In this document: one piece after another, positions 1-64,000 of the stretch
Position numbering within the stretch: the first letter of the stretch is position 1
Layout: the number at the start of each line of letters is the position of its first letter
Origin: an uncultured virus (IMG/VR IMGVR_UViG_3300036770_004343)
Lineage: Duplodnaviria; Heunggongvirae; Uroviricota; Caudoviricetes
Length of the DNA: 64,000 nt
Virus record (IMG/VR): IMGVR_UViG_3300036770_004343
Location: 1 to 64,000 of that record
Strand: one strand, 5' to 3'
Notes under the pieces: model-generated
Database searches by the model: none
What the model was told of the DNA's origin: nothing
Seen by the model: only the letters and a program-made list of their open reading frames with translations
Position numbers and translations under genes: made by a program

Positions 1-863
1 TCTTCTATTTTCTCAACGCCCCAATCAGGATAATCAAATTCACTACCAACCGGTGTAGTGTTCCAATCACTATCAGTTACTTTTATCGATAAATTATTAC
101 CTTTAATAGCTTTAACAACAGCTTTTATACCCATTCCTTTAAATTTTACTTTGTCACCCACTTTGAATTCAACACCGACTTTATCTGCAACAGATGGTTT
201 AGGTGCGGGTGGAGGAGTTTCTTTCTTGGGCTCTTCTTTATCATACAGTTCATTGTATGAAATTATTCCGCTGCCAATTTCATATAAACATTCTTCGGGG
301 TTATATCCGTTGAACTCTATGACTTTCTCATATTGTTCTTTATATGGAAGTACTTTATTTTTATTATAATCCCAGAATGTGACAATAATAGCTTTACCAC
401 TTGGTATTGTACTTTCAATTTGTAAATCTAAATTTTCAGGTGGTTTGCTATCTGTATTGTCTACCTCAAATATTCTACCTTTCGTAATAGGATCTGAATA
501 TTGACTCATTCTACCCAATCCCTTTAGGATATTTTCCAAATCCAAATGACCGCCACCATTACTACTATCCTTTAATCGTTTGATACCTTTTTGAGCCCAA
601 TAATCCAATTGTTCTCTCTTATTAGAATCATACTTTATTTCTGGAGCATCTTCCATTTCTTTGATGTCTTTTAATACATCACCATCATCCGAATAAAATT
701 GTTTTTTGTTGTCACTATATCCAAATGTTGAATTTTTGCCGCTCACATCATCTTTATAAACAAAGAAAGCACATCTATTTGCTGGGGTAGTATAACTATA
801 AGTCTTTCTCTTATAATATACAGTATCAGGATTCTCCAAAAGTAAGTCTCTAAATCTGGTCAT
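1..863 (-). CDS. Hypothetical phage protein, partial (runs off left edge); probable late/virion-associated
   Basis: Own translation: ATG at 863, MTRFRDLLLENPDTVYYK..., open to position 1; ATATTTAT motif 6 nt upstream. Confidence 0.75.
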   Translation of the reverse strand, partial: MTRFRDLLLENPDTVYYKRKTYSYTTPANRCAFFVYKDDVSGKNSTFGYSDNKKQFYSDDGDVLKDIKEMEDAPEIKYDSNKREQLDYWAQKGIKRLKDSSNGGGHLDLENILKGLGRMSQYSDPITKGRIFEVDNTDSKPPENLDLQIESTIPSGKAIIVTFWDYNKNKVLPYKEQYEKVIEFNGYNPEECLYEIGSGIISYNELYDKEEPKKETPPPAPKPSVADKVGVEFKVGDKVKFKGMGIKAVVKAIKGNNLSIKVTDSDWNTTPVGSEFDYPDWGVEKIE

Positions 864-876
864 ATAGTTATAAATA

Positions 877-1050
877 TTAGTCAAACCTACTCTTATGCTT
901 ACTTTTAAAGTGTTTCAACCGTTCCATTATTTCTTCACGTTGTTTATCAGTATAAAACGACCAATCCCTCAACTCTTCCCAAGTACGTCCACATCCTTCG
1001 CATAGTTTATTATCAACTACTACACAGATTCTTTTACACGGGGTTTTCAT
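877..1050 (-). CDS. DUF1289-like small Cys-rich protein (57 aa)
   Basis: Own translation MKTPCKRICVVVDNKLCEGCGRTWEELRDW...; PCxxxC/CxGCxRTxxExxxW pattern. Confidence 0.75.
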   Translation of the reverse strand: MKTPCKRICVVVDNKLCEGCGRTWEELRDWSFYTDKQREEIMERLKHFKSKHKSRFD

Positions 1051-1065
1051 ATTATTTTTTTACAC

Positions 1066-1093
1066 AAAAAAACCCGTTCATTTCTGAACGGGT
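1066..1093 (-). terminator. Rho-independent terminator
   Basis: ACCCGTTCA-GAAA-TGAACGGGT followed by a T tract on the minus strand. Confidence 0.85.
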
Positions 1094-1107
1094 CAATTGA
1101 TTTTACT

Positions 1108-1605
1108 TTAAATGTTTTTTGCTTTTTCTATAATTTCTTTTAACTTTTTACTCTTTTTAGCGTCCATTGCGGCTTTCTTCATTGGTTCTGTTTTGTTGCC
1201 ATCTTTATCCAAATCCAAAAAGTCAGGCTTTGCACCTTCTTCATAACACTCATCACATTCCATATATTCCATCATCTTATCAATATCAGCTTCTTCTAGT
1301 TTTCTACCTACATATGGAGTAAGTATTTTCTTGATTTTACCAAACAAGTCAGCATCACCTTGGTCACCAGCAAATCTGTTTTTGTCACTGTGTTTGTCAA
1401 TTGTCTTGACAAAGGTCTTGGTAATCTTGCCTGGTTCTTCTGATTTTGGAGCTTTTTTAGCAACTGGCTTTTCAGCTTTTGGCTTTTCAACCTTTGGTTC
1501 GGCCTTTGGTTTTTCAGCTTTTTCAGCTTTTTCAGCTTTTTTAACTTCGGTTGCTACTTCTTCGTATACTTCTTGTATAAGTTTTTTTAAATCTGTTTTG
1601 GTCAT
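1108..1605 (-). CDS. Modular Lys/Glu-rich phage protein (KAEK/KPKAE repeats, DLDKDG motif); probable capsid cargo
   Basis: N-terminal MTKTDLKKLIQEVYEE; low-complexity repeat; C-terminal PDFLDLDKDGNKTEPMKKA module. Confidence 0.6.
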   Translation of the reverse strand: MTKTDLKKLIQEVYEEVATEVKKAEKAEKAEKPKAEPKVEKPKAEKPVAKKAPKSEEPGKITKTFVKTIDKHSDKNRFAGDQGDADLFGKIKKILTPYVGRKLEEADIDKMMEYMECDECYEEGAKPDFLDLDKDGNKTEPMKKAAMDAKKSKKLKEIIEKAKNI

Positions 1606-1644
1606 AATAGTATTATATTGATGTTATAGAAATAAATATAACAA

Positions 1645-1944
1645 TCAATTGGTTATAATTTGTTTTTTTATCAAACCGTCATACCATTTTCTACCAATTT
1701 CACTAAATCTATAGTCCCACTTTAATATGTAACGACTTTTTAATTCATTAACCATCGCCGTAGCATATCCTCTTCGACGATGTTCATAACTTATGTTTAT
1801 ATATTCTATACATACAATATCATCATAGCAGTTGACCTTGTAATACTTACAAAAGCCAACAGCATTGCCTTGTTTATTTAAAATTTCACAATTGTATTCG
1901 TCTCGGTTATTGTTGTAACCCAAATACGTGTGAATGAATTTCAT
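1645..1944 (-). CDS. GNAT family acetyltransferase
   Basis: Motif A EHRRRGYAT. Confidence 0.75.
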   Translation of the reverse strand: MKFIHTYLGYNNNRDEYNCEILNKQGNAVGFCKYYKVNCYDDIVCIEYINISYEHRRRGYATAMVNELKSRYILKWDYRFSEIGRKWYDGLIKKQIITN

Positions 1945-1947
1945 AAA

Positions 1948-2640
1948 CTAAGCGTGACACAACCAAGCTTGTATATTAAATCTCTTGTTTTCCCAAGACA
2001 AATCCTTCGGTGCTGTAATTTCACTACAAGCGTGAAACACACTAGATGGAAAAATAGTCAATTGATTGCTGGTCAATGGTAACTTATATGTATTGTTCTT
2101 GTACATAAAGTACTGTTCTCCACCTTTCATTACACTTGGATCTTGTACCAATGTAAGCGCAAATGTAAATGCGTTTTGTTTGTTTACCTCTATGCCATCC
2201 CAAGTCATACCACTAACAGATAAATCACGGTGCCAATTATAATAACCACCGTCGCCATAGTTGATGATATGATACTTATACAAATATCTGTATTTTGAAT
2301 ACGCGTTTAATTCTTCATTTTTAGCGTGGGTTAGAAAATCTAGTGTTCCTTGGTGAAAAATATATTTGCTTAGATTTGATATATAATAACCAAGATCTTG
2401 ATTTTTTTCTTGGTTCTGTTTTTCAAACGGAAGCCAAACATCTTGTCCAGTACACAATGGACTCAATGGTTCATCTGGATTATAAGCAAGTCCATCATTA
2501 TAACCACCACTCCAATGTGGTACACCAAAATGCGGTTTTAATCTAATAAAGTCTTCATATAGTTTTTTTACATAATCTCTGGGAAGAAAATTATCAATTA
2601 CTACAAGAGGAATGGTTTCGTGTTCTACAGGAATATACAT
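1948..2640 (-). CDS. 2OG-Fe(II) oxygenase
   Basis: VIDNFL, WHRD, GGE, IFPSSVFH, C-terminal R. Confidence 0.85.
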   Translation of the reverse strand: MYIPVEHETIPLVVIDNFLPRDYVKKLYEDFIRLKPHFGVPHWSGGYNDGLAYNPDEPLSPLCTGQDVWLPFEKQNQEKNQDLGYYISNLSKYIFHQGTLDFLTHAKNEELNAYSKYRYLYKYHIINYGDGGYYNWHRDLSVSGMTWDGIEVNKQNAFTFALTLVQDPSVMKGGEQYFMYKNNTYKLPLTSNQLTIFPSSVFHACSEITAPKDLSWENKRFNIQAWLCHA

Positions 2641-2653
2641 AACATTTATATTT

Positions 2654-3358
2654 TTAATTATACCAACCAGATACGCTAATTCTTTCTTTGTTTGAATTGT
2701 TGACCACCTGAGTTACACAATGAGGTGCAACTCCAGCGGTTACTTCAAAAATAACCAATTTATTAAAAGATGGATTAATAGCTCTAATGTTGTTTTTGTC
2801 TCTCAAATCCAAATATAACCCACCAAAATCAGGATTCCAATCTTTAGTTAAATGACACACAAATGCCAGCTTGCCATTTACATCATCTGTATGATTGCTT
2901 AAAAAACATTTTTCAGAATAACGACTTACAAATGTTTTATCACCCGTCGTAATATTTAGATCTGTTACACTATTGATAAAGTCTATCATTTCTTTACCGT
3001 TAAAGAAAGCCATTGTTTCATTATAAACAGTGCAATTGAACTTTTCCATTACCCCAGGCATTGTTTTAAAGAAAAAGTAACTAAACAAATTGTTATCTCT
3101 GGCATTACAAGCGTGTTGATACGCTTGTTCCATAACATATCTGTTGGTAGGAACATTTTGCCACCATTCCCAATCACCTTCATATCTAAGAGATGGCATA
3201 TATGTAGCACACCAATGTTCTTTATTCATCTCAGTTGTATAGTACTTGTGTAACTTTTCAGCCCATTCTTCTGTCAAAAAGTTATCTATTACAACCCGTC
3301 TGTTTTTGATAAATTCTTCTTTATAAGCAGAAGCATTGATATTTTTTATATTAATCAT
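2654..3358 (-). CDS. 2OG-Fe(II) oxygenase (prolyl-hydroxylase-like)
   Basis: HTD, W-x-P-x-FGG, FNKLVIF, PHCV, RISVSGW. Confidence 0.85.
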   Translation of the reverse strand: MINIKNINASAYKEEFIKNRRVVIDNFLTEEWAEKLHKYYTTEMNKEHWCATYMPSLRYEGDWEWWQNVPTNRYVMEQAYQHACNARDNNLFSYFFFKTMPGVMEKFNCTVYNETMAFFNGKEMIDFINSVTDLNITTGDKTFVSRYSEKCFLSNHTDDVNGKLAFVCHLTKDWNPDFGGLYLDLRDKNNIRAINPSFNKLVIFEVTAGVAPHCVTQVVNNSNKERISVSGWYN

Positions 3359-3361
3359 ATA

Positions 3362-3595
3362 TTAGCCATTTAAAACATTTTTGACACATCCTTTTGATAG
3401 AGCTAAAATTTCATCAAGTGTTTCCTTAACTCTAATAGATCCACCATTCTGGTGAGATGTATTAATAACAGTGTGCTTACCACTAGGACTTGGTTCCATA
3501 CTAACCGCTCTATCCAAATTAAATAAAATTGGAATATAAGTGCGGGTATTATCGTGATTCAGATCCAACTGATTTAGTTTTACAAAATGTGCCAT
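3362..3595 (-). CDS. FlbD/SwrD-like small protein
   Basis: FVKL...FNLDRAVSME...TVI...VKETLDEI pattern. Confidence 0.5.
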   Translation of the reverse strand: MAHFVKLNQLDLNHDNTRTYIPILFNLDRAVSMEPSPSGKHTVINTSHQNGGSIRVKETLDEILALSKGCVKNVLNG

Positions 3596-3605
3596 ATTTT
3601 CTATT

Positions 3606-3634
3606 AATATATAACGAGTATTTTAGTGGGTCAA
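3606..3634 (-). promoter_or_regulatory. sigma70-type promoter
   Basis: TTGACC-N17-TATATT upstream of the 3595 start. Confidence 0.55.
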
Positions 3635-3669
3635 GTAAAATATGAAAATATAATAACTACTTATAGTTA

Positions 3670-4065
3670 ATGGCAGTTACTAATACATTTGGATCAGTTT
3701 GTGAAACTTGGAACTCATATTGTTTCACTTGGGGCGATTGTATTGCTTCTGTTGTTGAAGTTTTGGAGGGAGGAGCTAGAAATCCTCAAGAATGGGGAGA
3801 TCATCCTTTTGATAATTATGAAGATCAACAAAAGGCATTGCTTGATTTTCAATTAAAGAATCCTCAAAAAACAGCTAAACTTGTTGACATATTATTAAAG
3901 TGTCAAAATAAAAAATATAAGAAAACTATTGAAATACCCGACAAAAAGATATTTATAAAAGTAAATGACGTAAACTTTATTATTGATACACTTAATGAGG
4001 TAGGCGTTGACATAAAAAATATAAGAAAGTATAACGACGATGAGCTACAAAATTTACTTGGATAA
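3670..4065 (+). CDS. Hypothetical protein
   Basis: 131-aa ORF, CTACTTAT motif 5 nt upstream. Confidence 0.65.
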   Translation: MAVTNTFGSVCETWNSYCFTWGDCIASVVEVLEGGARNPQEWGDHPFDNYEDQQKALLDFQLKNPQKTAKLVDILLKCQNKKYKKTIEIPDKKIFIKVNDVNFIIDTLNEVGVDIKNIRKYNDDELQNLLG

Positions 4066-4555
4066 AGATTTTGCATTTGAATGTGAAGCAGCAATTAAAA
4101 ATGCATCATACAAAAACAGTTCCGCTCGCTTGATCCTCGAAAGCGACGACGTAAATCTTGTGTTTTATGGCAACGTAGATAAAAATACAATCAATGTACC
4201 AATCAAAAGTTTAAAGAAATACTTTACAGAAAAAGATAGTGCAAAAATAAAATTGGAAGTTATTGTAGAAAATCAATTGGTTACTCCGTGGGAAAGTGAA
4301 GTTGAATTTGATAACTACAATAAGGTGGAGATCAAAGAAATCAAAAATATCAAACAAAACCCATTGGTGGAAATTAAAATAAAAGAAGAACCAAAAGAAG
4401 AAGTTATCGTTGAAAAAACAAAACCTGTGGATAGTCCAAAACAAAGTCTTTTAAAGAACATCAACGAAGAAATCAAAAAGATAAAAGCAAACGGAAAAAT
4501 AAATAAAGAGGCAAAAAAAGAATTAATTAAAAATCTATTACAAAAAGGTTTATAA
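4040..4555 (+). CDS. Hypothetical protein, possibly structural
   Basis: 171-aa ORF with beta-rich N-terminus and charged tail. Confidence 0.65.
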   Translation: MSYKIYLDKDFAFECEAAIKNASYKNSSARLILESDDVNLVFYGNVDKNTINVPIKSLKKYFTEKDSAKIKLEVIVENQLVTPWESEVEFDNYNKVEIKEIKNIKQNPLVEIKIKEEPKEEVIVEKTKPVDSPKQSLLKNINEEIKKIKANGKINKEAKKELIKNLLQKGL

Positions 4556-4570
4556 TTAATATAATATGAT

Positions 4571-5122
4571 ATGCCAGTTTTTCCATCACAAAATCTAAAT
4601 ACACAAAAAATTTGTGAGTCATATCCAAAATTATTACAAGTATATAGCAGTAGCTTAGTTCTCGACGGTACAGGTAGTTTAATAAAATTTTTAAATCTTA
4701 CATCAAGTTATGCACTCAATTGTAACTGTCCATCAGGATCGGGCGGTACACAACTATATACAGGCAGTACTTATCCAATTACAAGTAGTTGGGCATTATA
4801 TACACTGACTAGTAGTTATATACAAGTTACAGGTGTAAGTTATCCAGTAAGAAAAATCAATAACAACTACACTATAGTAAAAACCACTGATTATACTATT
4901 CTATGTGATGCAACTAGTGGTAGCTTTGATGTTAAATTGCCAAATCCATCGGGTAACACAAACATTTATAACATAAAAAAAATAGATCACACAGGTCATT
5001 GTGTAAACGTGATGGTAACAAATGCTTCTTATATAGACTATGATGTTACTCAAAGTATTTGTCATAGAGGTACAAATATGACCATACAAAGTGATGGTAC
5101 AAACCAATATTGGATATTATAA
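4571..5122 (+). CDS. Putative virion structural/fibre-associated protein
   Basis: SSYA/SSWA/GS motifs; C-terminal DYTILCDATSG...LP...SDGTNQYWI domain typical of fibre proteins. Confidence 0.6.
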   Translation: MPVFPSQNLNTQKICESYPKLLQVYSSSLVLDGTGSLIKFLNLTSSYALNCNCPSGSGGTQLYTGSTYPITSSWALYTLTSSYIQVTGVSYPVRKINNNYTIVKTTDYTILCDATSGSFDVKLPNPSGNTNIYNIKKIDHTGHCVNVMVTNASYIDYDVTQSICHRGTNMTIQSDGTNQYWIL

Positions 5123-5125
5123 TTT

Positions 5126-6358
5126 ATGTCATACTTCGAAAAAACAAGAATATTATCAGCAGACAGTCCAAGCATCGATGCTTTCGGTAAATGGCGTGTT
5201 AGTCAACCAACCACATTATTCGATGGCAAACAAATAGTTGATAGCGGCAGTTTCTACTTTGATATCAAAACAACATCTGGCGGTACTGTAACGTGGAATA
5301 GTGGTAGCGCTCAAAGCACAATGGCTGTAACTTCTACAAGTGGTAGTAGAGCTATAAAACAAACCAAAAGAATATTTATATATCAGCCAGGTAAAAGTCA
5401 ACAAATCATTTGCACAGGTAAATTTGATGGCAGAGTTGACGGCATAAAGAAAAGTATGGGTAGTTTCGATGATGATAATGGATATTTCTTTCAAACAAGT
5501 GGTAGCAGTTTTGGTATAGTATTAAGAAAAACAATCAATGGTGTAAGAACAGATACATTTGTAAGTCAAAGCACTTGGAACTTAGATAAAATGAATGGTA
5601 CAGGTCCATCTGGTAATACCTTGGATGTAAGTAAAGCTCAAATTTATACAATGGATTATGAATGGTTAGGTGTGGGTAGAATTCGTTATGGAGTTGTACA
5701 AAAAGGTATATTGATATATGTACACGAAATAAACAACTATAATAGTCTAGAAACAGTTTACTTGCGCAATCCTAATTTACCCATAAGATATGAAATAAGT
5801 ACCCACAAAAATACCACAACTGGCAGTTTGATGACACAAATATGTAGCACAGTTATAAGTGAAGGTGGTTTTGATAATACAGGCAAAAGAGTGGTCATTA
5901 CAAGTAATAATGGTGCTACTATTGGTGCAAGTGAATATGACGCTGTATTGTTTATAAGATATAATAGTGCTACGTCTAAATGTGCTCAAATCATACCTGA
6001 ACAATTAGATTTATTGATAAAGCCTGGCAATAGTAGCACCTTTGCCGGAAGATGGGAGTTATTAGTTAACCCAACGGTAACAAATGCCGTAACCTATAAC
6101 AACGTTAGTGGATCGGTAGTAACACAAGTGGGTGTAGTAAGTGCTGGAAATGTTATAATAGACCCAGGCACAATTATAGCAACTGGATATTTTGCTGGTA
6201 CATCAGCTAATAGTGTGGCGCAAATGGTAACATTGGATCCATATTATGGTTTGGGTAGAAAAATAGACAATAGCAGCGATGTATTAGCAATTGCTATAAA
6301 AACAATAGATAATACATACACAGTATATCCATCATTAATAGTTAGAGAATTAACATAA
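5126..6358 (+). CDS. Putative virion structural protein (beta-sandwich/lectin-like)
   Basis: DAFGKWRVS-P-TLFD, YQPGKS, YEWLGVG motifs; Ser/Thr/Gly-rich. Confidence 0.6.
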   Translation: MSYFEKTRILSADSPSIDAFGKWRVSQPTTLFDGKQIVDSGSFYFDIKTTSGGTVTWNSGSAQSTMAVTSTSGSRAIKQTKRIFIYQPGKSQQIICTGKFDGRVDGIKKSMGSFDDDNGYFFQTSGSSFGIVLRKTINGVRTDTFVSQSTWNLDKMNGTGPSGNTLDVSKAQIYTMDYEWLGVGRIRYGVVQKGILIYVHEINNYNSLETVYLRNPNLPIRYEISTHKNTTTGSLMTQICSTVISEGGFDNTGKRVVITSNNGATIGASEYDAVLFIRYNSATSKCAQIIPEQLDLLIKPGNSSTFAGRWELLVNPTVTNAVTYNNVSGSVVTQVGVVSAGNVIIDPGTIIATGYFAGTSANSVAQMVTLDPYYGLGRKIDNSSDVLAIAIKTIDNTYTVYPSLIVRELT

Positions 6359-6471
6359 AATATAAAGATATATAAACCAATATTTATTGCTATAAGCACT
6401 ACAAGAAACAACCACACGAATAAAAATACTAGAAAATAGAATCTCACAACTAGAATCTAAACAATAACCAC

Positions 6472-6505
6472 AAAAACCCCACCAAATTAATGATGGGGTT
6501 TTTTT
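6472..6505. terminator. Probably bidirectional Rho-independent terminator
   Basis: AAAAACCCCA...TGGGGTTTTTTT. Confidence 0.75.
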
Positions 6506-6572
6506 ATTAAATAATTTTAACGATTTTTCTACTTTTTTTCTACTTTGATATATTCAATCACTATTTATTAGT

Positions 6573-6716
6573 ATGGGAAGAAAACAAAAATATATCACAG
6601 ATGAAGAAAAATTAAACGCACGCCGTGAAAGACAAATGCGTTATTATTTCAATAATCAACAAGTTAAAAAAGAAAAAGCATTAGAAAGATATTACAAAAA
6701 GAAAGGGGAAAAATGA
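6573..6716 (+). CDS. Small basic protein (47 aa), translationally coupled to the endonuclease
   Basis: Own translation MGRKQKYITDEEKLNARRERQMRYY...; ATGA overlap with 6713. Confidence 0.7.
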   Translation: MGRKQKYITDEEKLNARRERQMRYYFNNQQVKKEKALERYYKKKGEK

Positions 6717-7519
6717 AACTCTATTTGATGATAAAAACACATAATATAACCGGCAAAAAATATTTATGCAAAAAACAAGCTAGAAGTGATGTAGAGGCTG
6801 TTAAATACACAGGATCAGGTCTTAAATGGAAACCACATTTAAAAGAATTTGGCAAAAATTTTACTACTGAAATTTTGTTTGTTTGTCCAATTGAAAACAA
6901 GAAGGAATTTAGAAAAATAGCTATAGATTATAGTTATAAACTTAATATTTTAAGTGATTCAAATTGGATGAATATGATATTAGAAGATGGCGGTGGTGGT
7001 TCAACATCAGAAACAAATGGTAGTAAAGGTAAAAAATGGATTTATAAAGATGAACAAAGAAAAAGTGTATGTCAAAGTGTATTGCAAGAGTATCTATCAA
7101 ATGGTTGGACTCTTGGATTTCCAGAAAAATTTAAAAAAATCATTTCTGATTATAGCAAAGGAAAAATTCCGTGGAATAAAAATAAAAGTTTAAAACTTCC
7201 ACATGAATATACATCAAGAATTTATAAAAAGAAATATAATACAAATAAAAATAAAAAGAATGAATATACTAGTGAACTTAGAAGTTTAATTGCAAAAGAA
7301 TGTTTAAATAGACCAGAAGTATTATTGAAATTTAAACAACCAAGAAAATCCCCAATTACAGCAAAAAATGTAACCACGAATGAAATTAAAACTCTTGGTA
7401 GAAGACAATGGCATGATGTTCACCAAATAGATTATAGGAAACTTTTGAAGGGATATACATCAAAAGGATGGAAGATGGTAGTGGTACCGGGACTTGAACC
7501 CGGAACTTCACCCTTATAA
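6713..7519 (+). CDS. Free-standing GIY-YIG (Seg-like) homing endonuclease
   Basis: KLYLMIKTHNITGKKYL...YTGSG, later N; NUMOD-like PWNK repeat; sits beside the tRNA array. Confidence 0.75.
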   Translation: MKLYLMIKTHNITGKKYLCKKQARSDVEAVKYTGSGLKWKPHLKEFGKNFTTEILFVCPIENKKEFRKIAIDYSYKLNILSDSNWMNMILEDGGGGSTSETNGSKGKKWIYKDEQRKSVCQSVLQEYLSNGWTLGFPEKFKKIISDYSKGKIPWNKNKSLKLPHEYTSRIYKKKYNTNKNKKNEYTSELRSLIAKECLNRPEVLLKFKQPRKSPITAKNVTTNEIKTLGRRQWHDVHQIDYRKLLKGYTSKGWKMVVVPGLEPGTSPL

Positions 7520-7552
7520 GGAGTGTACTCTAACCACTTGAGTTATACCACT
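7476..7552 (-). tRNA. tRNA-Ile (UAU)
   Basis: AGTGGTA/TACCACT acceptor, CACTC-CTTATAA-GGGTG anticodon arm, TTCAAGT T-loop, encoded CCA. Confidence 0.9.
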
Positions 7553-7561
7553 ATCAAAAAA

Positions 7562-7641
7562 TGGAGCGGTGTCTCGGACTTATTTATTCACCGGCCTTCT
7601 CACTGGAATGTGAACGTGCTCCTCATAGACACTAACACCGC
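7562..7641 (-). tRNA. Aberrant tRNA-Gly-like (UCC in a 6-nt loop; non-canonical T arm)
   Basis: GCGGTGT/ACACCGC acceptor + U73 + CCA; TTCAC-ATTCCA-GTGAG; no TTC T-loop. Confidence 0.6.
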
Positions 7642-7649
7642 ATTAAAAT

Positions 7650-7722
7650 TGGAGCGGGTCCGAACTTTGCATTTCGCCTTTTAGTCTGGTAGACTAACGT
7701 GCTCTCTTTACACTTGACCCGC
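7650..7722 (-). tRNA. Aberrant tRNA-Gly-like (ACC anticodon)
   Basis: GCGGGTC/GACCCGC acceptor + U73 + CCA; TTAGT-CTACCAG-ACTAA; D-loop lacks GG; 4-bp T stem CGAA/TTCG. Confidence 0.65.
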
Positions 7723-7732
7723 ATCTTAAATC

Positions 7733-8035
7733 AAAATAGGAAGGACTAATGATTACCTCCAAGTTTCAGAATCACGACTGGTTATTCATCCACAGTCCAC
7801 ACGGTTAATTACTCCTTGTGTTAATGACTGATGGGATTTGTTTTTCCCACAACGGGCTACGATTTATCATTTATATTTTAGCTACGATCCCGATACGCTC
7901 AAATTCAAGGTTGTACGACCTCAAATTCTCCATAGATTTACCCTCCATAACTCTTACTCCAACCAATATACAACGTTTTTCAACGCCATATATTGTGCGT
8001 TACAACTAAACTAATCGTTGTTCCGCCACTATCTT
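7733..8035 (-). ncRNA. Candidate ~300-nt structured ncRNA, family unassigned
   Basis: Ends pair (AAGATAG/CTATTTT); internal helices CAATATAT/GTATATTG with a GAAA tetraloop, TTTGAGGT/ACCTTGAA, TGGGA/TCCCA, GACTG/CAGTC, TGATT/AATCA; lies within the tRNA transcript. Confidence 0.6.
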
Positions 8036-8038
8036 AAA

Positions 8039-8051
8039 TTGTTAAAGAACT
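8039..8051 (-). promoter_or_regulatory. boxA-like antitermination element
   Basis: AGTTCTTTAACAA versus rrn boxA TGCTCTTTAACA. Confidence 0.55.
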
Positions 8052-8052
8052 A

Positions 8053-8186
8053 TTGAAAAAGTTGATGGGACTTGAACCCACATACATAACGTCTATTTGT
8101 AGTTATATCGTTAATCGGCGGTTTTCCCCGTGTCTACAACTTTGGGTACCGACCTCCTGCTACGCCATTCGCTACAACCTTCTCAA
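8053..8186 (-). ncRNA. tRNA-like RNA with the anticodon arm replaced by a ~75-nt insert
   Basis: 12-bp terminal stem, TA linker, D-loop with GG, GTGGG-TTCAAGT-CCCAT T arm; no encoded CCA. Confidence 0.65.
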
Positions 8187-8194
8187 TTGAAAAA

Positions 8195-8472
8195 TGGTAG
8201 GCGTGAGTGGATTCGAACCACCGCTTTACAGATTTTCGTACCACTATAATTTTCATTACACATTTCTGTTTTGTGGTCTGGACTTTCTCTTCATCATAAC
8301 ATTTCTGTTTTAGATGTTTGCCGTTAAGTCTCTACACCTTCTCATTTCTGAGCTTGGCTCGGGATTGGCAGTTAAGCTTTCCCCGAATTTGACAAATTCT
8401 ACTTTAGAGATTTCTCTCTAAGCACTCAATTTACGCTAAAGTCTGTTGACTCTTCCGCTGGTCTACACGCCC
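8195..8472 (-). tRNA. tRNA-Leu (UAA), intron-containing (exons 8439-8472 and 8195-8236), short variable loop
   Basis: GGGCGTG/CACGCCT acceptor, spliced loop ACAGA-CTT^AAAA-TCTGT, TTCGAAT T-loop, CCA. Confidence 0.85.
8237..8438 (-). ncRNA. Group I intron (IC3-like, ~202 nt, no ORF) in the tRNA-Leu(UAA) anticodon
   Basis: P1 ACTT/GAGT with U.G at the splice site; core AAATTCGGGGAA, AATCCCGAG, GTAGAGACT, AAGAGAAAGTCC; terminal omega-G. Confidence 0.9.
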
Positions 8473-8513
8473 ATTTAAATTACTTACAAAGAACTATTAC
8501 TTACTACTCTTTC

Positions 8514-8541
8514 ATCTTACCACATCTTACTTACTTGTCAA
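8514..8541 (-). promoter_or_regulatory. sigma70-type promoter
   Basis: TTGACA-N16-TAAGAT with TG extended -10. Confidence 0.7.
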
Positions 8542-8561
8542 ACAAGTTTTTCAGAAAAAAA

Positions 8562-8645
8562 TGGTAGGGATGGAGGGACTTGCACCCCCACGGTTTTACC
8601 CACGGCTTTTTGAGAGCCGCATGTCTTCTGTTCCATCACATCCCC
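8562..8645 (-). tRNA. tRNA-Leu (CAA)
   Basis: GGGGATG/CATCCCT, CGGCT-CTCAAAA-AGCCG, long variable arm, T-loop TGCAAGT, CCA. Confidence 0.85.
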
Positions 8646-8655
8646 GTTTTTAAAA

Positions 8656-8749
8656 TGGTGGTTCCGCCCGGATTCGAACCGAGACCGTGCTCAAATCTAG
8701 AGCTTATCAACGTTATAAGCGTTGCGTTCTACCGTTAAACTACGGAACC
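8656..8749 (-). tRNA. tRNA-Ile (UAU) with a long variable arm
   Basis: GGTTCCG/CGGAACC, CAACG-CTTATAA-CGTTG, 24-nt variable region with GCTC-TAGATTT-GAGC hairpin, CCA. Confidence 0.85.
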
Positions 8750-8755
8750 ACTAAA

Positions 8756-8834
8756 TGGTAGCGGGGACAGGATTTGAACCTGTGACCTCCTGGTTATGAG
8801 CCAAGCGAGCTGATCCGGGCTGCTCCACCCCGCA
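8756..8834 (-). tRNA. tRNA-fMet-like (CAU)
   Basis: T1:T72 mismatch, GCGGGG stem, CTTGG-CTCATAA-CCAGG, TTCAAAT T-loop, CCA. Confidence 0.85.
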
Positions 8835-8841
8835 AATTGTT

Positions 8842-8854
8842 TTGTTAAAGAACT
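8842..8854 (-). promoter_or_regulatory. boxA-like element
   Basis: AGTTCTTTAACAA just downstream of a promoter. Confidence 0.55.
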
Positions 8855-8865
8855 AACTAAAAATT

Positions 8866-8893
8866 ATCTTATCACACATTGATGTTTTGTCAA
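8866..8893 (-). promoter_or_regulatory. sigma70-type promoter
   Basis: TTGACA-N16-TAAGAT. Confidence 0.7.
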
Positions 8894-8990
8894 CATCTAA
8901 AATCGTCGCCGGTCTTTTAATTGGCGCTTTAATCCTCTGGTGGGGAACCAACTCAAGTGTCCTATTAATCGGGTATTCTCCGGGCGTAAA

Positions 8991-9062
8991 TGGTTGGAAC
9001 GGTGGGTGCTGCCCCCACTTAAACTGGCTTATGAAACCTGTTTCTTTGCTGAAAGCGCTCCA
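8991..9062 (-). tRNA. Aberrant CAU-anticodon tRNA-like gene
   Basis: TGGAGCG/CGTTCCA + A + CCA; D arm CTTT-CAGC-AAAG without the 8-9 linker; loop TTCATAA; T-loop GGCAGCA. Confidence 0.6.
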
Positions 9063-9069
9063 ATTAAAA

Positions 9070-9146
9070 TGGTTGCTGAAGCGTAGGAATCGCACCTACT
9101 TAATGAGTGGTTATGAGCCACCCCCAGATCTAACCTGCCGCCAGCT
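9070..9146 (-). tRNA. Aberrant CAU-anticodon tRNA-like gene (initiator-like 1:72 mismatch)
   Basis: GGGTGG-CTCATAA-CCACTC 6-bp anticodon stem, GTAGG-TGCGATT-CCTAC, bulged acceptor, CCA. Confidence 0.6.
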
Positions 9147-9156
9147 ATTAAATTGT

Positions 9157-9288
9157 GTTGGTTTCGATAATACACGGAGGTTTATTTCAACGAACTAGCG
9201 TTTTTTATTGACTCACAATTATCATTTTTTTCTCAGGTTTGTACGCTTTTCAGCGTTCCATCAATCTGATACTCTATTTTCCACCAAC
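9157..9288 (-). ncRNA. Candidate ~130-nt structured RNA
   Basis: GTTGGT/ACCAAC closing stem, ACGCT-GAAA-AGCGT, TCAG/CTGA, TGATAAT/ATTATCG. Confidence 0.45.
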
Positions 9289-9362
9289 TAAAATTATCAA
9301 AAGAACAAATTAAAAATTGTGTTGGGTGTGTTTATTGAATACTCTATCCACCCAACAAACAG

Positions 9363-9391
9363 AGTATACCATACGCTAACCCCGCAACCAA
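9363..9391 (-). promoter_or_regulatory. Extended -10 promoter
   Basis: TTGGTT-N17-TATACT with TG. Confidence 0.5.
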
Positions 9392-9487
9392 GAAGTTTTT
9401 TAAGAGATCTTCCATACTCTAGGGGTGTTATGGTTTAACGCCCTCCACCAATCAGTTTTATCTTCTGGATAACTGATCAACCAGTAA

Positions 9488-9562
9488 TGGTAGAGCCACA
9501 GAGAATCGAACTCTGATTACTGCCTTGAAAGGGCGGTGTCCTGGCCGTTAGACGATGACTCC
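9488..9562 (-). tRNA. tRNA-Glu (UUC)
   Basis: GGAGTCA/TGGCTCT, CCGCC-CTTTCAA-GGCAG, TTCGATT, CCA. Confidence 0.92.
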
Positions 9563-9569
9563 GTTAAAT

Positions 9570-9645
9570 TGGTGGGACCGGACGGACTTGAACCGTCAAC
9601 CAATTCGTTAAAAGCGAACTGCTCTGCCAATTGAGCTACGATCCC
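9570..9645 (-). tRNA. tRNA-Lys (UUU)
   Basis: GGGATCG/CGGTCCC, GTTCG-CTTTTAA-CGAAT, TTCAAGT, CCA. Confidence 0.92.
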
Positions 9646-9653
9646 ATTAAAAT

Positions 9654-9666
9654 TTGTTAAAGAACT
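9654..9666 (-). promoter_or_regulatory. boxA-like element
   Basis: AGTTCTTTAACAA between the promoter and tRNA-Lys. Confidence 0.55.
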
Positions 9667-9678
9667 TATTACAAAATC

Positions 9679-9706
9679 ATCTTACCACACATTCTTAACT
9701 TGTCAA
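9679..9706 (-). promoter_or_regulatory. sigma70-type promoter
   Basis: TTGACA-N16-TAAGAT with TG. Confidence 0.7.
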
Positions 9707-9710
9707 GTAT

Positions 9711-9818
9711 TTCTTTGTTCTTTGTTGGTGACCCCCTTCGGTTAAAGGCCGAGGCAGTTCCGCCATACGTAGATGTTCTAGAGGAGTGCTTCTCCCACCG
9801 TGCTTAAAGAACAAAGAA
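9711..9818 (-). ncRNA. Candidate ~110-nt multibranched sRNA with a 13-bp terminal inverted repeat
   Basis: TTCTTTGTTCTTT/AAAGAACAAAGAA; GC-rich interior; own promoter. Confidence 0.5.
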
Positions 9819-9839
9819 TCGTTTACTTACTACTTCTTT

Positions 9840-9867
9840 ATCTTAACATTCAATTTTCAAAGATCAA
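9840..9867 (-). promoter_or_regulatory. sigma70-type promoter
   Basis: TTGATC-N16-TAAGAT. Confidence 0.55.
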
Positions 9868-9935
9868 GAACTTTCTTTCAAAAGTTTTGAGGTAAAATAT
9901 AAATATAATCAAATATTAGTAAATTACCGAAAAAG

Positions 9936-10011
9936 TGGTGTCCCCGCCAGGAATTGAACCTGGACCAGAGAGGTAGAAGCTCTCTGCTCTATCCATTTAA
10001 GCTACGAGGAC
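9936..10011 (-). tRNA. tRNA-Arg (UCU)
   Basis: GTCCTCG/CGGGGAC, GAGAG-CTTCTAC-CTCTC, TTCAATT, CCA. Confidence 0.92.
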
Positions 10012-10018
10012 ACTGAGA

Positions 10019-10351
10019 TTACTTACCGTTATCAAGTTCTTTACGAAGAGCTTTACCAAGTTCAGTTAGCTGAAACAGTGGTTCGCCGTCTTCGTTATGA
10101 CCGGATACATATAATAGACCATCTTCTACCATTTTGTCAACTGTTTCTTTAACTTCTGACAACACAAGTTCGTTATAGATTACTTCTGCTTCAAACTCAT
10201 TGCATTCAAGTTCTTTCATAATTACTTGAATACAAGCTTCTTTTTCCTCGACTTTGACTTGTTCTTCAACTTTATCAACGTCTAAGTTGGAACAATGACT
10301 GAGCAGATCATCGATTGATCCGGTAAAGTTGTCTGTGATATATTTATCCAT
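10019..10351 (-). CDS. Hypothetical protein with a winged-helix-like C-terminus
   Basis: MVEDGLL...FQLTELGK. Confidence 0.6.
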   Translation of the reverse strand: MDKYITDNFTGSIDDLLSHCSNLDVDKVEEQVKVEEKEACIQVIMKELECNEFEAEVIYNELVLSEVKETVDKMVEDGLLYVSGHNEDGEPLFQLTELGKALRKELDNGK

Positions 10352-10365
10352 TGTATGGTCTTTTA

Positions 10366-10656
10366 TTAGGCTACCCAGGCGAATTCTACGTTCTTGTAAT
10401 AACGAACGGATCGCTTTGCGATGCTGTCAAGTGACTTACTGACATTGTGGGGAACACGAACATTCTTACCCCAACCATTTTCAGCTCGGCCTAGAGCAAT
10501 AGCAAATCCCTTGCGTTTATCAAAACGATCACCAGCCTTTGTATTGGTATAACTCCAACCAACACGAACTGAGTCATTAATAACTGTGGCTACCACATAA
10601 CCACGGGGTTGACCATTGCGGTCACGTACCAACTGCTTGAGTGTAGTGTCTTTCAT
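10366..10656 (-). CDS. Conserved hypothetical phage protein (start likely ATG 10656)
   Basis: VGWS...DRFDKRKG..IALGRA motif; this start avoids overlap with the upstream ORF. Confidence 0.65.
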   Translation of the reverse strand: MKDTTLKQLVRDRNGQPRGYVVATVINDSVRVGWSYTNTKAGDRFDKRKGFAIALGRAENGWGKNVRVPHNVSKSLDSIAKRSVRYYKNVEFAWVA

Positions 10657-10681
10657 ATAACTTGTTTTTAAATGTTTTGGT

Positions 10682-10864
10682 TTACTTTCCTTCGACGTAT
10701 CGGAGTAGATCACGATTTGGTTCGACCCCAATCTTTTCGTCTACAGTCTGCTTGATAGCAGCTTTGTAATAATACTGTGCGTATAGATCTGTTAGTTGTA
10801 GTTTGCGTTCAGCAATTTTTTCTTTGAGGTTATTAATAACTGTTTGAGTTGTCTTCGTCTTCAT
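10682..10864 (-). CDS. Hypothetical protein
   Basis: 60-aa ORF in a co-directional run. Confidence 0.55.
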   Translation of the reverse strand: MKTKTTQTVINNLKEKIAERKLQLTDLYAQYYYKAAIKQTVDEKIGVEPNRDLLRYVEGK

Positions 10865-10988
10865 ACTTTGAATTGTAACGTGATGGCTTTACTTCAGTAT
10901 TTTGCCATTTCTTGTTAGTCTTTTTATTTGCTTTGTTGCGCCAATTTCCTTCGTTGCGTGAACGACGATCTTTGAATGACTTTCCCAT
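10833..10988 (-). CDS. Small basic hypothetical protein (51 aa)
   Basis: Own translation MGKSFKDRRSRNEGNW... Confidence 0.55.
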   Translation of the reverse strand: MGKSFKDRRSRNEGNWRNKANKKTNKKWQNTEVKPSRYNSKYEDEDNSNSY

Positions 10989-11017
10989 ATACTACTTTTA
11001 AAAATAAATAGTGTTAG

Positions 11018-11051
11018 AAAAAGGGATTAATAAGTTTTTTTATTAACCCCT
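11018..11051 (-). terminator. Probable terminator
   Basis: AGGGGTTAATA/TATTAATCCCT + T tract. Confidence 0.5.
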
Positions 11052-11066
11052 CAATCTTTGAACTGT

Positions 11067-11345
11067 TTAATTTGCAGAAGTCTGAGACGATTCAGCAGTA
11101 GTAGTTGTTGACTCAACAGCAGGAGTTGCGTCGTAGGTATACACGATACTTGGCTTACCACGCTTACCGGTCTTCTGTGATCCACTAATCTTGTATCGAC
11201 CAGCGGTTACATTACGCTTAACGTGCATCCGAATTGTCGGAGCCTTAACGTTGGCGTTGATGTTAATCAGATCAACAATAGTGAAATTGCGATCAGTGAT
11301 TTCGTTTACTGCGGTTGCCTTACGGCCTGTCTTGTTCTTGTTCAT
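11067..11345 (-). CDS. Small winged-HTH-like DNA-binding protein
   Basis: FTIVDL...TIRMHV...GKRGKPSIVY. Confidence 0.55.
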   Translation of the reverse strand: MNKNKTGRKATAVNEITDRNFTIVDLININANVKAPTIRMHVKRNVTAGRYKISGSQKTGKRGKPSIVYTYDATPAVESTTTTAESSQTSAN

Positions 11346-11384
11346 ATTTTTTATTTTTTGTTAATGTTAACCGACTACAAATTC

Positions 11385-11413
11385 ATCTTACCACATACTT
11401 TAAACAATGTCAA
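11385..11413 (-). promoter_or_regulatory. sigma70-type promoter
   Basis: TTGACA-N17-TAAGAT with TG. Confidence 0.75.
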
Positions 11414-11423
11414 CGTTCTTTTT

Positions 11424-11633
11424 TTAAATCTTTCGAGCTGATTCAAAAACCAGAGCATTGGTGAGATCACCAAAGCCATAACGCTTGCCATTTCGATCAA
11501 ACGTAGTGTCGCTGCTCTTGCTGTAATAACCAACGTTCTCACCATTAGGACCGTGAGCGTAAATTACGTTGCCACTGTCCTTTACATATCCAATTCGGAC
11601 GTTCTTACCATCCATAATATATTTTGTACTCAT
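11424..11633 (-). CDS. Hypothetical beta-hairpin repeat protein
   Basis: Repeating D-x-N-G-x-x-V/I-G-Y units. Confidence 0.6.
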   Translation of the reverse strand: MSTKYIMDGKNVRIGYVKDSGNVIYAHGPNGENVGYYSKSSDTTFDRNGKRYGFGDLTNALVFESARKI

Positions 11634-11642
11634 ATTTTGTTT

Positions 11643-12185
11643 TTAGTTGTTATCAATAAAGTTACGATAAAATCCCATCACAATTCCACTGGTAGTACCC
11701 ACATTAAGTGAACGTACACTACCATACGCAGGAATGGTTACAATATAATCAGCATTGTCAAGAATATAATCACTCAACCCACTCTTTTCTTCACCAAAGA
11801 CAAACATTGGCTTATCTACACCAGTAAATACCCAGTGGTTAAAAATAGATACAGTCTTGTCACTATACTTGGGAATGTTGTTTTCTACTGCAATTAGTGT
11901 ATAACCATTGTCATTCACATACGCAACAAAGTCTTGTTCTGTCTTGATGTGACTAAGATCGGTGTAATGATGAGTGCCAACAGTACCACGGCGATCCCAC
12001 TGCTTACTACCACCAACATACATTGCTTCCTTGAAGCCAAAGAAGTTGGCGTTGCGTACTAGAGTGGATAGATTAAAGTCACCGTTAACGTGCATCATAG
12101 CAACACCAGCGTCAATACAGGTGTCCTTACAATACGACTTGATATCGTCCACACTCTTGTTCTTCAGATGATCCAAAACATTCAT
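11643..12185 (-). CDS. SpoU/TrmH-family (SPOUT) RNA 2'-O-methyltransferase
   Basis: NLSTLVRNA, VFGEEKSGLS, IPAYGSVRSLNV. Confidence 0.88.
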   Translation of the reverse strand: MNVLDHLKNKSVDDIKSYCKDTCIDAGVAMMHVNGDFNLSTLVRNANFFGFKEAMYVGGSKQWDRRGTVGTHHYTDLSHIKTEQDFVAYVNDNGYTLIAVENNIPKYSDKTVSIFNHWVFTGVDKPMFVFGEEKSGLSDYILDNADYIVTIPAYGSVRSLNVGTTSGIVMGFYRNFIDNN

Positions 12186-12194
12186 AGTAAAATT

Positions 12195-12223
12195 ACTTTA
12201 CCACGAAGTTTATAATAAGTCAA
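12195..12223 (-). promoter_or_regulatory. sigma70-type promoter
   Basis: TTGACT-N17-TAAAGT. Confidence 0.6.
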
Positions 12224-12471
12224 TTCTTTTTCTTAATTGTCTTTTTGGACTTATTCTCTGATTCTTTTGCATATTCCACAGGAGAGTTTGCAACTGTAGA
12301 TTTGCTGTTAGCATATTCCTTTTCAGCTTCTTCAATTACAGCTTTAACAAAATCTGTAAGTAGACCGCTCCAATTATTTCGTTCACTATCTTCTACGATT
12401 GCCAGTTTTTTCCATCGTGGCAATTCGTTGAATTTGCGTTGATATACTGTTTTATAGAATGATGCAGTCAT
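12220..12471 (-). CDS. Hypothetical protein
   Basis: 83 aa; ATATTTAT motif upstream. Confidence 0.6.
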   Translation of the reverse strand: MTASFYKTVYQRKFNELPRWKKLAIVEDSERNNWSGLLTDFVKAVIEEAEKEYANSKSTVANSPVEYAKESENKSKKTIKKKN

Positions 12472-12483
12472 ATAGTATAAATA

Positions 12484-12735
12484 TTAAAATGAAGTACTCA
12501 AACGACTAGCATATGCCATATTGCTAGCTTTTCCTTTGCGGTATGACACTTTGGAATAGTTGTCAAATGCTTTCTTTGAAGTGATTACAATACTACCCGC
12601 AGTTTTGTGTCCAAAATGCAAATAACCATACTTTTGGGTACGTTTAGCGACTGATTCGCCACACGGCAAACAAATCTTGTAACCAAGTTCATAACGTTCA
12701 GGATGAATTTCATTTCCACAACCACATTTGATCAT
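12484..12735 (-). CDS. DksA/TraR-type C4 zinc-finger protein
   Basis: CGCGNEIHPER...ICLPC. Confidence 0.6.
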   Translation of the reverse strand: MIKCGCGNEIHPERYELGYKICLPCGESVAKRTQKYGYLHFGHKTAGSIVITSKKAFDNYSKVSYRKGKASNMAYASRLSTSF

Positions 12736-12743
12736 ATATAAAA

Positions 12744-12772
12744 AGTGTACATCAAGCTGTGGTTGCGGTCAA
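12744..12772 (-). promoter_or_regulatory. sigma70-type promoter
   Basis: TTGACC-N17-TACACT. Confidence 0.6.
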
Positions 12773-12774
12773 TA

Positions 12775-12800
12775 AAAAAAGCGTACCGAGTGGTACGCTT
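12775..12800 (-). terminator. Rho-independent terminator
   Basis: AAGCGTACC-ACTC-GGTACGCTT + T tract. Confidence 0.8.
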
Positions 12801-12807
12801 GTTGTTT

Positions 12808-13317
12808 TTAATTGGTAGGTTCGTGGTGATAATCAGATCGAAGGTGAACTAGTTCAGCGTGTAGCTTGTTGAGTTCAGATTCGTAAATATCCAATTTACG
12901 TTCAATGTCACTGATTTTTTGTAGTCTTGCGTCGAGAATATAATCTGGATCTGAATGTTCTCTGTTCTTAATATCTTCTTCTAGAGCACAACCGATGTGA
13001 TTTGTGCCAAAAAGATACTCAACGTCATCATTATAAGTATTTTTACCGCAGTAACTGCAAGTCCACTTTTCTTTTCGTTCATCTACAATAATTTTATCTA
13101 ACCTAGTTAGTGTTTCTACAACTTCGGTATTAGATTCAGCGTTAAGAATATCATATGCCCAATTTAAAGCATTGTCTTCACGGTCTTCTAATTCTGGGTA
13201 AAGTTTGATTAGTTCTTTCTCAATTAGATTGATGTATGGATCAATTTGTTCTTTTTGAATTGTACGCAATGCTTTTGCGTATGTTAGTATGATGTTTTTG
13301 CTTATTGTGTTATTCAT
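12808..13317 (-). CDS. Hypothetical protein with a CxxC...H..C site and coiled coil
   Basis: WTCSYCGK...HIGC. Confidence 0.6.
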   Translation of the reverse strand: MNNTISKNIILTYAKALRTIQKEQIDPYINLIEKELIKLYPELEDREDNALNWAYDILNAESNTEVVETLTRLDKIIVDERKEKWTCSYCGKNTYNDDVEYLFGTNHIGCALEEDIKNREHSDPDYILDARLQKISDIERKLDIYESELNKLHAELVHLRSDYHHEPTN

Positions 13318-13318
13318 A

Positions 13319-13474
13319 TTAGTTTTTGATTAAAGCTCTTAATACTTCTTTAACTGTGAAGTAGAATATAAACGGAATTAGTACCGCAAAGAAAATTGCT
13401 AATACTAATATTAGTCCTAATGCAAATATAGTACCAAAGATCAATCCAAGAATCAAGTTTATAATTTTACTCAT
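13319..13474 (-). CDS. Small membrane protein (51 aa)
   Basis: Own translation MSKIINLILGLIFGTIFALGLILVLAIFFAVLIPFIFYF...; fills the gap with coupled start/stop. Confidence 0.6.
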   Translation of the reverse strand: MSKIINLILGLIFGTIFALGLILVLAIFFAVLIPFIFYFTVKEVLRALIKN

Positions 13475-13737
13475 TTTTTTAAAAATCTATTGTATATTAG
13501 TTTGCCAAGATTTGCTGCAAATTTACGTGCTTTCTTTTCTGGCAAATCAAAGAAATGTGCGTGAAATACTTCTTCTATCAAGACGTTTAGTTGTCTACGT
13601 GATTTTAAATTGGGGTCTACAATTATTGAAGGATGTTTACTATTGGGATTGTAACATAGTCCAGATGCTTTATATTTACCTAATGGTTTATTATAATTTA
13701 CATTGTATTCTACCCCTTCAAAATTCTTAAATTTCAT
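13471..13737 (-). CDS. Zincin-like protein with a degenerate HExxH (EEVFH)
   Basis: GLC...IIVDP...LIEEVFHA. Confidence 0.5.
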   Translation of the reverse strand: MKFKNFEGVEYNVNYNKPLGKYKASGLCYNPNSKHPSIIVDPNLKSRRQLNVLIEEVFHAHFFDLPEKKARKFAANLGKLIYNRFLKK

Positions 13738-13922
13738 TATTCACCTTTCACAAAACTCTTCTTTGTTTCTTTAAGAAGAATACTAATATCATCAAGACTA
13801 CGTATTCTATCACGATATAAAATTTCTGTTTTCACTCGCTCTTCATCAATAAGTTTAATTAACTCATTGAGTTTTTGCATAGTAACTACTGGTTTCGTTC
13901 GTTCAAATTCATTTACATTCAT
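13737..13922 (-). CDS. Hypothetical protein
   Basis: 61 aa, coupled to neighbours. Confidence 0.55.
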   Translation of the reverse strand: MNVNEFERTKPVVTMQKLNELIKLIDEERVKTEILYRDRIRSLDDISILLKETKKSFVKGE

Positions 13923-14163
13923 TTAGAAACTCCTTTAATTGTTTTTGGTTTTCTGTATTTAAAATAACGAAATCAGACCATGGTTTACCATATCTAAGTA
14001 TTTGCCAGCACCATCTTAGTCTTTCTGTCCAACATAATGTTCTACCTTTAAGTCCTCTTTCAAACAAACTCAAAGACACTTCATTTTCATCTTTAAATTT
14101 TTCTACAAGAAGACCGTGTTCATAACAGTCACAAATCAAAAAAATTGAATCTTGATCTTTCAT
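13909..14163 (-). CDS. Hypothetical protein
   Basis: 84 aa, CDC..H motif. Confidence 0.6.
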   Translation of the reverse strand: MKDQDSIFLICDCYEHGLLVEKFKDENEVSLSLFERGLKGRTLCWTERLRWCWQILRYGKPWSDFVILNTENQKQLKEFLNECK

Positions 14164-15149
14164 AATTGTGTTTTAATCCAGTTAAATGTTTTTTCAATAC
14201 CAATTTTAAGAGGTTGTGATGGTTCCCAGTTCATCTTTTCTCTATATAAACTATTGTCTGATTTACGACCTCTTACACCAGTTGGACATTTAAAGCCATA
14301 TTTTTGTTTAAAGTTCTCTCCATCAATGTTTTTGACTTTGATGTTTTTATTTGTCAAGTCAATTGCCATTTGAGCCAATTCATTGATTGATACCATTTCT
14401 TCGGAACCAATGTTCACTGGTCCTAAAAATTCATCTTGTTTCATAAACCTCATTACAGCTTCTACGCATTCATCTATGTACAAAAACGATCTGGTCTGTA
14501 GACCGTCACCCCACACTTCCAATTCTGCACCGTCTGAAGTTTCCAATGCTTTTCTACACATTGCAGCAGGCGCTTTTTCTTTTCCACCTTTATATGTGCC
14601 ACAGGGACCAAAGATGTTATGAAATCTAGCAATTCTCACATCTAGTTTATGATTTCTATTATATGCTAAATATAATCTTTCACTAAACAACTTTTCCCAA
14701 CCATATTCACTATCTGGTTCAGCTGGATATGCATCTTTTTCAGCACATTTGGGGTTGTTTGGATCCATTTGATTATATTCTGGATATGCGCATGCGCTTG
14801 AAGAATAAAACACTTTTTTTACTTTCTTTTTAACACATTCGTGTACCACATTTAAATTGATCAAAGCAGAATTATGCATTACATTTGCATCGTTTTGACC
14901 AGTAAAAATATACAATGCACCACCCATATCTGCGGCCAATTGATACACTTCATCTGCATTTTCAGTAATTACTGATTTTACTACGTTTACATCAGTAAGA
15001 TCGCCAATTACAAATTCATCTGCATAATTATGATATTCATTATTTTTAATATCAACGCCGCGAACCCAGTAACCTTCTTCTTTTAGACGTTTTATTAAAT
15101 GTCCACCTATAAATCCCCCTCCGCCTAAAACGATTGCTATTTTTTTCAT
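14160..15149 (-). CDS. GDP-mannose 3,5-epimerase-like NAD-dependent epimerase
   Basis: GGGGFIG, LAADMGG, SSSACAYP, YGWEK, RFHNIFGP, EKAPAAMCRK. Confidence 0.85.
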   Translation of the reverse strand: MKKIAIVLGGGGFIGGHLIKRLKEEGYWVRGVDIKNNEYHNYADEFVIGDLTDVNVVKSVITENADEVYQLAADMGGALYIFTGQNDANVMHNSALINLNVVHECVKKKVKKVFYSSSACAYPEYNQMDPNNPKCAEKDAYPAEPDSEYGWEKLFSERLYLAYNRNHKLDVRIARFHNIFGPCGTYKGGKEKAPAAMCRKALETSDGAELEVWGDGLQTRSFLYIDECVEAVMRFMKQDEFLGPVNIGSEEMVSINELAQMAIDLTNKNIKVKNIDGENFKQKYGFKCPTGVRGRKSDNSLYREKMNWEPSQPLKIGIEKTFNWIKTQL

Positions 15150-15152
15150 AAC

Positions 15153-15740
15153 TTACATTTTTAAAAATTTTTCCAGTTCCCAGATCTTATAAGATATCCA
15201 ATATGACACTGTGTGAATTTTGTTACAAACAATCTTTATTGCTTTGTTATAAGGTTTACCAAACAATATGTAAAATTTTGTTTTTTCAAAGTTTCGTCTC
15301 TTTGTCCAGTACTCAATATCCTTACGATGTTGTTCTTTACGTTCACTATTATCAGTAGCGGTAAATTCTATCACTTTAGCTCCAGTAACTTTACCATCTA
15401 CAAATATAACATCATATTCAATCCAATAATCATATGTTTCATTAGTATCACTATCATACGCATACAGTCTGACTGTATCTGTTATAGGGAAAATTTGTTG
15501 CCACCAAGTTTTGATTTCTTTACGAGTTGGTAATTTTTCAATTAAACTTTTAGCATTTGGATTACCGTCTGTATATTCATACTCAGCACAATGTAACCAA
15601 AGAGTACCGTCTTCACGGATTTCATATACGTCCATTGCATTATCAAAGTCTTTGGTTTGATACTTGTTGTTACAATAACCCTTCGGATCTTCTGGTAAAG
15701 GAAGTGGGTATTTACATACTACATCATCAAACATTCCCAT
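15153..15740 (-). CDS. Conserved hypothetical phage protein
   Basis: MGMFD...YQTKD...F.DG pattern. Confidence 0.65.
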   Translation of the reverse strand: MGMFDDVVCKYPLPLPEDPKGYCNNKYQTKDFDNAMDVYEIREDGTLWLHCAEYEYTDGNPNAKSLIEKLPTRKEIKTWWQQIFPITDTVRLYAYDSDTNETYDYWIEYDVIFVDGKVTGAKVIEFTATDNSERKEQHRKDIEYWTKRRNFEKTKFYILFGKPYNKAIKIVCNKIHTVSYWISYKIWELEKFLKM

Positions 15741-15743
15741 AAA

Positions 15744-15977
15744 TTAATTTCCTCTATTTTTGTATTCTTCTATGTCGAGTAAGAAATTGCGAAATGCGGC
15801 GTGATCATCAAGGTCCGCTTGAGACAACTTCGATAGATTATAATCAGCAATATACTCCAAAAGTACACCAACATAATAGCCTGGAATGGTAATATTCTTA
15901 CCATCAAACTTTAGGTCATCGTGTTGAATAATGATCGGATTGTTCACTTTGTCTTTAATAGTTAGTTCTTTTTCCAT
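15744..15977 (-). CDS. Hypothetical protein
   Basis: 77 aa directly downstream of a promoter. Confidence 0.6.
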   Translation of the reverse strand: MEKELTIKDKVNNPIIIQHDDLKFDGKNITIPGYYVGVLLEYIADYNLSKLSQADLDDHAAFRNFLLDIEEYKNRGN

Positions 15978-15983
15978 ACTTGT

Positions 15984-16012
15984 ATCCTAGTTTAACTATC
16001 AAACTGTGTCAA
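15984..16012 (-). promoter_or_regulatory. sigma70-type promoter
   Basis: TTGACA-N17-TAGGAT. Confidence 0.6.
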
Positions 16013-16053
16013 TATAAAAAATTATTTCTGAATATAAAAAATACGTATATTTG

Positions 16054-16896
16054 ATGAAAGGAATTATTCTAGCTGGAGGTACTGGTAGCAGATTATATCC
16101 GTTGACTAGTACAATAAATAAACAGTTGTTGCCTGTTTACGACAAGCCAATGATTTATTATCCATTCTGCACATTATTGTCTTGTGGTATAAAAGACTTT
16201 TGCATTATTTCTTCCCCAGAGTATTTACCTTCTTATGAAAAATTGTTTGGGGATGGAAGTCAACTGGGTATTAAAATTACTTATAAAGTACAGTACAAAC
16301 CCAGAGGTATAGCAGAAAGTTTTATTATAGCTGAAGAATTTATAAGTAATGATTCAGTTGCGCTTATACTAGGTGATAATATATTTCACGGAATGCCTAG
16401 AGTCAAGCCCATACTTCACGGAGCTGTTATATTTGGTTATGAAGTTAGTGATCCAAGATCATATGGAGTTATTGAGTTTGATAGTGATAACAACGTAATA
16501 AGCATAGAAGAAAAACCCACTGAACCAAAAAGCAATTATGCGGTACCTGGCTTATATTTTTATGATAAGAACGTGGTTGAATATGCTAAAACACTTAAAC
16601 CATCTGCAAGAGGTGAAATTGAAATAACTGATTTGAACTTAATATATCTTGACAACAAGCAGTTGACCGCTGTAAAATTTGCTAAAGGCACAGCGTGGTT
16701 AGATGCTGGAAGTGCTGAATCATTATTTGAAAGTAGTGCTTATGTTCAAGCTATTCAATCAAGACAAGGAATTAAAATTGGTTGTATTGAAGAAGAGTGC
16801 TTCAAGCGCAAATATATAAGCAAAGAGCAGCTTAAAGCGCTTATGGAAAAATTACCCAACAGCGAATATAAAAAATATTTAAATAAATTATTATGA
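16054..16896 (+). CDS. rmlA: Glucose-1-phosphate thymidylyltransferase
   Basis: GIILAGGTGSRLYP, KQLLPVYDKPMIYYP, LGDN, EEKP, RGEIEITD, WLDAG. Confidence 0.95.
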   Translation: MKGIILAGGTGSRLYPLTSTINKQLLPVYDKPMIYYPFCTLLSCGIKDFCIISSPEYLPSYEKLFGDGSQLGIKITYKVQYKPRGIAESFIIAEEFISNDSVALILGDNIFHGMPRVKPILHGAVIFGYEVSDPRSYGVIEFDSDNNVISIEEKPTEPKSNYAVPGLYFYDKNVVEYAKTLKPSARGEIEITDLNLIYLDNKQLTAVKFAKGTAWLDAGSAESLFESSAYVQAIQSRQGIKIGCIEEECFKRKYISKEQLKALMEKLPNSEYKKYLNKLL

Positions 16897-17759
16897 TTAT
16901 ACTATTTGGATCAAGCGGTTATATTGGAAGTGAATTTAAAAAGCAATTAGCTGAATTAAAGCTACCTGTTTTTCTTTGGCCAAATGCAAGAAATACAACA
17001 TTTGCTGACTTGGAAAAATGGTATGAAGACACAGGATACCCTATTATAGGCGCTGTAATAAATGCAGCTGGGTACACTGGCAAACCAAATGTTGATGCTT
17101 GTGAATTAAATAAAGAAGCTACCGTACACGGTAATATTGTGTGGCCACAAATACTAACTGATTGGTGTATGTTGAATGATATACCTTTGGCGCATGTTTC
17201 CAGTGGATGTATATATGAAGGTAGACGAGCTGATGGTGCTCCTTTTACTGAAGAAGATGTGCCAAACTTTAGTTTTGCGCATAATAATTGTAGTTTTTAT
17301 AGTGGCACCAAAGTAATAGGTGAACAAGTAGTGAAGAAGTGGGAAAAACATTACATTTGGAGACTTAGAATACCATTTGAAGAATTTGATAATTCAAGAA
17401 ACTACATAAGCAAAATCTTAAAATACGATAAGCTTTTGGATGCGGAAAATAGTGTAAGTAATAAACAAGAGTTTGTAAGTGCTTGTATTCAAACCATAAC
17501 CAAAAACGTACCTTATGGCACATACAATATTACCAATAGTGGTTTTATCACAACCAAACAAATCACTGAAAAGTTTAAGCAAACAATTGCAAAAGATAAA
17601 GTCTTTAATTTTGTTGAAGAATGTGAATTTTATAAAAATATTGTTAAAACTCCCCGTTCAAATTGCGTAATGAGCAATGAAAAGTTGTTGTCAACCGGCA
17701 TCAAAATGAGAACTGCAGATGAAGCTTTTGACTATTGTTTAAATAATTGGACACTATGA
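16893..17759 (+). CDS. RmlD-fold, UER1/NRS-ER-type 4-keto-6-deoxyglucose epimerase/reductase
   Basis: NAAGYTGKPNVDACE, SSGCIY, YSGTK, RLRIP, PRSNC. Confidence 0.75.
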   Translation: MIILFGSSGYIGSEFKKQLAELKLPVFLWPNARNTTFADLEKWYEDTGYPIIGAVINAAGYTGKPNVDACELNKEATVHGNIVWPQILTDWCMLNDIPLAHVSSGCIYEGRRADGAPFTEEDVPNFSFAHNNCSFYSGTKVIGEQVVKKWEKHYIWRLRIPFEEFDNSRNYISKILKYDKLLDAENSVSNKQEFVSACIQTITKNVPYGTYNITNSGFITTKQITEKFKQTIAKDKVFNFVEECEFYKNIVKTPRSNCVMSNEKLLSTGIKMRTADEAFDYCLNNWTL

Positions 17760-18712
17760 ATATACTAGTAACAGGAGGAAGTGGGTTTATAGGCAGCCAC
17801 TTCATTGAAGAAGTCATTAAACGTGAGGATGTAGAGAAGGTATACAATATTGATTGTAATACTTACGCTTCGAATAAAAACCTTCCATTTCAAAACAGTA
17901 CTAGATATCAAAAATTAACTTTAGACATTTCAACTCCAAACTTTTCTGACTCAAAGAAATATATTGACTCATTGAATTTAGATTATGTAATTCACTTTGC
18001 AGCTGAGTCACACGTGGATAATTCTATCAAATCCCCCAAAAGATTTATAGAAACAAATATTGGTGGAACTTTCAATTTGTTGGAGATATTCAAAGATACA
18101 AATATCAAAAAGTTTATTCATATTTCTACAGATGAAGTATTTGGTAGTTTAAGTTACAAGGAAAGAGAATTTAATACAGACAGTCCATATCGTCCAAATA
18201 GTCCGTATGCAGCGAGTAAAGCAGCTAGTGATTTATTGGTAAGAAGTTATGTTAAGACTTATAATTTTCCAGCTATAATTACAAATTGCAGCAACAATTT
18301 TGGACCAAGACAGTTTGCAGAAAAGCTTATTCCGGTTTGTATTGACAAATTGAAAAAGAAAGAAACGATTCCACTATACGGAAATGGGTTGAATATAAGA
18401 GATTGGATTTATGTAAAAGACCACGTTAATGCGATTATATGCGTTATGCAAGATGGTATTGTTGGAAAACAGTATTTGATAGGGGGTAACAACGAAATAT
18501 CTAATATACAACTAATACATTCGATTGTGAGTGTATACGAAACCATCACTAAACAAAAAGTTGACTGGGAATGGTTTGAATATGTAACTGACCGTAAAGG
18601 ACACGATTTTAGATATGCGGTAGATACCAAAGACTTTGAAATGGAGTTTCCTCAATTTAACACAACAGATTTTGACAAAGCTATTTTAGAAACGGTGAAA
18701 TCATATTTATAA
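17756..18712 (+). CDS. rmlB: dTDP-glucose 4,6-dehydratase
   Basis: TGGSGFIG, HFAAESHVD, STDEVFG, YAASK, NCSNNFGP, DRKGHDFRY. Confidence 0.95.
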   Translation: MNILVTGGSGFIGSHFIEEVIKREDVEKVYNIDCNTYASNKNLPFQNSTRYQKLTLDISTPNFSDSKKYIDSLNLDYVIHFAAESHVDNSIKSPKRFIETNIGGTFNLLEIFKDTNIKKFIHISTDEVFGSLSYKEREFNTDSPYRPNSPYAASKAASDLLVRSYVKTYNFPAIITNCSNNFGPRQFAEKLIPVCIDKLKKKETIPLYGNGLNIRDWIYVKDHVNAIICVMQDGIVGKQYLIGGNNEISNIQLIHSIVSVYETITKQKVDWEWFEYVTDRKGHDFRYAVDTKDFEMEFPQFNTTDFDKAILETVKSYL

Positions 18713-18715
18713 TAT

Positions 18716-19102
18716 GTGCCCATTAGAATTTATTCTAAAGAAGCCAAAGACTTAACTCTATTTGAAGAAAAGAGTTGTGCTAAACTAATTTCCTCTGGTT
18801 CCATATACTCGTTATATGTTGAGTGTTGTTCGCCTGATAAAAAAGTACCAAACAGAGTCTTTATGGCCAAAGAAAATGGCAAGATTATAGGGTGGTCAAT
18901 AATACGATTAAAGAAAAAGATAGGTGTTAACGGATACTTTGAGTTTATGGTTTATATCAAACGACTATACAGACGTAGAGGTATAGCAACAAAAATGTAT
19001 AAACGATCCAGAAAATTCTTTAATTTGGAAGACGATGATATAAAGGTATACAAAACTGATACTGCTAATATAAGATTCTTTGACTCGGTTATGGAGTCAT
19101 AG
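18716..19102 (+). CDS. GNAT family acetyltransferase
   Basis: YRRRGIAT motif A. Confidence 0.7.
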   Translation: MPIRIYSKEAKDLTLFEEKSCAKLISSGSIYSLYVECCSPDKKVPNRVFMAKENGKIIGWSIIRLKKKIGVNGYFEFMVYIKRLYRRRGIATKMYKRSRKFFNLEDDDIKVYKTDTANIRFFDSVMES

Positions 19103-19465
19103 ATTCTTGTTATAGATAGCTAATTTTGGATTTGCATATCCAAATTTTTTAACCAATTGACCAGCTACACTATTAGCTTCATCTTCAATTTCACCACCAA
19201 TGTCTTGAGTTGGTTCTTCTAACTTACCAAGTTGATTTTGGTGATGGTGTATTAGTTCGTGTGCAATACTACGAAGAACGTCGGCTAATCCTCTATCTTT
19301 ACAATAAACCTTTACAAGACCGTTTTGAGGATTGTAATAAGCATATGTTTTTAAATCATCGTCTCGTTGTTTTACCAGAGATACCTTAAACGGAGTATTA
19401 ATGTTTAGTTCATCATTGATGAATTTAATAAACTTAACGATAGCATATTTGCTTAATTTATCCAT
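19097..19465 (-). CDS. Zincin-like metallopeptidase domain protein
   Basis: LRSIAHELIHHHQ...EDEAN. Confidence 0.7.
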   Translation of the reverse strand: MDKLSKYAIVKFIKFINDELNINTPFKVSLVKQRDDDLKTYAYYNPQNGLVKVYCKDRGLADVLRSIAHELIHHHQNQLGKLEEPTQDIGGEIEDEANSVAGQLVKKFGYANPKLAIYNKNL

Positions 19466-19466
19466 A

Positions 19467-19919
19467 TTAGAGTCCTGCTTCTTTGTAAGACATCTTTACT
19501 CTGCCAGCATCAATCAAACGTTTGCGGTTTTGTAAATGAAGATTCTTCACGTTTTCTTTATTTTCCCCAAGATATTTCACAGCATAACCTTCCTCAACCA
19601 ACAAATTGTTTAAAACTTCTTTGGTTTCTGGGTTGATTATTTCACCTAAAATTCTACCAAACTTTTCAACATCATCGCTCTTATGTGTACGGACTATCAC
19701 GTGTTTCTTACTATTTTCAATAAATTCTTTAACATAATCTTTGCTAATCAAACCAAATACCTTTTCGGTTTTATCACTGGTACGGCTTTCTGGGGTATCA
19801 ACTCCCAACAATCTTACACTTTGATTAGATAGAACCACATTAAATCCCAAGTCAATATCAACAACAATTGTGTCTCCATCTACAACTTGAGTGACCTTTG
19901 CGTGATATTCGTATGGCAT
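19467..19919 (-). CDS. Thermonuclease (SNase-like)
   Basis: VVDGDT, RLLGVDTPE, KFGRILG, LVEEGYA. Confidence 0.88.
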   Translation of the reverse strand: MPYEYHAKVTQVVDGDTIVVDIDLGFNVVLSNQSVRLLGVDTPESRTSDKTEKVFGLISKDYVKEFIENSKKHVIVRTHKSDDVEKFGRILGEIINPETKEVLNNLLVEEGYAVKYLGENKENVKNLHLQNRKRLIDAGRVKMSYKEAGL

Positions 19920-19920
19920 A

Positions 19921-20280
19921 TTATGATAGTGTTAACAAATATTTTAGCTTATTTAGTTGAGCCAACATTTCATCCCGTATGTTAAATAAATCTGTATCCG
20001 ATTCTTCCAAAGATTTTGGCAATTCATTTACCAAATAATCAATGTATTTGTCACAAAAATCGGTTGGGGGCATATCTTTGTAATTGGATAATTCAATCTT
20101 AAAACCTTCTCGACTTTCTATCCTACCGTATTTACCCATAAAAACTTCGACAAATTCGTCTACTAGATCAGAAAATTCATCATAAGCTCCACCTAAAGCT
20201 TGATGTTCAGCATAACTTTTTGTTTGCCAATGATGGATTTTAAGTTGGTTGTGTAAAGTTAATAAGTTTGTGACTATCAT
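19921..20280 (-). CDS. Ferritin/Dps-like four-helix protein (start likely ATG 20280)
   Basis: HHWQT-SYAEH-AL...D.FVE...KYLLTL. Confidence 0.8.
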   Translation of the reverse strand: MIVTNLLTLHNQLKIHHWQTKSYAEHQALGGAYDEFSDLVDEFVEVFMGKYGRIESREGFKIELSNYKDMPPTDFCDKYIDYLVNELPKSLEESDTDLFNIRDEMLAQLNKLKYLLTLS

Positions 20281-20348
20281 AATAGATATAAATATCATAT
20301 TTAGAATAAAATAACTAAAACAAAACGTAAATCTATTATTTATACACA

Positions 20349-20684
20349 ATGAAATCAGTTATATATTTTGTTTTTAAAATCAATGAAGAAAATTACATAG
20401 ACGACATACAGAGTCAGATAAATCACGATGTTAAACAATACATAATAACTGACATCATCAACCCTTCAAAATCGATTTATAACAAAGTTGACAATATTTT
20501 TTACTTTAAAGATAAAATTTCGTGTTTGAACGGCACAATGCATTTATTGAATTACCTTGAAACTTTCAATTGTACGGAAACATTGTTATTGAATACAAAC
20601 AAACAATATGATTTGAGTCAGTTAACCTACAAAAACATATCAAATGTGAAAGAAGAGTTCGCCGTTGTAAATAACATTCTGTGA
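20349..20684 (+). CDS. Hypothetical protein
   Basis: 111 aa; TTATTTAT motif 5 nt upstream. Confidence 0.5.
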   Translation: MKSVIYFVFKINEENYIDDIQSQINHDVKQYIITDIINPSKSIYNKVDNIFYFKDKISCLNGTMHLLNYLETFNCTETLLLNTNKQYDLSQLTYKNISNVKEEFAVVNNIL

Positions 20685-21659
20685 TCCATCGAATGTTTTA
20701 ACTAATTTATCATTTACTACAATTTTGGTATTGCCTATCAAAGACGGATCTATATAAGAATAATACCAACATCCAGGATGTATAGTAGTATCTTCGTGTA
20801 GTACATTTCCAACGTATATTTTTAAACGTACCGGATCAGGTAACAAACAACTAGAATAGTAAAACACTGGTTTGTTGTTTATAATGTCGTAGATAAAATT
20901 GCATCTAGAATCATCAATCAAATTTCTATATGAGTATACTTGATTGATTGATGAATATTTAAATATGTCGTTTAAATTGGTGTGTTCTTCAAAAACAACG
21001 AAATTATCAGGTTTGTATGTATCAACTAACTTAGTAAAAACTGTTTCAAAAAAGTGACCGTATATATCTATGTTGTTATTTTTGTACTCAAATTCATTGT
21101 AAGCAAAGTTTTTTGCAATTGAAAACATACTGTTTACTTTTGCAAAATGAAAATATGTACAGTACACTTGTTCGTTGCTAGTGGATTGTTTTTTAAAACA
21201 AAAAGTTATCAAATCATATTCTGTTAGTTTATCAAAATATTTTCTGATATGACAAAGATCGTGGTTATGAATAAAATGATCGTCTTCTATGTAAAAATAG
21301 TTATCATACCCAAGACATTTAGCATAACTAATTAAAGAACGTTGATTACGAAGTAAAGATGGAAAATGGGTGTCGTGGTAAAACATTACTTTGTGATGGG
21401 TATTAAAATCATACATAAAATACCCACCACTAGAAATTTTGTAATAGTCAAAATAAAACTTTTTGTCACACTTATGAGTTGTGTAATCGTAAATTATATG
21501 TTTGGATTTTTCTATAACATACTCAGGCAACAAGTCTGTAGTAGATAAAGTTATGATATCGTATCCCAAGTTCAATAACTGCTTGAAGTTTTTCAAACAC
21601 ATTTTGGACCGATTAACTGAATTGGGACTGGTTAGAAATAATATAACATTTTTAGACAT
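20640..21659 (-). CDS. Hypothetical protein, possibly GT-A fold
   Basis: FYIEDD DxD-like motif. Confidence 0.55.
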   Translation of the reverse strand: MSKNVILFLTSPNSVNRSKMCLKNFKQLLNLGYDIITLSTTDLLPEYVIEKSKHIIYDYTTHKCDKKFYFDYYKISSGGYFMYDFNTHHKVMFYHDTHFPSLLRNQRSLISYAKCLGYDNYFYIEDDHFIHNHDLCHIRKYFDKLTEYDLITFCFKKQSTSNEQVYCTYFHFAKVNSMFSIAKNFAYNEFEYKNNNIDIYGHFFETVFTKLVDTYKPDNFVVFEEHTNLNDIFKYSSINQVYSYRNLIDDSRCNFIYDIINNKPVFYYSSCLLPDPVRLKIYVGNVLHEDTTIHPGCWYYSYIDPSLIGNTKIVVNDKLVKTFDGSQNVIYNGELFFHI

Positions 21660-21662
21660 AAC

Positions 21663-21860
21663 TTATGTGACCACTTCAACCTTACACTTGGTCTTATTAA
21701 AAAATCCTTCGTCAATCAAATACTTAACAGTTAAATCACAACGATTTTTAAAATCATAAAAAGCGATCTCAGATGGTTTCCAGATACGAATAGTATTGGT
21801 ATCTTTTATTTCAAATTTTATACCATTAACATATCCGCTTTTTTTAATACTACTGAACAT
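21663..21860 (-). CDS. Hypothetical protein
   Basis: 65 aa, YLIDEGF; ATATTTAT upstream. Confidence 0.6.
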   Translation of the reverse strand: MFSSIKKSGYVNGIKFEIKDTNTIRIWKPSEIAFYDFKNRCDLTVKYLIDEGFFNKTKCKVEVVT

Positions 21861-21960
21861 TAATAATAAATATCTCGGTATAATTGAACGACATTAAAAT
21901 ATAGATTGTATACAAATATAAAAATTTTGATAGCAAAAACATTGCTGGATAAACTATATA

Positions 21961-22449
21961 TTGAGAATGAAAGTAGAGTTACAAAGTTATTTAAAGAAAA
22001 AATTTCCACAATTGTATCCAGTTGATTTTTCATTTGAATGTGGAACAGGTTGGTTCAGAATTATTTTGTGGCTTAGTCGATATCTGGAAATGTATGTTAT
22101 GCAACAAAATGAATGTGCGCAAAAACATCCACAGCAATATCAACCTGTAAAACCAATAGTAGCTCGTCAAGTAAAACAAAAGTTTGGAACATTACGGTTC
22201 TACTATGAGGGAGGAGATGAACACACAACCTCTATTATTAGTTTTGTAGAATTTATATCTGGATACATTTGTGAATCCACCGGTGATTTGGAAGATGTAG
22301 GATACAACCACAAAGGAGTTATACAAACAACACATACATCTCTGAAAAGAGATATAACAGACTTCAACTTCGTTGACGACGAAGAGTTACGTAACATAAT
22401 AAAAAAATTAAAATATGAGCAAAATTATCAAAAAACTAATGATCAGTAA
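21961..22449 (+). CDS. Conserved hypothetical phage protein
   Basis: ECGTGW...QVKQKFGTLRFY...ICESTG. Confidence 0.7.
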   Translation: MRMKVELQSYLKKKFPQLYPVDFSFECGTGWFRIILWLSRYLEMYVMQQNECAQKHPQQYQPVKPIVARQVKQKFGTLRFYYEGGDEHTTSIISFVEFISGYICESTGDLEDVGYNHKGVIQTTHTSLKRDITDFNFVDDEELRNIIKKLKYEQNYQKTNDQ

Positions 22450-23023
22450 CGAAGACGTTGACGACCACTCAGACGAAAAACAAAAAATTGTCTCTGTAAT
22501 AAACAATAACGAACTATATTTCTACGAAGGAATAAATCCAAGCTCAATTCTTTTGATAAATAAAAACATTGGTGATCTATCTCGTCATATGTTAATAACC
22601 CAGATCACATTTGATTTACCTGAACCGCCACATATCAAACTTCATATAAACAGCGATGGCGGTGAAGTATTTAGTGCTTTATCATTAGTAGACAGAATAC
22701 GTTCTTCCAAAGTTCCAATTCATTCATACTCAGAAGGATTAGTTGCGTCAGCTGCTACACTAATAAGTGTTAGTTGTCAAAAACGATATATACGTAGAAA
22801 TACTATTTTTCTTATTCATCAAGTACGTAGTTGGTTTGAAGGTACATACGAAGACCTAAAAGACGAAAAGCAAAATATGGATTTGATAATGAAAATTGTT
22901 AAAGACATATACCTAAAGCACACAAAGTTCAAAGAAGAAGAACTTGATGAATTGCTAAAACGAGACATTTACTTAAACGCTGATGACGCTATTAGATATG
23001 GACTTGCAGACGAAATCATCTAG
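22415..23023 (+). CDS. ClpP-like protease
   Basis: INSDGG, VASAA (Ser), LIHQ (His), RD-YLNA-DA--YGLAD. Confidence 0.85.
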   Translation: MSKIIKKLMISNEDVDDHSDEKQKIVSVINNNELYFYEGINPSSILLINKNIGDLSRHMLITQITFDLPEPPHIKLHINSDGGEVFSALSLVDRIRSSKVPIHSYSEGLVASAATLISVSCQKRYIRRNTIFLIHQVRSWFEGTYEDLKDEKQNMDLIMKIVKDIYLKHTKFKEEELDELLKRDIYLNADDAIRYGLADEII

Positions 23024-23342
23024 AAACAAAGAAGGATACGTGTATATTATTAGCAATAGTAACTTCCCAGGTTATTATAAGGTGGGTGTTACTAATGATA
23101 TAAAATCACGATTACGTACATATCAGACATCATCTCCACTGCGTAACTATAAAATTGAATACTATATATATCACCCAGATTGTTATGGGGCGGAGAAACA
23201 AATATCTGAAAAACTCAAGTACTTTGCTACCGAAATCAAGAATGAATGGTTCAAATGTGACCTTGAACTTGTCAAGGGAAGAGTAGAAGAAAGTCTTGAG
23301 CCCGAAGAAAATGTCTTGACTTTTATAAAAAGAGGTGTATAG
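22983..23342 (+). CDS. GIY-YIG / T5orf172-domain protein
   Basis: GYVYII...YKVG-T...RL--YQTSSP...EWF. Confidence 0.8.
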   Translation: MTLLDMDLQTKSSRNKEGYVYIISNSNFPGYYKVGVTNDIKSRLRTYQTSSPLRNYKIEYYIYHPDCYGAEKQISEKLKYFATEIKNEWFKCDLELVKGRVEESLEPEENVLTFIKRGV

Positions 23343-23343
23343 T
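23316..23343 (+). promoter_or_regulatory. sigma70-type promoter
   Basis: TTGACT-N16-TATAGT. Confidence 0.55.
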
Positions 23344-23355
23344 TATAGTATAGTT

Positions 23356-24000
23356 ATGAATACAATAGCTAATAAATTGATCTGTTTGAATCTAAATTCT
23401 AACTGGCAGCCAATTGGTTTCAAAACCGTAAAAGATGCAATTATTGATCTTTGTGGAGCTGAAGTCGATGGCAAGCCTTCTAGTTTGGCTTTGGACATTG
23501 ATTACGAAATGAACGAAAACGGAGAACCAAATCTTTCGGTTCCAACCACTATGAATCCTGTGAGTTGGACCGAATGGTTGAAACTTCCTATTCGTCCTTG
23601 GGATCTTGTGATCAATTCAGCACATATGTCCGTACGTGTGCCAACTGTAATCATTGCTGTTAACTTTAATAAGATGCCTGTAAAGTCATTTAAAGGCAAA
23701 CCCAGCAAAGATGCGATCTATAACCGTGATAATGGTATTTGTCAATACACCGGCAAAAAGATTGATCGCAACAGTGCTACCGTTGATCACATTCTACCTC
23801 GTAGCAAGGGTGGAGAAGATAGTTGGACCAATCTGGTATTGTGTTCACGTGATGTCAACTCCAAGAAAGGCAACAAATTGAATAGTGAAGTTGGACTAAA
23901 GCTAATCAAACAGCCAAGTATTCCACAACCAGTACCAGTGTCAGCTTTGATAAAAGAAGCAAAACACAGAGACTGGGAACACTTTTTGATGGGAGTTTAA
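23356..24000 (+). CDS. HNH endonuclease (McrA-like)
   Basis: RDNGICQY, TVDHILPRSKGG, WTNLV, N-KK. Confidence 0.88.
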   Translation: MNTIANKLICLNLNSNWQPIGFKTVKDAIIDLCGAEVDGKPSSLALDIDYEMNENGEPNLSVPTTMNPVSWTEWLKLPIRPWDLVINSAHMSVRVPTVIIAVNFNKMPVKSFKGKPSKDAIYNRDNGICQYTGKKIDRNSATVDHILPRSKGGEDSWTNLVLCSRDVNSKKGNKLNSEVGLKLIKQPSIPQPVPVSALIKEAKHRDWEHFLMGV

Positions 24001-24071
24001 ATAATTTTTCAATATTTTTAAAACACACGAATATATAATCTTAATCGATTATATATTTTTTTTGCGTAGTT

Positions 24072-24248
24072 ATGAAAAAAACCAAAAGCGTCACCATCAA
24101 CATCAACGGAAATGAGGTAACATTAGAAGAAACCCAAATCAAATTCTATTTGTCAGAAACAAAGAAAAAGAAGGTATATAAGAACAAGATAGAAAAGTTT
24201 TTCACTAACTTAGGTGATATTTTTAATAAAAATAACAATTTAAGTTGA
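24072..24248 (+). CDS. Small hypothetical protein (58 aa)
   Basis: Own translation MKKTKSVTININGNEVTLEE... Confidence 0.55.
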   Translation: MKKTKSVTININGNEVTLEETQIKFYLSETKKKKVYKNKIEKFFTNLGDIFNKNNNLS

Positions 24249-24260
24249 TATTTATTGTAC

Positions 24261-24848
24261 GTGGATCAATATAACAAATTTCTATTAGAAGCTTATCGGG
24301 GGGGACTACGTGCTTGGTTTGGCAAAGGACCAGTAGGCAGTTCATCTGGTGGGGGGTGGGATCGTTATGACAGCACTGGTAAAAAGGCTGGTAAATGTGG
24401 TGATGCTAAAAAAGGATCCAGTTATAGTGCTTGTTTAGGAAAAAAATATGCTGCCAGACTAAGAGCTAAAGGTGGTAAAAAAGCAATTGCTAATTGGGTC
24501 AAACGTAAAAAATCAGCACAAAGATCTGCTGGTAGAGGAGAAAAAGGCAGTGGTGGCAAAGGACAATCTCCTGTAAGAGTAAGTTATAAAGAATCATTGA
24601 GTGAAATATTTGTTATTGCTCAAAAAGAAGGTTTAAAGCAAGATCTGATAAATTTTTTACGTCAAGAATTTCAAAGTGGACGTTTAAAGCCAATTCACGG
24701 GGGTGTAAGTACAACCGAATTTAAACCAGATGATTGGTTAGAAGATATTGCGGAGCACACAATTAATCATTTGATCAGTTATTTTGAAACAATAAGAAGT
24801 CAAACAGAACGTAATATTTACTCATCTGTACCTATGGTATCCAAATGA
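24261..24848 (+). CDS. Basic Gly/Lys-rich modular protein, probable capsid cargo (start likely GTG 24261)
   Basis: LLE then GLRAWF...GGW...KCG...CL; ATATTTAT 5 nt upstream of the GTG. Confidence 0.65.
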   Translation: MDQYNKFLLEAYRGGLRAWFGKGPVGSSSGGGWDRYDSTGKKAGKCGDAKKGSSYSACLGKKYAARLRAKGGKKAIANWVKRKKSAQRSAGRGEKGSGGKGQSPVRVSYKESLSEIFVIAQKEGLKQDLINFLRQEFQSGRLKPIHGGVSTTEFKPDDWLEDIAEHTINHLISYFETIRSQTERNIYSSVPMVSK

Positions 24849-24907
24849 GATTATAATATTAAAAAGATATTGAACGTTACATAGTTATATAGTACTATAA
24901 GAAATAT

Positions 24908-25207
24908 ATGAGTTACTATATCAAAGATACAACAAAAAACAAAGTGGTCACATTTACTGACCCAAACGAAGTAGTCAGTTATTTAGAAAACCTATGTCGG
25001 GTTAAACTTCGTAAAACACGTAAAGAACTAATGTTTGAAATGGAATCATTAGGTCACGGTCACGATGACCCACAAGGTGTAAACTTTACAACAATGATGG
25101 GAGAATATTTTGAAGTTGGTGCTTTAAAGAAAGATGGAAGAATGGTACGTACCAACATTCATGAATTAGCAAGAAATTTGAAATATCGTAAAGAAATGGG
25201 TGATTGA
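24908..25207 (+). CDS. Hypothetical protein
   Basis: 99 aa after TTGAAC-N17-TACTAT. Confidence 0.65.
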   Translation: MSYYIKDTTKNKVVTFTDPNEVVSYLENLCRVKLRKTRKELMFEMESLGHGHDDPQGVNFTTMMGEYFEVGALKKDGRMVRTNIHELARNLKYRKEMGD

Positions 25208-25210
25208 TTT

Positions 25211-26815
25211 ATGATTAACTTGGATATCAAGTGGTCTGATCCAGTTCAAATCGAAAAAGGTGGTGATATAACCTTTCAACGTGAGTGGACAATTACACCT
25301 GCTTACTTAAATCAATTCTTTGCTTACTGGAAAGTAAACAAACTGATGTTGAAAAGTAAAGGTTACGGAGTCACAAAACGAAATGAGGACTGGGTTCTTA
25401 CAGAAACCAAAGATAATCCAACACTATTCAGAGATCCAAAGAAACCCAAACAAAAAGTAGACGAAACACTACCAGACTATGAAGTAAAATTGCCAGATGG
25501 TTTACGTCCGTGGCAAGTTGGCGCTGTAGGCAAGATAGTATCTTCACTCAAGAAGTGGGGTGCTGCCGTTGATGGTAGCGACGTAGGCATCGGCAAGACA
25601 TACACTGCAACAGCTGTAGCGAGAGAGTTAAATATGGACATTATGATTGTATGTCCTAAAGCAGTTAAAGAATCGTGGAAACGTGTTATTAAGAACCACT
25701 TTAAAATGTGGGGCAAGTGTGTAGGTATTACTAACTATGAAGCTCTACGTACTGGTAAAACTGATAATATATTTGCCTCTTATGTAAAACGTAGAGATAC
25801 CCACCGTAAAGAATTTGTCTGGAAAATACCTAAGAATACTCTCATTGTATGGGATGAAGCACAAAAGTTAAAGAATGCCAAGACCAAAAATAGTGAAATG
25901 TGTATGGCAGCACTTAAACAAGGTTACAAGATGTTGTTTTGTAGTGCTACAATGGCAACCAATCCATTAGAACTACGCACTGTTGGGCAATGTATTCAGT
26001 TGTTTAAAAACAACAAACAGTATTATGAATGGGCATATGCACACGGTGTTACTAGAGGTAGATTTGGATTGGAGTTTCGTGGTAATACAGATGCTTTGAA
26101 GAAACTAAGCAATGATATATTTGTTAACAGAGGCGTTCGTCTCAATCGTGATGCCATTCCTAACTTTCCAGAAAGTCAGATTATTGCTGAATGTTATGAA
26201 ATGGAAAAAGAAGATCAAGACAAGATCAATTCGGCTTATGCGGAAATGCAACTTGAGTTGTTGAAGATTGAAAAACTACTCAAGAAAGACAAAAAGAGCA
26301 CAGAACTTACAGCTATTTTAAGAGCTAGACAAAAAGTGGAAATGATTAAAGTTCCACTATTTGTAGAAATGGTTGAAGAAGCTCTTGAAAACAATATGAG
26401 TGTTGCTGTATTCTTAAACTTTACAGAGACTATTGAAGCACTCAGTCAAAGGTTGAATACCAAATGCATTGTTAATGGTGAAGCTAAATATGCTAAAGCT
26501 CGTCAACAAAACATAGATGATTTTCAGGCAGATAAACAAAGGGTTATATTAATAAATCTCGCTGCTGGTGGTGCTGGTTTGAGTTTACACGATGTTACTG
26601 GTAAGTATCCTCGTTTGGCTTTGATCAGTCCATCCTATTCAGCTGTCAATATGAGACAGGCTACTGGTAGAGTGTGGCGTGATAGTGCAAAGAGTAAAAG
26701 TATACAGAAGATTGTGTTTGTGTCAGGCACAGTCGAAGAAAAAGTGTGTAACAGTGTAAATCAAAAGTTAGCTAACTTGGATTTACTTAACGATGGAGAT
26801 ATGAACTATGTCTAA
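25211..26815 (+). CDS. Superfamily 2 (SNF2-like) helicase
   Basis: GIGKT, DEAQ, SAT, GAGLSL, QATGRVWR. Confidence 0.9.
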   Translation: MINLDIKWSDPVQIEKGGDITFQREWTITPAYLNQFFAYWKVNKLMLKSKGYGVTKRNEDWVLTETKDNPTLFRDPKKPKQKVDETLPDYEVKLPDGLRPWQVGAVGKIVSSLKKWGAAVDGSDVGIGKTYTATAVARELNMDIMIVCPKAVKESWKRVIKNHFKMWGKCVGITNYEALRTGKTDNIFASYVKRRDTHRKEFVWKIPKNTLIVWDEAQKLKNAKTKNSEMCMAALKQGYKMLFCSATMATNPLELRTVGQCIQLFKNNKQYYEWAYAHGVTRGRFGLEFRGNTDALKKLSNDIFVNRGVRLNRDAIPNFPESQIIAECYEMEKEDQDKINSAYAEMQLELLKIEKLLKKDKKSTELTAILRARQKVEMIKVPLFVEMVEEALENNMSVAVFLNFTETIEALSQRLNTKCIVNGEAKYAKARQQNIDDFQADKQRVILINLAAGGAGLSLHDVTGKYPRLALISPSYSAVNMRQATGRVWRDSAKSKSIQKIVFVSGTVEEKVCNSVNQKLANLDLLNDGDMNYV

Positions 26816-27146
26816 AGAAAAAAATAAATATCTAGTAAAGTCAGCTAATTGGTCTATGACTGTACAAGTTGATGAATCAATATTCAACGATCCACACATA
26901 GAAGCGTGTACAAAGTGTATCGAAGACAAAATTAAAAATTTAAGAAACGATGATGACTTTTTAGTTAATCCCATAATGATAGTTAAATCGTTAAAAAGAA
27001 AAAATAGCAAAGAAAAAATAGTAAACACTTATAAAGTGCTTTTAAACGCTTCTTTTCCGTATAGAGCAGAAACATTGCGTAGAGTGTTTTATGATAGCAC
27101 AGAAATAGATTTAGCGAAAGAGCCGTTATCATCATCTAAATTCTAA
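26808..27146 (+). CDS. Hypothetical protein
   Basis: 112 aa, coupled to neighbours. Confidence 0.6.
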   Translation: MSKEKNKYLVKSANWSMTVQVDESIFNDPHIEACTKCIEDKIKNLRNDDDFLVNPIMIVKSLKRKNSKEKIVNTYKVLLNASFPYRAETLRRVFYDSTEIDLAKEPLSSSKF

Positions 27147-27889
27147 TGGACAACATATTCGACAATCAAGAAATTACCCGTAAGTTAAAAGAACTTGATG
27201 AACTTAAAAGTAAAGTTGAAAAACTATTATCGTTAAGTGAATTGGGTGAGGATGTAAAACAAGAAATTGAAAAGATAAGAATTTTACAATCCAAGGGTAT
27301 AACTATTCCGCATTTAGAAAAACAATATGCGGACCAATTATACCCCAAGAGACCAACAGATGGTAATAAAAGAAAGCCTATTACAGAGTCTGAAATTTTA
27401 GAAGCAATTGAAAGAACGCCTTCAGCTAGAAAAGCAGCTAAATTTTTGGGTGTAAGCTATCCCACATTTAAAACCTATTCTAAAAAATATGGTGTACATA
27501 AAACCAAGGGATGGCCAATAGTAAAAAGTGTACACATAAGAGGTCCAATTAGTCCATACAGAGGAAAATATCCTATCAATGATATATTAGATGGAAAACA
27601 CCCAGAGTTTCCAGTTCATAGATTAAAAGATAAATTGATTAGAGCCAATATTAAAAAACCAGAATGTGAACAATGTGGTTTCAAAGAAAGAAGAATTGTT
27701 GATGGCAAGTTACCACTGTTACTAAACTTTGACGATGGCAATAACAAAAATCACAAATTAGATAATATGAGACTATTATGTTATAATTGTACGTTTACCA
27801 GCGGAAAAGGTTATATTAGCAAAGGTCCAAAAATATTTGATCCTGATATATTGCAAGACAGTAAAAAGATTTTAAGACAAAGATTTTAA
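27146..27889 (+). CDS. HTH + degenerate HNH zinc-finger protein
   Basis: SARKAAKFLGVSYPT; CEQC...NFDDGNNKN...NMRLLCYNC. Confidence 0.7.
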   Translation: MDNIFDNQEITRKLKELDELKSKVEKLLSLSELGEDVKQEIEKIRILQSKGITIPHLEKQYADQLYPKRPTDGNKRKPITESEILEAIERTPSARKAAKFLGVSYPTFKTYSKKYGVHKTKGWPIVKSVHIRGPISPYRGKYPINDILDGKHPEFPVHRLKDKLIRANIKKPECEQCGFKERRIVDGKLPLLLNFDDGNNKNHKLDNMRLLCYNCTFTSGKGYISKGPKIFDPDILQDSKKILRQRF

Positions 27890-27909
27890 CCCATATATAT
27901 AATATTATA

Positions 27910-28380
27910 ATGAATAATATAAAACATCTATTGTCGCAAAATGGCATATTGGCATCATTCAATATATGTAAAAAAATTAGTCCTACAAAAATAAAAAGCA
28001 TAAAAAAGAAACTGTTAGATAAAGGTGTTGCAAAAGATAAACTAGAGGATGAACTTTACAAACACATTGCAAACAAACACGTAGATAATTCAGACATAGA
28101 AGATATACCAGGTATAATATTAGAAGGTGTACCACCTAAAATTAAAATAAAGCCGGATGTTCAGAAAAAAATAGTTTCGATGTCAAACTCAGCAAGCAGT
28201 TACTTCAAGAAAAACAAATTAACAAAAGAAGAAATAATATTATATATACAGGCTGTGTTTTTTCTGTGTGGAATAACAAATGACGATGTTGTAAAATTTA
28301 AAGAAAAATATAATATTAATAATGACGCTGACGATGACTATTTAGATGAAGAGGACGAAGATGATGAACCTGGTTTTTAA
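27910..28380 (+). CDS. Hypothetical protein with an acidic tail
   Basis: 156 aa. Confidence 0.6.
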   Translation: MNNIKHLLSQNGILASFNICKKISPTKIKSIKKKLLDKGVAKDKLEDELYKHIANKHVDNSDIEDIPGIILEGVPPKIKIKPDVQKKIVSMSNSASSYFKKNKLTKEEIILYIQAVFFLCGITNDDVVKFKEKYNINNDADDDYLDEEDEDDEPGF

Positions 28381-29496
28381 ATGAAATATCTTATGGAAAT
28401 ATATAATATAAATGATGTGGTTTCTTTCACAGAAAACAAAAAAGTTGCATTTGTGACGGGTGTTACTGGTCAAGATGGTAGTCTTATGGTAGATTATCTA
28501 CTTAAAAATACAGACTACTTTGTAGTGGGGGGTGCTAGAAGATTGAGTATCAAAAACCACGAAAATATTAGACATTTGGAAAATAATCCCAGATTTAAAT
28601 TGGTAAACTTTGATCTAAGTGATGCTCATAGTATTAGCAAAATAGTAGAGAAGTTAAAACCAGATTATTTTATCAATTTAGCTGCACAAACGTTTGTAGG
28701 TTCTAGCTGGGACTTTCCAGCACAAACTTGGGAATGTAATACAACTGGTGTGATTCATATATTAGAAGCAATTAGACAACACAAACCTTCTTGTAGATTT
28801 TACAACGCTGGCAGTAGCGAAGAATATGGCAATGTAGCATACACACCACAAGACGAAAATCATCCAGCAAAACCACGTAGTCCATATGGAGCGAGTAAAT
28901 CAGCTGCAAGACAATTGGTTAAAGTGTACAGAGAATCCTATAATTTGTATGCGGTACAAGGTTTATTGTTTAATCACGAAGGTATTAGAAGAGGTGAAGA
29001 ATTTGTCACACGTAAGATTACAAAGGGTGTAGCTAGAATCAAGAAAGCTATATCTGAAGGCAAATCATTTGAACCGATTGAATTGGGAAATGTAAAAGCC
29101 AGAAGAGATTGGAGTGATGCTGAAGATTTTGTTGATGGTATCTGGAAAATGTTAAATCAAACACATCCTAATGAATATGTTCTTTCTAGTAATGAAACAC
29201 ATACCATTGCGGAATTTGTATGGTTTGCTTTTAAATCCGCTGATATTGAAGGTGCTTGGCACGGAGAAGCAGAAAGATCGGAATTTAGTATCACCACAAA
29301 AGATGCAATTAAATATGAACCCGTAACATCTGTTTTAGTCAAAATCAATCCCAAATTCTATAGACCAGCTGAAGTAGATTTGTTATTGGGTGATAGTACC
29401 AAAGCTAGAAATGAATTGAAATGGGAACCAAAAACATCATTTGAACAACTTGTAGACAAGATGGTTGTCAATGATTTAAAACAAATAGGACTATGA
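28381..29496 (+). CDS. gmd: GDP-mannose 4,6-dehydratase
   Basis: TGVTGQDG, LAAQ, PRSPYGASK, LFNHE, FVTRKI, RPAEVDLLLGD. Confidence 0.93.
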   Translation: MKYLMEIYNINDVVSFTENKKVAFVTGVTGQDGSLMVDYLLKNTDYFVVGGARRLSIKNHENIRHLENNPRFKLVNFDLSDAHSISKIVEKLKPDYFINLAAQTFVGSSWDFPAQTWECNTTGVIHILEAIRQHKPSCRFYNAGSSEEYGNVAYTPQDENHPAKPRSPYGASKSAARQLVKVYRESYNLYAVQGLLFNHEGIRRGEEFVTRKITKGVARIKKAISEGKSFEPIELGNVKARRDWSDAEDFVDGIWKMLNQTHPNEYVLSSNETHTIAEFVWFAFKSADIEGAWHGEAERSEFSITTKDAIKYEPVTSVLVKINPKFYRPAEVDLLLGDSTKARNELKWEPKTSFEQLVDKMVVNDLKQIGL

Positions 29497-29891
29497 CTGA
29501 CACGTATACATTATATAACAACACCGTAATGGATCATTTTATGAACCCAAGAAATATGGGTGATATAAAAGAAGCAGATGCCATAGGTGAAGTTGGCGCA
29601 GCAGCTTGCGGCGATATTATGAAGATCAGTCTCAAGATAGACGAATCTACACAAACAGTTACCGATGCAAGATTCAAAACTTTTGGATGTGGTAGTGCGA
29701 TAGCCGCTTCATCTATGGCTACAGAATTAATTAAAGGCAGAACCATAGAAGAACTTGAAAAGAATTTTACTAATGATAATATAGTAGATGCACTAGGCGG
29801 CCTTCCACCAGTAAAAATTCACTGTTCGGTTTTGGCACACGAAGCACTGAGTGCAGCATTAGAAGATTACAAAAAAAGAAAAGGAATATAA
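29493..29891 (+). CDS. iscU: Fe-S cluster scaffold IscU/NifU-N
   Basis: DHFMNPRN, CGD, FKTFGCGSAIA, LPPVKIHCS. Confidence 0.93.
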   Translation: MTDTYTLYNNTVMDHFMNPRNMGDIKEADAIGEVGAAACGDIMKISLKIDESTQTVTDARFKTFGCGSAIAASSMATELIKGRTIEELEKNFTNDNIVDALGGLPPVKIHCSVLAHEALSAALEDYKKRKGI

Positions 29892-29894
29892 ATT

Positions 29895-30158
29895 ATGTTT
29901 AACAATAAAATAGATGGTATGAATATGCCACAACCAAATGTTAATTTTGGACTAAAAGATACACAATCCGTACAATGCACCGAATGTCAAGGTGCGGTTT
30001 TTCAAAACGGAGTTATGTTCAGAAAAGTCAGCAAAATACTAGCTGGAACAGATAAAGATGCATTGGTGCCAATTAATATTCCATATTGTGTGAACTGTTT
30101 GGAACCGTTGGACGATTTGCTTCCGTCTGAACTTAGAAAACAAAAATTTAGTTTGTAA
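29895..30158 (+). CDS. Small zinc-ribbon protein
   Basis: CTEC...CVNC. Confidence 0.7.
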   Translation: MFNNKIDGMNMPQPNVNFGLKDTQSVQCTECQGAVFQNGVMFRKVSKILAGTDKDALVPINIPYCVNCLEPLDDLLPSELRKQKFSL

Positions 30159-30164
30159 ACCCAC

Positions 30165-30187
30165 AACCCCTTAAAAAAGGGGTTTTT
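30165..30187 (+). terminator. Rho-independent terminator between convergent genes
   Basis: AACCCCTT-AAAA-AAGGGGTT-TTT. Confidence 0.75.
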
Positions 30188-31574
30188 ATTTGTAGTTATA
30201 TTTTGTCTTGATCGTCTTTGGATAAAAATGTAAACAGTCTAGTACGTCTTTATCATCAAAAACTGCCCATTTCTGCCTATCATCATTATACCAATTGTGA
30301 TAAACTTCCATATTAAATGGAGATTCTAGTGTGTAGCTGACAAGTGAATCTGTGATAGACAAAAATTCTTTTTCAGCACCAAACTTACCACATATAACTT
30401 TGTTACCAATTTTTTTAGCAGTATATGTACACAGACCAAATCCTTCACCTCTATTTAATGTAAAATATACATCTCCAAATTCGTGAATTAGATTTACTTC
30501 GTCATCACTTAAACTATCAAAACAAAATATAATAGGTGGAATATTATCATAATTATTAAGAAGTTCTGCGAACTTATATTTCAACATTTCGGTTTGCGCT
30601 ACTGTAAACTCTTTGAAATATGTTTTGATAAACAAACAAACATTGTCATCACCTGTGAATTTACTGCAAAATGTAGATATAACTTGATTTATGTTTTTAC
30701 GTTCGTTATATTGACTAATGTTATAATATACAGTGTTGTTATCTATAATACTTTTAACAAGATTTGATGATTGTGTATAAACACCGTCTTTGTAAATAAA
30801 AAATTTATTTAATACATTGTTTACGCTTAAGTTGTCATTGTGTACAAAGCTAAAAATATCGTGATACCAAACATTTATATTTTTAACTACGCCACTATCA
30901 ATAAAAGATTTTTTATTAAAAAATGAAGGAACTATAACTTCATCTACCACACTTAAATTTATATAATCGACCCACTGTGAATGTAGATGAGTAGTTTCCC
31001 ACGTTGTGAGACCGTATACTTTTTTTGAATTTTTACAATATTCTTTAACCTCATTCCAACCAATTGGAACGTGGTGTATAATCATTGAGTCATAAACAAT
31101 CTTAGGATCATATTTGTTTTCACAATTAAAAACCAAACGTTCTTCTTCATTACAAGGTTCATATATGGATTTGTCGAAAACATTATTAATCCAGTGAACT
31201 GTATATCCATTTTGCAATAATTGAAATATATAATTTCTAGCGGAATAGCTATAACCACTGTAATTGTTCTGGGAAATATAAAGTATGCTTTTACCGTTTA
31301 TAAAATTAAAATTCTTAAATATATGGGCAAACATTATTTCATATGTGTCCAATCTAATTATTTTAAAAATTACATCATTCTTAAAAAAATCTATGTTTTT
31401 GTTTAGACCCGAATAATATCCAGTATTAGTGTATAGGTTTATAACCTCGGAGTGTAATGGTATTTTGGTCGTATTATCTTCCCACAAAAATAAAGCATTG
31501 ACATCATTAACATCAGTACCTATCAAAACTTCTATATTAAGAGGAGATTTTCTAGCATTTATCAGTTTGACCAT
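30186..31574 (-). CDS. GT-B (GT4-like) glycosyltransferase
   Basis: SGYS--AR, TWET, VPS, ERKN, RGEGFGL. Confidence 0.8.
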   Translation of the reverse strand: MVKLINARKSPLNIEVLIGTDVNDVNALFLWEDNTTKIPLHSEVINLYTNTGYYSGLNKNIDFFKNDVIFKIIRLDTYEIMFAHIFKNFNFINGKSILYISQNNYSGYSYSARNYIFQLLQNGYTVHWINNVFDKSIYEPCNEEERLVFNCENKYDPKIVYDSMIIHHVPIGWNEVKEYCKNSKKVYGLTTWETTHLHSQWVDYINLSVVDEVIVPSFFNKKSFIDSGVVKNINVWYHDIFSFVHNDNLSVNNVLNKFFIYKDGVYTQSSNLVKSIIDNNTVYYNISQYNERKNINQVISTFCSKFTGDDNVCLFIKTYFKEFTVAQTEMLKYKFAELLNNYDNIPPIIFCFDSLSDDEVNLIHEFGDVYFTLNRGEGFGLCTYTAKKIGNKVICGKFGAEKEFLSITDSLVSYTLESPFNMEVYHNWYNDDRQKWAVFDDKDVLDCLHFYPKTIKTKYNYK

Positions 31575-31595
31575 AACAAAAATAACTATATTAAA

Positions 31596-31934
31596 CTAAT
31601 CAAGCAACATTTTTTTATTACTTACTTTTTCATCAATTATACCCATCTTTCCCTTAAGCATTCTCAAAGCAGCTTTGGGATTCATTTTGCCAAAGTTAAA
31701 TCCCATTATTCCGTATCTTTGACAAAACTCTTCTAACTCTTGAATATCTTTTGGGTCATATTGTTGAACTACATCATTATTATAACCTGTATCAGTATCT
31801 ACATTTGATTGTCTACGTCTCAACATAGCTTGGTAGGGATCAAAGCCATTAATAGATGATACAGGCGCACTCTGTTGACGCATTACCATCATAGCTTGTA
31901 AGTTACCCATACCTATTGTTGGCCACTCACTCAT
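31596..31934 (-). CDS. Hypothetical protein
   Basis: 112 aa. Confidence 0.6.
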   Translation of the reverse strand: MSEWPTIGMGNLQAMMVMRQQSAPVSSINGFDPYQAMLRRRQSNVDTDTGYNNDVVQQYDPKDIQELEEFCQRYGIMGFNFGKMNPKAALRMLKGKMGIIDEKVSNKKMLLD

Positions 31935-31937
31935 AAA

Positions 31938-34547
31938 TTAGAAATAATAGTTAAAACCAAAATATTCAGACAAGAAACGTTTCAAGAACTCATTGTTTCT
32001 TCCTTTTAATTCTTTACCACCAGCATATCTCTTATACTCATCCCTCATACCACCCAAATCATTTTTCAACGCAAATTCTGTAAACTTAGGAAATTTCTTT
32101 AATGTACCCATATTGAATACAAAATCAATAAACATTTCTTCTTGTTTTGGAGTCAATTTCATACCACCAAGTTCCTTATAAACTTGATCTTTTGCTTTAA
32201 CCAAATCTTTTTTCAACAATTCTTCGGCTTGAGCATCAGTTATACCTTTACTAAAATCTTCTCCTTTTTGGATTTTATGACCGTATCCAATGGTATCACT
32301 TCCACCTTCAAAACTCTTATGTGGAAACCATAACTTTTTTTGCGCGTCATATCCAACCTTACCTTGATTTTCTACCTTTTTAATATAATCAGTAAACGAA
32401 CCAGATGATTTTTGAACGGATTGAGTCACAGATGGTTGATCAGTTTGTTTTATTTTAGCAGCATCTACGTTACCAGTAGTTGCTGCCAATCCCAAAGCAC
32501 CAGCTGCTCCAGCTCTGAGCCAATTTTTCCAATCTTCTTGCAACTTGATAGACTCAAGAAGATGTTCTGCTAATTGTGGTTCTGTATTGAATATAAAATC
32601 TTTAAGTAATTTACCTTTTCCAGTAGCAACAATTTTTATATTCTTGTCTATGATAAAATCCTCTATCGCATCTTTTGTTTCTCGTCTCAACTTTGAAGAT
32701 AAAAAGTCATAATTTGGAAGATTTGAGAGCGTTAAAAATTCACTCTGAATATCAAATACACCACGTACATAACCTTTAGCTACAGCGTTCTCGTATGTAT
32801 CTACTAAAGTCGCACCTACTAAAGACTTATCATTATTCTTGATCCAATCTTCATGACTATTACCTACATCTACTACTTTACCATTTGGAGTGAACCAATA
32901 TTTTTTGTAGTAACTGTTTTCATCCAAAGTTCTACCTTCTGCGCCAAAATGGTCTAGATGATGATATACATCGTCCAAATATTCACCTGCTAAGTTCAAC
33001 TTAGCTTTTACCCAATCTTCCAATTGAGTATTTGGTTGCAACATTGTTTCCAACTCCTTTGCATCACTGTTGAGTTGTTTCAAAGCTCCCATAGCCATAC
33101 TACTATTGAATTCTTTGATCATATGACGAACAACAGCTTCATAGATTTCTCTTACGGGCTTACTTTTGGTATGTTTACCAGCTTGTCTTAATCTTCTAGC
33201 TTTACAATGAGCTTTTTGACTAAATCCTTTTGGGTTACTACAATTAATGCTCTTCTTGTATGTATTACTCCACTTTTCATCTATTTGATCTTCTGGCGTA
33301 CCAGCTTCTTTTTCATCACGATAAAACTTCAAGTAATCTCTTACTGTAGCTACATAATCACACGCGTGATTCAACTTAGCCTTTACCCAGTCTTCCAAAT
33401 TATCATCTACACTAAACATTGACTGTAGTTTTTCACTATAATCAATTATCTTTGTTATATCACTTTGTGCCATTTCGGCATTTTCTGCTTTTAATTTACC
33501 AACGTGATGTTTAACATCGTTATTAATAGGGTGATCTGGATCTCCAACTCCTGTTGACATAGAATTCATCCACTGTTTTTTAGTCAATTCTTTCAATGAT
33601 GCATCCGTCCAATTCTTTACATCTATTTTTCCTTTTTGATGTAATTTAATCAAATCTGAACTATTAAATGTGTATTTACTTAAACCATTTAATTTTGTTG
33701 TCAGTTCTGGAAATTGTTTGCCTAAACCAATTAATACCGAGTCCAAAGCACTCTTGGTTACGATGTCGCTCGCAGAAACATTTGATTTGCCAAGTTGTTT
33801 TATTTTTTCTAATTTACCAATCAATTTCAGAGCGTAGTTCTTATAAGATTGATAAGCGTTATAATTAGACATTGCTGTATCGTTTGATTCGGTCATAGAT
33901 TGTAATTTCTTTAAAGCTTTTGCATAACTAACTGGTAATTCAGCTGTTTTCATATGTGCGGTTTGTACGAAGTCTTTTTCTTTTTTAGTTAATTTGGGTT
34001 TTTCAGAAGCAATTTTTGGAACAAAACTACTTACTAATTGAAATTTACTTGATGGATCTGATCCAGCCATTCCCATTTGAATGTATGTAGAATTTACCGG
34101 AAACTCAACCAAATACTCTTTTAAAGTGTTATATTGATTTTGTGTTATAGAGGTGTTCCAAATAGCTACAAAGTAATAATTTTTGTTTTGTAAAGTAACC
34201 AACCAAGATCTACCACTCAAACAAGTTCTTCGTAAAAACTCCATATCATCTTGCCCTCGATATTTATCTTTACGTATGTTTTGTAATTCTTTACTACCAG
34301 CATAAATTGTTTCTTTGTGGTCAGATCCAATGCGACCTTTTAATATTAATTTTTTATCACCGTCATTATAGATTATGAAGCCATATCCATTTTCTTCGGT
34401 TCCTGTAAATATAGGCGCATATTGTCCAGTGCCACGTTCAAGAGCACTTAACGTAAAACCTCTAGCAGAAGGTGGGGTGTCCATTATATCACCTGGACCC
34501 CCCACCATATATTCCACTTTACTTATTTGTATAGGATATGATTTCAA
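31938..34547 (-). CDS. 869-aa modular protein with a duplicated helical domain and a C-terminal T4-type (GH24-like) lysozyme
   Basis: Two LEDWVKAKLN repeats; SINC-NPKGFSQKAHC module; KKVE...TIGYGH...FNMG..KFPKF. Confidence 0.75.
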   Translation of the reverse strand: MKSYPIQISKVEYMVGGPGDIMDTPPSARGFTLSALERGTGQYAPIFTGTEENGYGFIIYNDGDKKLILKGRIGSDHKETIYAGSKELQNIRKDKYRGQDDMEFLRRTCLSGRSWLVTLQNKNYYFVAIWNTSITQNQYNTLKEYLVEFPVNSTYIQMGMAGSDPSSKFQLVSSFVPKIASEKPKLTKKEKDFVQTAHMKTAELPVSYAKALKKLQSMTESNDTAMSNYNAYQSYKNYALKLIGKLEKIKQLGKSNVSASDIVTKSALDSVLIGLGKQFPELTTKLNGLSKYTFNSSDLIKLHQKGKIDVKNWTDASLKELTKKQWMNSMSTGVGDPDHPINNDVKHHVGKLKAENAEMAQSDITKIIDYSEKLQSMFSVDDNLEDWVKAKLNHACDYVATVRDYLKFYRDEKEAGTPEDQIDEKWSNTYKKSINCSNPKGFSQKAHCKARRLRQAGKHTKSKPVREIYEAVVRHMIKEFNSSMAMGALKQLNSDAKELETMLQPNTQLEDWVKAKLNLAGEYLDDVYHHLDHFGAEGRTLDENSYYKKYWFTPNGKVVDVGNSHEDWIKNNDKSLVGATLVDTYENAVAKGYVRGVFDIQSEFLTLSNLPNYDFLSSKLRRETKDAIEDFIIDKNIKIVATGKGKLLKDFIFNTEPQLAEHLLESIKLQEDWKNWLRAGAAGALGLAATTGNVDAAKIKQTDQPSVTQSVQKSSGSFTDYIKKVENQGKVGYDAQKKLWFPHKSFEGGSDTIGYGHKIQKGEDFSKGITDAQAEELLKKDLVKAKDQVYKELGGMKLTPKQEEMFIDFVFNMGTLKKFPKFTEFALKNDLGGMRDEYKRYAGGKELKGRNNEFLKRFLSEYFGFNYYF

Positions 34548-34554
34548 ACCGTTA

Positions 34555-35787
34555 TTATAAACTTTCCTTTAATTTACGAAGTGTCATTGCCAATCTAGCA
34601 CGTTGACCCATTTTTCCACCCTTCTTAGCAGCTGCTGCTAATTTACCGGCTGGAATCTTTTCGCCTGCTGGTACGTTAAGAGCTTTCTTCAAAGCACCTT
34701 TTTTGCCTGGGTGAATTGCTTTTTGAATCCACTTTTTCTTGGTTTCATCAATTTCTTTGGATTGTTCAAATGTAATTTCACCCACAGTATCTTGTTCTTC
34801 ACCAGCTTCAGCTTCACCACCAGCAGATCCTTGAGGAGGTAATTGATCTTGATCCATAGTTGGAACTTGATCTTGAGCTTCGTCTCCTTCTGGTTGTTCA
34901 GGTTGTAGTTGAGTCATCAACAAATCGTGTAGTTTTTGAGCAAGTTCACGATCAAGAGTGATAGTTACATTTTCTTTTTCTGCATCTACACTTACATCGT
35001 CTTGTTCAATCTCACGAATCATTCGTTTGATAGCTTCTTTTAATTCTTGTTTATTCATAGTTGTTTGTTTGTTTTCTGCATATCCTACAAAATCATATCC
35101 ACTTCCAAATGTGCCTTGACCATCTGAAGAAACTTGTGATGGAAATGGACTTTCCATAGCTCTAGCTGGATAAGCTTCACTCATTCTCCAACCGCCGCCT
35201 TTGGATTTATACCATCTAGCTGCCCATCCATTAGCATAAGCACTTGGATAAACATCAAACTTGGATCTTGCAGCGGCCTTAGCTCTAGCCCACAAAGCGG
35301 GATTTGTTGGTTTTGGCTTTCTCTTTTTACCGCCTTTTTTTCTTCTTTTCTTTTCATCCAATATAGCTTCTTCCAAACTACTAAACACTTGTTCTTCTAA
35401 TTCAATGTCAATTGTTTTATTTACAATTGGATCACTATTTCTACCATCTACTTGACCAATTGGAGTGCCACCAGCTTTTCCGTGCATATTTCCTTGTTTT
35501 AAACCGCCATTTCCAATTCTTGATGGATCATTAAAACTTTGATTTGGGTCGCCAAATCCAGAATTGTGTGATGCTTGAAATTCACTTGCAAGACCAGCTG
35601 ACACCAACTTAGTATAATATTTTGGATCTTCTTTAAGATGATCCATTGCTATTTCCTTAGCAATATCAGGATCATTGGTGTGTTCCATTTCTATTTGAAC
35701 GCCTAAGCTTAATTGATTTGCATCAACTTGGCTGGTTTGAGTATTATCTCCAACTCCGCCTGGTAACTTTGATAAATTATTAATCAT
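34555..35787 (-). CDS. 410-aa modular protein (DUF5661-like plus basic modules)
   Basis: GVQIEMEHT...IAMDHLKEDPKYYTKL; YPSAYANGW; KKWIQKAI..GAL modules. Confidence 0.7.
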   Translation of the reverse strand: MINNLSKLPGGVGDNTQTSQVDANQLSLGVQIEMEHTNDPDIAKEIAMDHLKEDPKYYTKLVSAGLASEFQASHNSGFGDPNQSFNDPSRIGNGGLKQGNMHGKAGGTPIGQVDGRNSDPIVNKTIDIELEEQVFSSLEEAILDEKKRRKKGGKKRKPKPTNPALWARAKAAARSKFDVYPSAYANGWAARWYKSKGGGWRMSEAYPARAMESPFPSQVSSDGQGTFGSGYDFVGYAENKQTTMNKQELKEAIKRMIREIEQDDVSVDAEKENVTITLDRELAQKLHDLLMTQLQPEQPEGDEAQDQVPTMDQDQLPPQGSAGGEAEAGEEQDTVGEITFEQSKEIDETKKKWIQKAIHPGKKGALKKALNVPAGEKIPAGKLAAAAKKGGKMGQRARLAMTLRKLKESL

Positions 35788-35986
35788 TTTTCATTCCTTG
35801 TTGAAACTTTTGAAAACTTTTACCACTTCCAGCACCTGGATCTATCATCCATCTGCGACCTCTCATTACATCACTTCCCAAACTTGGATCGTGGAATTTA
35901 CCATCGCCAATATAATGCCATCCTTTATGCAAAGGTTCAGGCTTACGATACAGTGGTTTATCTTTAGCAAAATTAGCCATAATCAA
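35780..35986 (-). CDS. Hypothetical protein
   Basis: 68 aa, coupled to neighbours. Confidence 0.55.
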   Translation of the reverse strand: MIMANFAKDKPLYRKPEPLHKGWHYIGDGKFHDPSLGSDVMRGRRWMIDPGAGSGKSFQKFQQGMKND

Positions 35987-36507
35987 CTCCAGTTCCTACG
36001 TTGTTTTTTCTTTTCGTGTAAATCCTTCATTATTTCAGATATAGCTTTTTCTTGTGGAGTACGATAATCTGGTTGTTCAGGTTCATCGGTTATATCCAAC
36101 ATATGCAATTTACTGTAATACTTTGGGTCTTTTTTAAGGTTTGCAACAACATTTTGTTTAGCTACCTGTTTATCTTTTAACACCAGTTTTTTCATTTCAT
36201 AATCAATACCAGTGATAATTTCATCTGGGGTGACTTTGTATTTGATTTGACTGACATCTTTAACAAAATCTTCTGGTGGTTGACCAGTATAAGGTCCAAA
36301 TGGAGCTATTTTTTCCATTGAATCTTTTGATCCAGCTGTAATTTTGCTTTTGTCTATTAAAGTGCCAAAGTGGTTGGGATCTTGAGATACATCAGGACTT
36401 GTAAAAGCGGATAAATCAGAAGCACCTGATACTGATCCTCCTTGGTTATATGGAAGACCTTGCATCATTCTGTCGCCGGTATCTCCTAATTCTCGTAATT
36501 TAGACAT
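35983..36507 (-). CDS. DUF5661-like domain protein
   Basis: GIDYEM...NLKKDPKYYSKL, paralogous to the N-module of 34555-35787. Confidence 0.65.
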   Translation of the reverse strand: MSKLRELGDTGDRMMQGLPYNQGGSVSGASDLSAFTSPDVSQDPNHFGTLIDKSKITAGSKDSMEKIAPFGPYTGQPPEDFVKDVSQIKYKVTPDEIITGIDYEMKKLVLKDKQVAKQNVVANLKKDPKYYSKLHMLDITDEPEQPDYRTPQEKAISEIMKDLHEKKKQRRNWS

Positions 36508-36564
36508 ATACTTATAAATATAATCAACTAACTTTTATAGTTATAAATTATATATATAAGTGTT

Positions 36565-37173
36565 ATGATCAGAATGGTAAATGAAATATACGTTACAGAA
36601 TGCATTACGTTTCCTAGATGTGGTCACACTTGGTTAAGCCGAATATTAAAGTATTATTTTAAAAAAGATCTCAATTATTGTGAAATGTACAATAACCCCG
36701 ATTTAATGATCGATGTGAATGAAAATACAAATTTACAAAAAAATCACGATTTTAATTTAAATACGCAAATAAAAGCTGACAGAAAGTATTTGGTACAAAT
36801 AAGAAATAGAGAAGATTGTTTAAATTCTTTCTTCAATTTAGAAGTATTGTCTATAGATAAAAACTATACAAATGAAAATAATACAGTCAAATCACCATAC
36901 AAAAACTTTAGTGATTATGGAAAATATATAAATTGGATAGAAGAAAAAAAATATTTTTATAATCATTTTTTAAACAAATGGGTTTTTAATTATATACCAA
37001 ATTGTAAAATTGTCATATACGAACATCTAAAAAATAATACCTATGACGAAGTACATTCTATACTACAACATATGACAGATAAATCGATTAATGAAGAAAA
37101 TTTAATTGACGCAATTAAATATTCAAATATACCTCATAACAAAAACGAACCTTTTAAGGAATCATATATATAA
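36565..37173 (+). CDS. Sulfotransferase-like P-loop protein
   Basis: TFPRCGHTWL (5'-PSB-like), KNH, IRN--D---S, YE-L. Confidence 0.65.
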   Translation: MIRMVNEIYVTECITFPRCGHTWLSRILKYYFKKDLNYCEMYNNPDLMIDVNENTNLQKNHDFNLNTQIKADRKYLVQIRNREDCLNSFFNLEVLSIDKNYTNENNTVKSPYKNFSDYGKYINWIEEKKYFYNHFLNKWVFNYIPNCKIVIYEHLKNNTYDEVHSILQHMTDKSINEENLIDAIKYSNIPHNKNEPFKESYI

Positions 37174-37176
37174 AAA

Positions 37177-39894
37177 TTATACATACTTGTATTGATGCAT
37201 AATAACTTTTAAGTTGGTTTCTAACATATTCAATCTTTGTTTTTCATTATAACAAAAATCTCCACATCCTGAATAAGAAGAAGGCAACCATCCTACTTTT
37301 TTAAAAGAGTCATCTTTTAATTTATCATATATTCTTATACCAAGACCAAAGTCCCAAGGTCCAACATCATCAACGTGTTCACTTTTATTTAAAATTGTAC
37401 CATATAATTCTTTATTAAAGAACTCACACATTTTTTGAGTATTGTAAAATGTTAAAGCGCCGTTTGTGTAAATGGATATAGGAGCAGCGTGATCAATATT
37501 AATTGACACATTACATTCTTTGGAATAATTATATATATAATCTTGAGACGATTGAAAAAAGTTTCCAATTGCTAACTTAGGCATTCTAATTGCAGGAGTG
37601 CCTGTAATAATTGGCTCGTATGGCCACGATAAATGTTCTTGCCACAATGTATCAAACCAATAGTCTTTGGATATCAAACAATCCCATTCGTAACAAAAAA
37701 AATAATCCCAATTTTTTTCCTTTGCAATCTTTATACCTTCTACAAATGCCCAAAATGCATATTTATCACATTTTCGATACAAACCTGCATGCATTTCTTC
37801 CATTTTATTAAATTTAACATAGTTAAGCCCATTTAACTGTTCATCCGAATACACAACAAATGGTATATCGTGTTTAGATAATTTATAACTATTGATGTTT
37901 TCTATACATTTTTTTATACCATCGTTTATACTGTGTACATAAAAAATAATACCCACTTTTAAATTATTATTTATATGAAGAGTCTTTACCTTATTATACA
38001 TTTTTAAAAAATCACTGGAATTTTCCGTAGATTTTCTTCTTGCAATATCAATTTGAGTGGCACTAGTATTATGACTTATGCATTTTACACATTTTTCTTT
38101 ATAGAATAAAAATAAACCATTGGAATTATTTGTAAACGTAGACCAAATATATAAATCGTTACCAACGACGAATGTAGGTCTTTCATAAAACTCTCTGTCA
38201 TTTCCATGCAAACGTTCCCATTCATTCAAACACAAAAGCAATTTATCTGTAGGAAATACTCCGTGAATAGGAGAAAGAGAATATCCCTGACGAAGAATAA
38301 AATCTTTTATAACGTCTACTTTATATAGACCTGTTTTTAACTCCACATCTAATGTAGTTTCTAACTCCACTTTATTTGTAATAAAATTTTCAACTGATCC
38401 AGTCCAAACTCCAAAATCACAATTTTCATTCAACAGATTTACTGCATTTTTTATCTCAGGTAATACTATATCGTCGTCGTGTAAAATAGTAACCCAATTG
38501 GTAACAACGTTCTTTAAACCTTCTATCCAACACAAATTGTTATTTTTTTCATTTTCAATAACAACAACTTTGTGCTTTTGAGAAAGTTGTTTAGCCCAAT
38601 TTATATATTCTTTATTGGATCCTGATATAACAATAACAATATTATTTATTCCAGCATCAACAATTGATTGATATGATCTTTTACCAAACAAAAGTCTGTC
38701 TCCGTGACACGTTAATAAAACTGTATAGTTATCTAAATTAGATGAACTTTTTGTACGGGGAAATGAAAAAAATTTATCTGTATTAGTCTCGACATAACAT
38801 AATTTTTTATAAGAAAGATCGTCTTTATAATAAGCTACATCTGACATTTTAATAAATCTAGGATCATTATTTTTCCACAATGTAAATCCTGTCAATCTAA
38901 CACCCAATTTTCTATTATCTTCATTTATTTGACCAACACTTTTCTTATCTATTTCGCTTGGGATAAAAACAGAAGATTCAAACTTTATTTCAGATACATT
39001 ATCCAAACTAATTTTAGCAGATAATTTTGAGTCTTTTTTAGCTGTTAAAGTTGTGTAAAGTTTAAAATCACTATCTTGTTTGTTTTTGATATAACATTTT
39101 AATGTAACATCGCATGGCGAATTACATGATTCGAATGATAGAAAATTATATTCGGAATTTTTTATTTTTATAAACGATGTATCTGATGACCATCTCCACG
39201 CATTATTATCTGCTCCTTCTATATTATGCCATCCTCTACCTAAAAGAATATTATCTTCTTCATTTATTTCTACATCATCGTTGATTAATGAAAACAAACA
39301 AGAAAAATGTTCATTATCATCACCAAATACATCAAAATTTACACCGTCTATTCTTTTATTGTTTAATGGAGTATAACCATTTTTTTGCAAAATTTCCCAC
39401 GTGTTTTTGTGTATGCCGTTCTCTACTTCGTCATTAAATCTGCGACCGGATACGATCAATTTCTCGGTCATACCTTTTATATCTTTAAGATACAATGATA
39501 AATCTAATTCGTTGATATGTTGAAAAACCAACGTAGCAAATATAAAATCAAATTTTAAACATTTTAATTGATTCCAATCCGAAATCAATTTTAGATTATT
39601 GTAGTCTTTTACTTTTTTATTATATCGCAATACAGAGTATTCTTCTGCACGTGATATCATTGAACTATTATCATAACCAATTATATTGACGTTTGGGTAA
39701 TTATTAGCAATTGCAAAGATGTTTCTTCCAATACCACATCCAAAATCTAGTATTAGATGTTGATCATTAGATATATAATTATATATAAACTCATCTGGTG
39801 ATACATTATTGACTGATTTGTCTGTTACAATCAATCCCGCCAATTTATCTAAAGTGACATTATTTAGGTTATCCCAGTTGTTGAAATTAAACAT
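37177..39894 (-). CDS. Multidomain SAM methyltransferase / glycosyltransferase fusion
   Basis: LDFGCGIGR, VFQHI; ILHDDD; YEWD. Confidence 0.7.
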   Translation of the reverse strand: MFNFNNWDNLNNVTLDKLAGLIVTDKSVNNVSPDEFIYNYISNDQHLILDFGCGIGRNIFAIANNYPNVNIIGYDNSSMISRAEEYSVLRYNKKVKDYNNLKLISDWNQLKCLKFDFIFATLVFQHINELDLSLYLKDIKGMTEKLIVSGRRFNDEVENGIHKNTWEILQKNGYTPLNNKRIDGVNFDVFGDDNEHFSCLFSLINDDVEINEEDNILLGRGWHNIEGADNNAWRWSSDTSFIKIKNSEYNFLSFESCNSPCDVTLKCYIKNKQDSDFKLYTTLTAKKDSKLSAKISLDNVSEIKFESSVFIPSEIDKKSVGQINEDNRKLGVRLTGFTLWKNNDPRFIKMSDVAYYKDDLSYKKLCYVETNTDKFFSFPRTKSSSNLDNYTVLLTCHGDRLLFGKRSYQSIVDAGINNIVIVISGSNKEYINWAKQLSQKHKVVVIENEKNNNLCWIEGLKNVVTNWVTILHDDDIVLPEIKNAVNLLNENCDFGVWTGSVENFITNKVELETTLDVELKTGLYKVDVIKDFILRQGYSLSPIHGVFPTDKLLLCLNEWERLHGNDREFYERPTFVVGNDLYIWSTFTNNSNGLFLFYKEKCVKCISHNTSATQIDIARRKSTENSSDFLKMYNKVKTLHINNNLKVGIIFYVHSINDGIKKCIENINSYKLSKHDIPFVVYSDEQLNGLNYVKFNKMEEMHAGLYRKCDKYAFWAFVEGIKIAKEKNWDYFFCYEWDCLISKDYWFDTLWQEHLSWPYEPIITGTPAIRMPKLAIGNFFQSSQDYIYNYSKECNVSINIDHAAPISIYTNGALTFYNTQKMCEFFNKELYGTILNKSEHVDDVGPWDFGLGIRIYDKLKDDSFKKVGWLPSSYSGCGDFCYNEKQRLNMLETNLKVIMHQYKYV

Positions 39895-39899
39895 ATTAA

Positions 39900-40856
39900 C
39901 TATTTATTTAACGATTTTATAATTTTAGCAATACAAGCCATAAACGTAATTTCTTTGTCTACAACCATACTACTTTGATATACATATTCTGCGATTTCTA
40001 TAATAATTAATGTTTCTTTACCAACCGCATATTCATTGACTTTGGAATATAGTTCTGTGTAAAGTTCATCAAAAGATTTTGTACCAGCATCCGCAATTAA
40101 CTGTCGGATTTCATTAAAAGACTTAGTGTTTGTCTTACTATTCTTTAGTAATTCAATTAACTTGGTCTTAAGTTCAAAGTTTGCACTTTGATTTTTGATC
40201 AACTTCAAAGTTCCATTTGTAGAACTCTGTTGAATAAAATTCACAATCTTACGAATGTCCGGATAAAAACTATCAACAGAAGTCTTCAAATCAGCAAGTT
40301 CATACTTAATAGATTCTTTATCCAAAATGTTCTTAGTATACAAAGCTACATCCTTTTTAGCAGGAGGTTCGATCTGAAACACTTGACAACGGCTAATCAA
40401 TGGAGAAATAATCTTTTCCACATAATTACAAGTTAAAATAAACCGAGTTGTCTTACTATACGTCTCCATCAAATTGCGAAGTGACGCTTGTGAATTGGTA
40501 GACATATAATCTGATTCATCCAAAATAACAATCTTAAGATCATTAAAACCCATAGCAGATGCAAATGGTCTAATCTTGTCACGAACGAAATCTACACCAG
40601 TGTTATCAGATGCATTAACATACATCACATCACAAGGAATGTTGTTTGTTAAAATCTTTGCAACCGTAGTCTTGCCAGTACCAGCATTACCATAAAACAA
40701 CAAATGTGGAATATCTTTTTTGGAAATAAAATCTTTAAGAATACTTTTAAGTTGTTCATTGCAAATATAATTGTCTAGTACGTTGGGACGATACTTTTCA
40801 GCCCAAAGACTATGTTGTTCTGTATTAACAGACTTCTCTTCTTCAAAAAAACTCAT
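39900..40856 (-). CDS. Clamp loader subunit (RFC-small/gp44-like AAA+)
   Basis: WAEKYRP, GNAGTGKTT, NASD, LDESD, SRC. Confidence 0.93.
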   Translation of the reverse strand: MSFFEEEKSVNTEQHSLWAEKYRPNVLDNYICNEQLKSILKDFISKKDIPHLLFYGNAGTGKTTVAKILTNNIPCDVMYVNASDNTGVDFVRDKIRPFASAMGFNDLKIVILDESDYMSTNSQASLRNLMETYSKTTRFILTCNYVEKIISPLISRCQVFQIEPPAKKDVALYTKNILDKESIKYELADLKTSVDSFYPDIRKIVNFIQQSSTNGTLKLIKNQSANFELKTKLIELLKNSKTNTKSFNEIRQLIADAGTKSFDELYTELYSKVNEYAVGKETLIIIEIAEYVYQSSMVVDKEITFMACIAKIIKSLNK

Positions 40857-40864
40857 AATAGATA

Positions 40865-41602
40865 TTAATCTACGCTCTTGATGTCAATTAGATAATAAGA
40901 ACTGTTAAACAACTCGTTGTTAAACTCAACGTGCGCAATACCAGCATCACTGATCTTTAGTACAGCATTTTCACAATCACCGTTACTAGTGAGAATTTCT
41001 TTTAGATACTTAGCACTAAAGTGAATAGTCTTACCAAGACTATCTTTTCCGTCAACTGGTTTAACATCAATATTAATACGATTACTATTAACACTGCTGT
41101 ATCCAATAGTTAGCTTGATTTTATCCTTCTTGTCTTTTGTAAAAGTCATAGTATCAACATCGCTCAAAGCACTCTTTGCTTTTACAAATGTTGTTACAAA
41201 CTCTTTTGTAAGAGGAATTTCCAAGTTAAATGGAGGCAACTTCTTAAGATCAGGTACCTTTGGAATAACACTAAGATCCGCAGTAACATACTGTACATCA
41301 GTACTTTCACTGTTTAGTGATAGTGATACAATCTTTTCATCTCGTTTGTTAAACGTAATGTTTACATCATCTGTAAGTACACCAAGCAACTTCTTGAGTT
41401 TTGCAGTATCATTGATACCAATCTCAGCTTCAGACAAACCAGCGTCGTCTTTGATAGACACATAACTTACCACGTTTTTGTCATCACTGATAGATGATGT
41501 TTTGATCTGCTTGTTTTTGTTGTCAACGACCCACTTTACACTTTCAATGGTACCGTTGAGTGAATATTTGTCAATAAATGTATTTAATACTTGTTTCTTC
41601 AT
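40865..41602 (-). CDS. Sliding clamp (gp45-like)
   Basis: Size, beta/alpha pattern, position between the loader and polymerase. Confidence 0.7.
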   Translation of the reverse strand: MKKQVLNTFIDKYSLNGTIESVKWVVDNKNKQIKTSSISDDKNVVSYVSIKDDAGLSEAEIGINDTAKLKKLLGVLTDDVNITFNKRDEKIVSLSLNSESTDVQYVTADLSVIPKVPDLKKLPPFNLEIPLTKEFVTTFVKAKSALSDVDTMTFTKDKKDKIKLTIGYSSVNSNRINIDVKPVDGKDSLGKTIHFSAKYLKEILTSNGDCENAVLKISDAGIAHVEFNNELFNSSYYLIDIKSVD

Positions 41603-41610
41603 ACGCTATA

Positions 41611-41639
41611 ATGTTAACCGATACCAGCTTGTTTGTCAA
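41611..41639 (-). promoter_or_regulatory. sigma70-type promoter
   Basis: TTGACA-N17-TAACAT. Confidence 0.6.
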
Positions 41640-42043
41640 TTGTTGAATTCGAAAAATAACCCCACGTTTTCATTGGACTGATTTCTTTCAGACAGACATC
41701 TTATATTATTTACGAATAATTCAGATGGCGAAATATAAAATGATCCTATTTTATAATCTGCATATGCTACTGTACGCATTTGGTAATATACTTTTACGTT
41801 ACTATCATCGTTTGTTCTAAACTCAATATAATATACTTTTGGATCGCTTAATCTATATAATTGATTTTTGGGAATAAACAATTTGTCGCATAGTATTTGA
41901 TTGGTTGTAAATTCAATATATGGACCCCGTTGTCCAATAACAACACGTTCGTACTTATTTGCAATTACAGTATTAAGACTTGTTTTAAACTCCAAACTAC
42001 ATCCTTCTTCAGGTATAGTCAATAACTCACTATATTTTTTCAT
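41636..42043 (-). CDS. Conserved hypothetical protein in the replication module
   Basis: YERVVIGQRGPYIE...YYQ-RTV-YADYK. Confidence 0.65.
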   Translation of the reverse strand: MKKYSELLTIPEEGCSLEFKTSLNTVIANKYERVVIGQRGPYIEFTTNQILCDKLFIPKNQLYRLSDPKVYYIEFRTNDDSNVKVYYQMRTVAYADYKIGSFYISPSELFVNNIRCLSERNQSNENVGLFFEFNN

Positions 42044-42048
42044 AACTT

Positions 42049-44700
42049 TTAAAAACTAAAGAATTCTCCCAATTTAACATCTGTCTCATTAGGATAATCC
42101 CAATTTAACACATTGTAGAAGTCCAATAATTTACCTTTGAGTTCTTGTTCATACATAGCATTTCTATCTACATACTGTTCAATAAACTCCATAATACGAT
42201 CTGGATCAGTACCATCTGCTTTCATAGCAATACCGTCAATACCATATTGATTTTGTTTTAGATATACCCACTTGATCTTTTGACCGTGGAAGATCTCTGG
42301 TACTTCTTTGTCCAACTTCCAAGTCTTCAACAAATCATTATAAGCCAAAGCAGCCTTAGCTTGTGCTGGAGTGCCATCCATAAACTGAAATGGATGTCTT
42401 GTCTTTGGATTGTAATCATTATCGCCATTTTGACTCTTAAACTTTACACTGGTATTCTTAGCAATCTCAATAACTGGATAATTCGACATATTATCTTTGA
42501 ATTCAAGAATACTAGCATCAATCTGTTCTTTTGGAAGTTTACGCAACATATCATCCAAGAATTTTTGCATAAACTTACGAAAACGAATCGGGAATGAAGT
42601 ACGAACTACGTCAATACCCTTTACTTCCATTTCATCACACTCAATACCAGCTTTGTTGATGATAAACTGAGCATATCTCTTCTTAGCCAACCAGAAACTG
42701 GTCTTTGCAATAACTTCTTGTTTTGCATCAAAACGATGTTTCTCAATATTGAAGTATCGTTTTGCCATTACATCATAGAACTTATTAACAAATGATTGTA
42801 CATCACCAGTTACTTTTAGAATAGCCTCAGTCATTGCCTTTTCATCATTTAGATCAATGTCAGGCATATTCTTTTTGATGATAGGTAATGCACTAGCAAA
42901 ACAACTATCTGTATCTGTATAGATAACCCAATCTCCATCTTTCTCATTCAATGAACGTTTGAAACACTCATTGATAGCTTTACCAGTAGATTTGATAATA
43001 TCTTGACCAGTTATGGTAACAGCACTCGCGTTATCCTTGTCATAAAATCTAAAGATCGGTAGACCCAATACACCATAGATTGAATTAAGTAATACTTTTT
43101 GTACTTTTTGACGACCATCATAAAATTCATATTTTTCCCATTCTTTTACATCTGCATGCTTCTTAGCTAGTTTCCGAAGATCTTTACGTTCATCGAACCA
43201 CTTTACTAGAATTTCCGGAATAACACCAGTCTTGTCTTTTTTACACAATACACCATTACTAGCAATACTTAAATTGCTTTGAGTAACCAATTGTTTAAAT
43301 TCTTCATTGGTATAAACAGTTGATCCCACGTGATATTTGCCAATCTTGTCTTGAGCAAACAAACGAGCATTAAATGCGTATAATCGTTGTTCAAGATATT
43401 GATTAAATGGAGTTTTCTTCTGAGCGCCATCACTTAGGTTTTCATAGTCTTCACGAATTTCCTTGGTTCGATCATCAATATAACAATCATCATATTCGAT
43501 CTTATTAATAACCGCTACTTTAGTTTCAGGTGATAAGTTAAGACTGATGATGATATTCGGATACATTGATGTAAGGTCCAAGTCAAACACCCAGTCATAA
43601 CGACCGGGAGTAGGAGCTTTAACATAAGCACCTTCAAAGCCTTGCTCATTGTCTTCCATCTGAGTCTCATATTCATCACGACCTTCCAATGATTTATTTT
43701 TAGCAACTTGTCCTTTACGACGAAGATACATAAGAATAGCACCCTCAATGAATCGGGAACTCATTTCATACCACTCGTATGGAACGTGACCCTTATGACA
43801 AATAGCCCTAGCCAATTCAATAAACTGTAACTTCTTTTCCAATGCAACAATGATTTGTACGTCGTTCAAGTTATATTCAATATACTTCTGAATATCAGCT
43901 TTGTATAAATCATCCAAACTACCCTTATAGGTAATCTTTTCCATACCCACAATCTTTTTACCAATAGCTCCGAGAGCATAACTTGCTTCTTGTTTGATAT
44001 TGAGCTTCTTGTAAAGAGTCATATAATCCAAATGAGTTACTCCAGCTACAATAACTTTCTTATTCCAGTCATTGACATAAGCAACTCCAATAGGACTCAT
44101 TCGTTTTGCATTATTTGCACCAATAGTATTCTTGATACGACGATACAAGTAAGGCATGTCAAAGTTATCACTATTCCATCCAGTACTAATAGTTGGTTGA
44201 ATTTCTTCCCACTTGGTTAGAAAATGCATCAACAAACTACTTTCTTCTGTGAAACTCAACACTTCTACATTGTCTTTGGAGAAATCTTTTAACTTATATT
44301 CTTTATCAAGAATGAAAGCGGTATACTTTGCTGTTACACTATCATAGATAGCAATAGCTGTGATTTCTTTGTCTGCTTCGTCTACGTTTGGAAATCCACC
44401 TTCAGTACTAACCTCAATATCCAGATAAACAACACGATGTCCTTCAGATGGTTCGTCGCTATCTTCATAAGCATCAATTAAAATACGAGTTTCCGCTGGA
44501 ACGTCACTTTCAAATAAAGATGGATCTTTTGGATTGAATTTATAAACTTTTTCCAATTCATCGCCATATATACTACGATACATTCCACCTTCACGTTTGC
44601 GATAAGCGTATGGACGATAAGGAACAGTTACATATCCCTTTTTATCATCCCACAAATGAACAATATTGTCTTTCTTTGAAACAAAAATATTTTGATACAT
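42049..44700 (-). CDS. Family B DNA polymerase
   Basis: Exo DIE, WN--NFD, YNLND; Pol DLTSMYP, KVLLNSIYG, YTDTDS, KKRY. Confidence 0.97.
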   Translation of the reverse strand: MYQNIFVSKKDNIVHLWDDKKGYVTVPYRPYAYRKREGGMYRSIYGDELEKVYKFNPKDPSLFESDVPAETRILIDAYEDSDEPSEGHRVVYLDIEVSTEGGFPNVDEADKEITAIAIYDSVTAKYTAFILDKEYKLKDFSKDNVEVLSFTEESSLLMHFLTKWEEIQPTISTGWNSDNFDMPYLYRRIKNTIGANNAKRMSPIGVAYVNDWNKKVIVAGVTHLDYMTLYKKLNIKQEASYALGAIGKKIVGMEKITYKGSLDDLYKADIQKYIEYNLNDVQIIVALEKKLQFIELARAICHKGHVPYEWYEMSSRFIEGAILMYLRRKGQVAKNKSLEGRDEYETQMEDNEQGFEGAYVKAPTPGRYDWVFDLDLTSMYPNIIISLNLSPETKVAVINKIEYDDCYIDDRTKEIREDYENLSDGAQKKTPFNQYLEQRLYAFNARLFAQDKIGKYHVGSTVYTNEEFKQLVTQSNLSIASNGVLCKKDKTGVIPEILVKWFDERKDLRKLAKKHADVKEWEKYEFYDGRQKVQKVLLNSIYGVLGLPIFRFYDKDNASAVTITGQDIIKSTGKAINECFKRSLNEKDGDWVIYTDTDSCFASALPIIKKNMPDIDLNDEKAMTEAILKVTGDVQSFVNKFYDVMAKRYFNIEKHRFDAKQEVIAKTSFWLAKKRYAQFIINKAGIECDEMEVKGIDVVRTSFPIRFRKFMQKFLDDMLRKLPKEQIDASILEFKDNMSNYPVIEIAKNTSVKFKSQNGDNDYNPKTRHPFQFMDGTPAQAKAALAYNDLLKTWKLDKEVPEIFHGQKIKWVYLKQNQYGIDGIAMKADGTDPDRIMEFIEQYVDRNAMYEQELKGKLLDFYNVLNWDYPNETDVKLGEFFSF

Positions 44701-44707
44701 ACCATTA

Positions 44708-44935
44708 CTATACCTTCAACTTATTCACAAGTCCAGTAAAAACCGAATGATGTTCTTCTTTTACATACTGCGCACATTGTAGTAATCGGTCCATCAATTT
44801 TTTGTGTTTAATAGCAACAAACAACGATGGTTCCAATTCTATACCCGCTAATACTGATGGGTTTACTTTATTAACGCAAAACCATAGCATTGCCAATTCG
44901 TCTTCTGTTAAAGAATCTAAGTGATCTAATTTCAT
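44708..44935 (-). CDS. Hypothetical protein
   Basis: 75 aa. Confidence 0.6.
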   Translation of the reverse strand: MKLDHLDSLTEDELAMLWFCVNKVNPSVLAGIELEPSLFVAIKHKKLMDRLLQCAQYVKEEHHSVFTGLVNKLKV

Positions 44936-45666
44936 TTTAATTTAAAACCAAAAATATTTTGACCGTAATTTACAAATAATGTGTTATCCAACTTGGATTT
45001 CAAAGATTGAATGGATTTGGTATGAGCTTCTTTTTCTTCATCTTCCACTTCTTTTATACTAAAGCTATTTCCCAATTTAGTAACAGTAGCTTCTCTTGGA
45101 TTTAGTATAACTTGTGGGGTTACTACCAAATAATCTCCTTCTTTTAAATCTTTCTTTTTCTTGGATTTGTTATCCAATACTGTAATGTTACCGCCAACAA
45201 CATACAACTGAGTATACTTATCGCTTGATTTTAAGAAGAAACTTGTTTTATTAAATACAATTGAACACAATGAAGTTAAAATTGTGTTGGTAGGACCACT
45301 TTCACTTACACAGTATAACTCTCCGTTACTAGTGAAGTTAAACAAAGAGTCTTTTATTGCAATAACAGATGGCAACTTAAAGTCATTGTTGTATTCAGTT
45401 GATGTTTGATTAAAATAGGTACTGGTGTTTTCTCGTTGATGTATAGCAATTCTATATGGTAACACATATGTAGCAGTGCTATTGGTTTGAGTGTTTACAT
45501 TCAAACTGTTTGTAAGTGTAAAGGTATTACCAATTTGGACGTTTAATATACTAAGTTTATTGTTGATAACCTCGGTTATTTCAATTTGTTCGTGTGTATC
45601 GTAAAGATATAGATCATTTGCGACTATATCGACCGACATTAATAGGGTTAATAATATTTTGTTCAT
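44932..45666 (-). CDS. Hypothetical beta-rich protein with a possible signal peptide
   Basis: MNKILLTLLMS...; beta-strand periodicity. Confidence 0.55.
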   Translation of the reverse strand: MNKILLTLLMSVDIVANDLYLYDTHEQIEITEVINNKLSILNVQIGNTFTLTNSLNVNTQTNSTATYVLPYRIAIHQRENTSTYFNQTSTEYNNDFKLPSVIAIKDSLFNFTSNGELYCVSESGPTNTILTSLCSIVFNKTSFFLKSSDKYTQLYVVGGNITVLDNKSKKKKDLKEGDYLVVTPQVILNPREATVTKLGNSFSIKEVEDEEKEAHTKSIQSLKSKLDNTLFVNYGQNIFGFKLK

Positions 45667-45689
45667 ATACAATATATAGTTTTTATAAG

Positions 45690-45717
45690 TTGACTTTAAT
45701 TAATTATACATTAAGAT
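45690..45717 (+). promoter_or_regulatory. sigma70-type promoter
   Basis: TTGACT-N16-TAAGAT. Confidence 0.6.
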
Positions 45718-45723
45718 GATAGA

Positions 45724-46614
45724 ATGTCAACTGAGGAACTTAAAGAAATAAAAAAGAAACGAGTCAGCTTTAGCCAATATTCTACATTTTTGAAATGTCC
45801 ACATAAATGGTATTTGGATTATGTTAAAAATCTAAGAGTTAAAGATGATAACATTAATACCACATTCGGAACAGCAATTCATCATGCGTTTCAAACATAT
45901 CTTACTTCTCTCTATAAAGAAGGAGTGGGTATTGCTGATTCTTTGGATGTAAAGAAGTTGTTTCTTGATAAGTTCAATGAAGAGATTAAAAAAGTAAAAG
46001 ATGTAAATGAAGAAGAATTTACCGACTTTATTTTCGACGGCAATGATATCATTGATACTTTCTGTAAATCTGCTAATAGATTAAAGTATTTTCCAACCAA
46101 AGACTATGAACTGGTGGGTATTGAAATTCCCTTGGAAATTCCAATTAAGAATAACGTAGAATTCGTTGGGTTTATTGATATCGTTCTAAAAGAAAGAGAC
46201 AAAGAGTACTATCGTATTATTGATTTCAAGACATCTAGCAATGGGTGGAATAGTTATATGAAAGAAGATGTAAGCAAACTTGCGCAATTACATCTGTACA
46301 AAAGTGTTTATAGCAAAAAGTTTAATGTTCCTCTAAATAACATTGAAGTAGAATTTTTCATTGTTAAAAGAAAACTATATGAAAATGCTAGTTTTCCACA
46401 AAGCAGAATTCAGGTATTTAAACCATCTGCGGGTCCAACTATCATCAAAGAGTCGATTAAATCATTTGTTGAGTTTCTTGATTATGGATTTACCCAAGAG
46501 GGAAATTATAACGAAGTAAATGAATATATAAAAGTCCCAGGCAAAGCCAAGAAAAATTGCAAATATTGTATTCATCACAAAACAAACTGTGATGGAAAAG
46601 CAAGTAAATTATAA
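45724..46614 (+). CDS. PD-(D/E)xK Cas4/RecB-like exonuclease
   Basis: SFSQ...CP, GTAIH, E, GFID, IDFKT, QL-LY, CKYC...C. Confidence 0.88.
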   Translation: MSTEELKEIKKKRVSFSQYSTFLKCPHKWYLDYVKNLRVKDDNINTTFGTAIHHAFQTYLTSLYKEGVGIADSLDVKKLFLDKFNEEIKKVKDVNEEEFTDFIFDGNDIIDTFCKSANRLKYFPTKDYELVGIEIPLEIPIKNNVEFVGFIDIVLKERDKEYYRIIDFKTSSNGWNSYMKEDVSKLAQLHLYKSVYSKKFNVPLNNIEVEFFIVKRKLYENASFPQSRIQVFKPSAGPTIIKESIKSFVEFLDYGFTQEGNYNEVNEYIKVPGKAKKNCKYCIHHKTNCDGKASKL

Positions 46615-46624
46615 TTAATAGTAA

Positions 46625-46656
46625 ACATATGTACATATATACATATACACATATGT
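46625..46656. repeat. Four tandem 8-bp palindromic boxes (ACATATGT consensus); putative operator
   Basis: ACATATGT ACATATAT ACATATAC ACATATGT, ending just before ATG 46658. Confidence 0.7.
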
Positions 46657-46657
46657 T

Positions 46658-46876
46658 ATGGATCAAATTGTTACTACAGTAAAACTTAATCAAGAGTTAT
46701 ACACTCAGTTTAAAGAACTTAATATTCGTGGAAAAATATCATTCCAAGATTTTGTAAACAAATGTCTGGAAAGATACTTGACAGATGATGCTTTTCAAAC
46801 CGAAATAAGCGAGAGTGTTTGTCAAAAACTTAGTTACAATCAACCATTTCAATTATCTACAAAGGAATCTAAATGA
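46658..46876 (+). CDS. Ribbon-helix-helix DNA-binding protein
   Basis: TTVKL beta strand, ELY--FK helix, SFQDFVNKCLERY helix. Confidence 0.65.
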   Translation: MDQIVTTVKLNQELYTQFKELNIRGKISFQDFVNKCLERYLTDDAFQTEISESVCQKLSYNQPFQLSTKESK

Positions 46877-47427
46877 AGAAGAAAAAAATACTATTATTGA
46901 GCGACGATCTAAGAATGCATAGTGGAATCGCAACAATGTCAAGAGAACTGGTTTTGGGTACCGTACATCATTATGATTGGGTACAAATCGCTGGGGCTAT
47001 AAAACATCCAGAACAAGGTAAAATTGTAGATATGAAGGAAGCGGTGGATAAGTTAAATGGCCGTAATGATAACTATCTTAGACTGTATCCTGTTGATGGT
47101 TATGGAGATGAGGAAATTTTATTCCAGATTATGTCGCTGGAAAAGCCAGATGCTATTATGCATTTCACAGATCCACGTTTTTGGGGATGGTTGTATAATA
47201 TTGAAAATCAAATTCGTGCCAGAATTCCTCTGACATATCTCGACATTTGGGATGATCTACCATATCCAATGTGGAACAAACCATTCTATAAGTGTTGTGA
47301 TGCATTATTCGCAATTAGTAAACAAACAGACAATATCAATAAATGGGTACTTGGACCAGAAAATTGTACCAGTATCTTTGGTGATTTTGACAACAACGGA
47401 AACATTGTAAAGAAGGAGAACCTATAA
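46873..47427 (+). CDS. GT4-like glycosyltransferase, N-terminal half
   Basis: KILLLSDD...SGIA, KPD, IWD, AISK. Confidence 0.75.
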   Translation: MKKKKILLLSDDLRMHSGIATMSRELVLGTVHHYDWVQIAGAIKHPEQGKIVDMKEAVDKLNGRNDNYLRLYPVDGYGDEEILFQIMSLEKPDAIMHFTDPRFWGWLYNIENQIRARIPLTYLDIWDDLPYPMWNKPFYKCCDALFAISKQTDNINKWVLGPENCTSIFGDFDNNGNIVKKENL

Positions 47428-47428
47428 T

Positions 47429-48400
47429 ATGCCAGTAAACGGAAAACATCTATTGCACTTGGTACCACACGGCATCAACAGCAATGAATTTAGAGTATTG
47501 GAAAAGAACAATCCTTTGGTTCAAAAGATTAAAAAAGAACTATTGGGCGATGGCGAATACAATTTCATCGTAGCATTTAATAGTAGAAATGCTCATCGTA
47601 AACATCCAGCAAATCTTATTCTGGCATTCAGAACGTTTTGCGACTCTCTAACAAAAGAAGAAGCCAGTAAATGTGCGTTGGTAATGCATACTGATAAAGT
47701 ATGTGAAGCTGGTACAGATCTAGTAGCTACAATTGCATCTATTTGTCCAGAGTATAAAGTTGTTCTCAATGAATCACGTTGGTCGCCTGAAGAAATGACT
47801 GGGTTTTATAATCTAGCAGATGTACTAGCCAATGTAAGTTCAAACGAAGGATTTGGTCTAAGTGTGGCTGAAGCTATTATGTGTGGTACTCCAGTTATTG
47901 CAACAGTAACAGGAGGTCTACAAGACCAATTGGGAATTGTAGATGATAATGGCAATCCAATTGAATTCAATTTGGAATTTGGTACCAATGCTTCTGGTAA
48001 ATATACAAAGCACGGTAAGTGGGCTAAACCTGTTTGGCCAAAGGTACAAAATATGCAAGGTAGTCCTCCTACACCATATATCTTGGATGATTTAACCAAT
48101 TATTCAGATATTGCGGATGCAATTATGTATTGGTATCTAGCTGGTCCAGAAAAGCGTGAAGAATGTGGTCTTGAAGGAAGACTATGGGCAATGAATGAAG
48201 GTGGTATTAATAGTAAAAATATGTGTGATCAGTTCATTAAAGCTATGGACTTTACATTAGAGAACTTTAAACCAATTAAAAAGTTTGATATTTTCACCGA
48301 GTATGGGTATGATATTAAGAGTCAACCCAACGGAAAAATGGGTATCGATTTACACAAGATCGATGTTGATAAGATCAAAAAAGAAGTTTCATCCCTATGA
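47429..48400 (+). CDS. GT4-like glycosyltransferase, C-terminal half
   Basis: VPHGIN, RN--RK, EGFGLSVAEA--CGTPVI. Confidence 0.8.
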   Translation: MPVNGKHLLHLVPHGINSNEFRVLEKNNPLVQKIKKELLGDGEYNFIVAFNSRNAHRKHPANLILAFRTFCDSLTKEEASKCALVMHTDKVCEAGTDLVATIASICPEYKVVLNESRWSPEEMTGFYNLADVLANVSSNEGFGLSVAEAIMCGTPVIATVTGGLQDQLGIVDDNGNPIEFNLEFGTNASGKYTKHGKWAKPVWPKVQNMQGSPPTPYILDDLTNYSDIADAIMYWYLAGPEKREECGLEGRLWAMNEGGINSKNMCDQFIKAMDFTLENFKPIKKFDIFTEYGYDIKSQPNGKMGIDLHKIDVDKIKKEVSSL

Positions 48401-49089
48401 CGATTCAAGTATTAAAGAACGAGACATATCAGTCTACTGACAATCTACCCAAGAAAGGCACTGATAGAGCTACTGGTTTTGATATAGTTGTTACGAGTGA
48501 ACCAGAAATCGTTGGTGAACAGTATGAGAATGGTGCATACAAACGCATTGACTACATTCAATACAAGACCAATCTTAAGTTGGCAGTTCAAAAAGATCGT
48601 CAATTCAGTAACTTTGGTTATAACGATTTGGACTATGACATTCTAGCATTTCCTCGTAGTAGTGTTAGTAAGTATAATCTAGTATTAGCCAACTGTATTG
48701 GATTGATTGACGCAGATTATCGTGGTGAAGTATTACTTCGTTTCAAGTATATTTGGCAACCAGAAGACTATAAGATTAGAACTGATAATTTATTGGAAGG
48801 ATATATCAACTCTACTAAACTCTATAATAAGGGTGATAAAGTTTGTCAACTAAAAGTAACCAAGGTAGAAAATGTTGAGTTTGTTTTAGTAGATGAATTG
48901 GATTCTACCAATAGAGGTGACGGCGGATTCGGTAGTACCGATGTTAAAAAAAAAGATAACGTGATGTCTGAATCTAAAAAATCAACCACAATCGAAGAGT
49001 TATACGCTAACTCAAACAAATCAGAAACACCCAAAAAATATAGTCAGTTAATTGCAGAAAGAGACAACAATCAATTTAATCAAAAATAA
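48397..49089 (+). CDS. dut: Trimeric dUTPase with a C-terminal extension
   Basis: ATGFD, PRSS, GLIDADYRGE, Q, RGDGGFGST. Confidence 0.9.
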   Translation: MTIQVLKNETYQSTDNLPKKGTDRATGFDIVVTSEPEIVGEQYENGAYKRIDYIQYKTNLKLAVQKDRQFSNFGYNDLDYDILAFPRSSVSKYNLVLANCIGLIDADYRGEVLLRFKYIWQPEDYKIRTDNLLEGYINSTKLYNKGDKVCQLKVTKVENVEFVLVDELDSTNRGDGGFGSTDVKKKDNVMSESKKSTTIEELYANSNKSETPKKYSQLIAERDNNQFNQK

Positions 49090-49090
49090 T

Positions 49091-50431
49091 ATGAGTAAAC
49101 CATTATGTTTAATTTCAGGTCCAGTATTTAATCGAAGTGGATATGGCGATTGGGCTACGGCCGTAGCCAAGAGCTTAATCCGTCAGAATAAATATGATGT
49201 CAAAATTGCACCCACAAGATGGGGAGCTTGTCCAAGTAAAAGATTCTTGGAAGACTTAACCGATCCAGAAGATAGATTAGTAGCTGGTTGCATTTTGCAA
49301 GGAAACTTAAATAAGCAACCAGAACTATTTATCCAATTAACTATCCCAGAAGAGTTTCACCCAGTTGGAAAGTACAATATTGGTATGACAGCAGGCATCG
49401 AAACAACTATCTCACCTGGCAGTTGGATCGAAGGTATCAATAAAATGAATCTTACAATTGGTCTATCTGAACACGTTAAGAAAGTGTTTCTTGATACCAA
49501 AATGGTTAAACAACACGAAAATGGTCAGAAAGAACCAATTCAAGTAAACAAACCAATCGAAGTTTGTTTCTGGGGTGCAGATACGAATGTTTATAAAAAG
49601 ACAGATCAATCTGTTGAGACAGTAGACGAATCCTTGAGTAAAATTCCAGAAAAGAGTGCATTTTTATTCGTAGGTCAATGGACTCACGGTGGATTATACA
49701 ATGATCGAAAAGATATTGGCAATTTGATCAAAACATTCTGCACCGCATTTAAAAACAACAATCCAAATGATAGACCTTGTTTAATTGTAAAAACAAGCGG
49801 CAGTGGATATAGTACAGTTGATCGATTTGATATGTTGGATAAGATCAAAAGAGTTAAAAACTCATTTGGTGATGCTTGTCCTAATGTATATCTACTACAC
49901 GGTGAATTGAATGACGTTGAAATGAATGCGTTGTTGAATCACGAAAAGATCTTGGCACACGTATCATTTACACACGGCGAAGGATTCGGACATCCAATGT
50001 TACTAGCTACACTCAGTGGAAAACCTTTATTGGCTCCAAATTGGAGTGGTCAGTTAGACTATTTAAATGAAAGATATGCCAATTTGTTGCCAGGAACATT
50101 GGTAGATGTAGATCCAAAGTCCGTTAATCAATGGATTCTAAAAGAAAGCAAGTGGTTTAAAGTTTCTTATTCATTGGCAGAAGACAAATTTAAACAATTG
50201 TATTTTGCTCGTAAAAGTGATAAGTTTACTAAACCAGCTGAATTATTGCGTGTGGAGAATGAACAAAAGTTTAGTCTACAAGCAATGGATCAAAAGTTGT
50301 GGGCAATTCTTGATAAGTATGTTCCACAATTTGCAACAGAAAATACATTTGTATTACCCAAGTTAAAAGCAATTAATACAGAAAACAAAGAAGAACCAAA
50401 GATTGTTCTACCAAAACTAAAAATGTTGTAA
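49091..50431 (+). CDS. GT4-like glycosyltransferase
   Basis: RSGYG, AGIET, DRKD, HGEGFGHP. Confidence 0.8.
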   Translation: MSKPLCLISGPVFNRSGYGDWATAVAKSLIRQNKYDVKIAPTRWGACPSKRFLEDLTDPEDRLVAGCILQGNLNKQPELFIQLTIPEEFHPVGKYNIGMTAGIETTISPGSWIEGINKMNLTIGLSEHVKKVFLDTKMVKQHENGQKEPIQVNKPIEVCFWGADTNVYKKTDQSVETVDESLSKIPEKSAFLFVGQWTHGGLYNDRKDIGNLIKTFCTAFKNNNPNDRPCLIVKTSGSGYSTVDRFDMLDKIKRVKNSFGDACPNVYLLHGELNDVEMNALLNHEKILAHVSFTHGEGFGHPMLLATLSGKPLLAPNWSGQLDYLNERYANLLPGTLVDVDPKSVNQWILKESKWFKVSYSLAEDKFKQLYFARKSDKFTKPAELLRVENEQKFSLQAMDQKLWAILDKYVPQFATENTFVLPKLKAINTENKEEPKIVLPKLKML

Positions 50432-50432
50432 T

Positions 50433-51080
50433 ATGTTTTTATCATATCTAGTCACCGCACATAATGAAACTGATTGTTTGGATACATTGTTATCTAAACT
50501 GATTAGTTATAAAAAGAACAACCACGAAATTGTATTGTTAGATGATTACTCGGATAATCCCAATACAATTTCTATAATTGAGAAACACAAATCATTTGTT
50601 AATTTTCAACAAAAGAAATTGGAAAATGATTATGGTGCTCATAAAAATTATGGCATTAGTCTGTGTAAAGGTGATTGGATATTTCAAATTGACGCGGATG
50701 AATTGCCAACCGATGTTCTACTTGAAAACATAGATGAATTATTACAATCAAATTCAAACAATGAAACATTGTGGTTACCCCGACTTAATTATTTTGTTGG
50801 GGTAACACAACAAGACATTGAAATGTGGGGTTGGAATTATCACGATGGCATGATTAACTTTCCAGATTACCAATCCCGTCTTTATAAAAATCTTCCTCAT
50901 ATTAGATACGAACGAAGATTACACGAAAAGGTTGAAGGTTATAAGTCTTATGCTTTTATTCCTCCTCAAAAAGATATTGCGTTAATTCACAATAAAACGA
51001 TTGAGAAACAACGTGAAACAAATATGAAATACAACAAAAATTTCAGCCTTAGTGAAAACAAAGGATACGCTGTAAAATAA
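50433..51080 (+). CDS. GT2 glycosyltransferase
   Basis: AHNE, DDYS, WIFQIDADE, LHE. Confidence 0.85.
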   Translation: MFLSYLVTAHNETDCLDTLLSKLISYKKNNHEIVLLDDYSDNPNTISIIEKHKSFVNFQQKKLENDYGAHKNYGISLCKGDWIFQIDADELPTDVLLENIDELLQSNSNNETLWLPRLNYFVGVTQQDIEMWGWNYHDGMINFPDYQSRLYKNLPHIRYERRLHEKVEGYKSYAFIPPQKDIALIHNKTIEKQRETNMKYNKNFSLSENKGYAVK

Positions 51081-51081
51081 T

Positions 51082-51648
51082 ATGACAATAGATGAATTAT
51101 TAAAAGACATACCAGATAAATTTGAACATAGTACTACCACTAGTCATAAATTTAAACGTGATGTATTTGAATTTTTTGATAAACCAGAATTCAAAGAAAG
51201 TGTTTGTTTAGAAATAGGAAGTAATAGAGGTCACTCAACTAGAATATTAAGTTATCTATTTAAAGAAGTAGTGGGTTTTAACTATGATAATGTTGATATG
51301 GCGAGAGAGTTTAATAAAAATAGGCCAAATGTCAGATATTACGCACAAGATGTTTATAACACCACTTTGCCTCTAGATTATGGAGATGTATTTTTTATAG
51401 ACGCGCAACATACATATTTCGCTGTTATAGATGATACCGTAAGATCACTGAAATTCAGATCTACTAATAATTTAAAGAAGTATTTCATATATGATGATAT
51501 AGGTGTATTTCCCGAGTTAAGAAAAGCAATGGACGATCTTATAAACAACGACTACATAGAAATAGTTAAACCTATTGGATATGGACCAACAGAAAAATTC
51601 ACAAGACCGCTATACGATTACGAAGGTTATATATGCATCCAAAAATGA
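51082..51648 (+). CDS. Class I SAM methyltransferase (Methyltransf_24-like)
   Basis: LEIG--RG-ST, FIDAQH-Y, YDD. Confidence 0.8.
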   Translation: MTIDELLKDIPDKFEHSTTTSHKFKRDVFEFFDKPEFKESVCLEIGSNRGHSTRILSYLFKEVVGFNYDNVDMAREFNKNRPNVRYYAQDVYNTTLPLDYGDVFFIDAQHTYFAVIDDTVRSLKFRSTNNLKKYFIYDDIGVFPELRKAMDDLINNDYIEIVKPIGYGPTEKFTRPLYDYEGYICIQK

Positions 51649-52319
51649 ATAACAGAGAACTAAGAAAAAAGTATGGAGATTTTACAAAATCCGAAATTTA
51701 TACATATCCAGATCATTTCTTTTCCCCTAAAGATGATTTTACTTTGAATATTCAAAACTGGTCTACCTATTTGAGTAAATATGAAAATGTATCTGATCTT
51801 TTGTTTTTAGAGGTTGGAACAGGTCACGGTAGATCTGCTGTTTGGTTGTTGGAAAATATTTTAACTCATCAAACTTCAAAAATCATAACCATAGATATTT
51901 TGAACACAAGATCTTACAAACGTGGAGATCTTCCATTTGACTTCGGTGATGAATTGACATTATATGTAGATCAAAATCTAGAACCCTATATTCAAGGCAA
52001 CAAATGTGAATTTTATGAAATAGATTCAAAACTTCTCTTTAAAAAGATGCTGGGTAACAAATTAAATTCAAAATTTGTAACAAATGATCAATTTGAAAAT
52101 ATATTTGATTTCATATACCTAGATGGTTGTCACGAACCAGATTATGTAATGTACGAATCCGCAATGTGTTTTGATCTATTAAAACCAGGAGGTAGAATAC
52201 TATTTGATGACTATGGATGGGGCAATTGTAGATTTGGCATAGAATCATTTTTAAAATGTTATGAAAGCAAGATAAATCTATTAAGTAAGGGATGGCAAGT
52301 ATTAATTGAAAAGAAATGA
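51645..52319 (+). CDS. Class I SAM methyltransferase (Methyltransf_24-like)
   Basis: LEVGTGHGRS, IYLDGCH, LKPGG-ILFDDY. Confidence 0.85.
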   Translation: MNNRELRKKYGDFTKSEIYTYPDHFFSPKDDFTLNIQNWSTYLSKYENVSDLLFLEVGTGHGRSAVWLLENILTHQTSKIITIDILNTRSYKRGDLPFDFGDELTLYVDQNLEPYIQGNKCEFYEIDSKLLFKKMLGNKLNSKFVTNDQFENIFDFIYLDGCHEPDYVMYESAMCFDLLKPGGRILFDDYGWGNCRFGIESFLKCYESKINLLSKGWQVLIEKK

Positions 52320-53326
52320 AAATTAAGATCTTAGAATTAGATAAACACCGTAACGAAACAACATTTAGACCGTACATATATTCATCAAATGCATTTCGTG
52401 AGTATGGCGTTGAGTTTGTAGAAGACAATAGTAAAGCTGACATTTATTTTGTAGGACAAGCTTCGGTAATAGATAAAAAATTACCATTGAATCAATCAGT
52501 TGAAAATGGTGTCAAATTTCTTAGTGAACTTGATAAACCTTATATCTTATTCGATGGTCAAGATTCTTCTACATTAATGGGAGTATGGGACGTTTTCAAA
52601 CAATTGCCTGGGATAAAATTAGCAAAAAACGTAATTCACAAAAACAAAGAAAGTTATTTAAATCCCCATCCAAATGGTAGATGGTTTTGGGGAGAAGATG
52701 TGAATGGTTATAAACTTGATAAATCAGATCTATCTTTACTCAATGACAAATTAGTAAGCAGTGGCACCAATTGGTTAAATACCTACGGATTTGGCTTCAA
52801 ATGGAATCAAATTAAACCAAATAAAAAATATGATGTGGCTGTATTAATAGGCCTTTCAAAAGAAAATTATGAACACGGAGTACGTACTGATGGATATTAT
52901 AATCAATCAAGATTGAAACTTTTTGAAGAGGTAAATAAGCTTAAATGCAAAGTAGTTACTACTGAAAAAACAGGTAAGTTAAACAAAGAAGAATATTTCA
53001 AAGTATTAGAGGATAGTAAATTTTGTATATCTCCATTTGGATATGGTGAAGTTAACATCAGAGAAATTGAATGTTTGTTAACAGGTACAGTTATAATAAA
53101 GCCATCTATACCAAATGTCAAAACAGGACCATATATCTATAATAAAGATTCATCGTGTTTTAATTGCAATAGTGACTTTTCAGATATCAATCAAATAATT
53201 GAAAATGCATTAGATGACTACAATAGTATATCTGAACTTATGATATCCAACCAACGAAAAACATTTGATGAAATGGGTTCTCCAGAGTATATCGCACAAC
53301 ACGTAGTTAAAAACATAATAAATTAA
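52316..53326 (+). CDS. GT-B glycosyltransferase-like protein
   Basis: SKFCISPFGYGE--IRE-E---G--IIKP. Confidence 0.7.
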   Translation: MKIKILELDKHRNETTFRPYIYSSNAFREYGVEFVEDNSKADIYFVGQASVIDKKLPLNQSVENGVKFLSELDKPYILFDGQDSSTLMGVWDVFKQLPGIKLAKNVIHKNKESYLNPHPNGRWFWGEDVNGYKLDKSDLSLLNDKLVSSGTNWLNTYGFGFKWNQIKPNKKYDVAVLIGLSKENYEHGVRTDGYYNQSRLKLFEEVNKLKCKVVTTEKTGKLNKEEYFKVLEDSKFCISPFGYGEVNIREIECLLTGTVIIKPSIPNVKTGPYIYNKDSSCFNCNSDFSDINQIIENALDDYNSISELMISNQRKTFDEMGSPEYIAQHVVKNIIN

Positions 53327-53327
53327 T

Positions 53328-53945
53328 ATGAGTTTATTTAAAGATCAACATCCAGAAATAATGATGAGTGCGACACAAGTATCGTGCTTTATTAAATATT
53401 TAAACAAATCAGATGATGTATTTGAGTGGGGATCTGGTGGTAGCACTTATAATTTTTGTAACTATGTAAATGAATACTATTCAGTAGAACACGATTATAA
53501 GTGGTATAATGAAGTTAATAATATTTTAACCAGAAAGAATATTAAAAATGTAAACTATAAACATATATCAAACCACGAAATCATTCTGGATGAATCTTTA
53601 GATAAAGAGGCTTCAAATTTGTTAAAACTAACAAACAACGTTGAAATAAAAGACGGAATATATTACTCTAAAACCAGAGGTGGAGATGACTGGCATTGTT
53701 ATGTAAGATATATAAACAGTATATCTTCATATAATAAAAAATTTGATAAAGTTCTGGTAGATGGTAGAGCAAGAGTTTTTTGTGCTTACAAAGCACTTGA
53801 CTATATAAAAGACAATGGTATAGTATATGTACACGACTTCAAAGATAGAGTTAGATATAAAACTGTACTAGACTATTACAATGTCGTAGAAGAATGTATT
53901 GATGATGGGTGGCCAGGATCCTTGGTGGTTCTAAAAAAGAAGTAA
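53328..53945 (+). CDS. SAM methyltransferase-like protein
   Basis: FEWGSGGST, SVEHD, VDGRAR, HD. Confidence 0.8.
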   Translation: MSLFKDQHPEIMMSATQVSCFIKYLNKSDDVFEWGSGGSTYNFCNYVNEYYSVEHDYKWYNEVNNILTRKNIKNVNYKHISNHEIILDESLDKEASNLLKLTNNVEIKDGIYYSKTRGGDDWHCYVRYINSISSYNKKFDKVLVDGRARVFCAYKALDYIKDNGIVYVHDFKDRVRYKTVLDYYNVVEECIDDGWPGSLVVLKKK

Positions 53946-53946
53946 T

Positions 53947-54933
53947 ATGATAATCCAGAACAAATATGCAATTGGTGTACACGTAATGTTTTATGAAATT
54001 GAAATGTTTAAATCCTATATTGATGGGATATTAAACCTATTGTCTACAGTAGATAATAAAGAAAACGTATATTTAGATTTTGCATTTAACACATCTCAAT
54101 TCTTTGAAAAAATAGATACATCAAAAACGTCCAATGATGATTTAACTGATAGATTTGAGAAAGAACTGTCTAGACTAAAAGAATTGCCTAATGTTCATTA
54201 TAAAATAATTAATAATGACAATGAGTTTTATACCCAAACCAATTATAGAAGAGAGTTTAATACAAAATACTGTGAAAAGGTTGATTATGTAATTTGGGGT
54301 GAAACTGATAGTTTGTTTCCAAAAGAAGCTATAATTTCACTGGAACAACTAACACCTGTAGTTAGAAAACAAGGACTATACAGATTTATAGCTTGTTTTG
54401 CAGATAGAAAGTTATGGGATAATAGTTGGGATGCAACAGTTCATCCTAAATTTATAAATCACGTTTATAATGATAAAGATGTTAACAATATCAATCAAGC
54501 CAAGTCTTGTATGTCAATAGAACAAATGAATGCAATTAATTCTGAAATAGAACAAATTGATATACAAACTCTTAATTATCCAAAAATTGATGGTTCTTGT
54601 TTGGTGTTAACATCCGACTTAATAAAATGTGGAGTGAATATACCCCCTTGTTTTATTCATAATGACGATGAAAGTTTGTCAATGATGGCACAGAAAATAC
54701 TAGGGGATAAATACTTACAAATCATCTTTAAAAATGTTTTGAAAGTACACGCACGTAGACATCCTAATAAACGTATGTATATTGACAATGAAAATAACCC
54801 AAGAGGATTCTGTGGAAAAGAAAAAGGAGACTGGTGGCAAGTATTCAAGCAAATGTCTCAACACAATTTAAATACTCTATTCCATAATACAGGCAAGTTT
54901 TATACTTACGAAGATTTTAAGAAAAACCTATGA
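53947..54933 (+). CDS. GT-A-fold glycosyltransferase-like protein
   Basis: WGETD, DD motif, operon context. Confidence 0.55.
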   Translation: MIIQNKYAIGVHVMFYEIEMFKSYIDGILNLLSTVDNKENVYLDFAFNTSQFFEKIDTSKTSNDDLTDRFEKELSRLKELPNVHYKIINNDNEFYTQTNYRREFNTKYCEKVDYVIWGETDSLFPKEAIISLEQLTPVVRKQGLYRFIACFADRKLWDNSWDATVHPKFINHVYNDKDVNNINQAKSCMSIEQMNAINSEIEQIDIQTLNYPKIDGSCLVLTSDLIKCGVNIPPCFIHNDDESLSMMAQKILGDKYLQIIFKNVLKVHARRHPNKRMYIDNENNPRGFCGKEKGDWWQVFKQMSQHNLNTLFHNTGKFYTYEDFKKNL

Positions 54934-55877
54934 ATATTTGTTTTATTAGTCAAAACGGTCACGTTGGTAAGATTCCCCGTAACTTCCAAAATTGTAGAAC
55001 AGAGTTTGCCTGGCAGATTGCACTTAACGCGGATCATCTATCTTTCGATTATATTTGTCAAAATAAAGTACCAACATACGATTTAGCCATCATAATCCTA
55101 CCAAAGAAATTGGAGATAATTAATACAAATCAGATTTTAGACATTTGTAAATCTATTGGCAAAAAAGTATCAGTGATGCAAGAAGGTCCGGCTTGGTATT
55201 ATCAAGACTATAAATACGCAGATCAAGTTAACTATATCAACTTCTTAAGTGAAATGAATTTCTTGTTGGTTCACAATAAGAGTGATATTCCATACTTCAA
55301 AGGTATATTCAAGAAACCCACATTTAATCTTCAATCTCTTATGATTGAAGATATTGTCAAAGATGTGCCCCGTCAAAACAACCAAATGCCTATTATAGGT
55401 GGTAATTTCTGTAGTTGGTATGGTGGTATTGACAGTTACTTTGTAGCACAGAACTTTAATAAACCCATCTTTATCCCTAGTATGGGTCGTAAAATAGAAA
55501 ATGAAGATCAATTTCCTAGCTTACATCATCTACCATATATGATGTGGAATGAGTGGATACAAGCACTTGCAAATTTTAATGTGGGTATACACTTAATGCG
55601 TACTCACGCCGCAGGTACATTCGCCCTCAATTGTGCTTATCTAGGTATACCTTGTATTGGATATAAAGGATTAGATACACAAGAAACTTTGCATCCTGAA
55701 TTGACTGTGAACATAGGTGAGATTGATAAGGCAAATGAATTATCAATTAAATTAAGAGACGATAAATCTTTTTATAATCACTGTTCCACATCATCTAAAG
55801 AATTATATCAAATATATTATACAGAAGAAAAATGGTTACAAAATTGGAATACAATCTATGAGCAAATTAAAGACTAA
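54930..55877 (+). CDS. GT-B glycosyltransferase-like protein
   Basis: AAGTFALNCAYLGIPCIG. Confidence 0.6.
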   Translation: MNICFISQNGHVGKIPRNFQNCRTEFAWQIALNADHLSFDYICQNKVPTYDLAIIILPKKLEIINTNQILDICKSIGKKVSVMQEGPAWYYQDYKYADQVNYINFLSEMNFLLVHNKSDIPYFKGIFKKPTFNLQSLMIEDIVKDVPRQNNQMPIIGGNFCSWYGGIDSYFVAQNFNKPIFIPSMGRKIENEDQFPSLHHLPYMMWNEWIQALANFNVGIHLMRTHAAGTFALNCAYLGIPCIGYKGLDTQETLHPELTVNIGEIDKANELSIKLRDDKSFYNHCSTSSKELYQIYYTEEKWLQNWNTIYEQIKD

Positions 55878-56661
55878 AATTGGTATCGTGGGAAATGGTT
55901 ATGTAGGCAAAGCGTTCTACAATTTTTTTAAGAACCACTATGAGGTTTTTATATATGATCCAGCGTATGATTTATCAAACACTAAAGATGACATTAATAA
56001 GTGTGATTTAGCCGTAGTTTGCGTTCCAACCCCAGAAAATGAGGATGGCAGCTGCAATACTACTATCGTTGAAGAAAGTATAAACTGGATTCAAACGCCT
56101 TTAATTCTTTTAAAATCAACCGTCGAAGTTGGTACAACTGATAGATTGATTGAAAAATTCAAAAAGAATATCGTGTTTAGTCCTGAATTCGCAGGTGAAT
56201 CCAAACACTGGACCCCAGAAGCTTTCACTAATGATGTTAAACAAACACCTTTCTTTATTTTTGGTGGTAAAAAAGAACTTTGTTATAAAATAATTGAAAT
56301 TTATACGCCAATTACTGGTCCAAGTAAAACCTACAGAGTCACCGATCCTATAAATGCTGAATTGGCAAAATATATGGTAAATACACATTTGGCTCTAAAG
56401 GTTGCTTATTGTAATGAAATGTACGATTTGTGTAACAAACTTGGTACGAATTACTATGAAGTTAGAGATTTATGGCTGTTAGATCCACGTACAACCAAGT
56501 CACATACAGCAGTATTTACTGGAGAACGTGGATTTGGCGGTAAGTGTTTTCCTAAAGACACAAAAGCACTTGCTAAACTAGGAGATAAAGTTGGAATGGA
56601 CTTATCTATATTAAAAGCTGCGATTGTAAGTAATGATAAAATGTTGAAATTAAATGAATAA
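55858..56661 (+). CDS. Short UDP-glucose/GDP-mannose 6-dehydrogenase family protein
   Basis: GNGYVG, CVPTP, KST, PEF, AELAK--VN, GFGGKCFPKD. Confidence 0.85.
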   Translation: MSKLKTKIGIVGNGYVGKAFYNFFKNHYEVFIYDPAYDLSNTKDDINKCDLAVVCVPTPENEDGSCNTTIVEESINWIQTPLILLKSTVEVGTTDRLIEKFKKNIVFSPEFAGESKHWTPEAFTNDVKQTPFFIFGGKKELCYKIIEIYTPITGPSKTYRVTDPINAELAKYMVNTHLALKVAYCNEMYDLCNKLGTNYYEVRDLWLLDPRTTKSHTAVFTGERGFGGKCFPKDTKALAKLGDKVGMDLSILKAAIVSNDKMLKLNE

Positions 56662-57412
56662 AAATTGCATCATTATATTTGCCATTGACGATGGTAAATC
56701 CAAATTTAATCATAGTGGATATTACAATATAACCAAACAAGCTTGGGAATCATACTGTCGTAAACACAATATTGATTTTATATTTGTTGACAAATTAACA
56801 GATAATATCCCACATCCAAAATGGAATAAACATTGCGTTTTTGACTATGTAGAAGGATATGAAAAGATTGGTATGATGGATTTTGATACAATGCCTAATT
56901 GGTCTGCTCCAAATTTTTTCGATCAATATACCAACGAATTTTGTGGAGTCATAGATAATGAATCTATTAATTGGTTAGACAATAGTATTAATGCTTATAG
57001 AAAATCTTTTAAAGAGTTAGATGTTCCAATATCTTTATGTCAATACATTAATAGTGGCGTTTTATTCTTTACAAAAGATCACAAGTATGTGTTTGAAGAA
57101 GTATTAAAGTTCTATAAAAATAACAAACAATCATTAGACAACTGGAATGTACCAAATACAGGTCGTGACCAAACAGTTTTAAACTTAATGATTAACAAGT
57201 TGAATGTACAAAAGAAATATCTAGACTTTAGGTTCAATACAATGCGGTTAATTAAAAACGATTGGTTGCAGTATAATTGGCAACTAAATGAAGATAACAC
57301 TCCGTTTTTTATTAAATATTCTCATATATGGCATTTTACAGGATGTAGTATCGATGAAAGAAACGGTTTAATTAATCAAATCTGGAACCAAACCAAACAA
57401 TTTTACAAATGA
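56654..57412 (+). CDS. GT-A glycosyltransferase (GT8/GT34-like)
   Basis: W-K, DFD, NSGV, DQTVLN, HF-G. Confidence 0.8.
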   Translation: MNKNCIIIFAIDDGKSKFNHSGYYNITKQAWESYCRKHNIDFIFVDKLTDNIPHPKWNKHCVFDYVEGYEKIGMMDFDTMPNWSAPNFFDQYTNEFCGVIDNESINWLDNSINAYRKSFKELDVPISLCQYINSGVLFFTKDHKYVFEEVLKFYKNNKQSLDNWNVPNTGRDQTVLNLMINKLNVQKKYLDFRFNTMRLIKNDWLQYNWQLNEDNTPFFIKYSHIWHFTGCSIDERNGLINQIWNQTKQFYK

Positions 57413-58164
57413 ATGTAGTTTATATAATCAATATTGCAACTGATAGGAAGCCAGGTAGAACAGTACCATATAAATTTGGAATTGAGTCTTGGAAACATTA
57501 CTGTAATAAACATAATGCTAAATTGGTTGTGTTGGAAGAACCTATTCTTCCATATGATGACTTACGCCCCAATTGGCACAAAGTGTTTATCTTTGATTTA
57601 TTAGAACAATCAAATATTGATGTAGATAAGATTTTAATTGTTGACGCTGATACTATTGTACATCCGGACGCACCAAATTTCTTTGATGTAGCTGAAGACA
57701 AGTTTTGTGTGGTTAATAATATAGGATCTTATGATTGGTTGTTTAGAAGTATAGAAAATTACAAAAAATATATTTTCAATAACTACAATTTTGACGTAAC
57801 CAAATACTTCAATTCAGGAGTGTTAATATTAAATAAAACTCACAAAGAGTTCTTCAATAAAGTCAAAGATTTCTACTTTGCAAATAAAGAAAATTTGGTT
57901 AAAATGCAAGAAACGTTTTTTACAGGCACAGATCAACCTGTATTAAATTTTATGTGTCAGATTGAAAACATCGATATGAAGTTCTTGCCATACGAATTCA
58001 ATATGCAAGATTTACATCGTAGAGAAGCATTGAATGAAAATATGCCTTATTTAAATATGGGATACATATTTCACTTCAACGCTATTCCCAATAACGGAGA
58101 TAATTCCAAAACAATGTATTGGATGGAAACGACTTATAATAAATTATATGGTACAAATCAGTGA
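57409..58164 (+). CDS. GT-A glycosyltransferase (GT8/GT34-like), paralog of the upstream gene
   Basis: WHK, DAD, NSGV, DQPVLN, HF. Confidence 0.8.
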   Translation: MNVVYIINIATDRKPGRTVPYKFGIESWKHYCNKHNAKLVVLEEPILPYDDLRPNWHKVFIFDLLEQSNIDVDKILIVDADTIVHPDAPNFFDVAEDKFCVVNNIGSYDWLFRSIENYKKYIFNNYNFDVTKYFNSGVLILNKTHKEFFNKVKDFYFANKENLVKMQETFFTGTDQPVLNFMCQIENIDMKFLPYEFNMQDLHRREALNENMPYLNMGYIFHFNAIPNNGDNSKTMYWMETTYNKLYGTNQ

Positions 58165-58705
58165 AAAATATCCCACGCTCATTAAAGGTTCAATTGGAGA
58201 ACAAGCTGTAGATTTAATAAGATTTTTATTACCAGAGGGATCTTCTATTTTGGAATTTGGTTGTGGTGTTACTACTAAGTTGTTATTGACTTGGTATAAT
58301 GTATATTCAATTGAACATAATATGCAGTGGTTAAATCACCCAAATGCATATCACGTTCCATTGAAAGAATACAATAATACCGATTTTAAAGCACCCAACG
58401 ATATATCATGCCTTCCGTTTTATGAAAAACAAGTTGCTTGGTACGATCCAAATAAACTATCTGAAGTATTAAAATTGGTACCAAAATATGATCTAATTAT
58501 AATAGATGGACCAAACGGAAACTACGGTAGAGGTGGCTTTTATACACATCTAGATTTGTTTGACACAAACGCTCATATGGTATTTCACGATCTAAATAGA
58601 CAAGCCGAGATGGAGCTAATCAAAAAAGTATCTGAAAAGGTTGGCAGACCTGCTTTTGTTTTGGACAATGACGAAAAAACAGGAGTAATAAAATCACTTA
58701 ATTAA
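58148..58705 (+). CDS. SAM methyltransferase-like protein
   Basis: LEFGCG-TT, SIEH, IDGP, HD--R. Confidence 0.75.
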   Translation: MVQISEKYPTLIKGSIGEQAVDLIRFLLPEGSSILEFGCGVTTKLLLTWYNVYSIEHNMQWLNHPNAYHVPLKEYNNTDFKAPNDISCLPFYEKQVAWYDPNKLSEVLKLVPKYDLIIIDGPNGNYGRGGFYTHLDLFDTNAHMVFHDLNRQAEMELIKKVSEKVGRPAFVLDNDEKTGVIKSLN

Positions 58706-58746
58706 AAAAAATTTCAAGTCAATTCAAATAGTATCTATAATAGAGT

Positions 58747-59610
58747 ATGAAAAAATATAACTTCACAAACAAATTATTCTTAGTTACAGGTGGTAGTGGA
58801 TTTCTAGGCAAACCACTCGTTAAAAGACTTTTGAACGACGGTGCAAAAGTTCGTGTTCTATCAAGAGACGAAGGTAAATTGATTGATCTTAAACAATCAT
58901 TTCCATCCATAGAAATTCTCACGGGAGACGTTTCAGATCCATTTGAAGTACGTCAAGCTATGAAAGGAGTTAATGGTGTATTTCACTTAGCAGCATCAAA
59001 ACACATTGGTATTGCTGAAAAGCAAGTTCGTGAATGTATCAAGTCCAATACATTAGGATCACTTTACATTTTAGAAGAATCGCTTAATTATGAATTGGAG
59101 TTTGTAATTGGTATCAGCACAGATAAAGCGGCTCAAGTAGCTGGTGTATATGGTGCTTCTAAATTACTAATGGAACGTTTATTTAAGCAGTTTGAACAGC
59201 TAAATCCAAATACAGACTATCGTATAGTTCGTTATGGCAACGTGTTGTATTCTACGGGATCAGTACTATGTAAGTGGAGAGACTTGATTAGCGAAGGTAA
59301 AGACTTGATTGTTACAGAACCAGAAGCTACCAGATTCTTTTGGACAGTTGATCAAGCAATTGATTTGATCTATAATTGCTTGGAAAATTGTGCCGATTCA
59401 ACACCATACGTACCCACAATGAAAGGTATGAGTATAGGAAATCTATTGGAAGCACTAATTCAAAAATATGCTCCGGCTGGATCTAAACCAAATGTTAAAG
59501 TTATCGGTTTACAACCAGGCGAAAATAAACACGAAAAGATTCTAGAAAATGGTCCTTATAGCAACGAAGTTGAACAATATACCATCGAAGAAATCAAAGA
59601 TCTTATCTAA
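58747..59610 (+). CDS. PseB/CapD-like UDP-GlcNAc 4,6-dehydratase
   Basis: TGGSG-LG, SRDE, AA-KH, STDKA, YGASK, RYGNV--S-GSV, TRF. Confidence 0.85.
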   Translation: MKKYNFTNKLFLVTGGSGFLGKPLVKRLLNDGAKVRVLSRDEGKLIDLKQSFPSIEILTGDVSDPFEVRQAMKGVNGVFHLAASKHIGIAEKQVRECIKSNTLGSLYILEESLNYELEFVIGISTDKAAQVAGVYGASKLLMERLFKQFEQLNPNTDYRIVRYGNVLYSTGSVLCKWRDLISEGKDLIVTEPEATRFFWTVDQAIDLIYNCLENCADSTPYVPTMKGMSIGNLLEALIQKYAPAGSKPNVKVIGLQPGENKHEKILENGPYSNEVEQYTIEEIKDLI

Positions 59611-60425
59611 TGAAAATATTGGTTATAGGCGGAAATAGATTCGTTGGTAAAAAAGTCGCATATGAACTAAGTCAATTAGCCAACGTTGCTGTTCTTAATA
59701 GATCAGGCACAGGTCCAAATAAAGTTAAAGTAATCAAGTGGGATCGTAATGAACCATTTAATATCGAAAATGATTACAACGTTATTCTGGACTTTTGTCT
59801 TTTTAAACCAGCTCAAGCTCAACATCTTGTAAATTGGTTGAAACCGAACCAAAAATACATATTTATAAGCAGCGGCGCCGCATATAAAGACGCAAACTGT
59901 CTATCATACAACGAAGAAATGTACATTGGTGGTCGATCTGGATTTGGTGATTATGGTGTAGAAAAAGCAGATTGTGAAAATATAGTCAAACAAATAGACA
60001 CTAACTATATGATTATCAGACCACCATATATTGTTGGTCACGATTGTCCTAGACCAAGAATAAGTTACTATATCAGAAATATACTTAACAATAGACCTGT
60101 AGAAGTTGCTGGTACAGGAAATAAACTATTGAGTTTTATATGGGCAAATGATATTGTTAATACATTGGTGGATATGTCTACTACTAATCAATACAACACT
60201 AAAGATAGTTACAACATTGTAAACGAAGATGTTTACAGTGCCAGAACACTCATCGAAGAAATAAGTTTGTTTTTAAATAAAAAGGCAAATATTATTGAAA
60301 ATGGTACTAGTTCACCGTTTATAGACGAACATCTATTGTTGTCTCCTTTGAAATTAGGAAGGAAGTTTAGTAGTACAAAACAAAATCTACCTGAATTTTT
60401 CGATTATATCAAATCTACGTTATGA
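59610..60425 (+). CDS. NAD-dependent epimerase/reductase (atypical SDR)
   Basis: GG-RFVG, ISS, YG--K, RP. Confidence 0.75.
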   Translation: MKILVIGGNRFVGKKVAYELSQLANVAVLNRSGTGPNKVKVIKWDRNEPFNIENDYNVILDFCLFKPAQAQHLVNWLKPNQKYIFISSGAAYKDANCLSYNEEMYIGGRSGFGDYGVEKADCENIVKQIDTNYMIIRPPYIVGHDCPRPRISYYIRNILNNRPVEVAGTGNKLLSFIWANDIVNTLVDMSTTNQYNTKDSYNIVNEDVYSARTLIEEISLFLNKKANIIENGTSSPFIDEHLLLSPLKLGRKFSSTKQNLPEFFDYIKSTL

Positions 60426-61564
60426 ACAAATTATCAAGAACAAAGCCATATATTCCCAAAGAGGACCACAAAGAAATATTAGACAGAGTTGCGGATATTT
60501 TAAATACAGAATCGTTGGTTCAGTCCAAGTATGTTTCTGAGTTTGAGAATATGTTTGCAAAGTATTGTGGTACAAAATACGCAGTTGCAACTTGTTCAGG
60601 CGGCACTTGTTTGGAAGTAGCACTAAGAGCCTCTGGTTTGGTAGGTAAAAAAATAATTGTACCTACACAAACATTTATAGCAAGCGTTAGTGCAATAGTT
60701 CGTTCCAACAATATACCTCTAATTGTGGATATCGATGAAAATACACACTGTTTAAGTGCTGATGTAATTGAAAAGAATTTGGATAAAGATGTAGCGGGTG
60801 TAATGTTAGTACATATGGCTGGATATATTACTCCTGATTACTACAACATTAAAAAACTATGTGATAAACACGGCCTTTTATTGTTTGAAGATGCTTCTCA
60901 CGCAGTAGGGTCTACTATAGACGATCTTCATTCTGGAAATCTGGGATATGCAGGATGTTTCTCCCTATTTGCTACGAAGATTATTACCACAGGTGAAGGT
61001 GGAATAATTACTACAAACGATGCAAAGTTTGCAGAAACTTGCAAAACTTTGAGAAATCACGGGGCTGTTAGAAATCCAACACCAGTAAATGGAGTAGACT
61101 TTGGTGTGAGTTGTGAATTTATTTCTTCTAACTATAAAATGACAGAAATGGTTGCAGCTCTTGGTATTAGCCAACTAAAAAGAGCAAATGAATTTGTAGA
61201 GAAACGTAATGTTATAGCAAAAAGATATAAAGAAAAGATTACCAATCCCAAAATCAAATTTATCGATGTTCCAAATAATATAGTTAATACTTGGTGGCAC
61301 TACATTATAGAATTGCCAAAATCTACAACTTTAAATGAAAGATCAGAGATTTGTAAAAAACTATTTTTGGAATATAACATACCCACAGCAAATGCTTACT
61401 GGCCAGCTTGTCATCAACAAAAAGTATTTGAACCATATACTGTGAATCAAACATATGAATCAGCAGATGGTTTGTTGTCTAGACATCTATCTATTCCTAT
61501 GTACGTAGAAATGACGATGGATCAAGTTGATTATGTTTCGGATGTAATTAACAAAATTGTATGA
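60422..61564 (+). CDS. DegT/DnrJ/EryC1/StrS PLP-dependent sugar aminotransferase
   Basis: EDASH, FSLFATKIITTGEGG, RNHG. Confidence 0.92.
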   Translation: MNKLSRTKPYIPKEDHKEILDRVADILNTESLVQSKYVSEFENMFAKYCGTKYAVATCSGGTCLEVALRASGLVGKKIIVPTQTFIASVSAIVRSNNIPLIVDIDENTHCLSADVIEKNLDKDVAGVMLVHMAGYITPDYYNIKKLCDKHGLLLFEDASHAVGSTIDDLHSGNLGYAGCFSLFATKIITTGEGGIITTNDAKFAETCKTLRNHGAVRNPTPVNGVDFGVSCEFISSNYKMTEMVAALGISQLKRANEFVEKRNVIAKRYKEKITNPKIKFIDVPNNIVNTWWHYIIELPKSTTLNERSEICKKLFLEYNIPTANAYWPACHQQKVFEPYTVNQTYESADGLLSRHLSIPMYVEMTMDQVDYVSDVINKIV

Positions 61565-62250
61565 TTGTAAGTATTCATCAACCAAATTATTTGCCTTGGA
61601 TGGGATTTTTTGATAAAATAGCTAGAAGCGACATCTTTGTTATTTTTGATAACGTACAGTTTCCGAGAGGTAAACAACATTTTGGACACAGAAATTTAAT
61701 CAAGACTGATGGCGAACCAAAGTGGCTAACGGTACCATTAAATGGAAAAAGTGAACTCAAAAACTTTGATGAAATAGAAATCAATTATAATGGATGGAAC
61801 GATAATCATCTAAACTTAATCAAAAATTTCTATAGAAAGTCAAAGTACTTCAATGTATATTATGGCGATTTAGAGTCAATTCTCCGAGTCAACTATAAAA
61901 CATTATCAGAATTAAACAGTGCTTTGATCAAATATTTCTTAAATGTAATGGAAATCAAAACACAAGTTGTATTTTGTTCTGAAATATGTCCCAAGGAAGT
62001 TTCTGGTGGGGATCGTATAATGTATTTATTGAAGAATTTAAATGCTACAAAATATATTTCTGGTACTGGTCCAGGCTCAATGAGATATATAAATGAACAA
62101 GAGTTCAAAGATAATAATATAGAATTGATTTGGCAACATTATAATCATCCAAAATATACACAATTATATGGTGACTTTAAGCCATATATGTGTATAATAG
62201 ATTTATTGTTCAACGAAGGTACAAATAGTAAAAATATAATTTTAAGTTAA
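61561..62250 (+). CDS. WbqC family protein (proposed glycine transferase)
   Basis: SIHQPNYLPWMGFF, DNVQF, RN-I, WLTVP, Y-SG, Y-Q, IDLLFN-G. Confidence 0.88.
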   Translation: MIVSIHQPNYLPWMGFFDKIARSDIFVIFDNVQFPRGKQHFGHRNLIKTDGEPKWLTVPLNGKSELKNFDEIEINYNGWNDNHLNLIKNFYRKSKYFNVYYGDLESILRVNYKTLSELNSALIKYFLNVMEIKTQVVFCSEICPKEVSGGDRIMYLLKNLNATKYISGTGPGSMRYINEQEFKDNNIELIWQHYNHPKYTQLYGDFKPYMCIIDLLFNEGTNSKNIILS

Positions 62251-62251
62251 T

Positions 62252-62911
62252 ATGAAACGTGTAATGGCAATAGGAGCGCATCCTGATGATATTGAATTTG
62301 GTTGTGGTGGTACACTGTACAATCACAAATTAAAAGGAGATTACGTAGTATACGTATGTATGACCAACACAGAATCTGTGGACGGTACTAATGGAACGTT
62401 ATTAAGAACCGCAGAAGAAAATAAACTGGAAACCATTAATGCATCTAAGGTGTTGCAATGCGACGATGTGGAGTTCTTACCGTTCAAAGACTTACACGTG
62501 CCTTTTAGTTTTGACTCGGTAAGTAAACTTGAAAGCTTGATTAAAAAGCACAAAGTAAATACAATTTATACACATTGGGCCGGAGATGCAAATCAAGACC
62601 ATATTTCCACATTCAAGACTACGATGGCAGCCGCTCGATATGTTCCCAACGTATTATGTTATGAACAAATACCTATTTCCAGAATGACAGAGAATCAAAT
62701 GGATATAAATTACTATGAAAATATAGATAACGCATTTGATAAGAAAATTGAAGCTTCTATGTGTCATAGAAGTCAGATTTCAAAATATGAAAAAGTTGGA
62801 TTAAATGTAAAATCTAACCTAGAAATACTAGCAAGATTTAGAGGTATACAAGGTCAATGTAAATATGCAGAGGCTTTTAAGGTACTAAAAATGATAAACA
62901 CAAACCTATGA
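62252..62911 (+). CDS. PIG-L/LmbE family deacetylase
   Basis: AHPDD-E--CGG, DH, H-SQ, EAF. Confidence 0.88.
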   Translation: MKRVMAIGAHPDDIEFGCGGTLYNHKLKGDYVVYVCMTNTESVDGTNGTLLRTAEENKLETINASKVLQCDDVEFLPFKDLHVPFSFDSVSKLESLIKKHKVNTIYTHWAGDANQDHISTFKTTMAAARYVPNVLCYEQIPISRMTENQMDINYYENIDNAFDKKIEASMCHRSQISKYEKVGLNVKSNLEILARFRGIQGQCKYAEAFKVLKMINTNL

Positions 62912-63984
62912 ATATTGAATTTGACGTAACACTGCAGTGTAATTTTAGTTGTCCTAGTTGTAATAGACATAGTAATTTTAATGCATTAACAGATCCATTT
63001 GACAAAGATAATGCAGCTGGTCTTAATTACTATGAAAATACCAACGTAACAATGGATCACGTTGATAAATTGATATCCGATTGTAAAAGACAAGGTAAAA
63101 TTGAAAGAATACATATCATTGGAGGCGAACCACTGACGCATCCAAATATTTCTGATATAGTAGATAGACTACGTGATAATTTGTGGGGAGATCCAGTTCC
63201 AAACATTGTTATTATTTCAAATTTACACCCCAAAATGTTAAAGGCGGGTACTTTAGACACTCCAGATCGTGTTATCAAGTATTTCCCATTTGATAAAGTT
63301 GATAAGATTAAGTTATCATACATCGATCACATAAGTCCTATTTTCAAATCAATTGCACAATATCTAAATGATAGTCAAATCACAAAAGATCAATTGATTC
63401 CCAATCTGGATAAACTGGTATTTGAAATGCCAAATCAAGTATCACTGACAGAGTTACTATCAAAAGTAAACTTTTTCAGAGGCATACCAGTTACTAATTT
63501 CACCCCACTAGATGAAAAAGGAGAAATACATCGTTGTAGCTTAGTGGCTCCATATGATTCTGGTCAAGAAATGATTCCACAGTGCAATATTCCAAATAGA
63601 TGTGGTGTGAATTATTCATTTGATGGATATTGGCCTTGTTCAAATGGATCTGCTATAGCGAGATTGTTCAAATTAAATGGATACAACCGTAAAGATTTGC
63701 CTGATGATTTTACAGATTGGTCCGGCGTAAATGAAAAAGGCAACGCTGAAATTAATAAAAAATCAGGAATGTGGGATATGTGTAAAATGTGTCAAGTAGC
63801 TGCTAAAAATAAATTAGCAGAAAAAGATCACGGACGACCAATCTCTATTAGTTACAGAAAAGCACTGGGGTTGGAAAAATCAGATGAATCGTTATCAGAA
63901 TATGTTATCGAAAAACATTCAAAGAGACTAGCAACTGCAGCTATTCTAAAAGAAGGTATTTGCGTAGACGATAAATGTACTTAA
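62908..63984 (+). CDS. Radical SAM protein with a Cys-rich (Twitch/SPASM-like) C-terminus
   Basis: CNFSCPSC, GGEP, CG...WPC, CKMC. Confidence 0.85.
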   Translation: MNIEFDVTLQCNFSCPSCNRHSNFNALTDPFDKDNAAGLNYYENTNVTMDHVDKLISDCKRQGKIERIHIIGGEPLTHPNISDIVDRLRDNLWGDPVPNIVIISNLHPKMLKAGTLDTPDRVIKYFPFDKVDKIKLSYIDHISPIFKSIAQYLNDSQITKDQLIPNLDKLVFEMPNQVSLTELLSKVNFFRGIPVTNFTPLDEKGEIHRCSLVAPYDSGQEMIPQCNIPNRCGVNYSFDGYWPCSNGSAIARLFKLNGYNRKDLPDDFTDWSGVNEKGNAEINKKSGMWDMCKMCQVAAKNKLAEKDHGRPISISYRKALGLEKSDESLSEYVIEKHSKRLATAAILKEGICVDDKCT

Positions 63985-64000
63985 TATGATACTCAAAGTA

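Follow-up and report, generated by a model that had tools for sequence, protein, structure and literature searches.

The 64-kb window (the whole stretch of DNA analysed) contains a 2.5-kb stable-RNA island of a freshwater phage, located at 7476-10011 and encoded entirely on the minus strand, which is probably best read as a cluster of stable RNAs, shielded by boxA motifs, that adjusts translation and also includes RNAs without an assigned function. The island comprises 7 standard tRNAs, 1 intron-split tRNA(UAA), 5 sub-threshold tRNA-shaped genes and no fewer than 3 further structured RNAs, and it lends itself to asking what phage RNA does besides supplying codons. An initial annotation had described 8 recognisable tRNAs, 5 aberrant tRNA-like genes, at least 3 other structured RNAs and no credible coding sequence in this region, and our results agree with all of these. 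ARAGORN identified 7 tRNAs, plus 1 split tRNA once introns were allowed; the aberrant genes lie at 7650-7722, 7562-7641, 8991-9062, 9074-9145 and 8057-8143; the other structured RNAs include a strong case (7733-8040), a good one (9377-9485) and one that is conserved but has compensatory change in only 2 of 27 pairs (9722-9800); and none of the 6 longest island ORFs (52-103 aa) matched a PHROG family at E ≤ 0.01. The accompanying statement that four of the aberrant genes encode CCA held for three, which end in N73-CCA, while a fourth has its CCA one base late and the fifth lacks it.

The owner of the island is likely a large freshwater T4-like phage, of about 230 kb by estimate, with several cyanophage-like traits. 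The window (GC content 32.8%) encodes a T4-type DNA polymerase, clamp loader, head protease and baseplate lysozyme, and the closest match to the DNA polymerase comes from a Microcystis phage (42.4% identity). The nearest of the records compared is 94.8 kb long, with an estimated completeness of 41%.

ARAGORN was run on the whole window in its default mode, as well as with introns allowed and in its relaxed (mitochondrial) mode, and Rfam models were applied at their gathering scores. By default, ARAGORN found 7 tRNAs in the 64 kb, every one on the minus strand and inside the island, and Rfam recovered all 7 together with a group I intron. Canonical members are tRNA-Arg(UCU) (9936-10011, 63.2 bits with the Rfam tRNA model), tRNA-Lys(UUU) (9570-9645, 70.6 bits), tRNA-Glu(UUC) (9488-9562, 52.3 bits), tRNA-Met(CAU) (8756-8834, 56 bits) and tRNA-Ile(UAU) (7476-7552, 64.3 bits), the 3' end of the last overlapping the end of a convergent ORF (6713-7519). 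Also present are a low-scoring class II tRNA-Leu(CAA) (8562-8645, 43.4 bits) in which G replaces U55, and whose slot in relatives is filled by an 84-nt or a 77-nt form, and a 94-nt tRNA(UAU) (8656-8749) with a variable-region hairpin of ~24 nt and a 7-nt loop, UAGAUUU. In 9 of the 9 relatives listed with it, the latter scores the same 62.5 bits with Rfam and has the same length; a second long tRNA(UAU) found in relatives is unrelated, with the same UAGAUUU loop on a different stem. Every island anticodon, those of the aberrant genes included, corresponds to one of the two codons used most often within its family in the phage genes (shares among 17,902 codons: AGA 57%, AAA 74%, GAA 86%, UUA 35%, UUG 29%, AUA 34%, GGU 50%, GGA 30%). 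This match is consistent with a cluster whose main job would be to retune translation to the A/U-rich codons of the phage.

With introns allowed, ARAGORN reported an eighth, split tRNA at 8195-8472 (minus strand), whose insert is, by family and exact borders, the classical group I intron of tRNA-Leu(UAA). Exon 1 (8439-8472) ends in CUU, the 202-nt intron (8237-8438) contains no ORF and lies between U34 and A35, and exon 2 (8195-8236), which is also supported by relatives, starts with AAAA and ends in ACCA. RF00028 matches 8256-8448 over model positions 1-253 with 74.8 bits (cut-off 50; E 4e-17), an intron-less allele in one relative (L004) fixes the splice junction, U precedes the 5' splice site and G is the last intron base. 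The intron also occurs in three other relatives, where P2 and P9 show compensatory changes, and an RNA contig spans 8237-8435 with 0 mismatches; the intron presumably self-splices. RNA contigs also show an intron-less joint, which may stem from intron-less relatives; one such contig carries 10 mismatches.

The 5 promoters and repeated boxA-like motifs noted initially correspond to four to five sigma70-type promoters and 3 exact boxA-like 12-mers. A consensus scan identified strong promoters of the form TTGACA-N16-TAAGAT with TG on the minus strand at 9679-9706, 8866-8893 and 8514-8541, followed respectively by exact 12-mers at 9654-9665 and 8842-8853 and by a variant at 8483-8494. A weaker minus-strand site, TTGATC-N16-TAAGAT with TG (9840-9867), which was found by a regular-expression scan and not listed by the consensus scan, precedes another variant at 9801-9812; the variants differ from the 12-mer by one or two bases. 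The remaining exact copy (8039-8050, minus strand) stands directly before a 308-nt RNA. These 3 exact copies are the only ones in the whole window, all on the minus strand of the island, against 0.03 expected, and none of 100 shuffles reached 3. The same promoter type, with an N17 spacer, recurs at 11413, just outside the island and ahead of small protein genes, with no boxA after it. Judged by the rrn consensus, the 12-mer is a putative rrn-type boxA. Host RNA polymerase would transcribe the cluster from its four or five sigma70-type promoters, and the boxA-like motif at the start of each RNA unit could recruit the Nus antitermination factors of the host and thereby protect long transcripts that are not translated from premature termination. 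These transcripts would then be cut by RNase P and further processing enzymes of the host into no fewer than 13 tRNA-shaped RNAs, plus 3 or more structured RNAs of other kinds.

Beyond the tRNAs, the candidates differ widely in comparative support. A three-hairpin RNA (9377-9485, minus strand) aligns over its full length with the wcaG motif (RF01761) at 23.1 bits (gathering score 42; E 0.011 in a 141-nt search). Its structural model, from 12 sequences in an alignment fitted to the structure under test, pairs 92.3% of the cells, a share of 40-59% when slid, with compensatory change in 6 of 7 P1 pairs and a score attained by 0 of 500 shuffles. Upstream, a candidate RNA of ~79 nt (9722-9800, minus strand) was found by blastn in 17 of 18 related loci and has a long 3' hairpin capped by a 7-nt loop with UUU; its fold z-score is -0.22, and the small number of compensatory pairs (2 of the 27 predicted) reflects sequences that are too alike. 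The segment 9311-9376 (minus strand) combines an extended -10-like site near 9343-9371, invariant in a 12-locus alignment, with a hairpin (9311-9356; 8 bp, 20-nt loop, U run, z-score -2.62), most of whose pairs are invariant in all 12 rows as folded by alifold, making it a candidate terminator-like element or small RNA. Leaving aside copies of the window itself, one of two spacers on the same strand (9160-9300; fold z-score -0.28, low RNA-contig cover) recurs in just 2 near-identical relatives and the other (8895-8990; z-score -0.78) in L004 alone. Among related loci, comparative support is absent for both spacers and for most of 8055-8184.

The five tRNA-shaped genes with non-standard elbows are, on balance, likely to be working molecules and not wrecks, since relatives retain them with compensating changes. 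ARAGORN in relaxed mode added three genes to the island (7650-7722, 8991-9062 and 9074-9145), the last two having anticodon CAU and lying on the minus strand. The gene at 9074-9145, whose CCA comes one base late, has a 6-bp anticodon stem and G replacing U55; its top Rfam match is just tRNA-Sec at 17.3 bits, yet its minimum-energy fold is a cloverleaf and relatives hold the shape with altered stems. Its neighbour at 8991-9062 ends in ACCA and has no Rfam tRNA match at E ≤ 10; the minimum-energy fold is again a cloverleaf (z-score -2.46), and four relatives conserve the non-standard D and T loops on differing stems. A further RNA at 8055-8184 (minus strand), tRNA-shaped by the tRNA model and its minimum-energy fold, carries large insertions and no CCA, and scores 25 bits over 8057-8143 (cut-off 29; E 0.0055), with a canonical T arm and G3-U70. 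Its T hairpin and U run resemble a terminator, with a terminator-like site at 8065-8081. One relative has it whole (95.7% identity), another has the first 29 bases alone at the end of the locus, and two more contigs have its last bases.

The other two genes, both on the minus strand, form a Gly-like paralogous pair. The copy at 7650-7722, from the relaxed ARAGORN search, has the loop CUACCAG (anticodon ACC), U73-CCA, a T arm with a 4-bp stem and an 8-nt loop in which G replaces U55, and a cloverleaf fold (z-score -3.36). Its paralogue at 7562-7641 has a loop with UUCC, U73-CCA and a T arm with a 3-bp stem and an enlarged loop; its anticodon loop spans 6 or 8 nt in the window and 6, 7 or 8 in relatives. 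That loop length, like T stems of just 3-4 pairs, speaks against ordinary decoding by the pair. In an alignment fitted to the structure under test, 90.2% of cells pair, against 34-51% when slid, and 11 of 20 pairs show compensatory change. All 16 distinct Gly-like sequences have G1-C72 and C2-G71, 12 of them with G-C at position 4-69 and the other 4 with A-U, and C35, C36, U73 and CCA show no variation across 14 of 14. The T arm is the part of a tRNA read by EF-Tu and the ribosome. The published GlyRS determinants, as given in PMC10464925, are G1C72, C2G71, C35, C36, U73 and a purine at 4 with a pyrimidine at 69; the pair holds this entire bacterial identity set alongside a degenerate T arm, and judging from its sequence it is most likely charged with glycine.

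The 308-nt RNA (7733-8040, minus strand) is likely the most abundant product of the island by far. An alignment of 18 distinct sequences supports 75 pairs in 13 helices: 98.6% of the cells pair, a share of 34-47% when slid, compensatory change affects 17 of the 75 pairs against 4-6 when slid, and 0 of 500 shuffles do as well. No Rfam match exceeds 17 bits, and the RNA belongs to no known family. The boxA-like 12-mer precedes it in 17 of 18 aligned relatives, and a Gly-like gene follows in 16 of the 16 aligned rows long enough to show it; its 3' end would probably be set by the RNase P site of that adjoining gene. RNA-run contigs cover most island bins, with zero depth at 7300-7507 and 9900-10211 in all four metatranscriptome runs, which consist of assembled contigs and so are blind to RNA ends and strand. 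Maximum word depth in the bins of the 308-nt RNA was 5,216 (X15), 7,813 (X17) and 13,065 (X18), against less than about 30 in most other bins, and the fourth run showed mild enrichment (28-52 versus about 2-40), although three of the four possibly belong to a single campaign. As a guess held with low confidence, the RNA might bind and titrate a host protein or a ribosomal component.

It is quite unlikely that the 308-nt RNA is circularised after excision, with the circle as its stable, abundant form. RNA contigs from 2 of the 4 runs do contain head-to-tail joints (8038 or 8040 to 7733), with depths of 26, 29 and 469 and a shorter side of 26-31 letters, and the ends appear by eye able to pair over 6 bp. 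The search pattern has a single match in each locus across 21 of 21 viral contigs, and a tandem DNA copy is therefore not seen; assemblers, however, can collapse tandem repeats. Moreover, joint depth is just about 0.5-7% of that of the RNA, an RtcB ligase gene was found in 0 of 2 related records, and the two flanks have a 7-9-nt repeat in common where they meet, a feature pointing to template switching by reverse transcriptase on an RNA of such abundance. A doubtful proposal for the Gly-like pair is that they are off-ribosome glycyl carriers, charged by GlyRS, bound poorly by EF-Tu and the ribosome and used by an aminoacyl-tRNA-dependent transferase. The retained GlyRS set, the G at the U55 position and the short T stems would suit such a role, and the drift in loop length with C35 and C36 fixed suggests selection for charging over codon reading. 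An amino-acid carrier or synthetase decoy, as initially proposed, fits the anatomy, yet the search for a partner transferase found none: FemAB is absent from all 3 related records and from the 59 window proteins, and the window's WbqC-like gene is missing from the one complete relative carrying both Gly-like RNAs. The link to a WbqC-like or Fem transferase failed when put to this test. In addition, anticodons ACC and UCC fit the two commonest Gly codons, and a CAU tRNA-like gene and the otherwise ordinary tRNA-Leu(CAA) have a G in place of U55 as well, so the feature is not special to the pair.

Two broader readings concern the non-standard genes as a group. That they are decoys, or nuclease-resistant substitutes, which divert or escape tRNA-cutting host defences and have odd loops to evade recognition, seems unlikely. 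Phage T5 tRNAs are described as escaping anticodon nucleases through loop changes (PMC10264068), and PMC13096335 discusses a defence that cuts the tRNA-Tyr variable loop and a possible decoy role of phage tRNA-Tyr. Departures in the island cluster in protein-read loops (T loop, D loop, anticodon-loop length), and tRNA(UAU) has a conserved variable-arm hairpin; however, the canonical tRNA-Lys, -Glu and -Arg of the same island hold standard loops, and no tRNA-targeting defence is known for the host. Very unlikely is the view that the aberrant genes and spacers are functionless, decaying pseudogenes and recombination debris. The region is indeed mosaic, elements coming and going among relatives and different tRNAs occupying the same slots in different contigs, and three stretches combine a lack of comparative support with fold energies no better than shuffles. 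Yet stems change in compensating pairs while odd loops stay fixed, identity nucleotides are invariant, the 308-nt RNA is highly expressed, and existing evidence already opposes decay for five elements. Related loci in 18-21 viral contigs retain most island elements with compensatory base changes. Homologs and covariation were both found for the 308-nt RNA, the Gly-like pair and the wcaG-like RNA, at least one stable transcript, the 308-nt RNA, is very abundant, and Rfam matches at gathering score are confined to the tRNAs and the intron; taken together, these results support the initial view of selection rather than decay. The related idea of an RNA toolkit beyond codon supply stands for the 308-nt and wcaG-like RNAs, whereas the anticodons of the tRNA-shaped genes fit codon supply.

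Parts of the cluster have counterparts in known systems. The classical cyanobacterial intron inserts at CUU/...g/AAAA, as stated in the Williams 2020 preprint, and the intron of the phage tRNA(UAA) occupies the same site, U34/A35, as this tRNA-Leu(UAA) intron. The three-hairpin RNA resembles the cyanophage wcaG motif at a score below threshold. Finally, the off-ribosome reading of the Gly-like pair parallels the staphylococcal non-proteogenic tRNA-Gly, in which, according to PMC7826273, TGC or TGT replaces TTC in the T loop, T-stem pairs are weak, EF-Tu affinity is low and the anticodon is UCC.

The RNA island described in the initial annotation was confirmed almost item by item by ARAGORN, Rfam, ORF and promoter scans. 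ARAGORN finds 7 tRNAs in the entire 64-kb window, and every one of them lies inside the minus-strand island at 7476-10011: Arg-UCU, Lys-UUU, Glu-UUC, Met-CAU, a 94-nt UAU tRNA, Leu-CAA and Ile-UAU. Rfam returns the same 7 tRNAs at gathering score, together with a group I intron at 8256-8448. The claim that the island holds no credible coding sequence also stood, as none of its 6 longest ORFs (52-103 aa) matched a phage protein family. A comparison with 50,697 GenBank phage records revealed no sequence likeness to the island except in its tRNAs and intron. A convergent 268-aa ORF of unassigned family (6713-7519, plus strand) overlaps with its last 44 nt the 3' part of tRNA-Ile(UAU) (7476-7552, minus strand).

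The source of the window is a large T4-like phage. Its T4-like markers include a family-B DNA polymerase, a clamp loader, a head protease and a baseplate lysozyme; among GenBank phages the polymerase is best matched in a Microcystis phage (42.4% identity), with all others below 30%. The nearest related record measures 94.8 kb at an estimated completeness of 41%, which makes about 230 kb the probable length of the genome. The window is also rich in sugar-nucleotide enzymes and glycosyltransferases, and a sugar-nucleotide cluster (58747-63984, plus strand, and 47429-48400) encodes DegT aminotransferase, WbqC-like, PIG-L/LmbE deacetylase, radical SAM and GT4 proteins. A NifU-like iron-sulfur scaffold gene (29493-29891, plus strand) and two adjoining 2OG-Fe(II) oxygenase genes (1948-3358, minus strand) are of the auxiliary kind common among cyanophages. 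Two HNH endonuclease genes among the replication and head genes (23335-24000 and 27146-27889, plus strand) may be free-standing homing endonucleases. At 1.6 kb upstream of the island lies a gene for a SpoU-family RNA 2'-O-methyltransferase (11643-12185, minus strand; best named matches TrmH, RlmB and TrmL, all far under cut-offs), the product of which could modify the phage's own tRNAs.

Relatives were gathered via a 110-aa protein encoded directly upstream of the island, which yielded 18 viral-contig loci with protein identities of 75-100%. Two of these are identical to the window across 3,052 nt, while the remaining loci present the island as a mosaic in which blocks are 72-98% identical, some blocks are absent and certain slots are occupied by another tRNA. 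Further contigs came from pattern scans, which yielded 19 loci with a glycine-like tRNA-shaped gene (hereafter Gly-like) and 21 with a 308-nt RNA. DNA runs containing the island are labelled as subsurface and lake-water metagenomes, and RNA runs containing it are riverine or freshwater metatranscriptomes.

Transcription of the island appears to be organized by several internal promoters. Three minus-strand promoters of the form TTGACA-N16-TAAGAT with TG lie at 9706, 8893 and 8541, a weaker one lies at 9867, and an N17 promoter at 11413 stands ahead of small protein genes. A 12-mer, GTTCTTTAACAA, occurs exactly 3 times in the window, always in the island, against 0.03 copies expected; two variants of it come after the other two island promoters, and 4 of the 5 copies are within about 40 nt downstream of a promoter, with none after the protein-gene promoter at 11413. 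This motif is close to the rrn boxA consensus, and on the strength of that likeness we read it as a putative rrn-type boxA, with binding by NusB/NusE and Rho-resistant transcription as predictions. Like rrn-type boxA, it lies shortly downstream of promoters of untranslated units; however, rrn-type boxA serves rRNA operons, whereas here the motif would serve phage tRNA and ncRNA units.

The group I intron interrupts a tRNA gene with anticodon UAA. It scores 74.8 bits against a gathering score of 50 for RF00028 and covers model positions 1-253 of 253. An intron-less allele in the related contig L004 aligns to window 8544-8439 and then jumps straight to 8236-8190, which places the intron at 8237-8438 (202 nt). 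Exon 1 ends at 8439 with U, the last intron base is G and exon 2 begins at 8236, giving a spliced 7-nt anticodon loop, CUUAAAA; the placement by ARAGORN (anticodon GAA) is one base off. In a passage of Williams (bioRxiv 10.1101/2020.01.27.920355), the classical cyanobacterial tRNA-Leu(UAA) intron site is written CUU/a...g/AAAA. The phage intron belongs to the same family as the bacterial and plastid tRNA-Leu(UAA) intron (RF00028; "Leu.3Ug" in that passage of Williams 2020), with which it shares insertion between U34 and A35, the exon context CUU/AAAA, a small size and the absence of an ORF, but unlike it the gene is phage-borne and the host tRNA is a 76-nt molecule without a long variable arm.

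Among 10 relatives under Rfam scan, 3 carry the intron (L008, L010 and L018) and 3 others a 76-nt intron-less gene. The four intron alleles show compensating changes in the acceptor and D stems of the tRNA as well as in P2 and P9, and the L010 allele has a 56-nt insert within the P9 loop. RNA contigs contain the unspliced form (8207-8468) and the intron alone (8237-8435), both with zero mismatches, and also an intron-less joint, which may derive from intron-less relatives. Beyond this group, the same intron is found in class II tRNA-Leu(UAA) genes of two large GenBank phages, LR756501 (a 735-kb uncultured phage; 78.8% identity; locus L038, 1456-1746, minus strand) and MF403008 (Agrobacterium phage Atu_ph07; locus L039, 1317-1678, minus strand). 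These introns, of 205 or 278 nt, are missed at gathering score by Rfam filters, and neither GenBank record annotates the locus. The intron gives no clue to the host or to a donor: at least 120 bacterial stretches from many phyla contain its core pattern, and even the best bacterial match reaches no more than 75-77% identity over 134-179 nt. Taken together, an intron of the ancient self-splicing tRNA-Leu(UAA) type sits in phage tRNA genes. Splicing itself is predicted, with indirect evidence in the compensating changes of P2 and P9 and in the RNA contig that spans the intron alone. The relevant passage of a 2014 review placed all phage introns known by then in protein genes (PMC3984707), in contrast to the tRNA genes found here and in the two unannotated GenBank phages, and our literature searches listed no paper on a tRNA intron in phages.

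With its exons joined, tRNA(UAA) measures 76 nt and has a 5-nt variable loop; it lacks the long variable arm of bacterial class II tRNAs and is therefore not a class II tRNA-Leu. It does have A73 and a 3-bp D stem, which are identity features of tRNA-Leu, and its acceptor starts with the G1-U72 common to class II Leu tRNAs of these phages. Relatives have this tRNA as either the 76-nt form or an 88-nt class II form, and tRNA(CAA) is 84 nt in the window and 77 nt in five relatives. Because most UAA and CAA forms across relatives have A73 and the G1-U72 start, and because one acceptor stem is common to a UAA gene and a CAA gene, we infer that all of these forms are Leu acceptors. A comparable exchange affects tRNA(UAU). 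The 94-nt tRNA(UAU) consists of a class I body with a hairpin in the variable region (loop UAGAUUU), and its Rfam score and length are unchanged in all 9 relatives listed. A second tRNA(UAU) family of 92-93 nt, found in relatives (L004 10129-10221, L005 9886-9978, L009 4986-5078 and L012 9493-9585), differs in its acceptor, D and T arms; the same loop recurs there on a different stem, which points to selection on the extra arm. Rfam also detects 111-nt tRNAs, both missed by ARAGORN, in two relatives (L010 9583-9693, 52.9 bits; L006 10581-10691, 48.8 bits); an insertion of about 38 nt has to be present in each of them, and they have no counterpart in the window.

The Gly-like pair consists of two paralogues, 7650-7722 and 7562-7641, which standard models do not score: the interval 7562-7722 has no canonical tRNA (RF00005) match at E<=10, and the gathering score of 29 is not reached. 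With a covariance model built on 14 distinct copies, 31 members of the family were recovered from 24 sources. In an alignment of 18 members (16 distinct), 90.2% of cells pair versus 34-51% when partners are slid, compensatory change is seen in 11 of 20 pairs and the covariation score is reached by none of 500 shuffles, though the alignment used for the pair counts was fitted to the tested model, which favours that model. G1-C72 and C2-G71 are invariant in all 16 distinct members, position 4-69 is always purine-pyrimidine (G-C in 12, A-U in 4), and C35, C36, U73 and the CCA end do not vary across 14 of 14 copies. At the level of sequence, the pair carries exactly the bacterial GlyRS determinants given in the pertinent part of PMC10464925: G1-C72, C2-G71, C35, C36, U73 and purine 4 with pyrimidine 69. 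Its T arm is shrunk to 3-4 pairs with G at the U55 position of the loop, and the standard 5-bp T-Psi-C arm is absent. The anticodon loop of 7650-7722 is CUACCAG (7 nt); that of 7562-7641, which holds UUCC, has 6 or 8 nt here and 6, 7 or 8 nt depending on the relative.

To our knowledge, the cell-wall (non-proteogenic) tRNA-Gly of staphylococci is the sole described parallel to this pair. The part of PMC7826273 that concerns these tRNAs describes TGC or TGT replacing TTC, T stems with weak pairs and a low affinity for EF-Tu, reports them in staphylococci only, and has them working with Fem transferases. The Gly-like pair has in common with them the change of U55 to G, weak T stems, a UCC anticodon and a design that would avoid EF-Tu and the ribosome (same part of PMC7826273), but differs in having one ACC copy, a varying loop length and no Fem gene found. 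The likeness is one of design, not of descent, and weak EF-Tu-GTP binding by the phage pair would be expected from its short, odd T stems.

The initial annotation had suggested amino-acid carriers among the possible roles of such RNAs; the idea of a partner enzyme for them failed for the two candidates tested in related records (WbqC and Fem). A Fem-type transferase (PF02388) was found in none of 3 related records, of which one is complete and two are fragments whose absences prove little, and none is present among 59 window proteins. RtcB was likewise not found in the related records searched, a set including fragments whose absences prove little. The window does have a WbqC-like gene at 61561-62250, adjoining PIG-L/LmbE and DegT genes, and actinobacterial operons described in part of PMC10404621 combine unusual tRNA-Pro genes with ProRSx (a dedicated ProRS), GT4, WbqC and lmbE. 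A link between the Gly-like tRNAs and WbqC is unsupported: none of the 3 related records searched contains WbqC, and one of these records is a 296-kb genome, 100% complete, in which the 308-nt RNA and a Gly-like gene are both present. The WbqC-like protein had no sequence relative among solved structures, and its single-sequence structure model is too poor to be of use (mean pLDDT 34.8).

Drawn from 18 distinct sequences, the consensus structure of the 308-nt RNA (7733-8040) comprises 13 helices with 75 pairs. Pairing is kept in 98.6% of cells versus 34-47% when partners are slid, compensatory change affects 17 pairs versus 4-6 when slid, and none of 500 shuffles reaches the score. Membership of a known family was rejected after several searches: Rfam gave no match above 17 bits, including a search of the RNA alone; ARAGORN in tmRNA mode found no tmRNA, and the Rfam tmRNA model reached only 9.2 bits over 15 nt; an exact-pattern scan of 185,579 species genomes returned nothing; and blastn against GenBank phages found no match. 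By eye, the two tiny ORFs within it are not kept in the alignment of relatives, and GGA motifs are not more frequent than by chance. The boxA-like 12-mer precedes the RNA in 17 of 18 rows, and a Gly-like gene follows within about 15 nt in all 16 rows that reach that far. In one relative (L047 372-734, minus strand), a promoter-like stretch and part of a tRNA stand in place of the first ~100 nt, a recombinant form retaining the 3' domain only.

The abundance of this RNA was assessed as summed word depths per bin over contigs of four metatranscriptome runs. Its bins reach depths of 1,262-13,065 in three runs, which may be one campaign, against less than about 30 for most other bins; in the fourth run they reach 28-52 only. 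Within the same run, contigs of the near-identical allele reach depths of 197-882 and those of neighbouring parts of the island 3-13. Because depth is zero in bins 7300-7507 and 9900-10211 of all four RNA runs, the cover derives from RNA rather than contaminating DNA; for island parts with little or no cover, the contigs prove nothing. Head-to-tail joints (8038 or 8040 to 7733) occur in 2 of the 4 runs at depths of 26, 29 and 469, and no tandem copy is seen in any of 21 viral loci. The flanks of the RNA have a common 7-9-nt repeat at this joint, so cDNA template switching is at least as likely an origin of the joints as a circular RNA.

Three further tRNA-shaped genes depart from the standard form. 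Two CAU genes, 9074-9145 and 8991-9062, have cloverleaves as minimum-energy folds. The odd D and T loops of 8991-9062 are kept in four relatives while its stems change, and it has no canonical tRNA (RF00005) match at E<=10; 9074-9145 has G at the U55 position, and the sole Rfam match of 9075-9145 is to tRNA-Sec (17.3 bits). In other relatives these slots are filled by ordinary tRNA-Met genes, so the pair counts (compensatory change in 23 of 32) mix two kinds of gene and are overstated. The element at 8055-8184 has a canonical T arm, G3-U70 and large insertions and lacks CCA; its 3' 87 nt (8057-8143) score 25 bits on the tRNA model against a gathering score of 29. It is whole in L010, only its first bases are present in L002, at the end of that locus, and its last bases are seen in two more contigs. 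In 2 runs there are RNA contigs that leave out precisely 8056-8189, in agreement with relatives without the element, which marks it as a mobile or dispensable cassette. Across 13 tRNA-shaped genes, the T loop has TTC in 8, G at the second position in 4, including the otherwise ordinary tRNA-Leu(CAA), and another loop in 1.

Another structured candidate, 9377-9485, aligns over its full length with the wcaG model RF01761 at 23.1 bits (E 0.011 in a 141-nt search), short of the gathering score of 42. Its own model, from 12 sequences, has 92.3% of cells paired versus 40-59% when slid; the three-hairpin fold is kept, with compensatory change in 6 of 7 pairs of P1 and 1 of 5 of P2, and a nearly invariant P3. 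Parts of PMC2864571 and PMC9964418 record the wcaG motif from marine metagenomes and T4-like cyanophages. The three-hairpin layout and UGGUG-type joining segments are common to both, and 9377-9485 also sits in a T4-like phage with many sugar-nucleotide genes; it is surrounded by RNA genes, however, whereas the wcaG motif belongs to the 5' UTRs of exopolysaccharide or high-light genes. It resembles wcaG, with a score insufficient to file it as a member. In the adjoining 9311-9376, an extended -10-like site is invariant, and a U run accompanies a hairpin; a pseudoknot there (a 7-bp helix crossing the hairpin) is not claimed, the single variable pair reading, by eye over 12 rows, C-G in 6, U-G in 2, U-A in 2 and C-A in 2. 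The stretch 9722-9800 is kept in 17 of 18 loci, with compensatory change in 2 of 27 pairs, too little variation for a test. Relatives' loci and fold energies gave neither comparative nor energetic support for 9160-9300 and 8895-8990.

Phage tRNA clusters are usually taken as simple codon supply, and the anticodon set of the island fits this role. In codon counts from 66 window ORFs (17,902 codons, GC 32.8%), each island anticodon, the Gly-like ACC and UCC included, reads the commonest or second commonest codon of its family (AGA 57%, AAA 74%, GAA 86%, UUA 35%, UUG 29%, AUA 34%, GGU 50%, GGA 30%). This fit of the Gly-like anticodons argues more than anything else against that pair working off the ribosome alone. 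The island had been interpreted as a phage RNA toolkit beyond codon supply, for instance as decoys; this interpretation is partly supported, in that the island is under selection and contains RNAs beyond ordinary tRNAs, but the anticodons fit codon supply, and decoy or carrier roles are conjectural. A bolder reading joins the 308-nt RNA and the Gly-like genes in one module, in which a very abundant, possibly circularised RNA of a new class is invariably followed by one or two tRNA-Gly mimics that would be charged by GlyRS and avoid EF-Tu and the ribosome, forming a phage-borne off-ribosome glycyl-carrier or a synthetase or defence decoy with no described viral counterpart. We consider this module unlikely, if worth stating.

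These observations indicate that relatives keep tRNA-shaped RNAs unscored by standard models, including a pair with complete glycine identity and a dismantled T arm; that the 308-nt RNA is new and highly structured, with word depths in the thousands in river metatranscriptomes; and that class I and class II Leu-anticodon tRNAs and the extra-arm tRNA(UAU) swap in and out across relatives. Together with the intron, these features offer concrete handles on how phages use RNA to work with the translation and defence machinery of the host or to counter it. T4 has a compact tRNA cluster for A/U-rich codons with two extra stable RNAs of unassigned function, matured by host tRNA-processing enzymes. 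The island resembles this arrangement as the tRNA cluster of a T4-like phage interleaved with stable RNAs, but differs from it in several respects: each of its several internal promoters is accompanied by a boxA-like motif, one tRNA is interrupted by a group I intron, the elbows of five tRNA-shaped genes are non-standard, and the 308-nt RNA is present.

Follow-up and report, generated by a model that had tools for sequence, protein, structure and literature searches.

The Mom protein of bacteriophage Mu moves glycine from Gly-tRNAGly to the N6 position of adenine in double-stranded DNA, and this activity requires R111 and S124, according to the accessible part of the report that describes it (PMC13219725; Silva et al., Nat Commun 2026). 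Mu itself encodes no tRNA, and all three host isoacceptors are used, with the authors assuming that the phage scavenges tRNA from its host (PMC13219725). The use of Gly-tRNAGly by Mom has been published only recently. The portions of text and supplement that were accessible make no mention of a phage-encoded or mom-adjacent tRNA (PMC13219725), and no published report of a mom-linked tRNA gene was found. A second relevant system comprises the non-proteogenic tRNA-Gly species of staphylococci (NP1-NP3 of Staphylococcus aureus and Ia/Ib of S. epidermidis), which donate glycine to FmhB, FemA and FemB (PMC7826273, in the part available). These RNAs possess the full GlyRS identity set, listed for bacterial tRNA-Gly as G1-C72, C2-G71, U73, C35 and C36, together with TGC or TGT in place of TTC in the T loop, altered D and T regions and poor binding to EF-Tu, and they are encoded alongside canonical tRNA-Gly (PMC7826273). 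The affinity of EF-Tu for the body of a tRNA is determined by the T stem's first three base pairs (PMC7826273).

The window, meaning the whole 64,000-nt stretch of phage DNA analysed here, contains two tandem tRNA-Gly-like genes on its minus strand. The first, g1 (7722..7650; 73 nt), has ACC (7690-7688) in the anticodon loop CUACCAG (7686..7692), U73 and an encoded CCA. Its perfect 7-bp acceptor stem (GCGGGUC/GACCCGC) is followed by A8A9, a D stem (GUGU/GCAC) whose loop AAAGAGA lacks GG, an anticodon stem (UUAGU/ACUAA), the variable region AAGG and a 16-nt T arm (7661..7676), in which a 4-bp stem (CGAA/UUCG) carries a loop with UGCAA replacing UUCGA/UUCAA. C32 and G38 can pair, giving a 5-nt anticodon loop. 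After a spacer of 8 nt (7642..7649) comes g2 (7641..7562; 80 nt), also with U73 and an encoded CCA, in which UCC (7607-7605) lies in the 6-nt loop AUUCCA (7604..7609) closed by the pair C7610-G7603. The acceptor stem of g2 (GCGGUGU/ACACCGC) is again a perfect 7 bp, the D stem (GUGU/GCAC) holds the loop CUAUGAGGA, the variable region is AAGG, and the anticodon stem is UUCAC/GUGAG; when the closing C-G pair is opened the loop becomes the 8-nt CAUUCCAG. The 22-nt T arm of g2 (7573..7594) pairs CCGG with CCG-A-G around a bulged A and, in the window copy, has a 13-nt loop that starts with UG (TGAATAAATAAGT). A canonical tRNA-Ile(UAU) (7476..7552, minus strand; ARAGORN and Rfam) lies 9 nt downstream of g2 and is the last gene of the tRNA cluster (7476-10011). 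The cluster also contains aberrant tRNA-like genes of other identity, and such oddity may be a habit of the lineage. A 304-nt RNA nearby may be circular or may reflect gene copies in tandem.

By sequence, fold and covariation, both genes form a cloverleaf whose acceptor, D and anticodon stems are 7, 4 and 5 bp long. Neither has the canonical 7-nt anticodon loop with U33 and unpaired positions 32 and 38, given that the loop of g2 is 6 nt long and C32-G38 of g1 is pairable, and neither has the canonical 5-bp T stem, 7-nt loop with U54-U55-C56 and D-loop G18G19. Both contain the whole GlyRS identity set (G1-C72, C2-G71, U73, C35 and C36). G3-C70, likewise present in both, is taken here to belong to the bacterial glycine identity set. 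A check of the sequence thus agrees with the initial annotation, which had described tandem Gly-like genes at 7562..7722 with Gly identity elements, no TTC T loop and distorted T stems.

Standard tools overlook the pair. Neither gene is among the seven tRNAs called by ARAGORN in the window, and the Rfam models, RF00005 included, miss both at the gathering score and, over 7000-10500, at E ≤ 10. The minimum-energy structure of g1 is nonetheless the cloverleaf (z = -3.36), with none of 200 shuffles equally good. For g2 the folding signal is less strong (z = -1.83, matched by 11 of 200 shuffles) and the T arm is absent from the minimum-energy structure. A blastn search with g1 and g2 against 50,697 phage records returned nothing at E ≤ 10, and hence no similarity to an isolate phage.

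Conservation within the lineage was examined in 16 distinct copies, made up of five variants of g1 and eleven of g2. Not one of the 192 acceptor and anticodon stem cells in these copies is unpaired, and the acceptor stems show compensatory exchanges between G-C and A-U, at pairs 4 and 5 in g1 and at pairs 4-6 in g2, as do the anticodon stems. The Gly identity set is invariant (16/16), and every copy retains U73 and CCA. The anticodon loop and T arm of g1 are identical in all five variants, and g1 is near-invariant between contigs, while a conserved element just upstream is only ~79-82% identical in more distant relatives. Among relatives of g2 the anticodon loop is 6, 7 or 8 nt long when parsed with a 5-bp stem, and the T loop is a 7-nt TGCAAGT or TGTAAGT; the window copy is therefore read as having a 6-nt insertion in its T loop, as the relatives carry the 7-nt UGCAAGU. 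In RNA libraries from two studies, contigs span g1 and part of g2, at low cover and with carry-over of DNA possible; these contigs leave 7300-7571 and 8082-8183 uncovered, gaps that do not lend themselves to interpretation. Thus, g1 and g2 are real, conserved and structurally constrained genes. The covariation among homologs that the initial annotation had proposed as a check is present in both stems, and random decay of the acceptor stem, named there as grounds for refutation, does not refute its reading, since the acceptor stems do not decay.

The two genes are part of a wider phage RNA family. A 17-base pattern derived from g1 and g2 matched at least 119 viral loci, of which 80 had full 1.5-kb flanks. 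In 37 of these an open reading frame for Mom (Pfam PF25680, E 5.5e-54) touches the RNA, another 29 are part of tRNA clusters, and the remaining 14 have neither neighbour. A reverse scan began from the protein, with 80 loci picked purely by similarity to one Mom subfamily through a narrow alignment (A3); an earlier alignment of 17 Mom sequences (A2) was too diverse for the locus scan and was dropped. The RNA stands at the 3′ end of Mom in 76 of the 80 Mom-selected loci by model and in the other four by eye, a complete association that is valid for this one subfamily, given the narrower alignment used, and the adjacent RNA occurs on either strand. In a family alignment of 74 sequences, 93.8% of stem cells pair, against 69.1% in shuffles and 36-53% with slid partners, and the covariation score of 0.626 (0.152 in shuffles) was reached by none of 500 shuffles. 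Pattern matches without a clean acceptor or T arm (L016, L060, L115, L120 and L121) had been left out before alignment A1.

The constraint acting on the family is clearest in the 56 distinct RNAs from loci selected by Mom protein. G1, C2, G3, U73, C35 and C36, the GlyRS identity set, are invariant in all 56, and A37 is present in 54. N34 is variable (U in 52, A in three and C in one), position 33 may be any base in the family, Watson-Crick covariation links positions 32 and 38 (C-G in 44 and U-A in 11 of the 56), and a bulged A interrupts the T stem on its 3′ strand in 55. The invariant identity positions, taken with the free N34, the 32-38 pair and the bulged A, indicate that the GlyRS set has been kept and the geometry for decoding lost. 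The commonest loop of the Mom-adjacent RNAs is CAUUCCAG, the same 8-letter word as in g2. In most Mom-adjacent members the T loop is a normal GUUCGA and CCA is not encoded; the ACC triplet, UG-type T loops and an encoded CCA are found in some members (L034, L332 and L419). The isolate Psychrobacter phage vB_PmaS_Y8A has two tandem unannotated Gly-like RNAs between mom and terS, which have U73, CCA, a bulged A and T loops of the UGC kind but lack a D arm; the R1 and R2 models missed both of these D-armless RNAs, which were found by eye. Not every Mom comes with such an RNA: none was present beside the Mom of Polaribacter phage P12002L, where it was looked for, and Mu uses host tRNA. Matches in Aeromonas phages to a Mom-adjacent RNA proved to be ordinary cluster tRNAs. 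Bacterial and archaeal genomes (596 Gb) gave at least 120 pattern matches, which are mostly chance; among those listed, 15 have a paired acceptor with U73, about four look like members by eye and one has a Mom nearby.

Hallmarks of this RNA family, which is tightly linked to mom genes, are shared by g1 and g2. Overall scores do not separate the classes. The covariance model R2, built from Mom-adjacent RNAs only and with zero members from the lineage of the window, gave 50.0 bits to g1 (E 8e-12) and 31.6 bits to g2 (E 2e-6) in a search of 88.6 kb, which sets both apart from chance, against 48.6 and 39.8 bits for the canonical tRNA-Gly(UCC) and tRNA-Gly(GCC) of a complete relative (G002). In pairwise comparison, g1 and g2 reach an identity of 0.69-0.70 with the best Mom-adjacent RNAs, and of 0.58-0.68 with canonical ones. 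As classifiers, R1, R2 and pairwise identity were consequently rejected, as they do not separate g1 and g2 from canonical phage tRNA-Gly.

A six-frame HMM search (E ≤ 10) found no Mom in the window, and none was found in an overlapping 94.8-kb record (G001); the two together cover ~116 kb, roughly half of the estimated genome. The complete relative G002 (100%), whose PolB is 69-73% identical to that of the window, encodes two Mom proteins, both of which retain R111 and S124, in addition to g1 in a syntenic tRNA cluster. It also carries the canonical tRNA-Gly(UCC) and tRNA-Gly(GCC) in a separate cluster, so that g1 is redundant for decoding there. Mom of the L011 type is 32.8% identical to Mu Mom. 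In a tally of complete and near-complete genomes, RNA and Mom occur together in G002, G004 (89% complete) and G005 (100%), and Microcystis phage Mel-JY01 has neither; the 73% complete G003 has the tandem RNA pair, with no Mom found. Three Mom-bearing fragments (G006-G008) contain no PolB and thus represent a part of the genome other than that of the present contig. It may be inferred that the unsequenced half of this phage encodes a Mom. Within the large-phage lineage the RNA lies within 2.5 kb of Mom in none of 85 Mom loci and, as Mom never adjoins the RNA there, the link between g1/g2 and Mom is one of family resemblance and co-occurrence in genomes only. Two further ideas were discarded. 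The 410- and 268-aa open reading frames of the window, considered as flanks of a lost Mom, have no similarity to the 407-, 246- and 268-aa frames that flank Mom in G002, and a scheme in which two paralogs of Mom match two of the RNA is unsupported because g1 is the only one of the pair in G002, beside two Moms.

The preferred explanation, assigned a probability of roughly 0.5, is that g1 and g2 are functional tRNA-Gly derivatives which are charged by GlyRS, are insulated from translation and donate glycine to a Mom-family enzyme. They are probably private glycine carriers and not ordinary translation tRNAs, because their RNA family adjoins Mom elsewhere. Both would be transcribed with the minus-strand tRNA cluster and then trimmed in the manner of a tRNA, as suggested by the perfect acceptor stem and encoded CCA. 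Charging with glycine by the glycyl-tRNA synthetase of the host is proposed because every known bacterial Gly identity element has been kept, and on these sequence features glycylation of both RNAs is predicted. The aberrant T arms, the GG-less D loop of g1 and the C32-G38 pair, with its 5- to 6-nt loop, would make the RNAs poor partners for EF-Tu and the ribosome; for EF-Tu, weak binding is predicted from the irregular T stems only. This poor fit would keep their glycine out of translation. A phage Mom-family GNAT enzyme may then move the glycyl group to the N6 of adenine in phage DNA, where rearrangement of the adduct to N6-carbamoylmethyl-adenine would protect the DNA from restriction. Use of g1 and g2 by such an enzyme is suggested by the company that their family keeps. 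The initial annotation had also proposed glycine carriers for a non-ribosomal reaction; that reading is partly supported, in that the anatomy, the identity set, the staphylococcal parallel and the undecayed stems hold up, while the candidate consumer is now Mom, which it had not named, and not the Fem transferase of the staphylococcal precedent. Two features of g1 run counter to a role with Mom, namely the lack of a bulged A and the presence of U33 in a formally 7-nt loop.

The same U33 and formally 7-nt loop, with A37, are what would be expected if g1 and g2 were working, if unusual, elongators of an AT-rich phage, tRNA-Gly(ACC) for GGU and tRNA-Gly(UCC) for GGA/GGG. Such decoders would be useful, since GGT (51%) and GGA (30%) are the two commonest of the 785 Gly codons in 42 open reading frames and the neighbours in this tight cluster serve codons that end in A or U (Ile-UAU, Leu-UAA, Leu-CAA, Lys-UUU, Glu-UUC and Arg-UCU). 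Furthermore, no canonical tRNA-Gly was seen in the known ~116 kb and, in the wider family, some of the 29 of 80 loci within tRNA clusters have the RNA as the sole tRNA-Gly called by ARAGORN in a locus of ~3 kb. However, A34 is not the usual means of reading GGU, which counts against an elongator role for g1. The 6-nt loop of g2 is closed by C-G and changes length among close relatives, the family admits any base at position 33 and pairs 32 with 38, the T arms lack UUC and combine stems of 4 bp with a bulge or an overlarge loop (13 nt in g2), both genes escape the Rfam tRNA model even at E ≤ 10, and G002 keeps canonical tRNA-Gly(UCC) and (GCC) alongside g1. An elongator role is thus possible but unlikely. 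The contention that g1 and g2 are decaying, functionless pseudogenes can point to the aberrant T arms and the failure of tRNA finders, but is hardly credible in view of the fully paired stems with compensatory changes in 16 distinct copies, the universal U73 and CCA, the near-invariance of g1 beside a more divergent upstream element and the RNA-library contigs, with their low cover and possible DNA carry-over.

Two other roles were weighed. Host defences that strike tRNA-Gly, by modification of the CCA end or acetylation of Gly-tRNAGly, might be met with decoys that bind up the toxin or with spares that refill the damaged pool. Toxins of this kind exist: the toxSAS FaRel2 selects tRNA-Gly and tRNA-Thr through the acceptor stem (bioRxiv 10.1101/2024.07.05.602228, in the part available), and GNAT toxins that target charged tRNA are mentioned in the accessible text on Mu Mom (PMC13219725). 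The conserved part of g1 and g2 is, moreover, chiefly the acceptor end with the Gly identity set. Yet a replacement tRNA must decode, against which the loop geometry of both genes argues, and a decoy leaves unexplained the near-obligate adjacency to mom (80/80 in one Mom subfamily), so that this role appears improbable. Another non-ribosomal reaction might instead receive the glycine, as the initial annotation had in mind, whether its enzyme is a Fem-like transferase for peptides or the cell wall or some unknown one that depends on aminoacyl-tRNA. The structural arguments for a Mom partner apply to such a carrier too, and the window is rich in genes for sugar and surface modification (glycosyltransferases, an aminotransferase and a radical SAM protein). 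Nevertheless, the family-wide neighbour is Mom and no other transferase, and FemAB (PF02388) and Acetyltransf_6 (PF13480), the two families searched, are absent from all five lineage records, two of them complete; a consumer other than Mom likewise appears improbable.

A generalisation, held a little less firmly than the preferred explanation, is that many Mom phages carry their own cofactor, a stripped-down tRNA-Gly charged by the host and unfit for EF-Tu and the ribosome, of which g1 and g2 would be the copies housed in the tRNA cluster of large freshwater myoviruses. If so, this would be the first tRNA dedicated to DNA modification, and non-proteogenic tRNA-Gly would have been invented a second time, independently. 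A conserved and often gene-overlapping partnership of mom with a non-decoding tRNA-Gly would show that phages supply an RNA cofactor for DNA hypermodification, and would account for the withdrawal of glycine from translation late in infection. It would also provide a marker in the sequence, one that tRNA finders do not see, by which momylated phage genomes could be predicted in metagenomes, and natural minimal substrates, D-armless forms included, for studying recognition by Mom and GlyRS. The value of the window lies in its well-conserved tandem pair, ACC and UCC, from an abundant lineage of large freshwater phages.

Compared with known systems, the surroundings of g1 and g2 resemble T4-type tRNA clusters, with tight co-oriented genes, encoded CCA and a T4-like genome (PolB and clamp loader). 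The T4 cluster itself also encodes species 1 and species 2, two stable RNAs whose function is not known. Unlike the members of ordinary phage tRNA clusters, g1 and g2 fail tRNA models. With the staphylococcal non-proteogenic tRNA-Gly they share a TGC-type T loop (TGAATAAATAAGT in the window g2) and, in g1, a D loop without GG, and the parallel drawn by the initial annotation stands in that TGC or TGT replaces TTC in the T loop of both (PMC7826273). According to the accessible part of that source, the staphylococcal RNAs are encoded on the chromosome, form part of a lineage that has been reported only in staphylococci, keep regular T stems of 5 bp and work with Fem partners (PMC7826273), whereas in g1 and g2, which are phage genes, the T arm is 4-bp, bulged or oversized and the loop is closed by C32-G38, one of them has ACC, and no FemAB or Acetyltransf_6 homolog accompanies them in the five lineage records. 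The likeness is therefore best taken as one of working in a similar way and not of membership. The Mom-adjacent phage RNAs share the GCG start, U73, C35C36A37, the Watson-Crick pairing of 32 with 38 and a variable region of 4 nt with both genes, and the CAUUCCAG loop and T-stem bulged A with g2, although the bulge of g2 is one pair further out than in most, g1 has none, and both genes are sited in a tRNA cluster without an abutting mom. As in the Mu system, complete relatives of this phage encode Mom homologs with R111 and S124; unlike Mu, this lineage possesses Gly-like RNAs that are dedicated, and the gene for such an RNA abuts mom itself in one Mom subfamily.

The two tandem Gly tRNA-like genes of the window, g1 and g2, lie on the minus strand, 8 nt apart. 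g1 (7722..7650, 73 nt) is composed of the acceptor strand GCGGGUC, AA, a D stem GUGU/GCAC with the loop AAAGAGA, G, an anticodon stem UUAGU/ACUAA with the loop CUACCAG, the variable region AAGG, a 16-nt T arm (CGAA/UUCG, loop with UGCAA), the acceptor strand GACCCGC, U and CCA. g2 (7641..7562, 80 nt) has the acceptor strand GCGGUGU, UA, a D stem GUGU/GCAC with the loop CUAUGAGGA, G, an anticodon stem UUCAC/GUGAG with the loop AUUCCA, the variable region AAGG, a 22-nt T arm (CCGG/CCG-A-G, 13-nt loop), the acceptor strand ACACCGC, U and CCA. Every structural detail that the initial annotation had given for this pair was correct on inspection of the sequence, and its observation is confirmed. Both genes were missed by ARAGORN, and by the Rfam tRNA model even at E<=10; the same tools detected the seven normal tRNAs of the cluster.

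Two pattern scans of viral contigs recovered copies of g1 and g2 in many related contigs. Among 16 distinct lineage sequences (5 g1-type, 11 g2-type), none of the 192 cells formed by the seven acceptor and five anticodon-stem pairs is unpaired, and U73 and CCA are invariant. Compensatory changes are found in g1 at acceptor pairs 4 and 5 (G-C to A-U) and at anticodon-stem pairs 1 (U-A to C-G) and 3 (A-U to G-C), and in g2 at acceptor pairs 4-6, with all five anticodon-stem pairs variable. Since the stems are fully paired, the changes compensatory and the U73/CCA end invariant, the acceptor stems of these homologs are not decaying at random, an outcome that the initial annotation had named as refuting its reading. 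In RNA libraries of two studies, contigs extend over g1 and part of g2, which is compatible with transcription and not proof of it.

A second pattern of 17 fixed bases (GCG start, A9 with a GUGU/GCAC-G D arm, and CCAG) identified at least 119 loci in viral contigs. Among the matches listed, 135 of 139 form at least six of the seven acceptor pairs, U73 is present in nearly all members although it lies outside the search pattern, 134 matches (79 distinct sequences) had a paired acceptor when parsed a second time, and matches in bacterial and archaeal genomes were mostly due to chance. Alignment A1 comprises 74 of the 79, the five left out having no clean acceptor or T arm. The imposed cloverleaf pairs 93.8% of its cells, against 69.1% in shuffled alignments and 36-53% with slid partners, and its covariation score (0.626 vs 0.152 in shuffles) was reached by 0/500 shuffles. 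The anticodon loop of the family has 7 or 8 nt, with C first and NCC-A-G always last; position 33 may be any base, and the T stem, mostly 4 bp, carries a bulged A with covarying flanks. ARAGORN called some members tRNA-Gly (tcc, ccc, acc) and some 'tRNA-???' with a two-letter anticodon, and missed many.

Of the at least 119 loci, 80 have full flanks; clustering of their flanking ORFs revealed that the commonest neighbour, in 36 of the 80, is a protein of the family of Mom, which in phage Mu moves glycine from Gly-tRNAGly to DNA adenine. This ORF matches PF25680 (E 5.5e-54) and PHROG 1384 and is 32.8% identical to Mu Mom. With an HMM made from the neighbour ORFs, Mom was found, among the matches listed, in 37/80 long and 15/39 short loci; the remaining long loci were tRNA clusters without Mom (29/80) or had neither (14/80), several of these 14 being chance pattern matches. 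The arrangement varies while contact is kept: mom may extend into the start of the RNA gene, the two may be convergent with mom covering the 3' half of the RNA gene, or the RNA gene may lie upstream of mom. In a reverse test free of RNA-pattern bias, 80 loci were picked on the sole ground that their Mom resembled a single subfamily (alignment A3); RNA model R1 matched at the 3' end of mom in 76, and in the other four the RNA was recognised by eye. These loci hold 56 distinct RNAs, which share invariant G1, C2, G3, U73, C35 and C36, with A37 in 54, and U (52), A (3) or C (1) at position 34. Positions 32/38 covary (C-G 44, U-A 11), 55/56 have the bulged A in the T stem, and a subset combines a D loop lacking GG with a T loop such as UGCGAUA or UUUACAA. 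Of seven such loci tried, one gave an Rfam tRNA match to the RNA next to mom (30.8 bits; threshold 29).

Besides a family-B DNA polymerase (PolB) and a clamp-loader ATPase, the window (G+C 32%) codes for 2OG-Fe(II) oxygenases and a large protein bearing a lysozyme, and it contains many genes of sugar pathways. The best match of its PolB is that of Microcystis phage Mel-JY01 (42% identity), followed by T4-like cyanophages (28%). Across the tRNA cluster, the window does not differ from IMG/VR record G001 (94.8 kb, with an estimated completeness of 41%); because this record starts within PolB, it overlaps the window only partially. Together they represent ~116 kb of a phage genome estimated at some 230 kb.

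For the window, the link of g1 and g2 to Mom is indirect, and in the large-phage lineage to which it belongs the RNA is adjacent to mom in 0/85 Mom loci. g1/g2 and the mom-linked family share the D arm, the GCG/U73/C35C36A37 set, the C32-G38 pair and a 4-nt variable region. The g2 loop CAUUCCAG is exactly the commonest loop of mom-adjacent RNAs, the bulged A of its T stem recurs in them but lies one pair further out in g2, and some mom-adjacent members (locus L034) have ACC, a UG-type T loop and an encoded CCA. Membership is not proven by score: model R2, made from mom-anchored RNAs only, gave 50.0 bits for g1 and 31.6 for g2, against 48.6 for a canonical tRNA-Gly(UCC) of genome G002, and pairwise identities did not discriminate g1/g2 from canonical tRNA-Gly. 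G002 (295.8 kb, 100% complete, PolB 69-73% identical to that of the window) carries two mom genes, both encoding R111 and S124, together with g1 in a syntenic cluster and canonical tRNA-Gly(UCC) and (GCC) in a second cluster. One Mom and a g2-type RNA occur in G004 (303.6 kb, 89% complete), and Mom with one Gly-like RNA (G33, C32-G38, UGC T loop, D loop without GG) in the more distant G005 (216 kb, 100% complete). The complete Mel-JY01 has neither; G003 (173 kb, 73% complete) has a tandem RNA pair and no Mom, as does the half genome represented by G001 and the window, with g1 and g2. As these genomes were selected by RNA, Mom or PolB matches, the co-occurrence is suggestive and is not a test. 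Mom-bearing fragments G006-G008 (45-48% complete) lack PolB, and mom therefore tends to sit elsewhere in the lineage genome than the part held by the window contig.

The tRNA cluster (7476-10011, minus strand) is ordered Arg-UCU, Lys, Glu, Met, long-arm UAU tRNA, Leu-CAA, intron-split Leu-UAA, a 304-nt element, g1 (third-last gene), g2 (second-last) and Ile-UAU. The conserved ~304-nt non-coding element (7734-8037, minus strand), directly upstream of g1, has no Rfam match and is 79-100% identical over its full length among lineage loci; because relatives differ by indels, no ORF is conserved in it. The fold predicted by RNAalifold from 11 copies has 81 pairs, of which 14 show compensatory changes, and joins the 5' and 3' ends by pairing. 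Its word depth is far above that of its flanks in freshwater, river and lake RNA-library contigs, reaching ~13,000 in run X1, where that of g1 is 5. A contig joining 8036/8037 back to 7734, with three letters between, occurs in three runs of three studies, as would arise from a circular RNA or from tandem copies of the gene. The invariant 5' motif of the element is present in 39 viral contigs, 18 of which have a g-type RNA ~300 nt downstream.

Other features of the cluster were also observed. A third aberrant tRNA-like gene (8991-9062, minus strand), missed by ARAGORN and Rfam, combines the acceptor stem UGGAGCG/CGUUCCA with a D arm of 4 bp and a 4-nt loop, CAU in an anticodon-like arm, a T arm whose stem GUGGG/CCCAC encloses GGCAGCA, and the 3' end A73 plus CCA (fold z = -2.63); an identical copy occurs in related contig L033, and the T arm again in L053, L075 and L085. 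The tRNA called tRNA-Ile(tat) at 8656-8749 (minus strand) has a type II body with a ~21-nt variable arm, A73 and anticodon UAU, and accompanies a normal type I tRNA-Ile(UAU) at 7476-7552, a pair that recurs in relatives. tRNA-Leu(UAA) at 8198-8483 (minus strand) contains a group I intron at 8256-8448 (Rfam RF00028, 74.8 bits); the tRNA-Leu(taa) that ARAGORN calls at the corresponding position of relatives L006, L008 and L009 is uninterrupted. Between this gene and the 304-nt element, 8054-8190 (minus strand) ends in a canonical-looking T arm (GGGUUCAAGUCCC), with no full tRNA to match it and a fold no better than shuffles (z = -1.16). A SpoU-family RNA 2'-O-methyltransferase ORF (11643-12185, minus strand; PF00588, E 4e-23), 1.6 kb from the cluster, may encode a phage tRNA-modifying enzyme. 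A search of G001 with the cluster gave, as a second match, a short repeat (9653-9706 / ~11357-11413, 77% identity over ~54 nt) with one copy upstream of tRNA-Lys and the other ~1.7 kb away.

Selection retains the GlyRS identity set and acceptor end and relaxes the requirements of EF-Tu and the ribosome, namely U33, loop size and T-stem regularity. According to PMC7826273, the first three pairs of the T stem account for nearly all of the affinity of EF-Tu for the tRNA body, and staphylococcal non-proteogenic tRNA-Gly species have TGC/TGT T loops and bind EF-Tu weakly. For these reasons the favoured reading, held at a probability of about 0.5, is that g1 and g2 are glycine carriers for Mom: host GlyRS would load them with glycine, they would be kept apart from translation, and Mom would use up the glycine. 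The main rival, that they are odd yet working decoders, is considered less probable; in its favour, ACC and UCC fit GGT (51%) and GGA (30%) codons, the genes stand among tRNAs for A/U codons, and some family members are the sole tRNA-Gly called in the sampled part of their cluster. Decoding and supplying Mom are not exclusive. Less likely still are decoys against tRNA-Gly-directed toxins, pseudogenes, and service to another glycyl transferase, against which no Fem-type enzyme was found in the five records searched. The proposal of glycine carriers for a non-ribosomal reaction, likened to staphylococcal tRNAs that feed Fem enzymes, is partly supported and made more specific, the likely consumer being Mom rather than a Fem enzyme.

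Term searches of the accessible text of Silva et al. (Nat Commun 2026, PMC13219725), its readable supplement, the 2023 preprint and a jumbo-phage review gave no mention of a phage-encoded or mom-adjacent tRNA, and literature searches found no report of one. Within the reach of these searches, the family-level mom-RNA partnership appears new to the literature. Silva et al. show that the glycine which Mu Mom takes from Gly-tRNAGly is placed on N6 of adenine in dsDNA, where rearrangement yields N6-carbamoylmethyl-dA; any of the three E. coli isoacceptors can serve, Gly on tRNA-Ala is inactive, and the tRNA is described as a scavenged host resource (PMC13219725). The partnership is open to experiment in an isolate, the cultured Psychrobacter phage vB_PmaS_Y8A (OQ059336.1), whose gene order ParB-Mom-TerS-TerL is that of the metagenomic loci and whose Mom homolog is annotated as hypothetical. 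Two tandem unannotated RNAs (locus L315, 2155-2319), missed by both R1 and R2, lie in the 165-nt gap between mom and terS. In both, a 7-bp acceptor stem that starts with GCG is accompanied by U73, CCA, a T stem with a bulged A, a UGC T loop and a UUCCC loop; the D arm is missing. These RNAs show that the body may erode widely while the acceptor/T-arm half and the NCC triplet persist. Like g1 and g2, they are tandem, encode CCA and are UGC-looped.

Follow-up and report, generated by a model that had tools for sequence, protein, structure and literature searches.

A structured RNA from a phage tRNA operon that is probably an enlarged relative of manA RNAs

Introduction

Large and stable non-coding RNAs are known from several tRNA-rich regions of phage DNA. 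ROOL and GOLLD are often located near tRNAs in phages and prophages and form RNA-only multimers, and the tRNA cluster of phage T4 encodes 'species 1 and 2', stable non-tRNA RNAs that are co-transcribed and released by tRNA processing. In rRNA operons, transcription passes through boxA anti-termination leaders with the consensus UGCUCUUUAACAA in E. coli and UGUUCUUUGAAAA in Gram-positives.

The described RNA closest to the one presented here is manA (RF01745). The text of PMC2864571 proposed it in 2010 as a riboswitch candidate in the 5' UTRs of mannose/fructose, nucleotide, ibpA or photosynthesis genes, and the Figure 2 legend of that paper (Weinberg et al. 2010) draws its loop pairing within a single molecule, as 'pseudoknot?'. 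In vitro work described in a preprint reports that manA RNAs assemble into decamers, octamers and a 60-mer cage, held together by the intermolecular kissing loops L5-L7', L8-L9' and L3-L8' and by a GNRA-receptor contact (bioRxiv 10.64898/2026.07.01.735769).

Results

A conserved and structured RNA on the minus strand

A preliminary description of a 64,000-nt stretch of DNA from an uncultured virus (the whole stretch is called the window below) had placed an unassigned, highly structured RNA at 7733-8035. The minus strand, which also carries the 7 tRNAs predicted by ARAGORN, indeed encodes an RNA of ~305 nt at about 8038-7731, and the contig ends in four RNA libraries agree with the proposed limits within a few bases. 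Folding of 7733-8035 gave -80.0 kcal/mol for the minus strand (z -3.21, 0/100 shuffles as good) compared to -53.3 for the plus strand (z -1.19, equalled by 10/100 shuffles). The RNA was modelled with 13 helices, many of them containing G-U pairs, and is closed by a stem between its 5' and 3' ends (Table 1). The end pairing (P1), the five or more internal helices, several with G-U pairs, and the GAAA-capped helix (P4) that had been read from the letters are all part of this model.

Table 1 Features of the RNA element and its immediate neighbours, in 5' to 3' order of the minus strand.
Feature	Position	Strand	Description
boxA-like leader	8039..8051	-	AGUUCUUUAACAA; just upstream of the RNA; kept in 5' flank of type-A copies
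RNA itself	7731..8038	-	approximate ends: 5' near 8036-8040, 3' near 7731-7734
P1, 5' strand	8029..8034	-	AGAUAG, pairs with CUAUUU 7739-7734; closes the molecule; 97% of cells paired
5' domain	7997..8026	-	GUG-GCG-GAA-(P3 hairpin)-UAA-CGC-A; module common to manA (GUGaCUGAAUAA-hairpin-UAAgGu)
P2	8026-8024 with 7999-7997	-	variants across types GCG/CGC, ACG/CGU, ACC/GGU, AUU/AAU
P3	8021-8017 with 8006-8002	-	hairpin inside the 5' domain
P4	7964..7995	-	14-bp hairpin, GAAA cap; both-side changes in 6/14 pairs; 93.5% of cells paired
Long-range stack, 5' strands	7930..7959	-	P5 7959-7956, P6 7954-7945, P7 7942-7940, P8 7937-7930
P9	7901..7928	-	11-bp hairpin, loop CGUACA 7917-7912; 6/11 pairs changed on both sides
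P10	7853..7892	-	CGGG/CCCG, bulge, CUA/UAG; large loop holding AAUGAU 7871-7866
P11	7828..7852	-	hairpin UUG-UGGG ... CCCA-U-CAG; 99.7% of cells paired; mostly invariant, 1 both-side change
P12	7798..7820	-	hairpin, loop AGUAAUUAA; 4/7 pairs changed on both sides; absent from the short type
Long-range stack, 3' strands	7761..7795	-	P5 7764-7761, P6 7777-7768, P7 7782-7780, P8 7795-7788
P13	7740..7760	-	3'-terminal hairpin GGAGG-UAAUCAUUAGU-CCUUC, loop core AUCAUU 7753-7748; 100% of cells paired, an invariance partly by construction as P13 was the bait in two scans
tRNA-shaped gene	7650..7722	-	encoded CCA, loop CUACCAG, lacks normal D and T loops

Relatives were gathered as bait-selected loci, two scans being baited with P13 and one with the 5' domain. 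In an alignment of 45 distinct relatives, used for the statistics of 90 pairs, 95.8% of the cells were paired, compared to 36.3-44.1% after the partners had been slid by 1-3 columns. Changes on both sides were found in 34/90 pairs (17.6 +/- 1.9 in shuffles), and none of five pair measures was reached by any of 500 shuffles. Within the long-range stack, 7/13 pairs of P6 and P7 together changed on both sides with 97.2% of the cells paired. By eye, the strands of P1 co-vary across types (AUAG/CUAU, UUUG/CAAA, CAGGG/CCCUG in L135 and GUGAG/CUCAC in L036). P10a occurs as CGGG/CCCG, CGAC/GUCG, CGAG/CUUG and CAGGA/UCCUG. Conservation extends to unpaired parts: UGAARAA is found in the P4 loop across all types (GAAGA in the shorter relatives), and the joiner GAAUA (UGAAUAAC) among the 3' strands of the stack is kept as UGAAUAA in types A, B and C and as UGAAUC in L036.

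Two covariance models were compared, R1 built from the type of the window copy and R2 from the short type only (trimmed alignment). R1 matched the window at 7731-8061 with 364.7 bits, L135 with 153.5 bits, L036 with 20.3 bits and the short type with 34.8-73.1 bits (E 2.7e-10 to 1.5e-23); reciprocally, R2 matched the window copy at 7736-8035 with 43.6 bits (E 1.7e-11). Since each model matches the other type, we place the shorter relatives and the window copy in one family. The centre of the short type was modelled roughly, and a search there gave no convincing equivalent of P8.

Abundance in RNA libraries and distribution

Contigs of four metatranscriptomes cover 7733-8028 with summed depths of 23-63, 75-1,481, 882-6,302 and 834-11,401, compared to 1.6-122 for the tRNA-shaped genes and 0 both on the ORF side (7400-7547) and at 8066-8176; these depths derive from contigs and cannot rank parts of a gene. 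The contigs reach 7733-8065 and stop at about 8036-8040 and 7733, which suggests that the boxA-like leader lies largely outside the abundant mature RNA. We regard it as beyond reasonable doubt that the element is a genuine RNA that is conserved, structured and expressed. Some of the contigs contain head-to-tail joints at 8036-8038 / 7733-7734, and tandem DNA copies that could give rise to such joints were found in 0/213 loci.

In 14/24 related loci (L014, L018-L021, L023, L025-L029 and L031-L033), no copy of the element lies within 10 kb of the SpoU gene, and in two lineages it is partly deleted; it is therefore dispensable for some relatives. A blastn comparison of the operon and of a short-type copy with 50,697 phage records gave no copy in cultured phages. 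Acinetobacter phage ME3 shares only a hairpin word of 19-21 nt and has a weak R2 match (16.5 bits, E 0.0021). Among isolates, Microcystis phage Mel-JY01 has the closest DNA polymerase (42% identity), and its lack of an R1 or RF01745 match is an empty answer that shows little. In bacterial and archaeal genomes, a 19-mer bait yielded 6 loci and 0 members, three of the loci having the hairpin word only and three no match.

Operon context

The boxA-like element that the preliminary description had seen ahead of the RNA is present, as AGUUCUUUAACAA at 8051-8039. The window contains 5 matches to the pattern GTTCTTTRWMA, compared to 1.06 expected; 4 of the 5 lie on the minus strand at 8040-9665 ahead of RNA genes, and 3 of these 4 follow promoter-like sites of the form TTGACA-16-TAAGAT. 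The resemblance to the boxA leaders of rRNA operons consists in GUUCUUUAACA at 10-25 nt before RNA genes, in an untranslated operon and with 4 copies in 8040-9665. It is a likeness of sequence, whereas the manA family models the same stretch as a hairpin; in the aligned relatives, the leader matches this manA 5' hairpin at model positions 1-19.

Downstream, the Gly-like tRNAs noted before were recovered as two tRNA-shaped genes at 7722-7650 and 7641-7562. The first of them folds as a cloverleaf (z -3.25) and is missed by both ARAGORN and the Rfam tRNA model. In type-A copies, each of the 12 most frequent 3' flanks, which account for 81 locus occurrences, leads into such a gene, and the upstream neighbour is a tRNA or tRNA-like gene that differs between relatives. 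Copies of the short type lack the tRNA-shaped neighbour and either have their own promoter-like site in front or adjoin other tRNAs; in 3/18 short-type loci, a Pistol ribozyme follows 7-8 nt downstream. The sugar-nucleotide genes of the window are 6-20 kb from the element.

This arrangement bears on whether the RNA acts in cis, as a riboswitch or attenuator controlling read-through into the downstream tRNA-shaped genes. Such a role would agree with the original proposal of manA in 5' UTRs (text of PMC2864571), with the P-SSM2 manA, which sits 15 nt before a gene and is followed by U7, and with the U-rich run CUAUUUUGAUUU that comes after the P1 3' strand. However, a terminator scan finds none at the 3' end of the element, the downstream genes are RNAs rather than mRNAs, the contig depth of the element is tens to thousands of times that of the genes supposedly controlled, and the neighbour within 7-8 nt in the short-type loci mentioned above is a ribozyme and not a coding gene. 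We consider a cis-acting role very improbable. A manA-like 5'-UTR position ahead of a protein-coding gene was not found for the element; with tRNA-type genes on both sides and a depth far greater than that of its neighbours, it does not look like a 5'-UTR switch and would hence act in trans.

Relation to manA

The Rfam 15 scan gave no family at or above its gathering score on the element. For manA, whose cut-off is 55.2 bits and whose positive control, the P-SSM2 manA, scores 181.6 bits, the gathering score was reached in 0/20 loci, and the window copy gave a local match of 9.5 bits at 7740-7761 (model positions 161-182) in which P13 alone was matched. The shorter relatives of 6/6 sources, in contrast to this local match, align to RF01745 end to end and co-terminally with 32.5, 31.7, 31.0, 28.6, 22.2 and 16.8 bits (E 3.3e-5 to 1.6), and two elements searched alone gave E 6.5e-7 and 2.2e-6.

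The alignment covers the 5' hairpin, P1, the module GUGAC-GAAUAA-hairpin-UAAgGU and the 3' hairpin GGUA...A..AAUCC. The window copy has the same succession of terminal stem and module, with AGAUAG/CUAUUU followed by GUGGCGGAACA-P3-UAACGCA, and GUGACGGAAUAAAC...UAACGU of the short type aligns to the manA model at high posterior probability. The manA 3' hairpin (ugGGUAuacAguAAUCCca) has its counterpart in GGAGGUAAUCAUUAGUCCUUC at 7760-7740, adjoining the 3' strand of P1; in diverged copies, all its capital consensus positions are kept by eye, and GUGaCUGAAUAAaC is kept at 13/14 positions in relatives (also by eye). The centre of the manA model is skipped, with insertions of 109 nt in L043 and of 66+50+111 nt in L036. 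The central manA hairpins cagGUGGUGcug and ccgacuaACCAgucgg have no counterpart in these two aligned relatives, and no GUGGUG / ACCA loop pair was seen in the window copy. In the reverse direction, R1 gave no match to the P-SSM2 manA locus at E up to 10, and R2 did not pick out the P-SSM2 manA with default filters and placed it 9th among noise with filters off (1.3 bits, E 2.5).

The manA link is thus weak, yet statistically significant, and one-directional, and no strong hit to a described family was obtained. Like manA, the element occurs in phages whose replication genes are of the T4 type, is closed by a terminal stem, carries the 5' module and a 3' hairpin of the form GGUAAU...AAUCC, has complementary loops in its last two hairpins and is preceded by a short hairpin or boxA-like leader. 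The two RNAs differ in length (255-310 nt for the element and its relatives versus 192 model positions), in the central three-hairpin junction of manA, which is replaced here by the larger helix set P5-P12, in origin (freshwater, river and subsurface samples versus marine) and in position, the element lying inside tRNA operons and manA ahead of a metabolic gene, in its 5' UTR.

One way to read these results is that the RNA belongs to an independent new class whose terminal stem, short 5' motif and hairpin resemble manA by convergence or as a shuffled module. All manA scores below the cut-off, the failure of both R1 and R2 on bona fide manA and a central domain that cannot be aligned would be expected in this case. 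Against it, several diverged copies reach E values down to 6.5e-7, all matches are co-terminal with the element, the capitals of the manA 3' hairpin and 13/14 positions of GUGaCUGAAUAAaC are retained, and both RNAs have complementary last two loops. An independent origin therefore seems improbable to us, and we favour, with reasonable confidence, the element as an enlarged, uncatalogued relative of manA. Of the preliminary proposal of a new or poorly known class, the second half stands, in that the RNA is large, structured, conserved, expressed and below every Rfam 15 gathering score; it is probably not new, given the end-to-end matches of the shorter relatives to RF01745 below threshold. The kinship would extend manA-type RNAs to freshwater phages and to a larger architecture missed by standard annotation.

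Loop complementarities and proposed role

The sequence AAUGAU in L10 (7871-7866) is complementary to AUCAUU in L13 (7753-7748), the loop of the 3' hairpin. That at least 5/6 such pairs occur somewhere within 115 nt in 66/66 cases carries little weight, as this is easily obtained by chance. The only lineage with a changed 3' loop, L185/L200, was recovered with the 5' domain as bait. Its loop sequence GUCAGG forms 6/6 pairs with UCUGAU at the site homologous to L10, and swapping partners with the standard pair leaves 4/6 pairs (hand count); this covariation comes from one lineage only and is equally compatible with an intramolecular pseudoknot and an intermolecular kiss. In the P-SSM2 manA, UACAG of the 3' loop is likewise complementary, by eye, to CUGUA of the hairpin before it; L10/L13 were mapped onto L8/L9 of the preprint by position only.

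Two further loops are complementary to themselves. UAAUUA in L12 (7811-7806) is self-complementary in all 44 copies with P12 (UAAUUA 40, UAAUUG 3, CAAUUG 1), CAAUUG being a double change that keeps this property. The central tetramer of L9, GUAC (7916-7913) in the window copy, is palindromic in 48 of the 63 distinct loop-bearing copies (GUAC 25, GGCC 18, GAUC 5) and non-palindromic in the other 15 (GUUC 13, GGAC 2). Pairing of L9 or L3 with other loops, inspected by eye, gave nothing consistent.

By analogy with manA, we propose that the element is a trans-acting RNA that may self-assemble, and not a riboswitch. It would be transcribed within the phage tRNA operon behind the boxA-like leader, be cut out near the foot of the terminal helix P1, fold into 13 helices around multi-helix junctions and serve, in trans, as an architectural RNA whose molecules bind one another. 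Connectors between the molecules would be the L10-L13 pair, the self-complementary L12 and L9 and the GNRA-type L4; we propose this role since the decamers and the 60-mer of manA are connected in the same way, by kissing loops and a GNRA-receptor contact. The signs of assembly into closed, pentamer-based oligomers of the manA kind are indirect and consist of the self-complementary L12 and L9 loops and the L10-L13 pair. Loop pairing between molecules and not within one is possible, the balance being tipped somewhat against it, and for the reading of a trans-acting manA-type RNA as a whole we regard the chances as even.

Part of the evidence can be accommodated by a stable monomer in which L10-L13 forms an intramolecular pseudoknot and which binds a protein, tRNAs, the tRNA-shaped RNAs or the ribosome, for instance as a decoy, sponge or cofactor in tRNA handling. 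The structure, the abundance and the position in the tRNA operon fit a monomer equally well; the odd tRNA-shaped genes with encoded CCA always adjoin, non-palindromic L9 variants occur, and the manA drawing of 2010 places its 'pseudoknot?' inside a single molecule (Figure 2 legend of PMC2864571). However, the candidate partner of the monomer is only hypothetical, the short type has no tRNA-shaped gene beside it, and L12, self-complementary in 44/44 copies, would be left without obvious use. We consider such a monomer rather unlikely.

The position of the element between tRNA genes and its high contig depth speak for manA-type RNAs being stable RNAs that work in trans, and the element offers concrete, mutable connector loops and a checkable head-to-tail joint. 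It is a long shot that, in infected cells, the RNA is more than a linear monomer, its adjacent ends at the base of P1 being joined head to tail and/or many copies being locked via L10-L13, L12 and L9 into a closed RNA-only particle. If so, few phage products in freshwater plankton would be more abundant than this RNA, and it would represent the first sign of natural manA-type cages and the first circular ncRNA from a tailed phage.

Comparison with other RNAs

ROOL and GOLLD resemble the element as large ornate RNAs of phage DNA near tRNA genes with reported self-assembly. Both are much longer, as the preliminary description had pointed out in setting them apart, and covariance-model searches gave no match to either at E up to 10. 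The T4 'species 1 and 2', compared by description only, are likewise non-tRNA RNAs among phage tRNAs and are smaller.

Several other identities were rejected. Rfam model searches gave no matches to SRP, GOLLD, ROOL, HEARO or OLE, and the models of RNase P, tmRNA, group I intron, SRP, GOLLD and ROOL had no match inside 7733-8035 at E up to 10. The exclusion of RNase P and tmRNA in the preliminary description was borne out: although GGGUAAAUCUAUGGAG resembles S-domain motifs of RNase P RNA, the P4 motif is absent, and ARAGORN reports no tmRNA, permuted forms included. A group I or II intron was dismissed since exon halves do not flank the element and relatives differ in their upstream neighbour. 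Outside the element, the tmRNA model matches a T arm at 8066-8080, its sole match, and the group I intron model matches at 8256-8448.

Fold and conservation of the element

The preliminary description had read this part of the tRNA operon as a highly structured RNA, and both folding and covariation bear this out. The minus strand of the stretch folds at -80.0 kcal/mol (z -3.21), a value equalled by 0 of 100 shuffles; the plus strand reaches -53.3 (z -1.19), which is equalled by 10 of 100. With MAFFT we aligned 45 distinct sequences of the long type, to which the window copy belongs (type A), and on them curated a structure by hand; it has 13 helices (P1 to P13) with 90 pairs. Standard pairs fill 95.8% of the pair cells in these sequences, against 36.3-44.1% when the partners are slid by 1-3 columns. 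Both sides are changed in 34 pairs, compared to 17.6 +/- 1.9 in shuffles, and 0 of 500 shuffles reached any of the five measures used. Related sequences may beat shuffles even without structure, but the control with slid partners and the large number of double changes argue against such an artefact of kinship. An example is P6, where five of its ten pairs have both bases different from one subtype to another. P1 closes the molecule and is followed by a 5' domain (P2-P3), a GAAA-capped P4, a long-range stack P5-P8 around a junction with hairpins P9 to P12, and a 3'-terminal hairpin, P13, adjoining P1.

Relatives of the element

Two flanking proteins led to 34 related-phage loci (35 with locus L001), in 19 of which the element was found by blastn at 78.7-100% identity. 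With a first bait of 19 letters from the 3' hairpin, we obtained 30 loci from viral contigs, all members except Acinetobacter phage ME3; membership of these 29 was assigned by R1, a covariance model built from type A, or by blastn, and for two loci (L049, L060) by identity to a third (L046). The same bait retrieved 84 metagenomic loci, 81 with the element either whole or truncated by a contig end, and six loci from bacterial genomes, none of them a member. A second bait, taken from the 5' domain to avoid selecting for the 3' hairpin, gave 50 viral loci with 28 members. The distinct full-length copies number 66. Type A copies measure 289-308 nt and copies of a short type, type B, 254-261 nt, in both cases counted with flanks of 8 nt (5') and 10 nt (3'); loci L135 and L036 are outliers to both types. 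R1 scored type B copies at 34.8-73.1 bits (E 2.7e-10 to 1.5e-23) and R2, built from type B only, recovered the window copy (7736-8035) at 43.6 bits (E 1.7e-11), which ties the two types together.

Within 10 kb of the SpoU gene, the element is absent from 14 of 24 related loci. One decayed lineage (L048/L016/L010) has lost the 5' third of the RNA together with the 3' half of the upstream tRNA, and in another (L083) the last ~60 nt of the RNA remain behind a tRNA. These absences and partly deleted copies count against an essential role.

Relationship to manA

No Rfam 15 family reached its threshold on the element, and a 2.8-kb search gave no family matching it at E up to 10. The suggestion of a new RNA class holds insofar as the RNA is poorly catalogued; it is probably not a new class, since shorter relatives match manA (RF01745), although below its gathering cut-off of 55.2 bits. 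This family was reported as a riboswitch candidate from marine metagenomes, T4-like cyanophages and two gamma-proteobacteria, located in 5' UTRs of mannose/fructose, nucleotide, ibpA and photosynthesis genes and drawn with a 'pseudoknot?' (Weinberg et al. 2010, PMC2864571), and cyanophage S-CREM1 is reported to carry a copy of 100.6 bits (Zheng et al. 2023, PMC9964418). A literature search on manA terms found no paper on manA-type RNAs in tRNA operons or on their expression.

RF01745 matched diverged copies from all six sources over the full model length and co-terminally with the element: L043 (32.5 bits, E 3.3e-5), L040 (31.7, 5.6e-5), L036 (31.0, 9.7e-5), L038 (28.6, 4.8e-4), L046 (22.2, 0.037) and L135 (16.8, 1.6). 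Searched by themselves, the elements gave E 6.5e-7 (L043) and 2.2e-6 (L036). The window copy scored 9.5 bits only, as a local match of the 3' hairpin. The small 5' hairpin of the model corresponds to the boxA-like leader of the element, and both share P1, the order GUGAC-GAAUAA-hairpin-UAA-GU and a 3' hairpin in which every conserved position of GGUA...A..AAUCC is kept, whereas the model's central part is bypassed, with 109 to 227 inserted bases in its place. The bona fide manA of P-SSM2, our positive control, scored 181.6 bits with RF01745 (142837-143034, between regA and a gene annotated purL); on it, R1 gave no match at E up to 10 and R2, with filters off, reached 1.3 bits (E 2.5, rank 9). 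Judged from sequence, kinship with manA is likely, with statistical support in one direction and shared modules. As this kinship is not reciprocal and a defining part of manA is absent, we file the element as a manA variant rather than a member: new, enlarged, from freshwater, located in a tRNA operon and invisible to Rfam thresholds.

Representation in RNA libraries

Part of the 1.1-kb stretch around the element is contained in 20 of 24 listed runs, among them 14 DNA runs with at least half of the stretch's words and six RNA libraries from freshwater or river samples.

Summed contig depth per bin in four RNA runs (X15-X18) from at most four studies
Region	X15	X16	X17	X18
Protein-coding side 7400-7547	0	0	0	0
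tRNA-shaped genes 7585-7732	9-28	1.6-2.1	3-122	4.6-10.7
Element 7733-8028	23-63	75-1,481	882-6,302	834-11,401
8066-8176	0	0	0	0
Intron-bearing tRNA 8177-8500	12-64	0-22.5	1.2-114	0-40.5

Because contig depth is a single figure per contig and sums related organisms, we limit our claim to a piece with the element's boundaries being strongly prominent in RNA libraries, as expected of a stable processed RNA.

In contigs of three of the four RNA runs, the 3' end of the RNA is joined to its 5' leader (7733-7734 to 8036-8040; in RNA sense, ...CCUUCCUAUUUG joined to AAUUUAAGAUAGUGGCGG...), with depths of 37.9 (X16), 26 (X17), and 287.9 and 25.1 (X18). This head-to-tail junction occurs in none of the 213 DNA loci examined; it is a minor species, with flanks that are short on one side. 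The joint could represent a circular form, the RNA ends being neighbours at the base of P1, or a concatemer, or it could be a reverse-transcription artefact caused by a template switch at the 7-nt AAUUUAA common to leader and trailer.

Connector-like loops

The P13 loop (L13), AUCAUU, is complementary to AAUGAU in the P10 loop (L10). The sole lineage with another L13 (L185/L200, GUCAGG) came from the 5' bait and carries UCUGAU at the homologous L10 place, giving 6/6 pairs compared to 4/6 with swapped partners (hand count), a covariation common to intramolecular and intermolecular pairing. The corresponding loops of P-SSM2 manA contain UACAG and CUGUA. The hexamer in the P12 loop (L12) is self-complementary in all 44 copies having it (UAAUUA 40, UAAUUG 3, CAAUUG 1). 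The P9 loop (L9) has a tetramer that reads as a palindrome in 48 of 63 copies; its three palindromic versions (GUAC, GGCC, GAUC) differ by double changes, and the other 15 copies are non-palindromic (GUUC 13, GGAC 2). The P4 cap is GAAA or GAAGA. By their sequences, L13-L10, L12 and L9 look like connectors.

According to a 2026 cryo-EM preprint (10.64898/2026.07.01.735769), manA RNAs assemble into decamers, octamers and an icosahedral-like cage of 60 subunits. Pentamers are the building block of them all and are held together by kissing loops between molecules (L5-L7', L8-L9', or L3-L8') and by a GNRA-receptor contact. Since the loop features of the element match the kinds of contact described there, the best reading is that it would be a trans-acting, self-associating architectural RNA. 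What the window adds is very high contig-level depth in RNA libraries, ends matching the predicted P1, loop-loop covariation, self-complementary loops and the head-to-tail joint.

Genomic setting and neighbouring RNA genes

The window stems from a large uncultured phage and also codes for a virion protein and many sugar-nucleotide genes; the nearest among the records searched is an IMG/VR contig of 94.8 kb with a completeness rating of 41%. By polymerase comparison, the closest isolate is Microcystis phage Mel-JY01 (42% identity), followed by T4-type gp43 (~28%). ARAGORN detected seven tRNAs, all on the minus strand (7476-10011).

Features of the window around the element and replication genes
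Feature	Position	Strand	Remark
Lysine-rich 268-aa ORF	6713-7519	+	overlaps convergent tRNA-Ile gene by 44 nt
tRNA-Ile (UAU)	7476-7552	-
tRNA-shaped genes	7722-7650, 7641-7562	-	encoded CCA; Gly-like loops CUACCAG, AUUCCAG
Element	~8038-7731	-	~305 nt
Putative tmRNA-like/tRNA-like gene	8179-8063	-	acceptor stem AAGGUUG/CAACUUU, G3:U70
Intron-interrupted tRNA	8196-8475	-	group I intron within
Group I intron	8256-8448	-	Rfam, 74.8 bits
Repeated promoter-like unit	9706-9655, 8893-8843, 8541-8484	-	each ahead of RNA genes
Second UAU tRNA	8656-8749	-	~21-nt extra arm
Clamp loader	39900-40856
Family B DNA polymerase	42049-44700

Upstream of the element lie a boxA-like leader and a tRNA whose CCA is encoded, and downstream the tRNA-shaped genes, a position that rules out a classical 5'-UTR switch. 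GTTCTTTRWMA, which resembles the boxA consensus, occurs five times in the window (1.06 expected); four of these copies precede minus-strand RNA genes, and three follow TTGACA-16-TAAGAT sites. This distribution fits a putative rrn-style anti-termination of an untranslated operon. The repeated unit consists of the promoter-like TTGACA-16-TAAGAT, its second hexamer preceded by TG, and then boxA-like GTTCTTTAACA or GTTCTTTGTAA.

Nearly every type A copy has a tRNA-shaped gene with encoded CCA downstream. In the window, the two such genes are without the usual D-loop GG and T-loop, are detected neither by ARAGORN nor by the Rfam tRNA model, and have fold z values of -3.25 (7722-7650) and -1.61 (7641-7562). 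For the interrupted tRNA, RNA contigs contain a spliced joint (8439/8236, skipping 202 nt) with the anticodon loop CUU/AAAA and therefore the anticodon UAA, as well as a joint going back 196 (8429 to 8234), as of an intron circle; a related locus (L015) has an intron-less allele. The putative gene at 8179-8063 occurs in no record other than those identical to the window. It may be a reduced tmRNA-like gene or a tRNA-like gene with an intron. Its T arm is weakly matched by the tmRNA model (9.2 bits, 8066-8080), with ~85 nt in between, and folding gave no support (z +0.43). The 268-aa ORF had no Pfam or PHROG match. In nine of 18 short-type loci, Pistol ribozymes above the Rfam threshold lie downstream on the same strand (e.g. 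L043:1540-1607, L080:739-804, L153:216-281), 7-8 nt from the RNA in three loci and ~160 nt in four, with a conserved stretch between; tmRNA genes are nearby in six of the 18.
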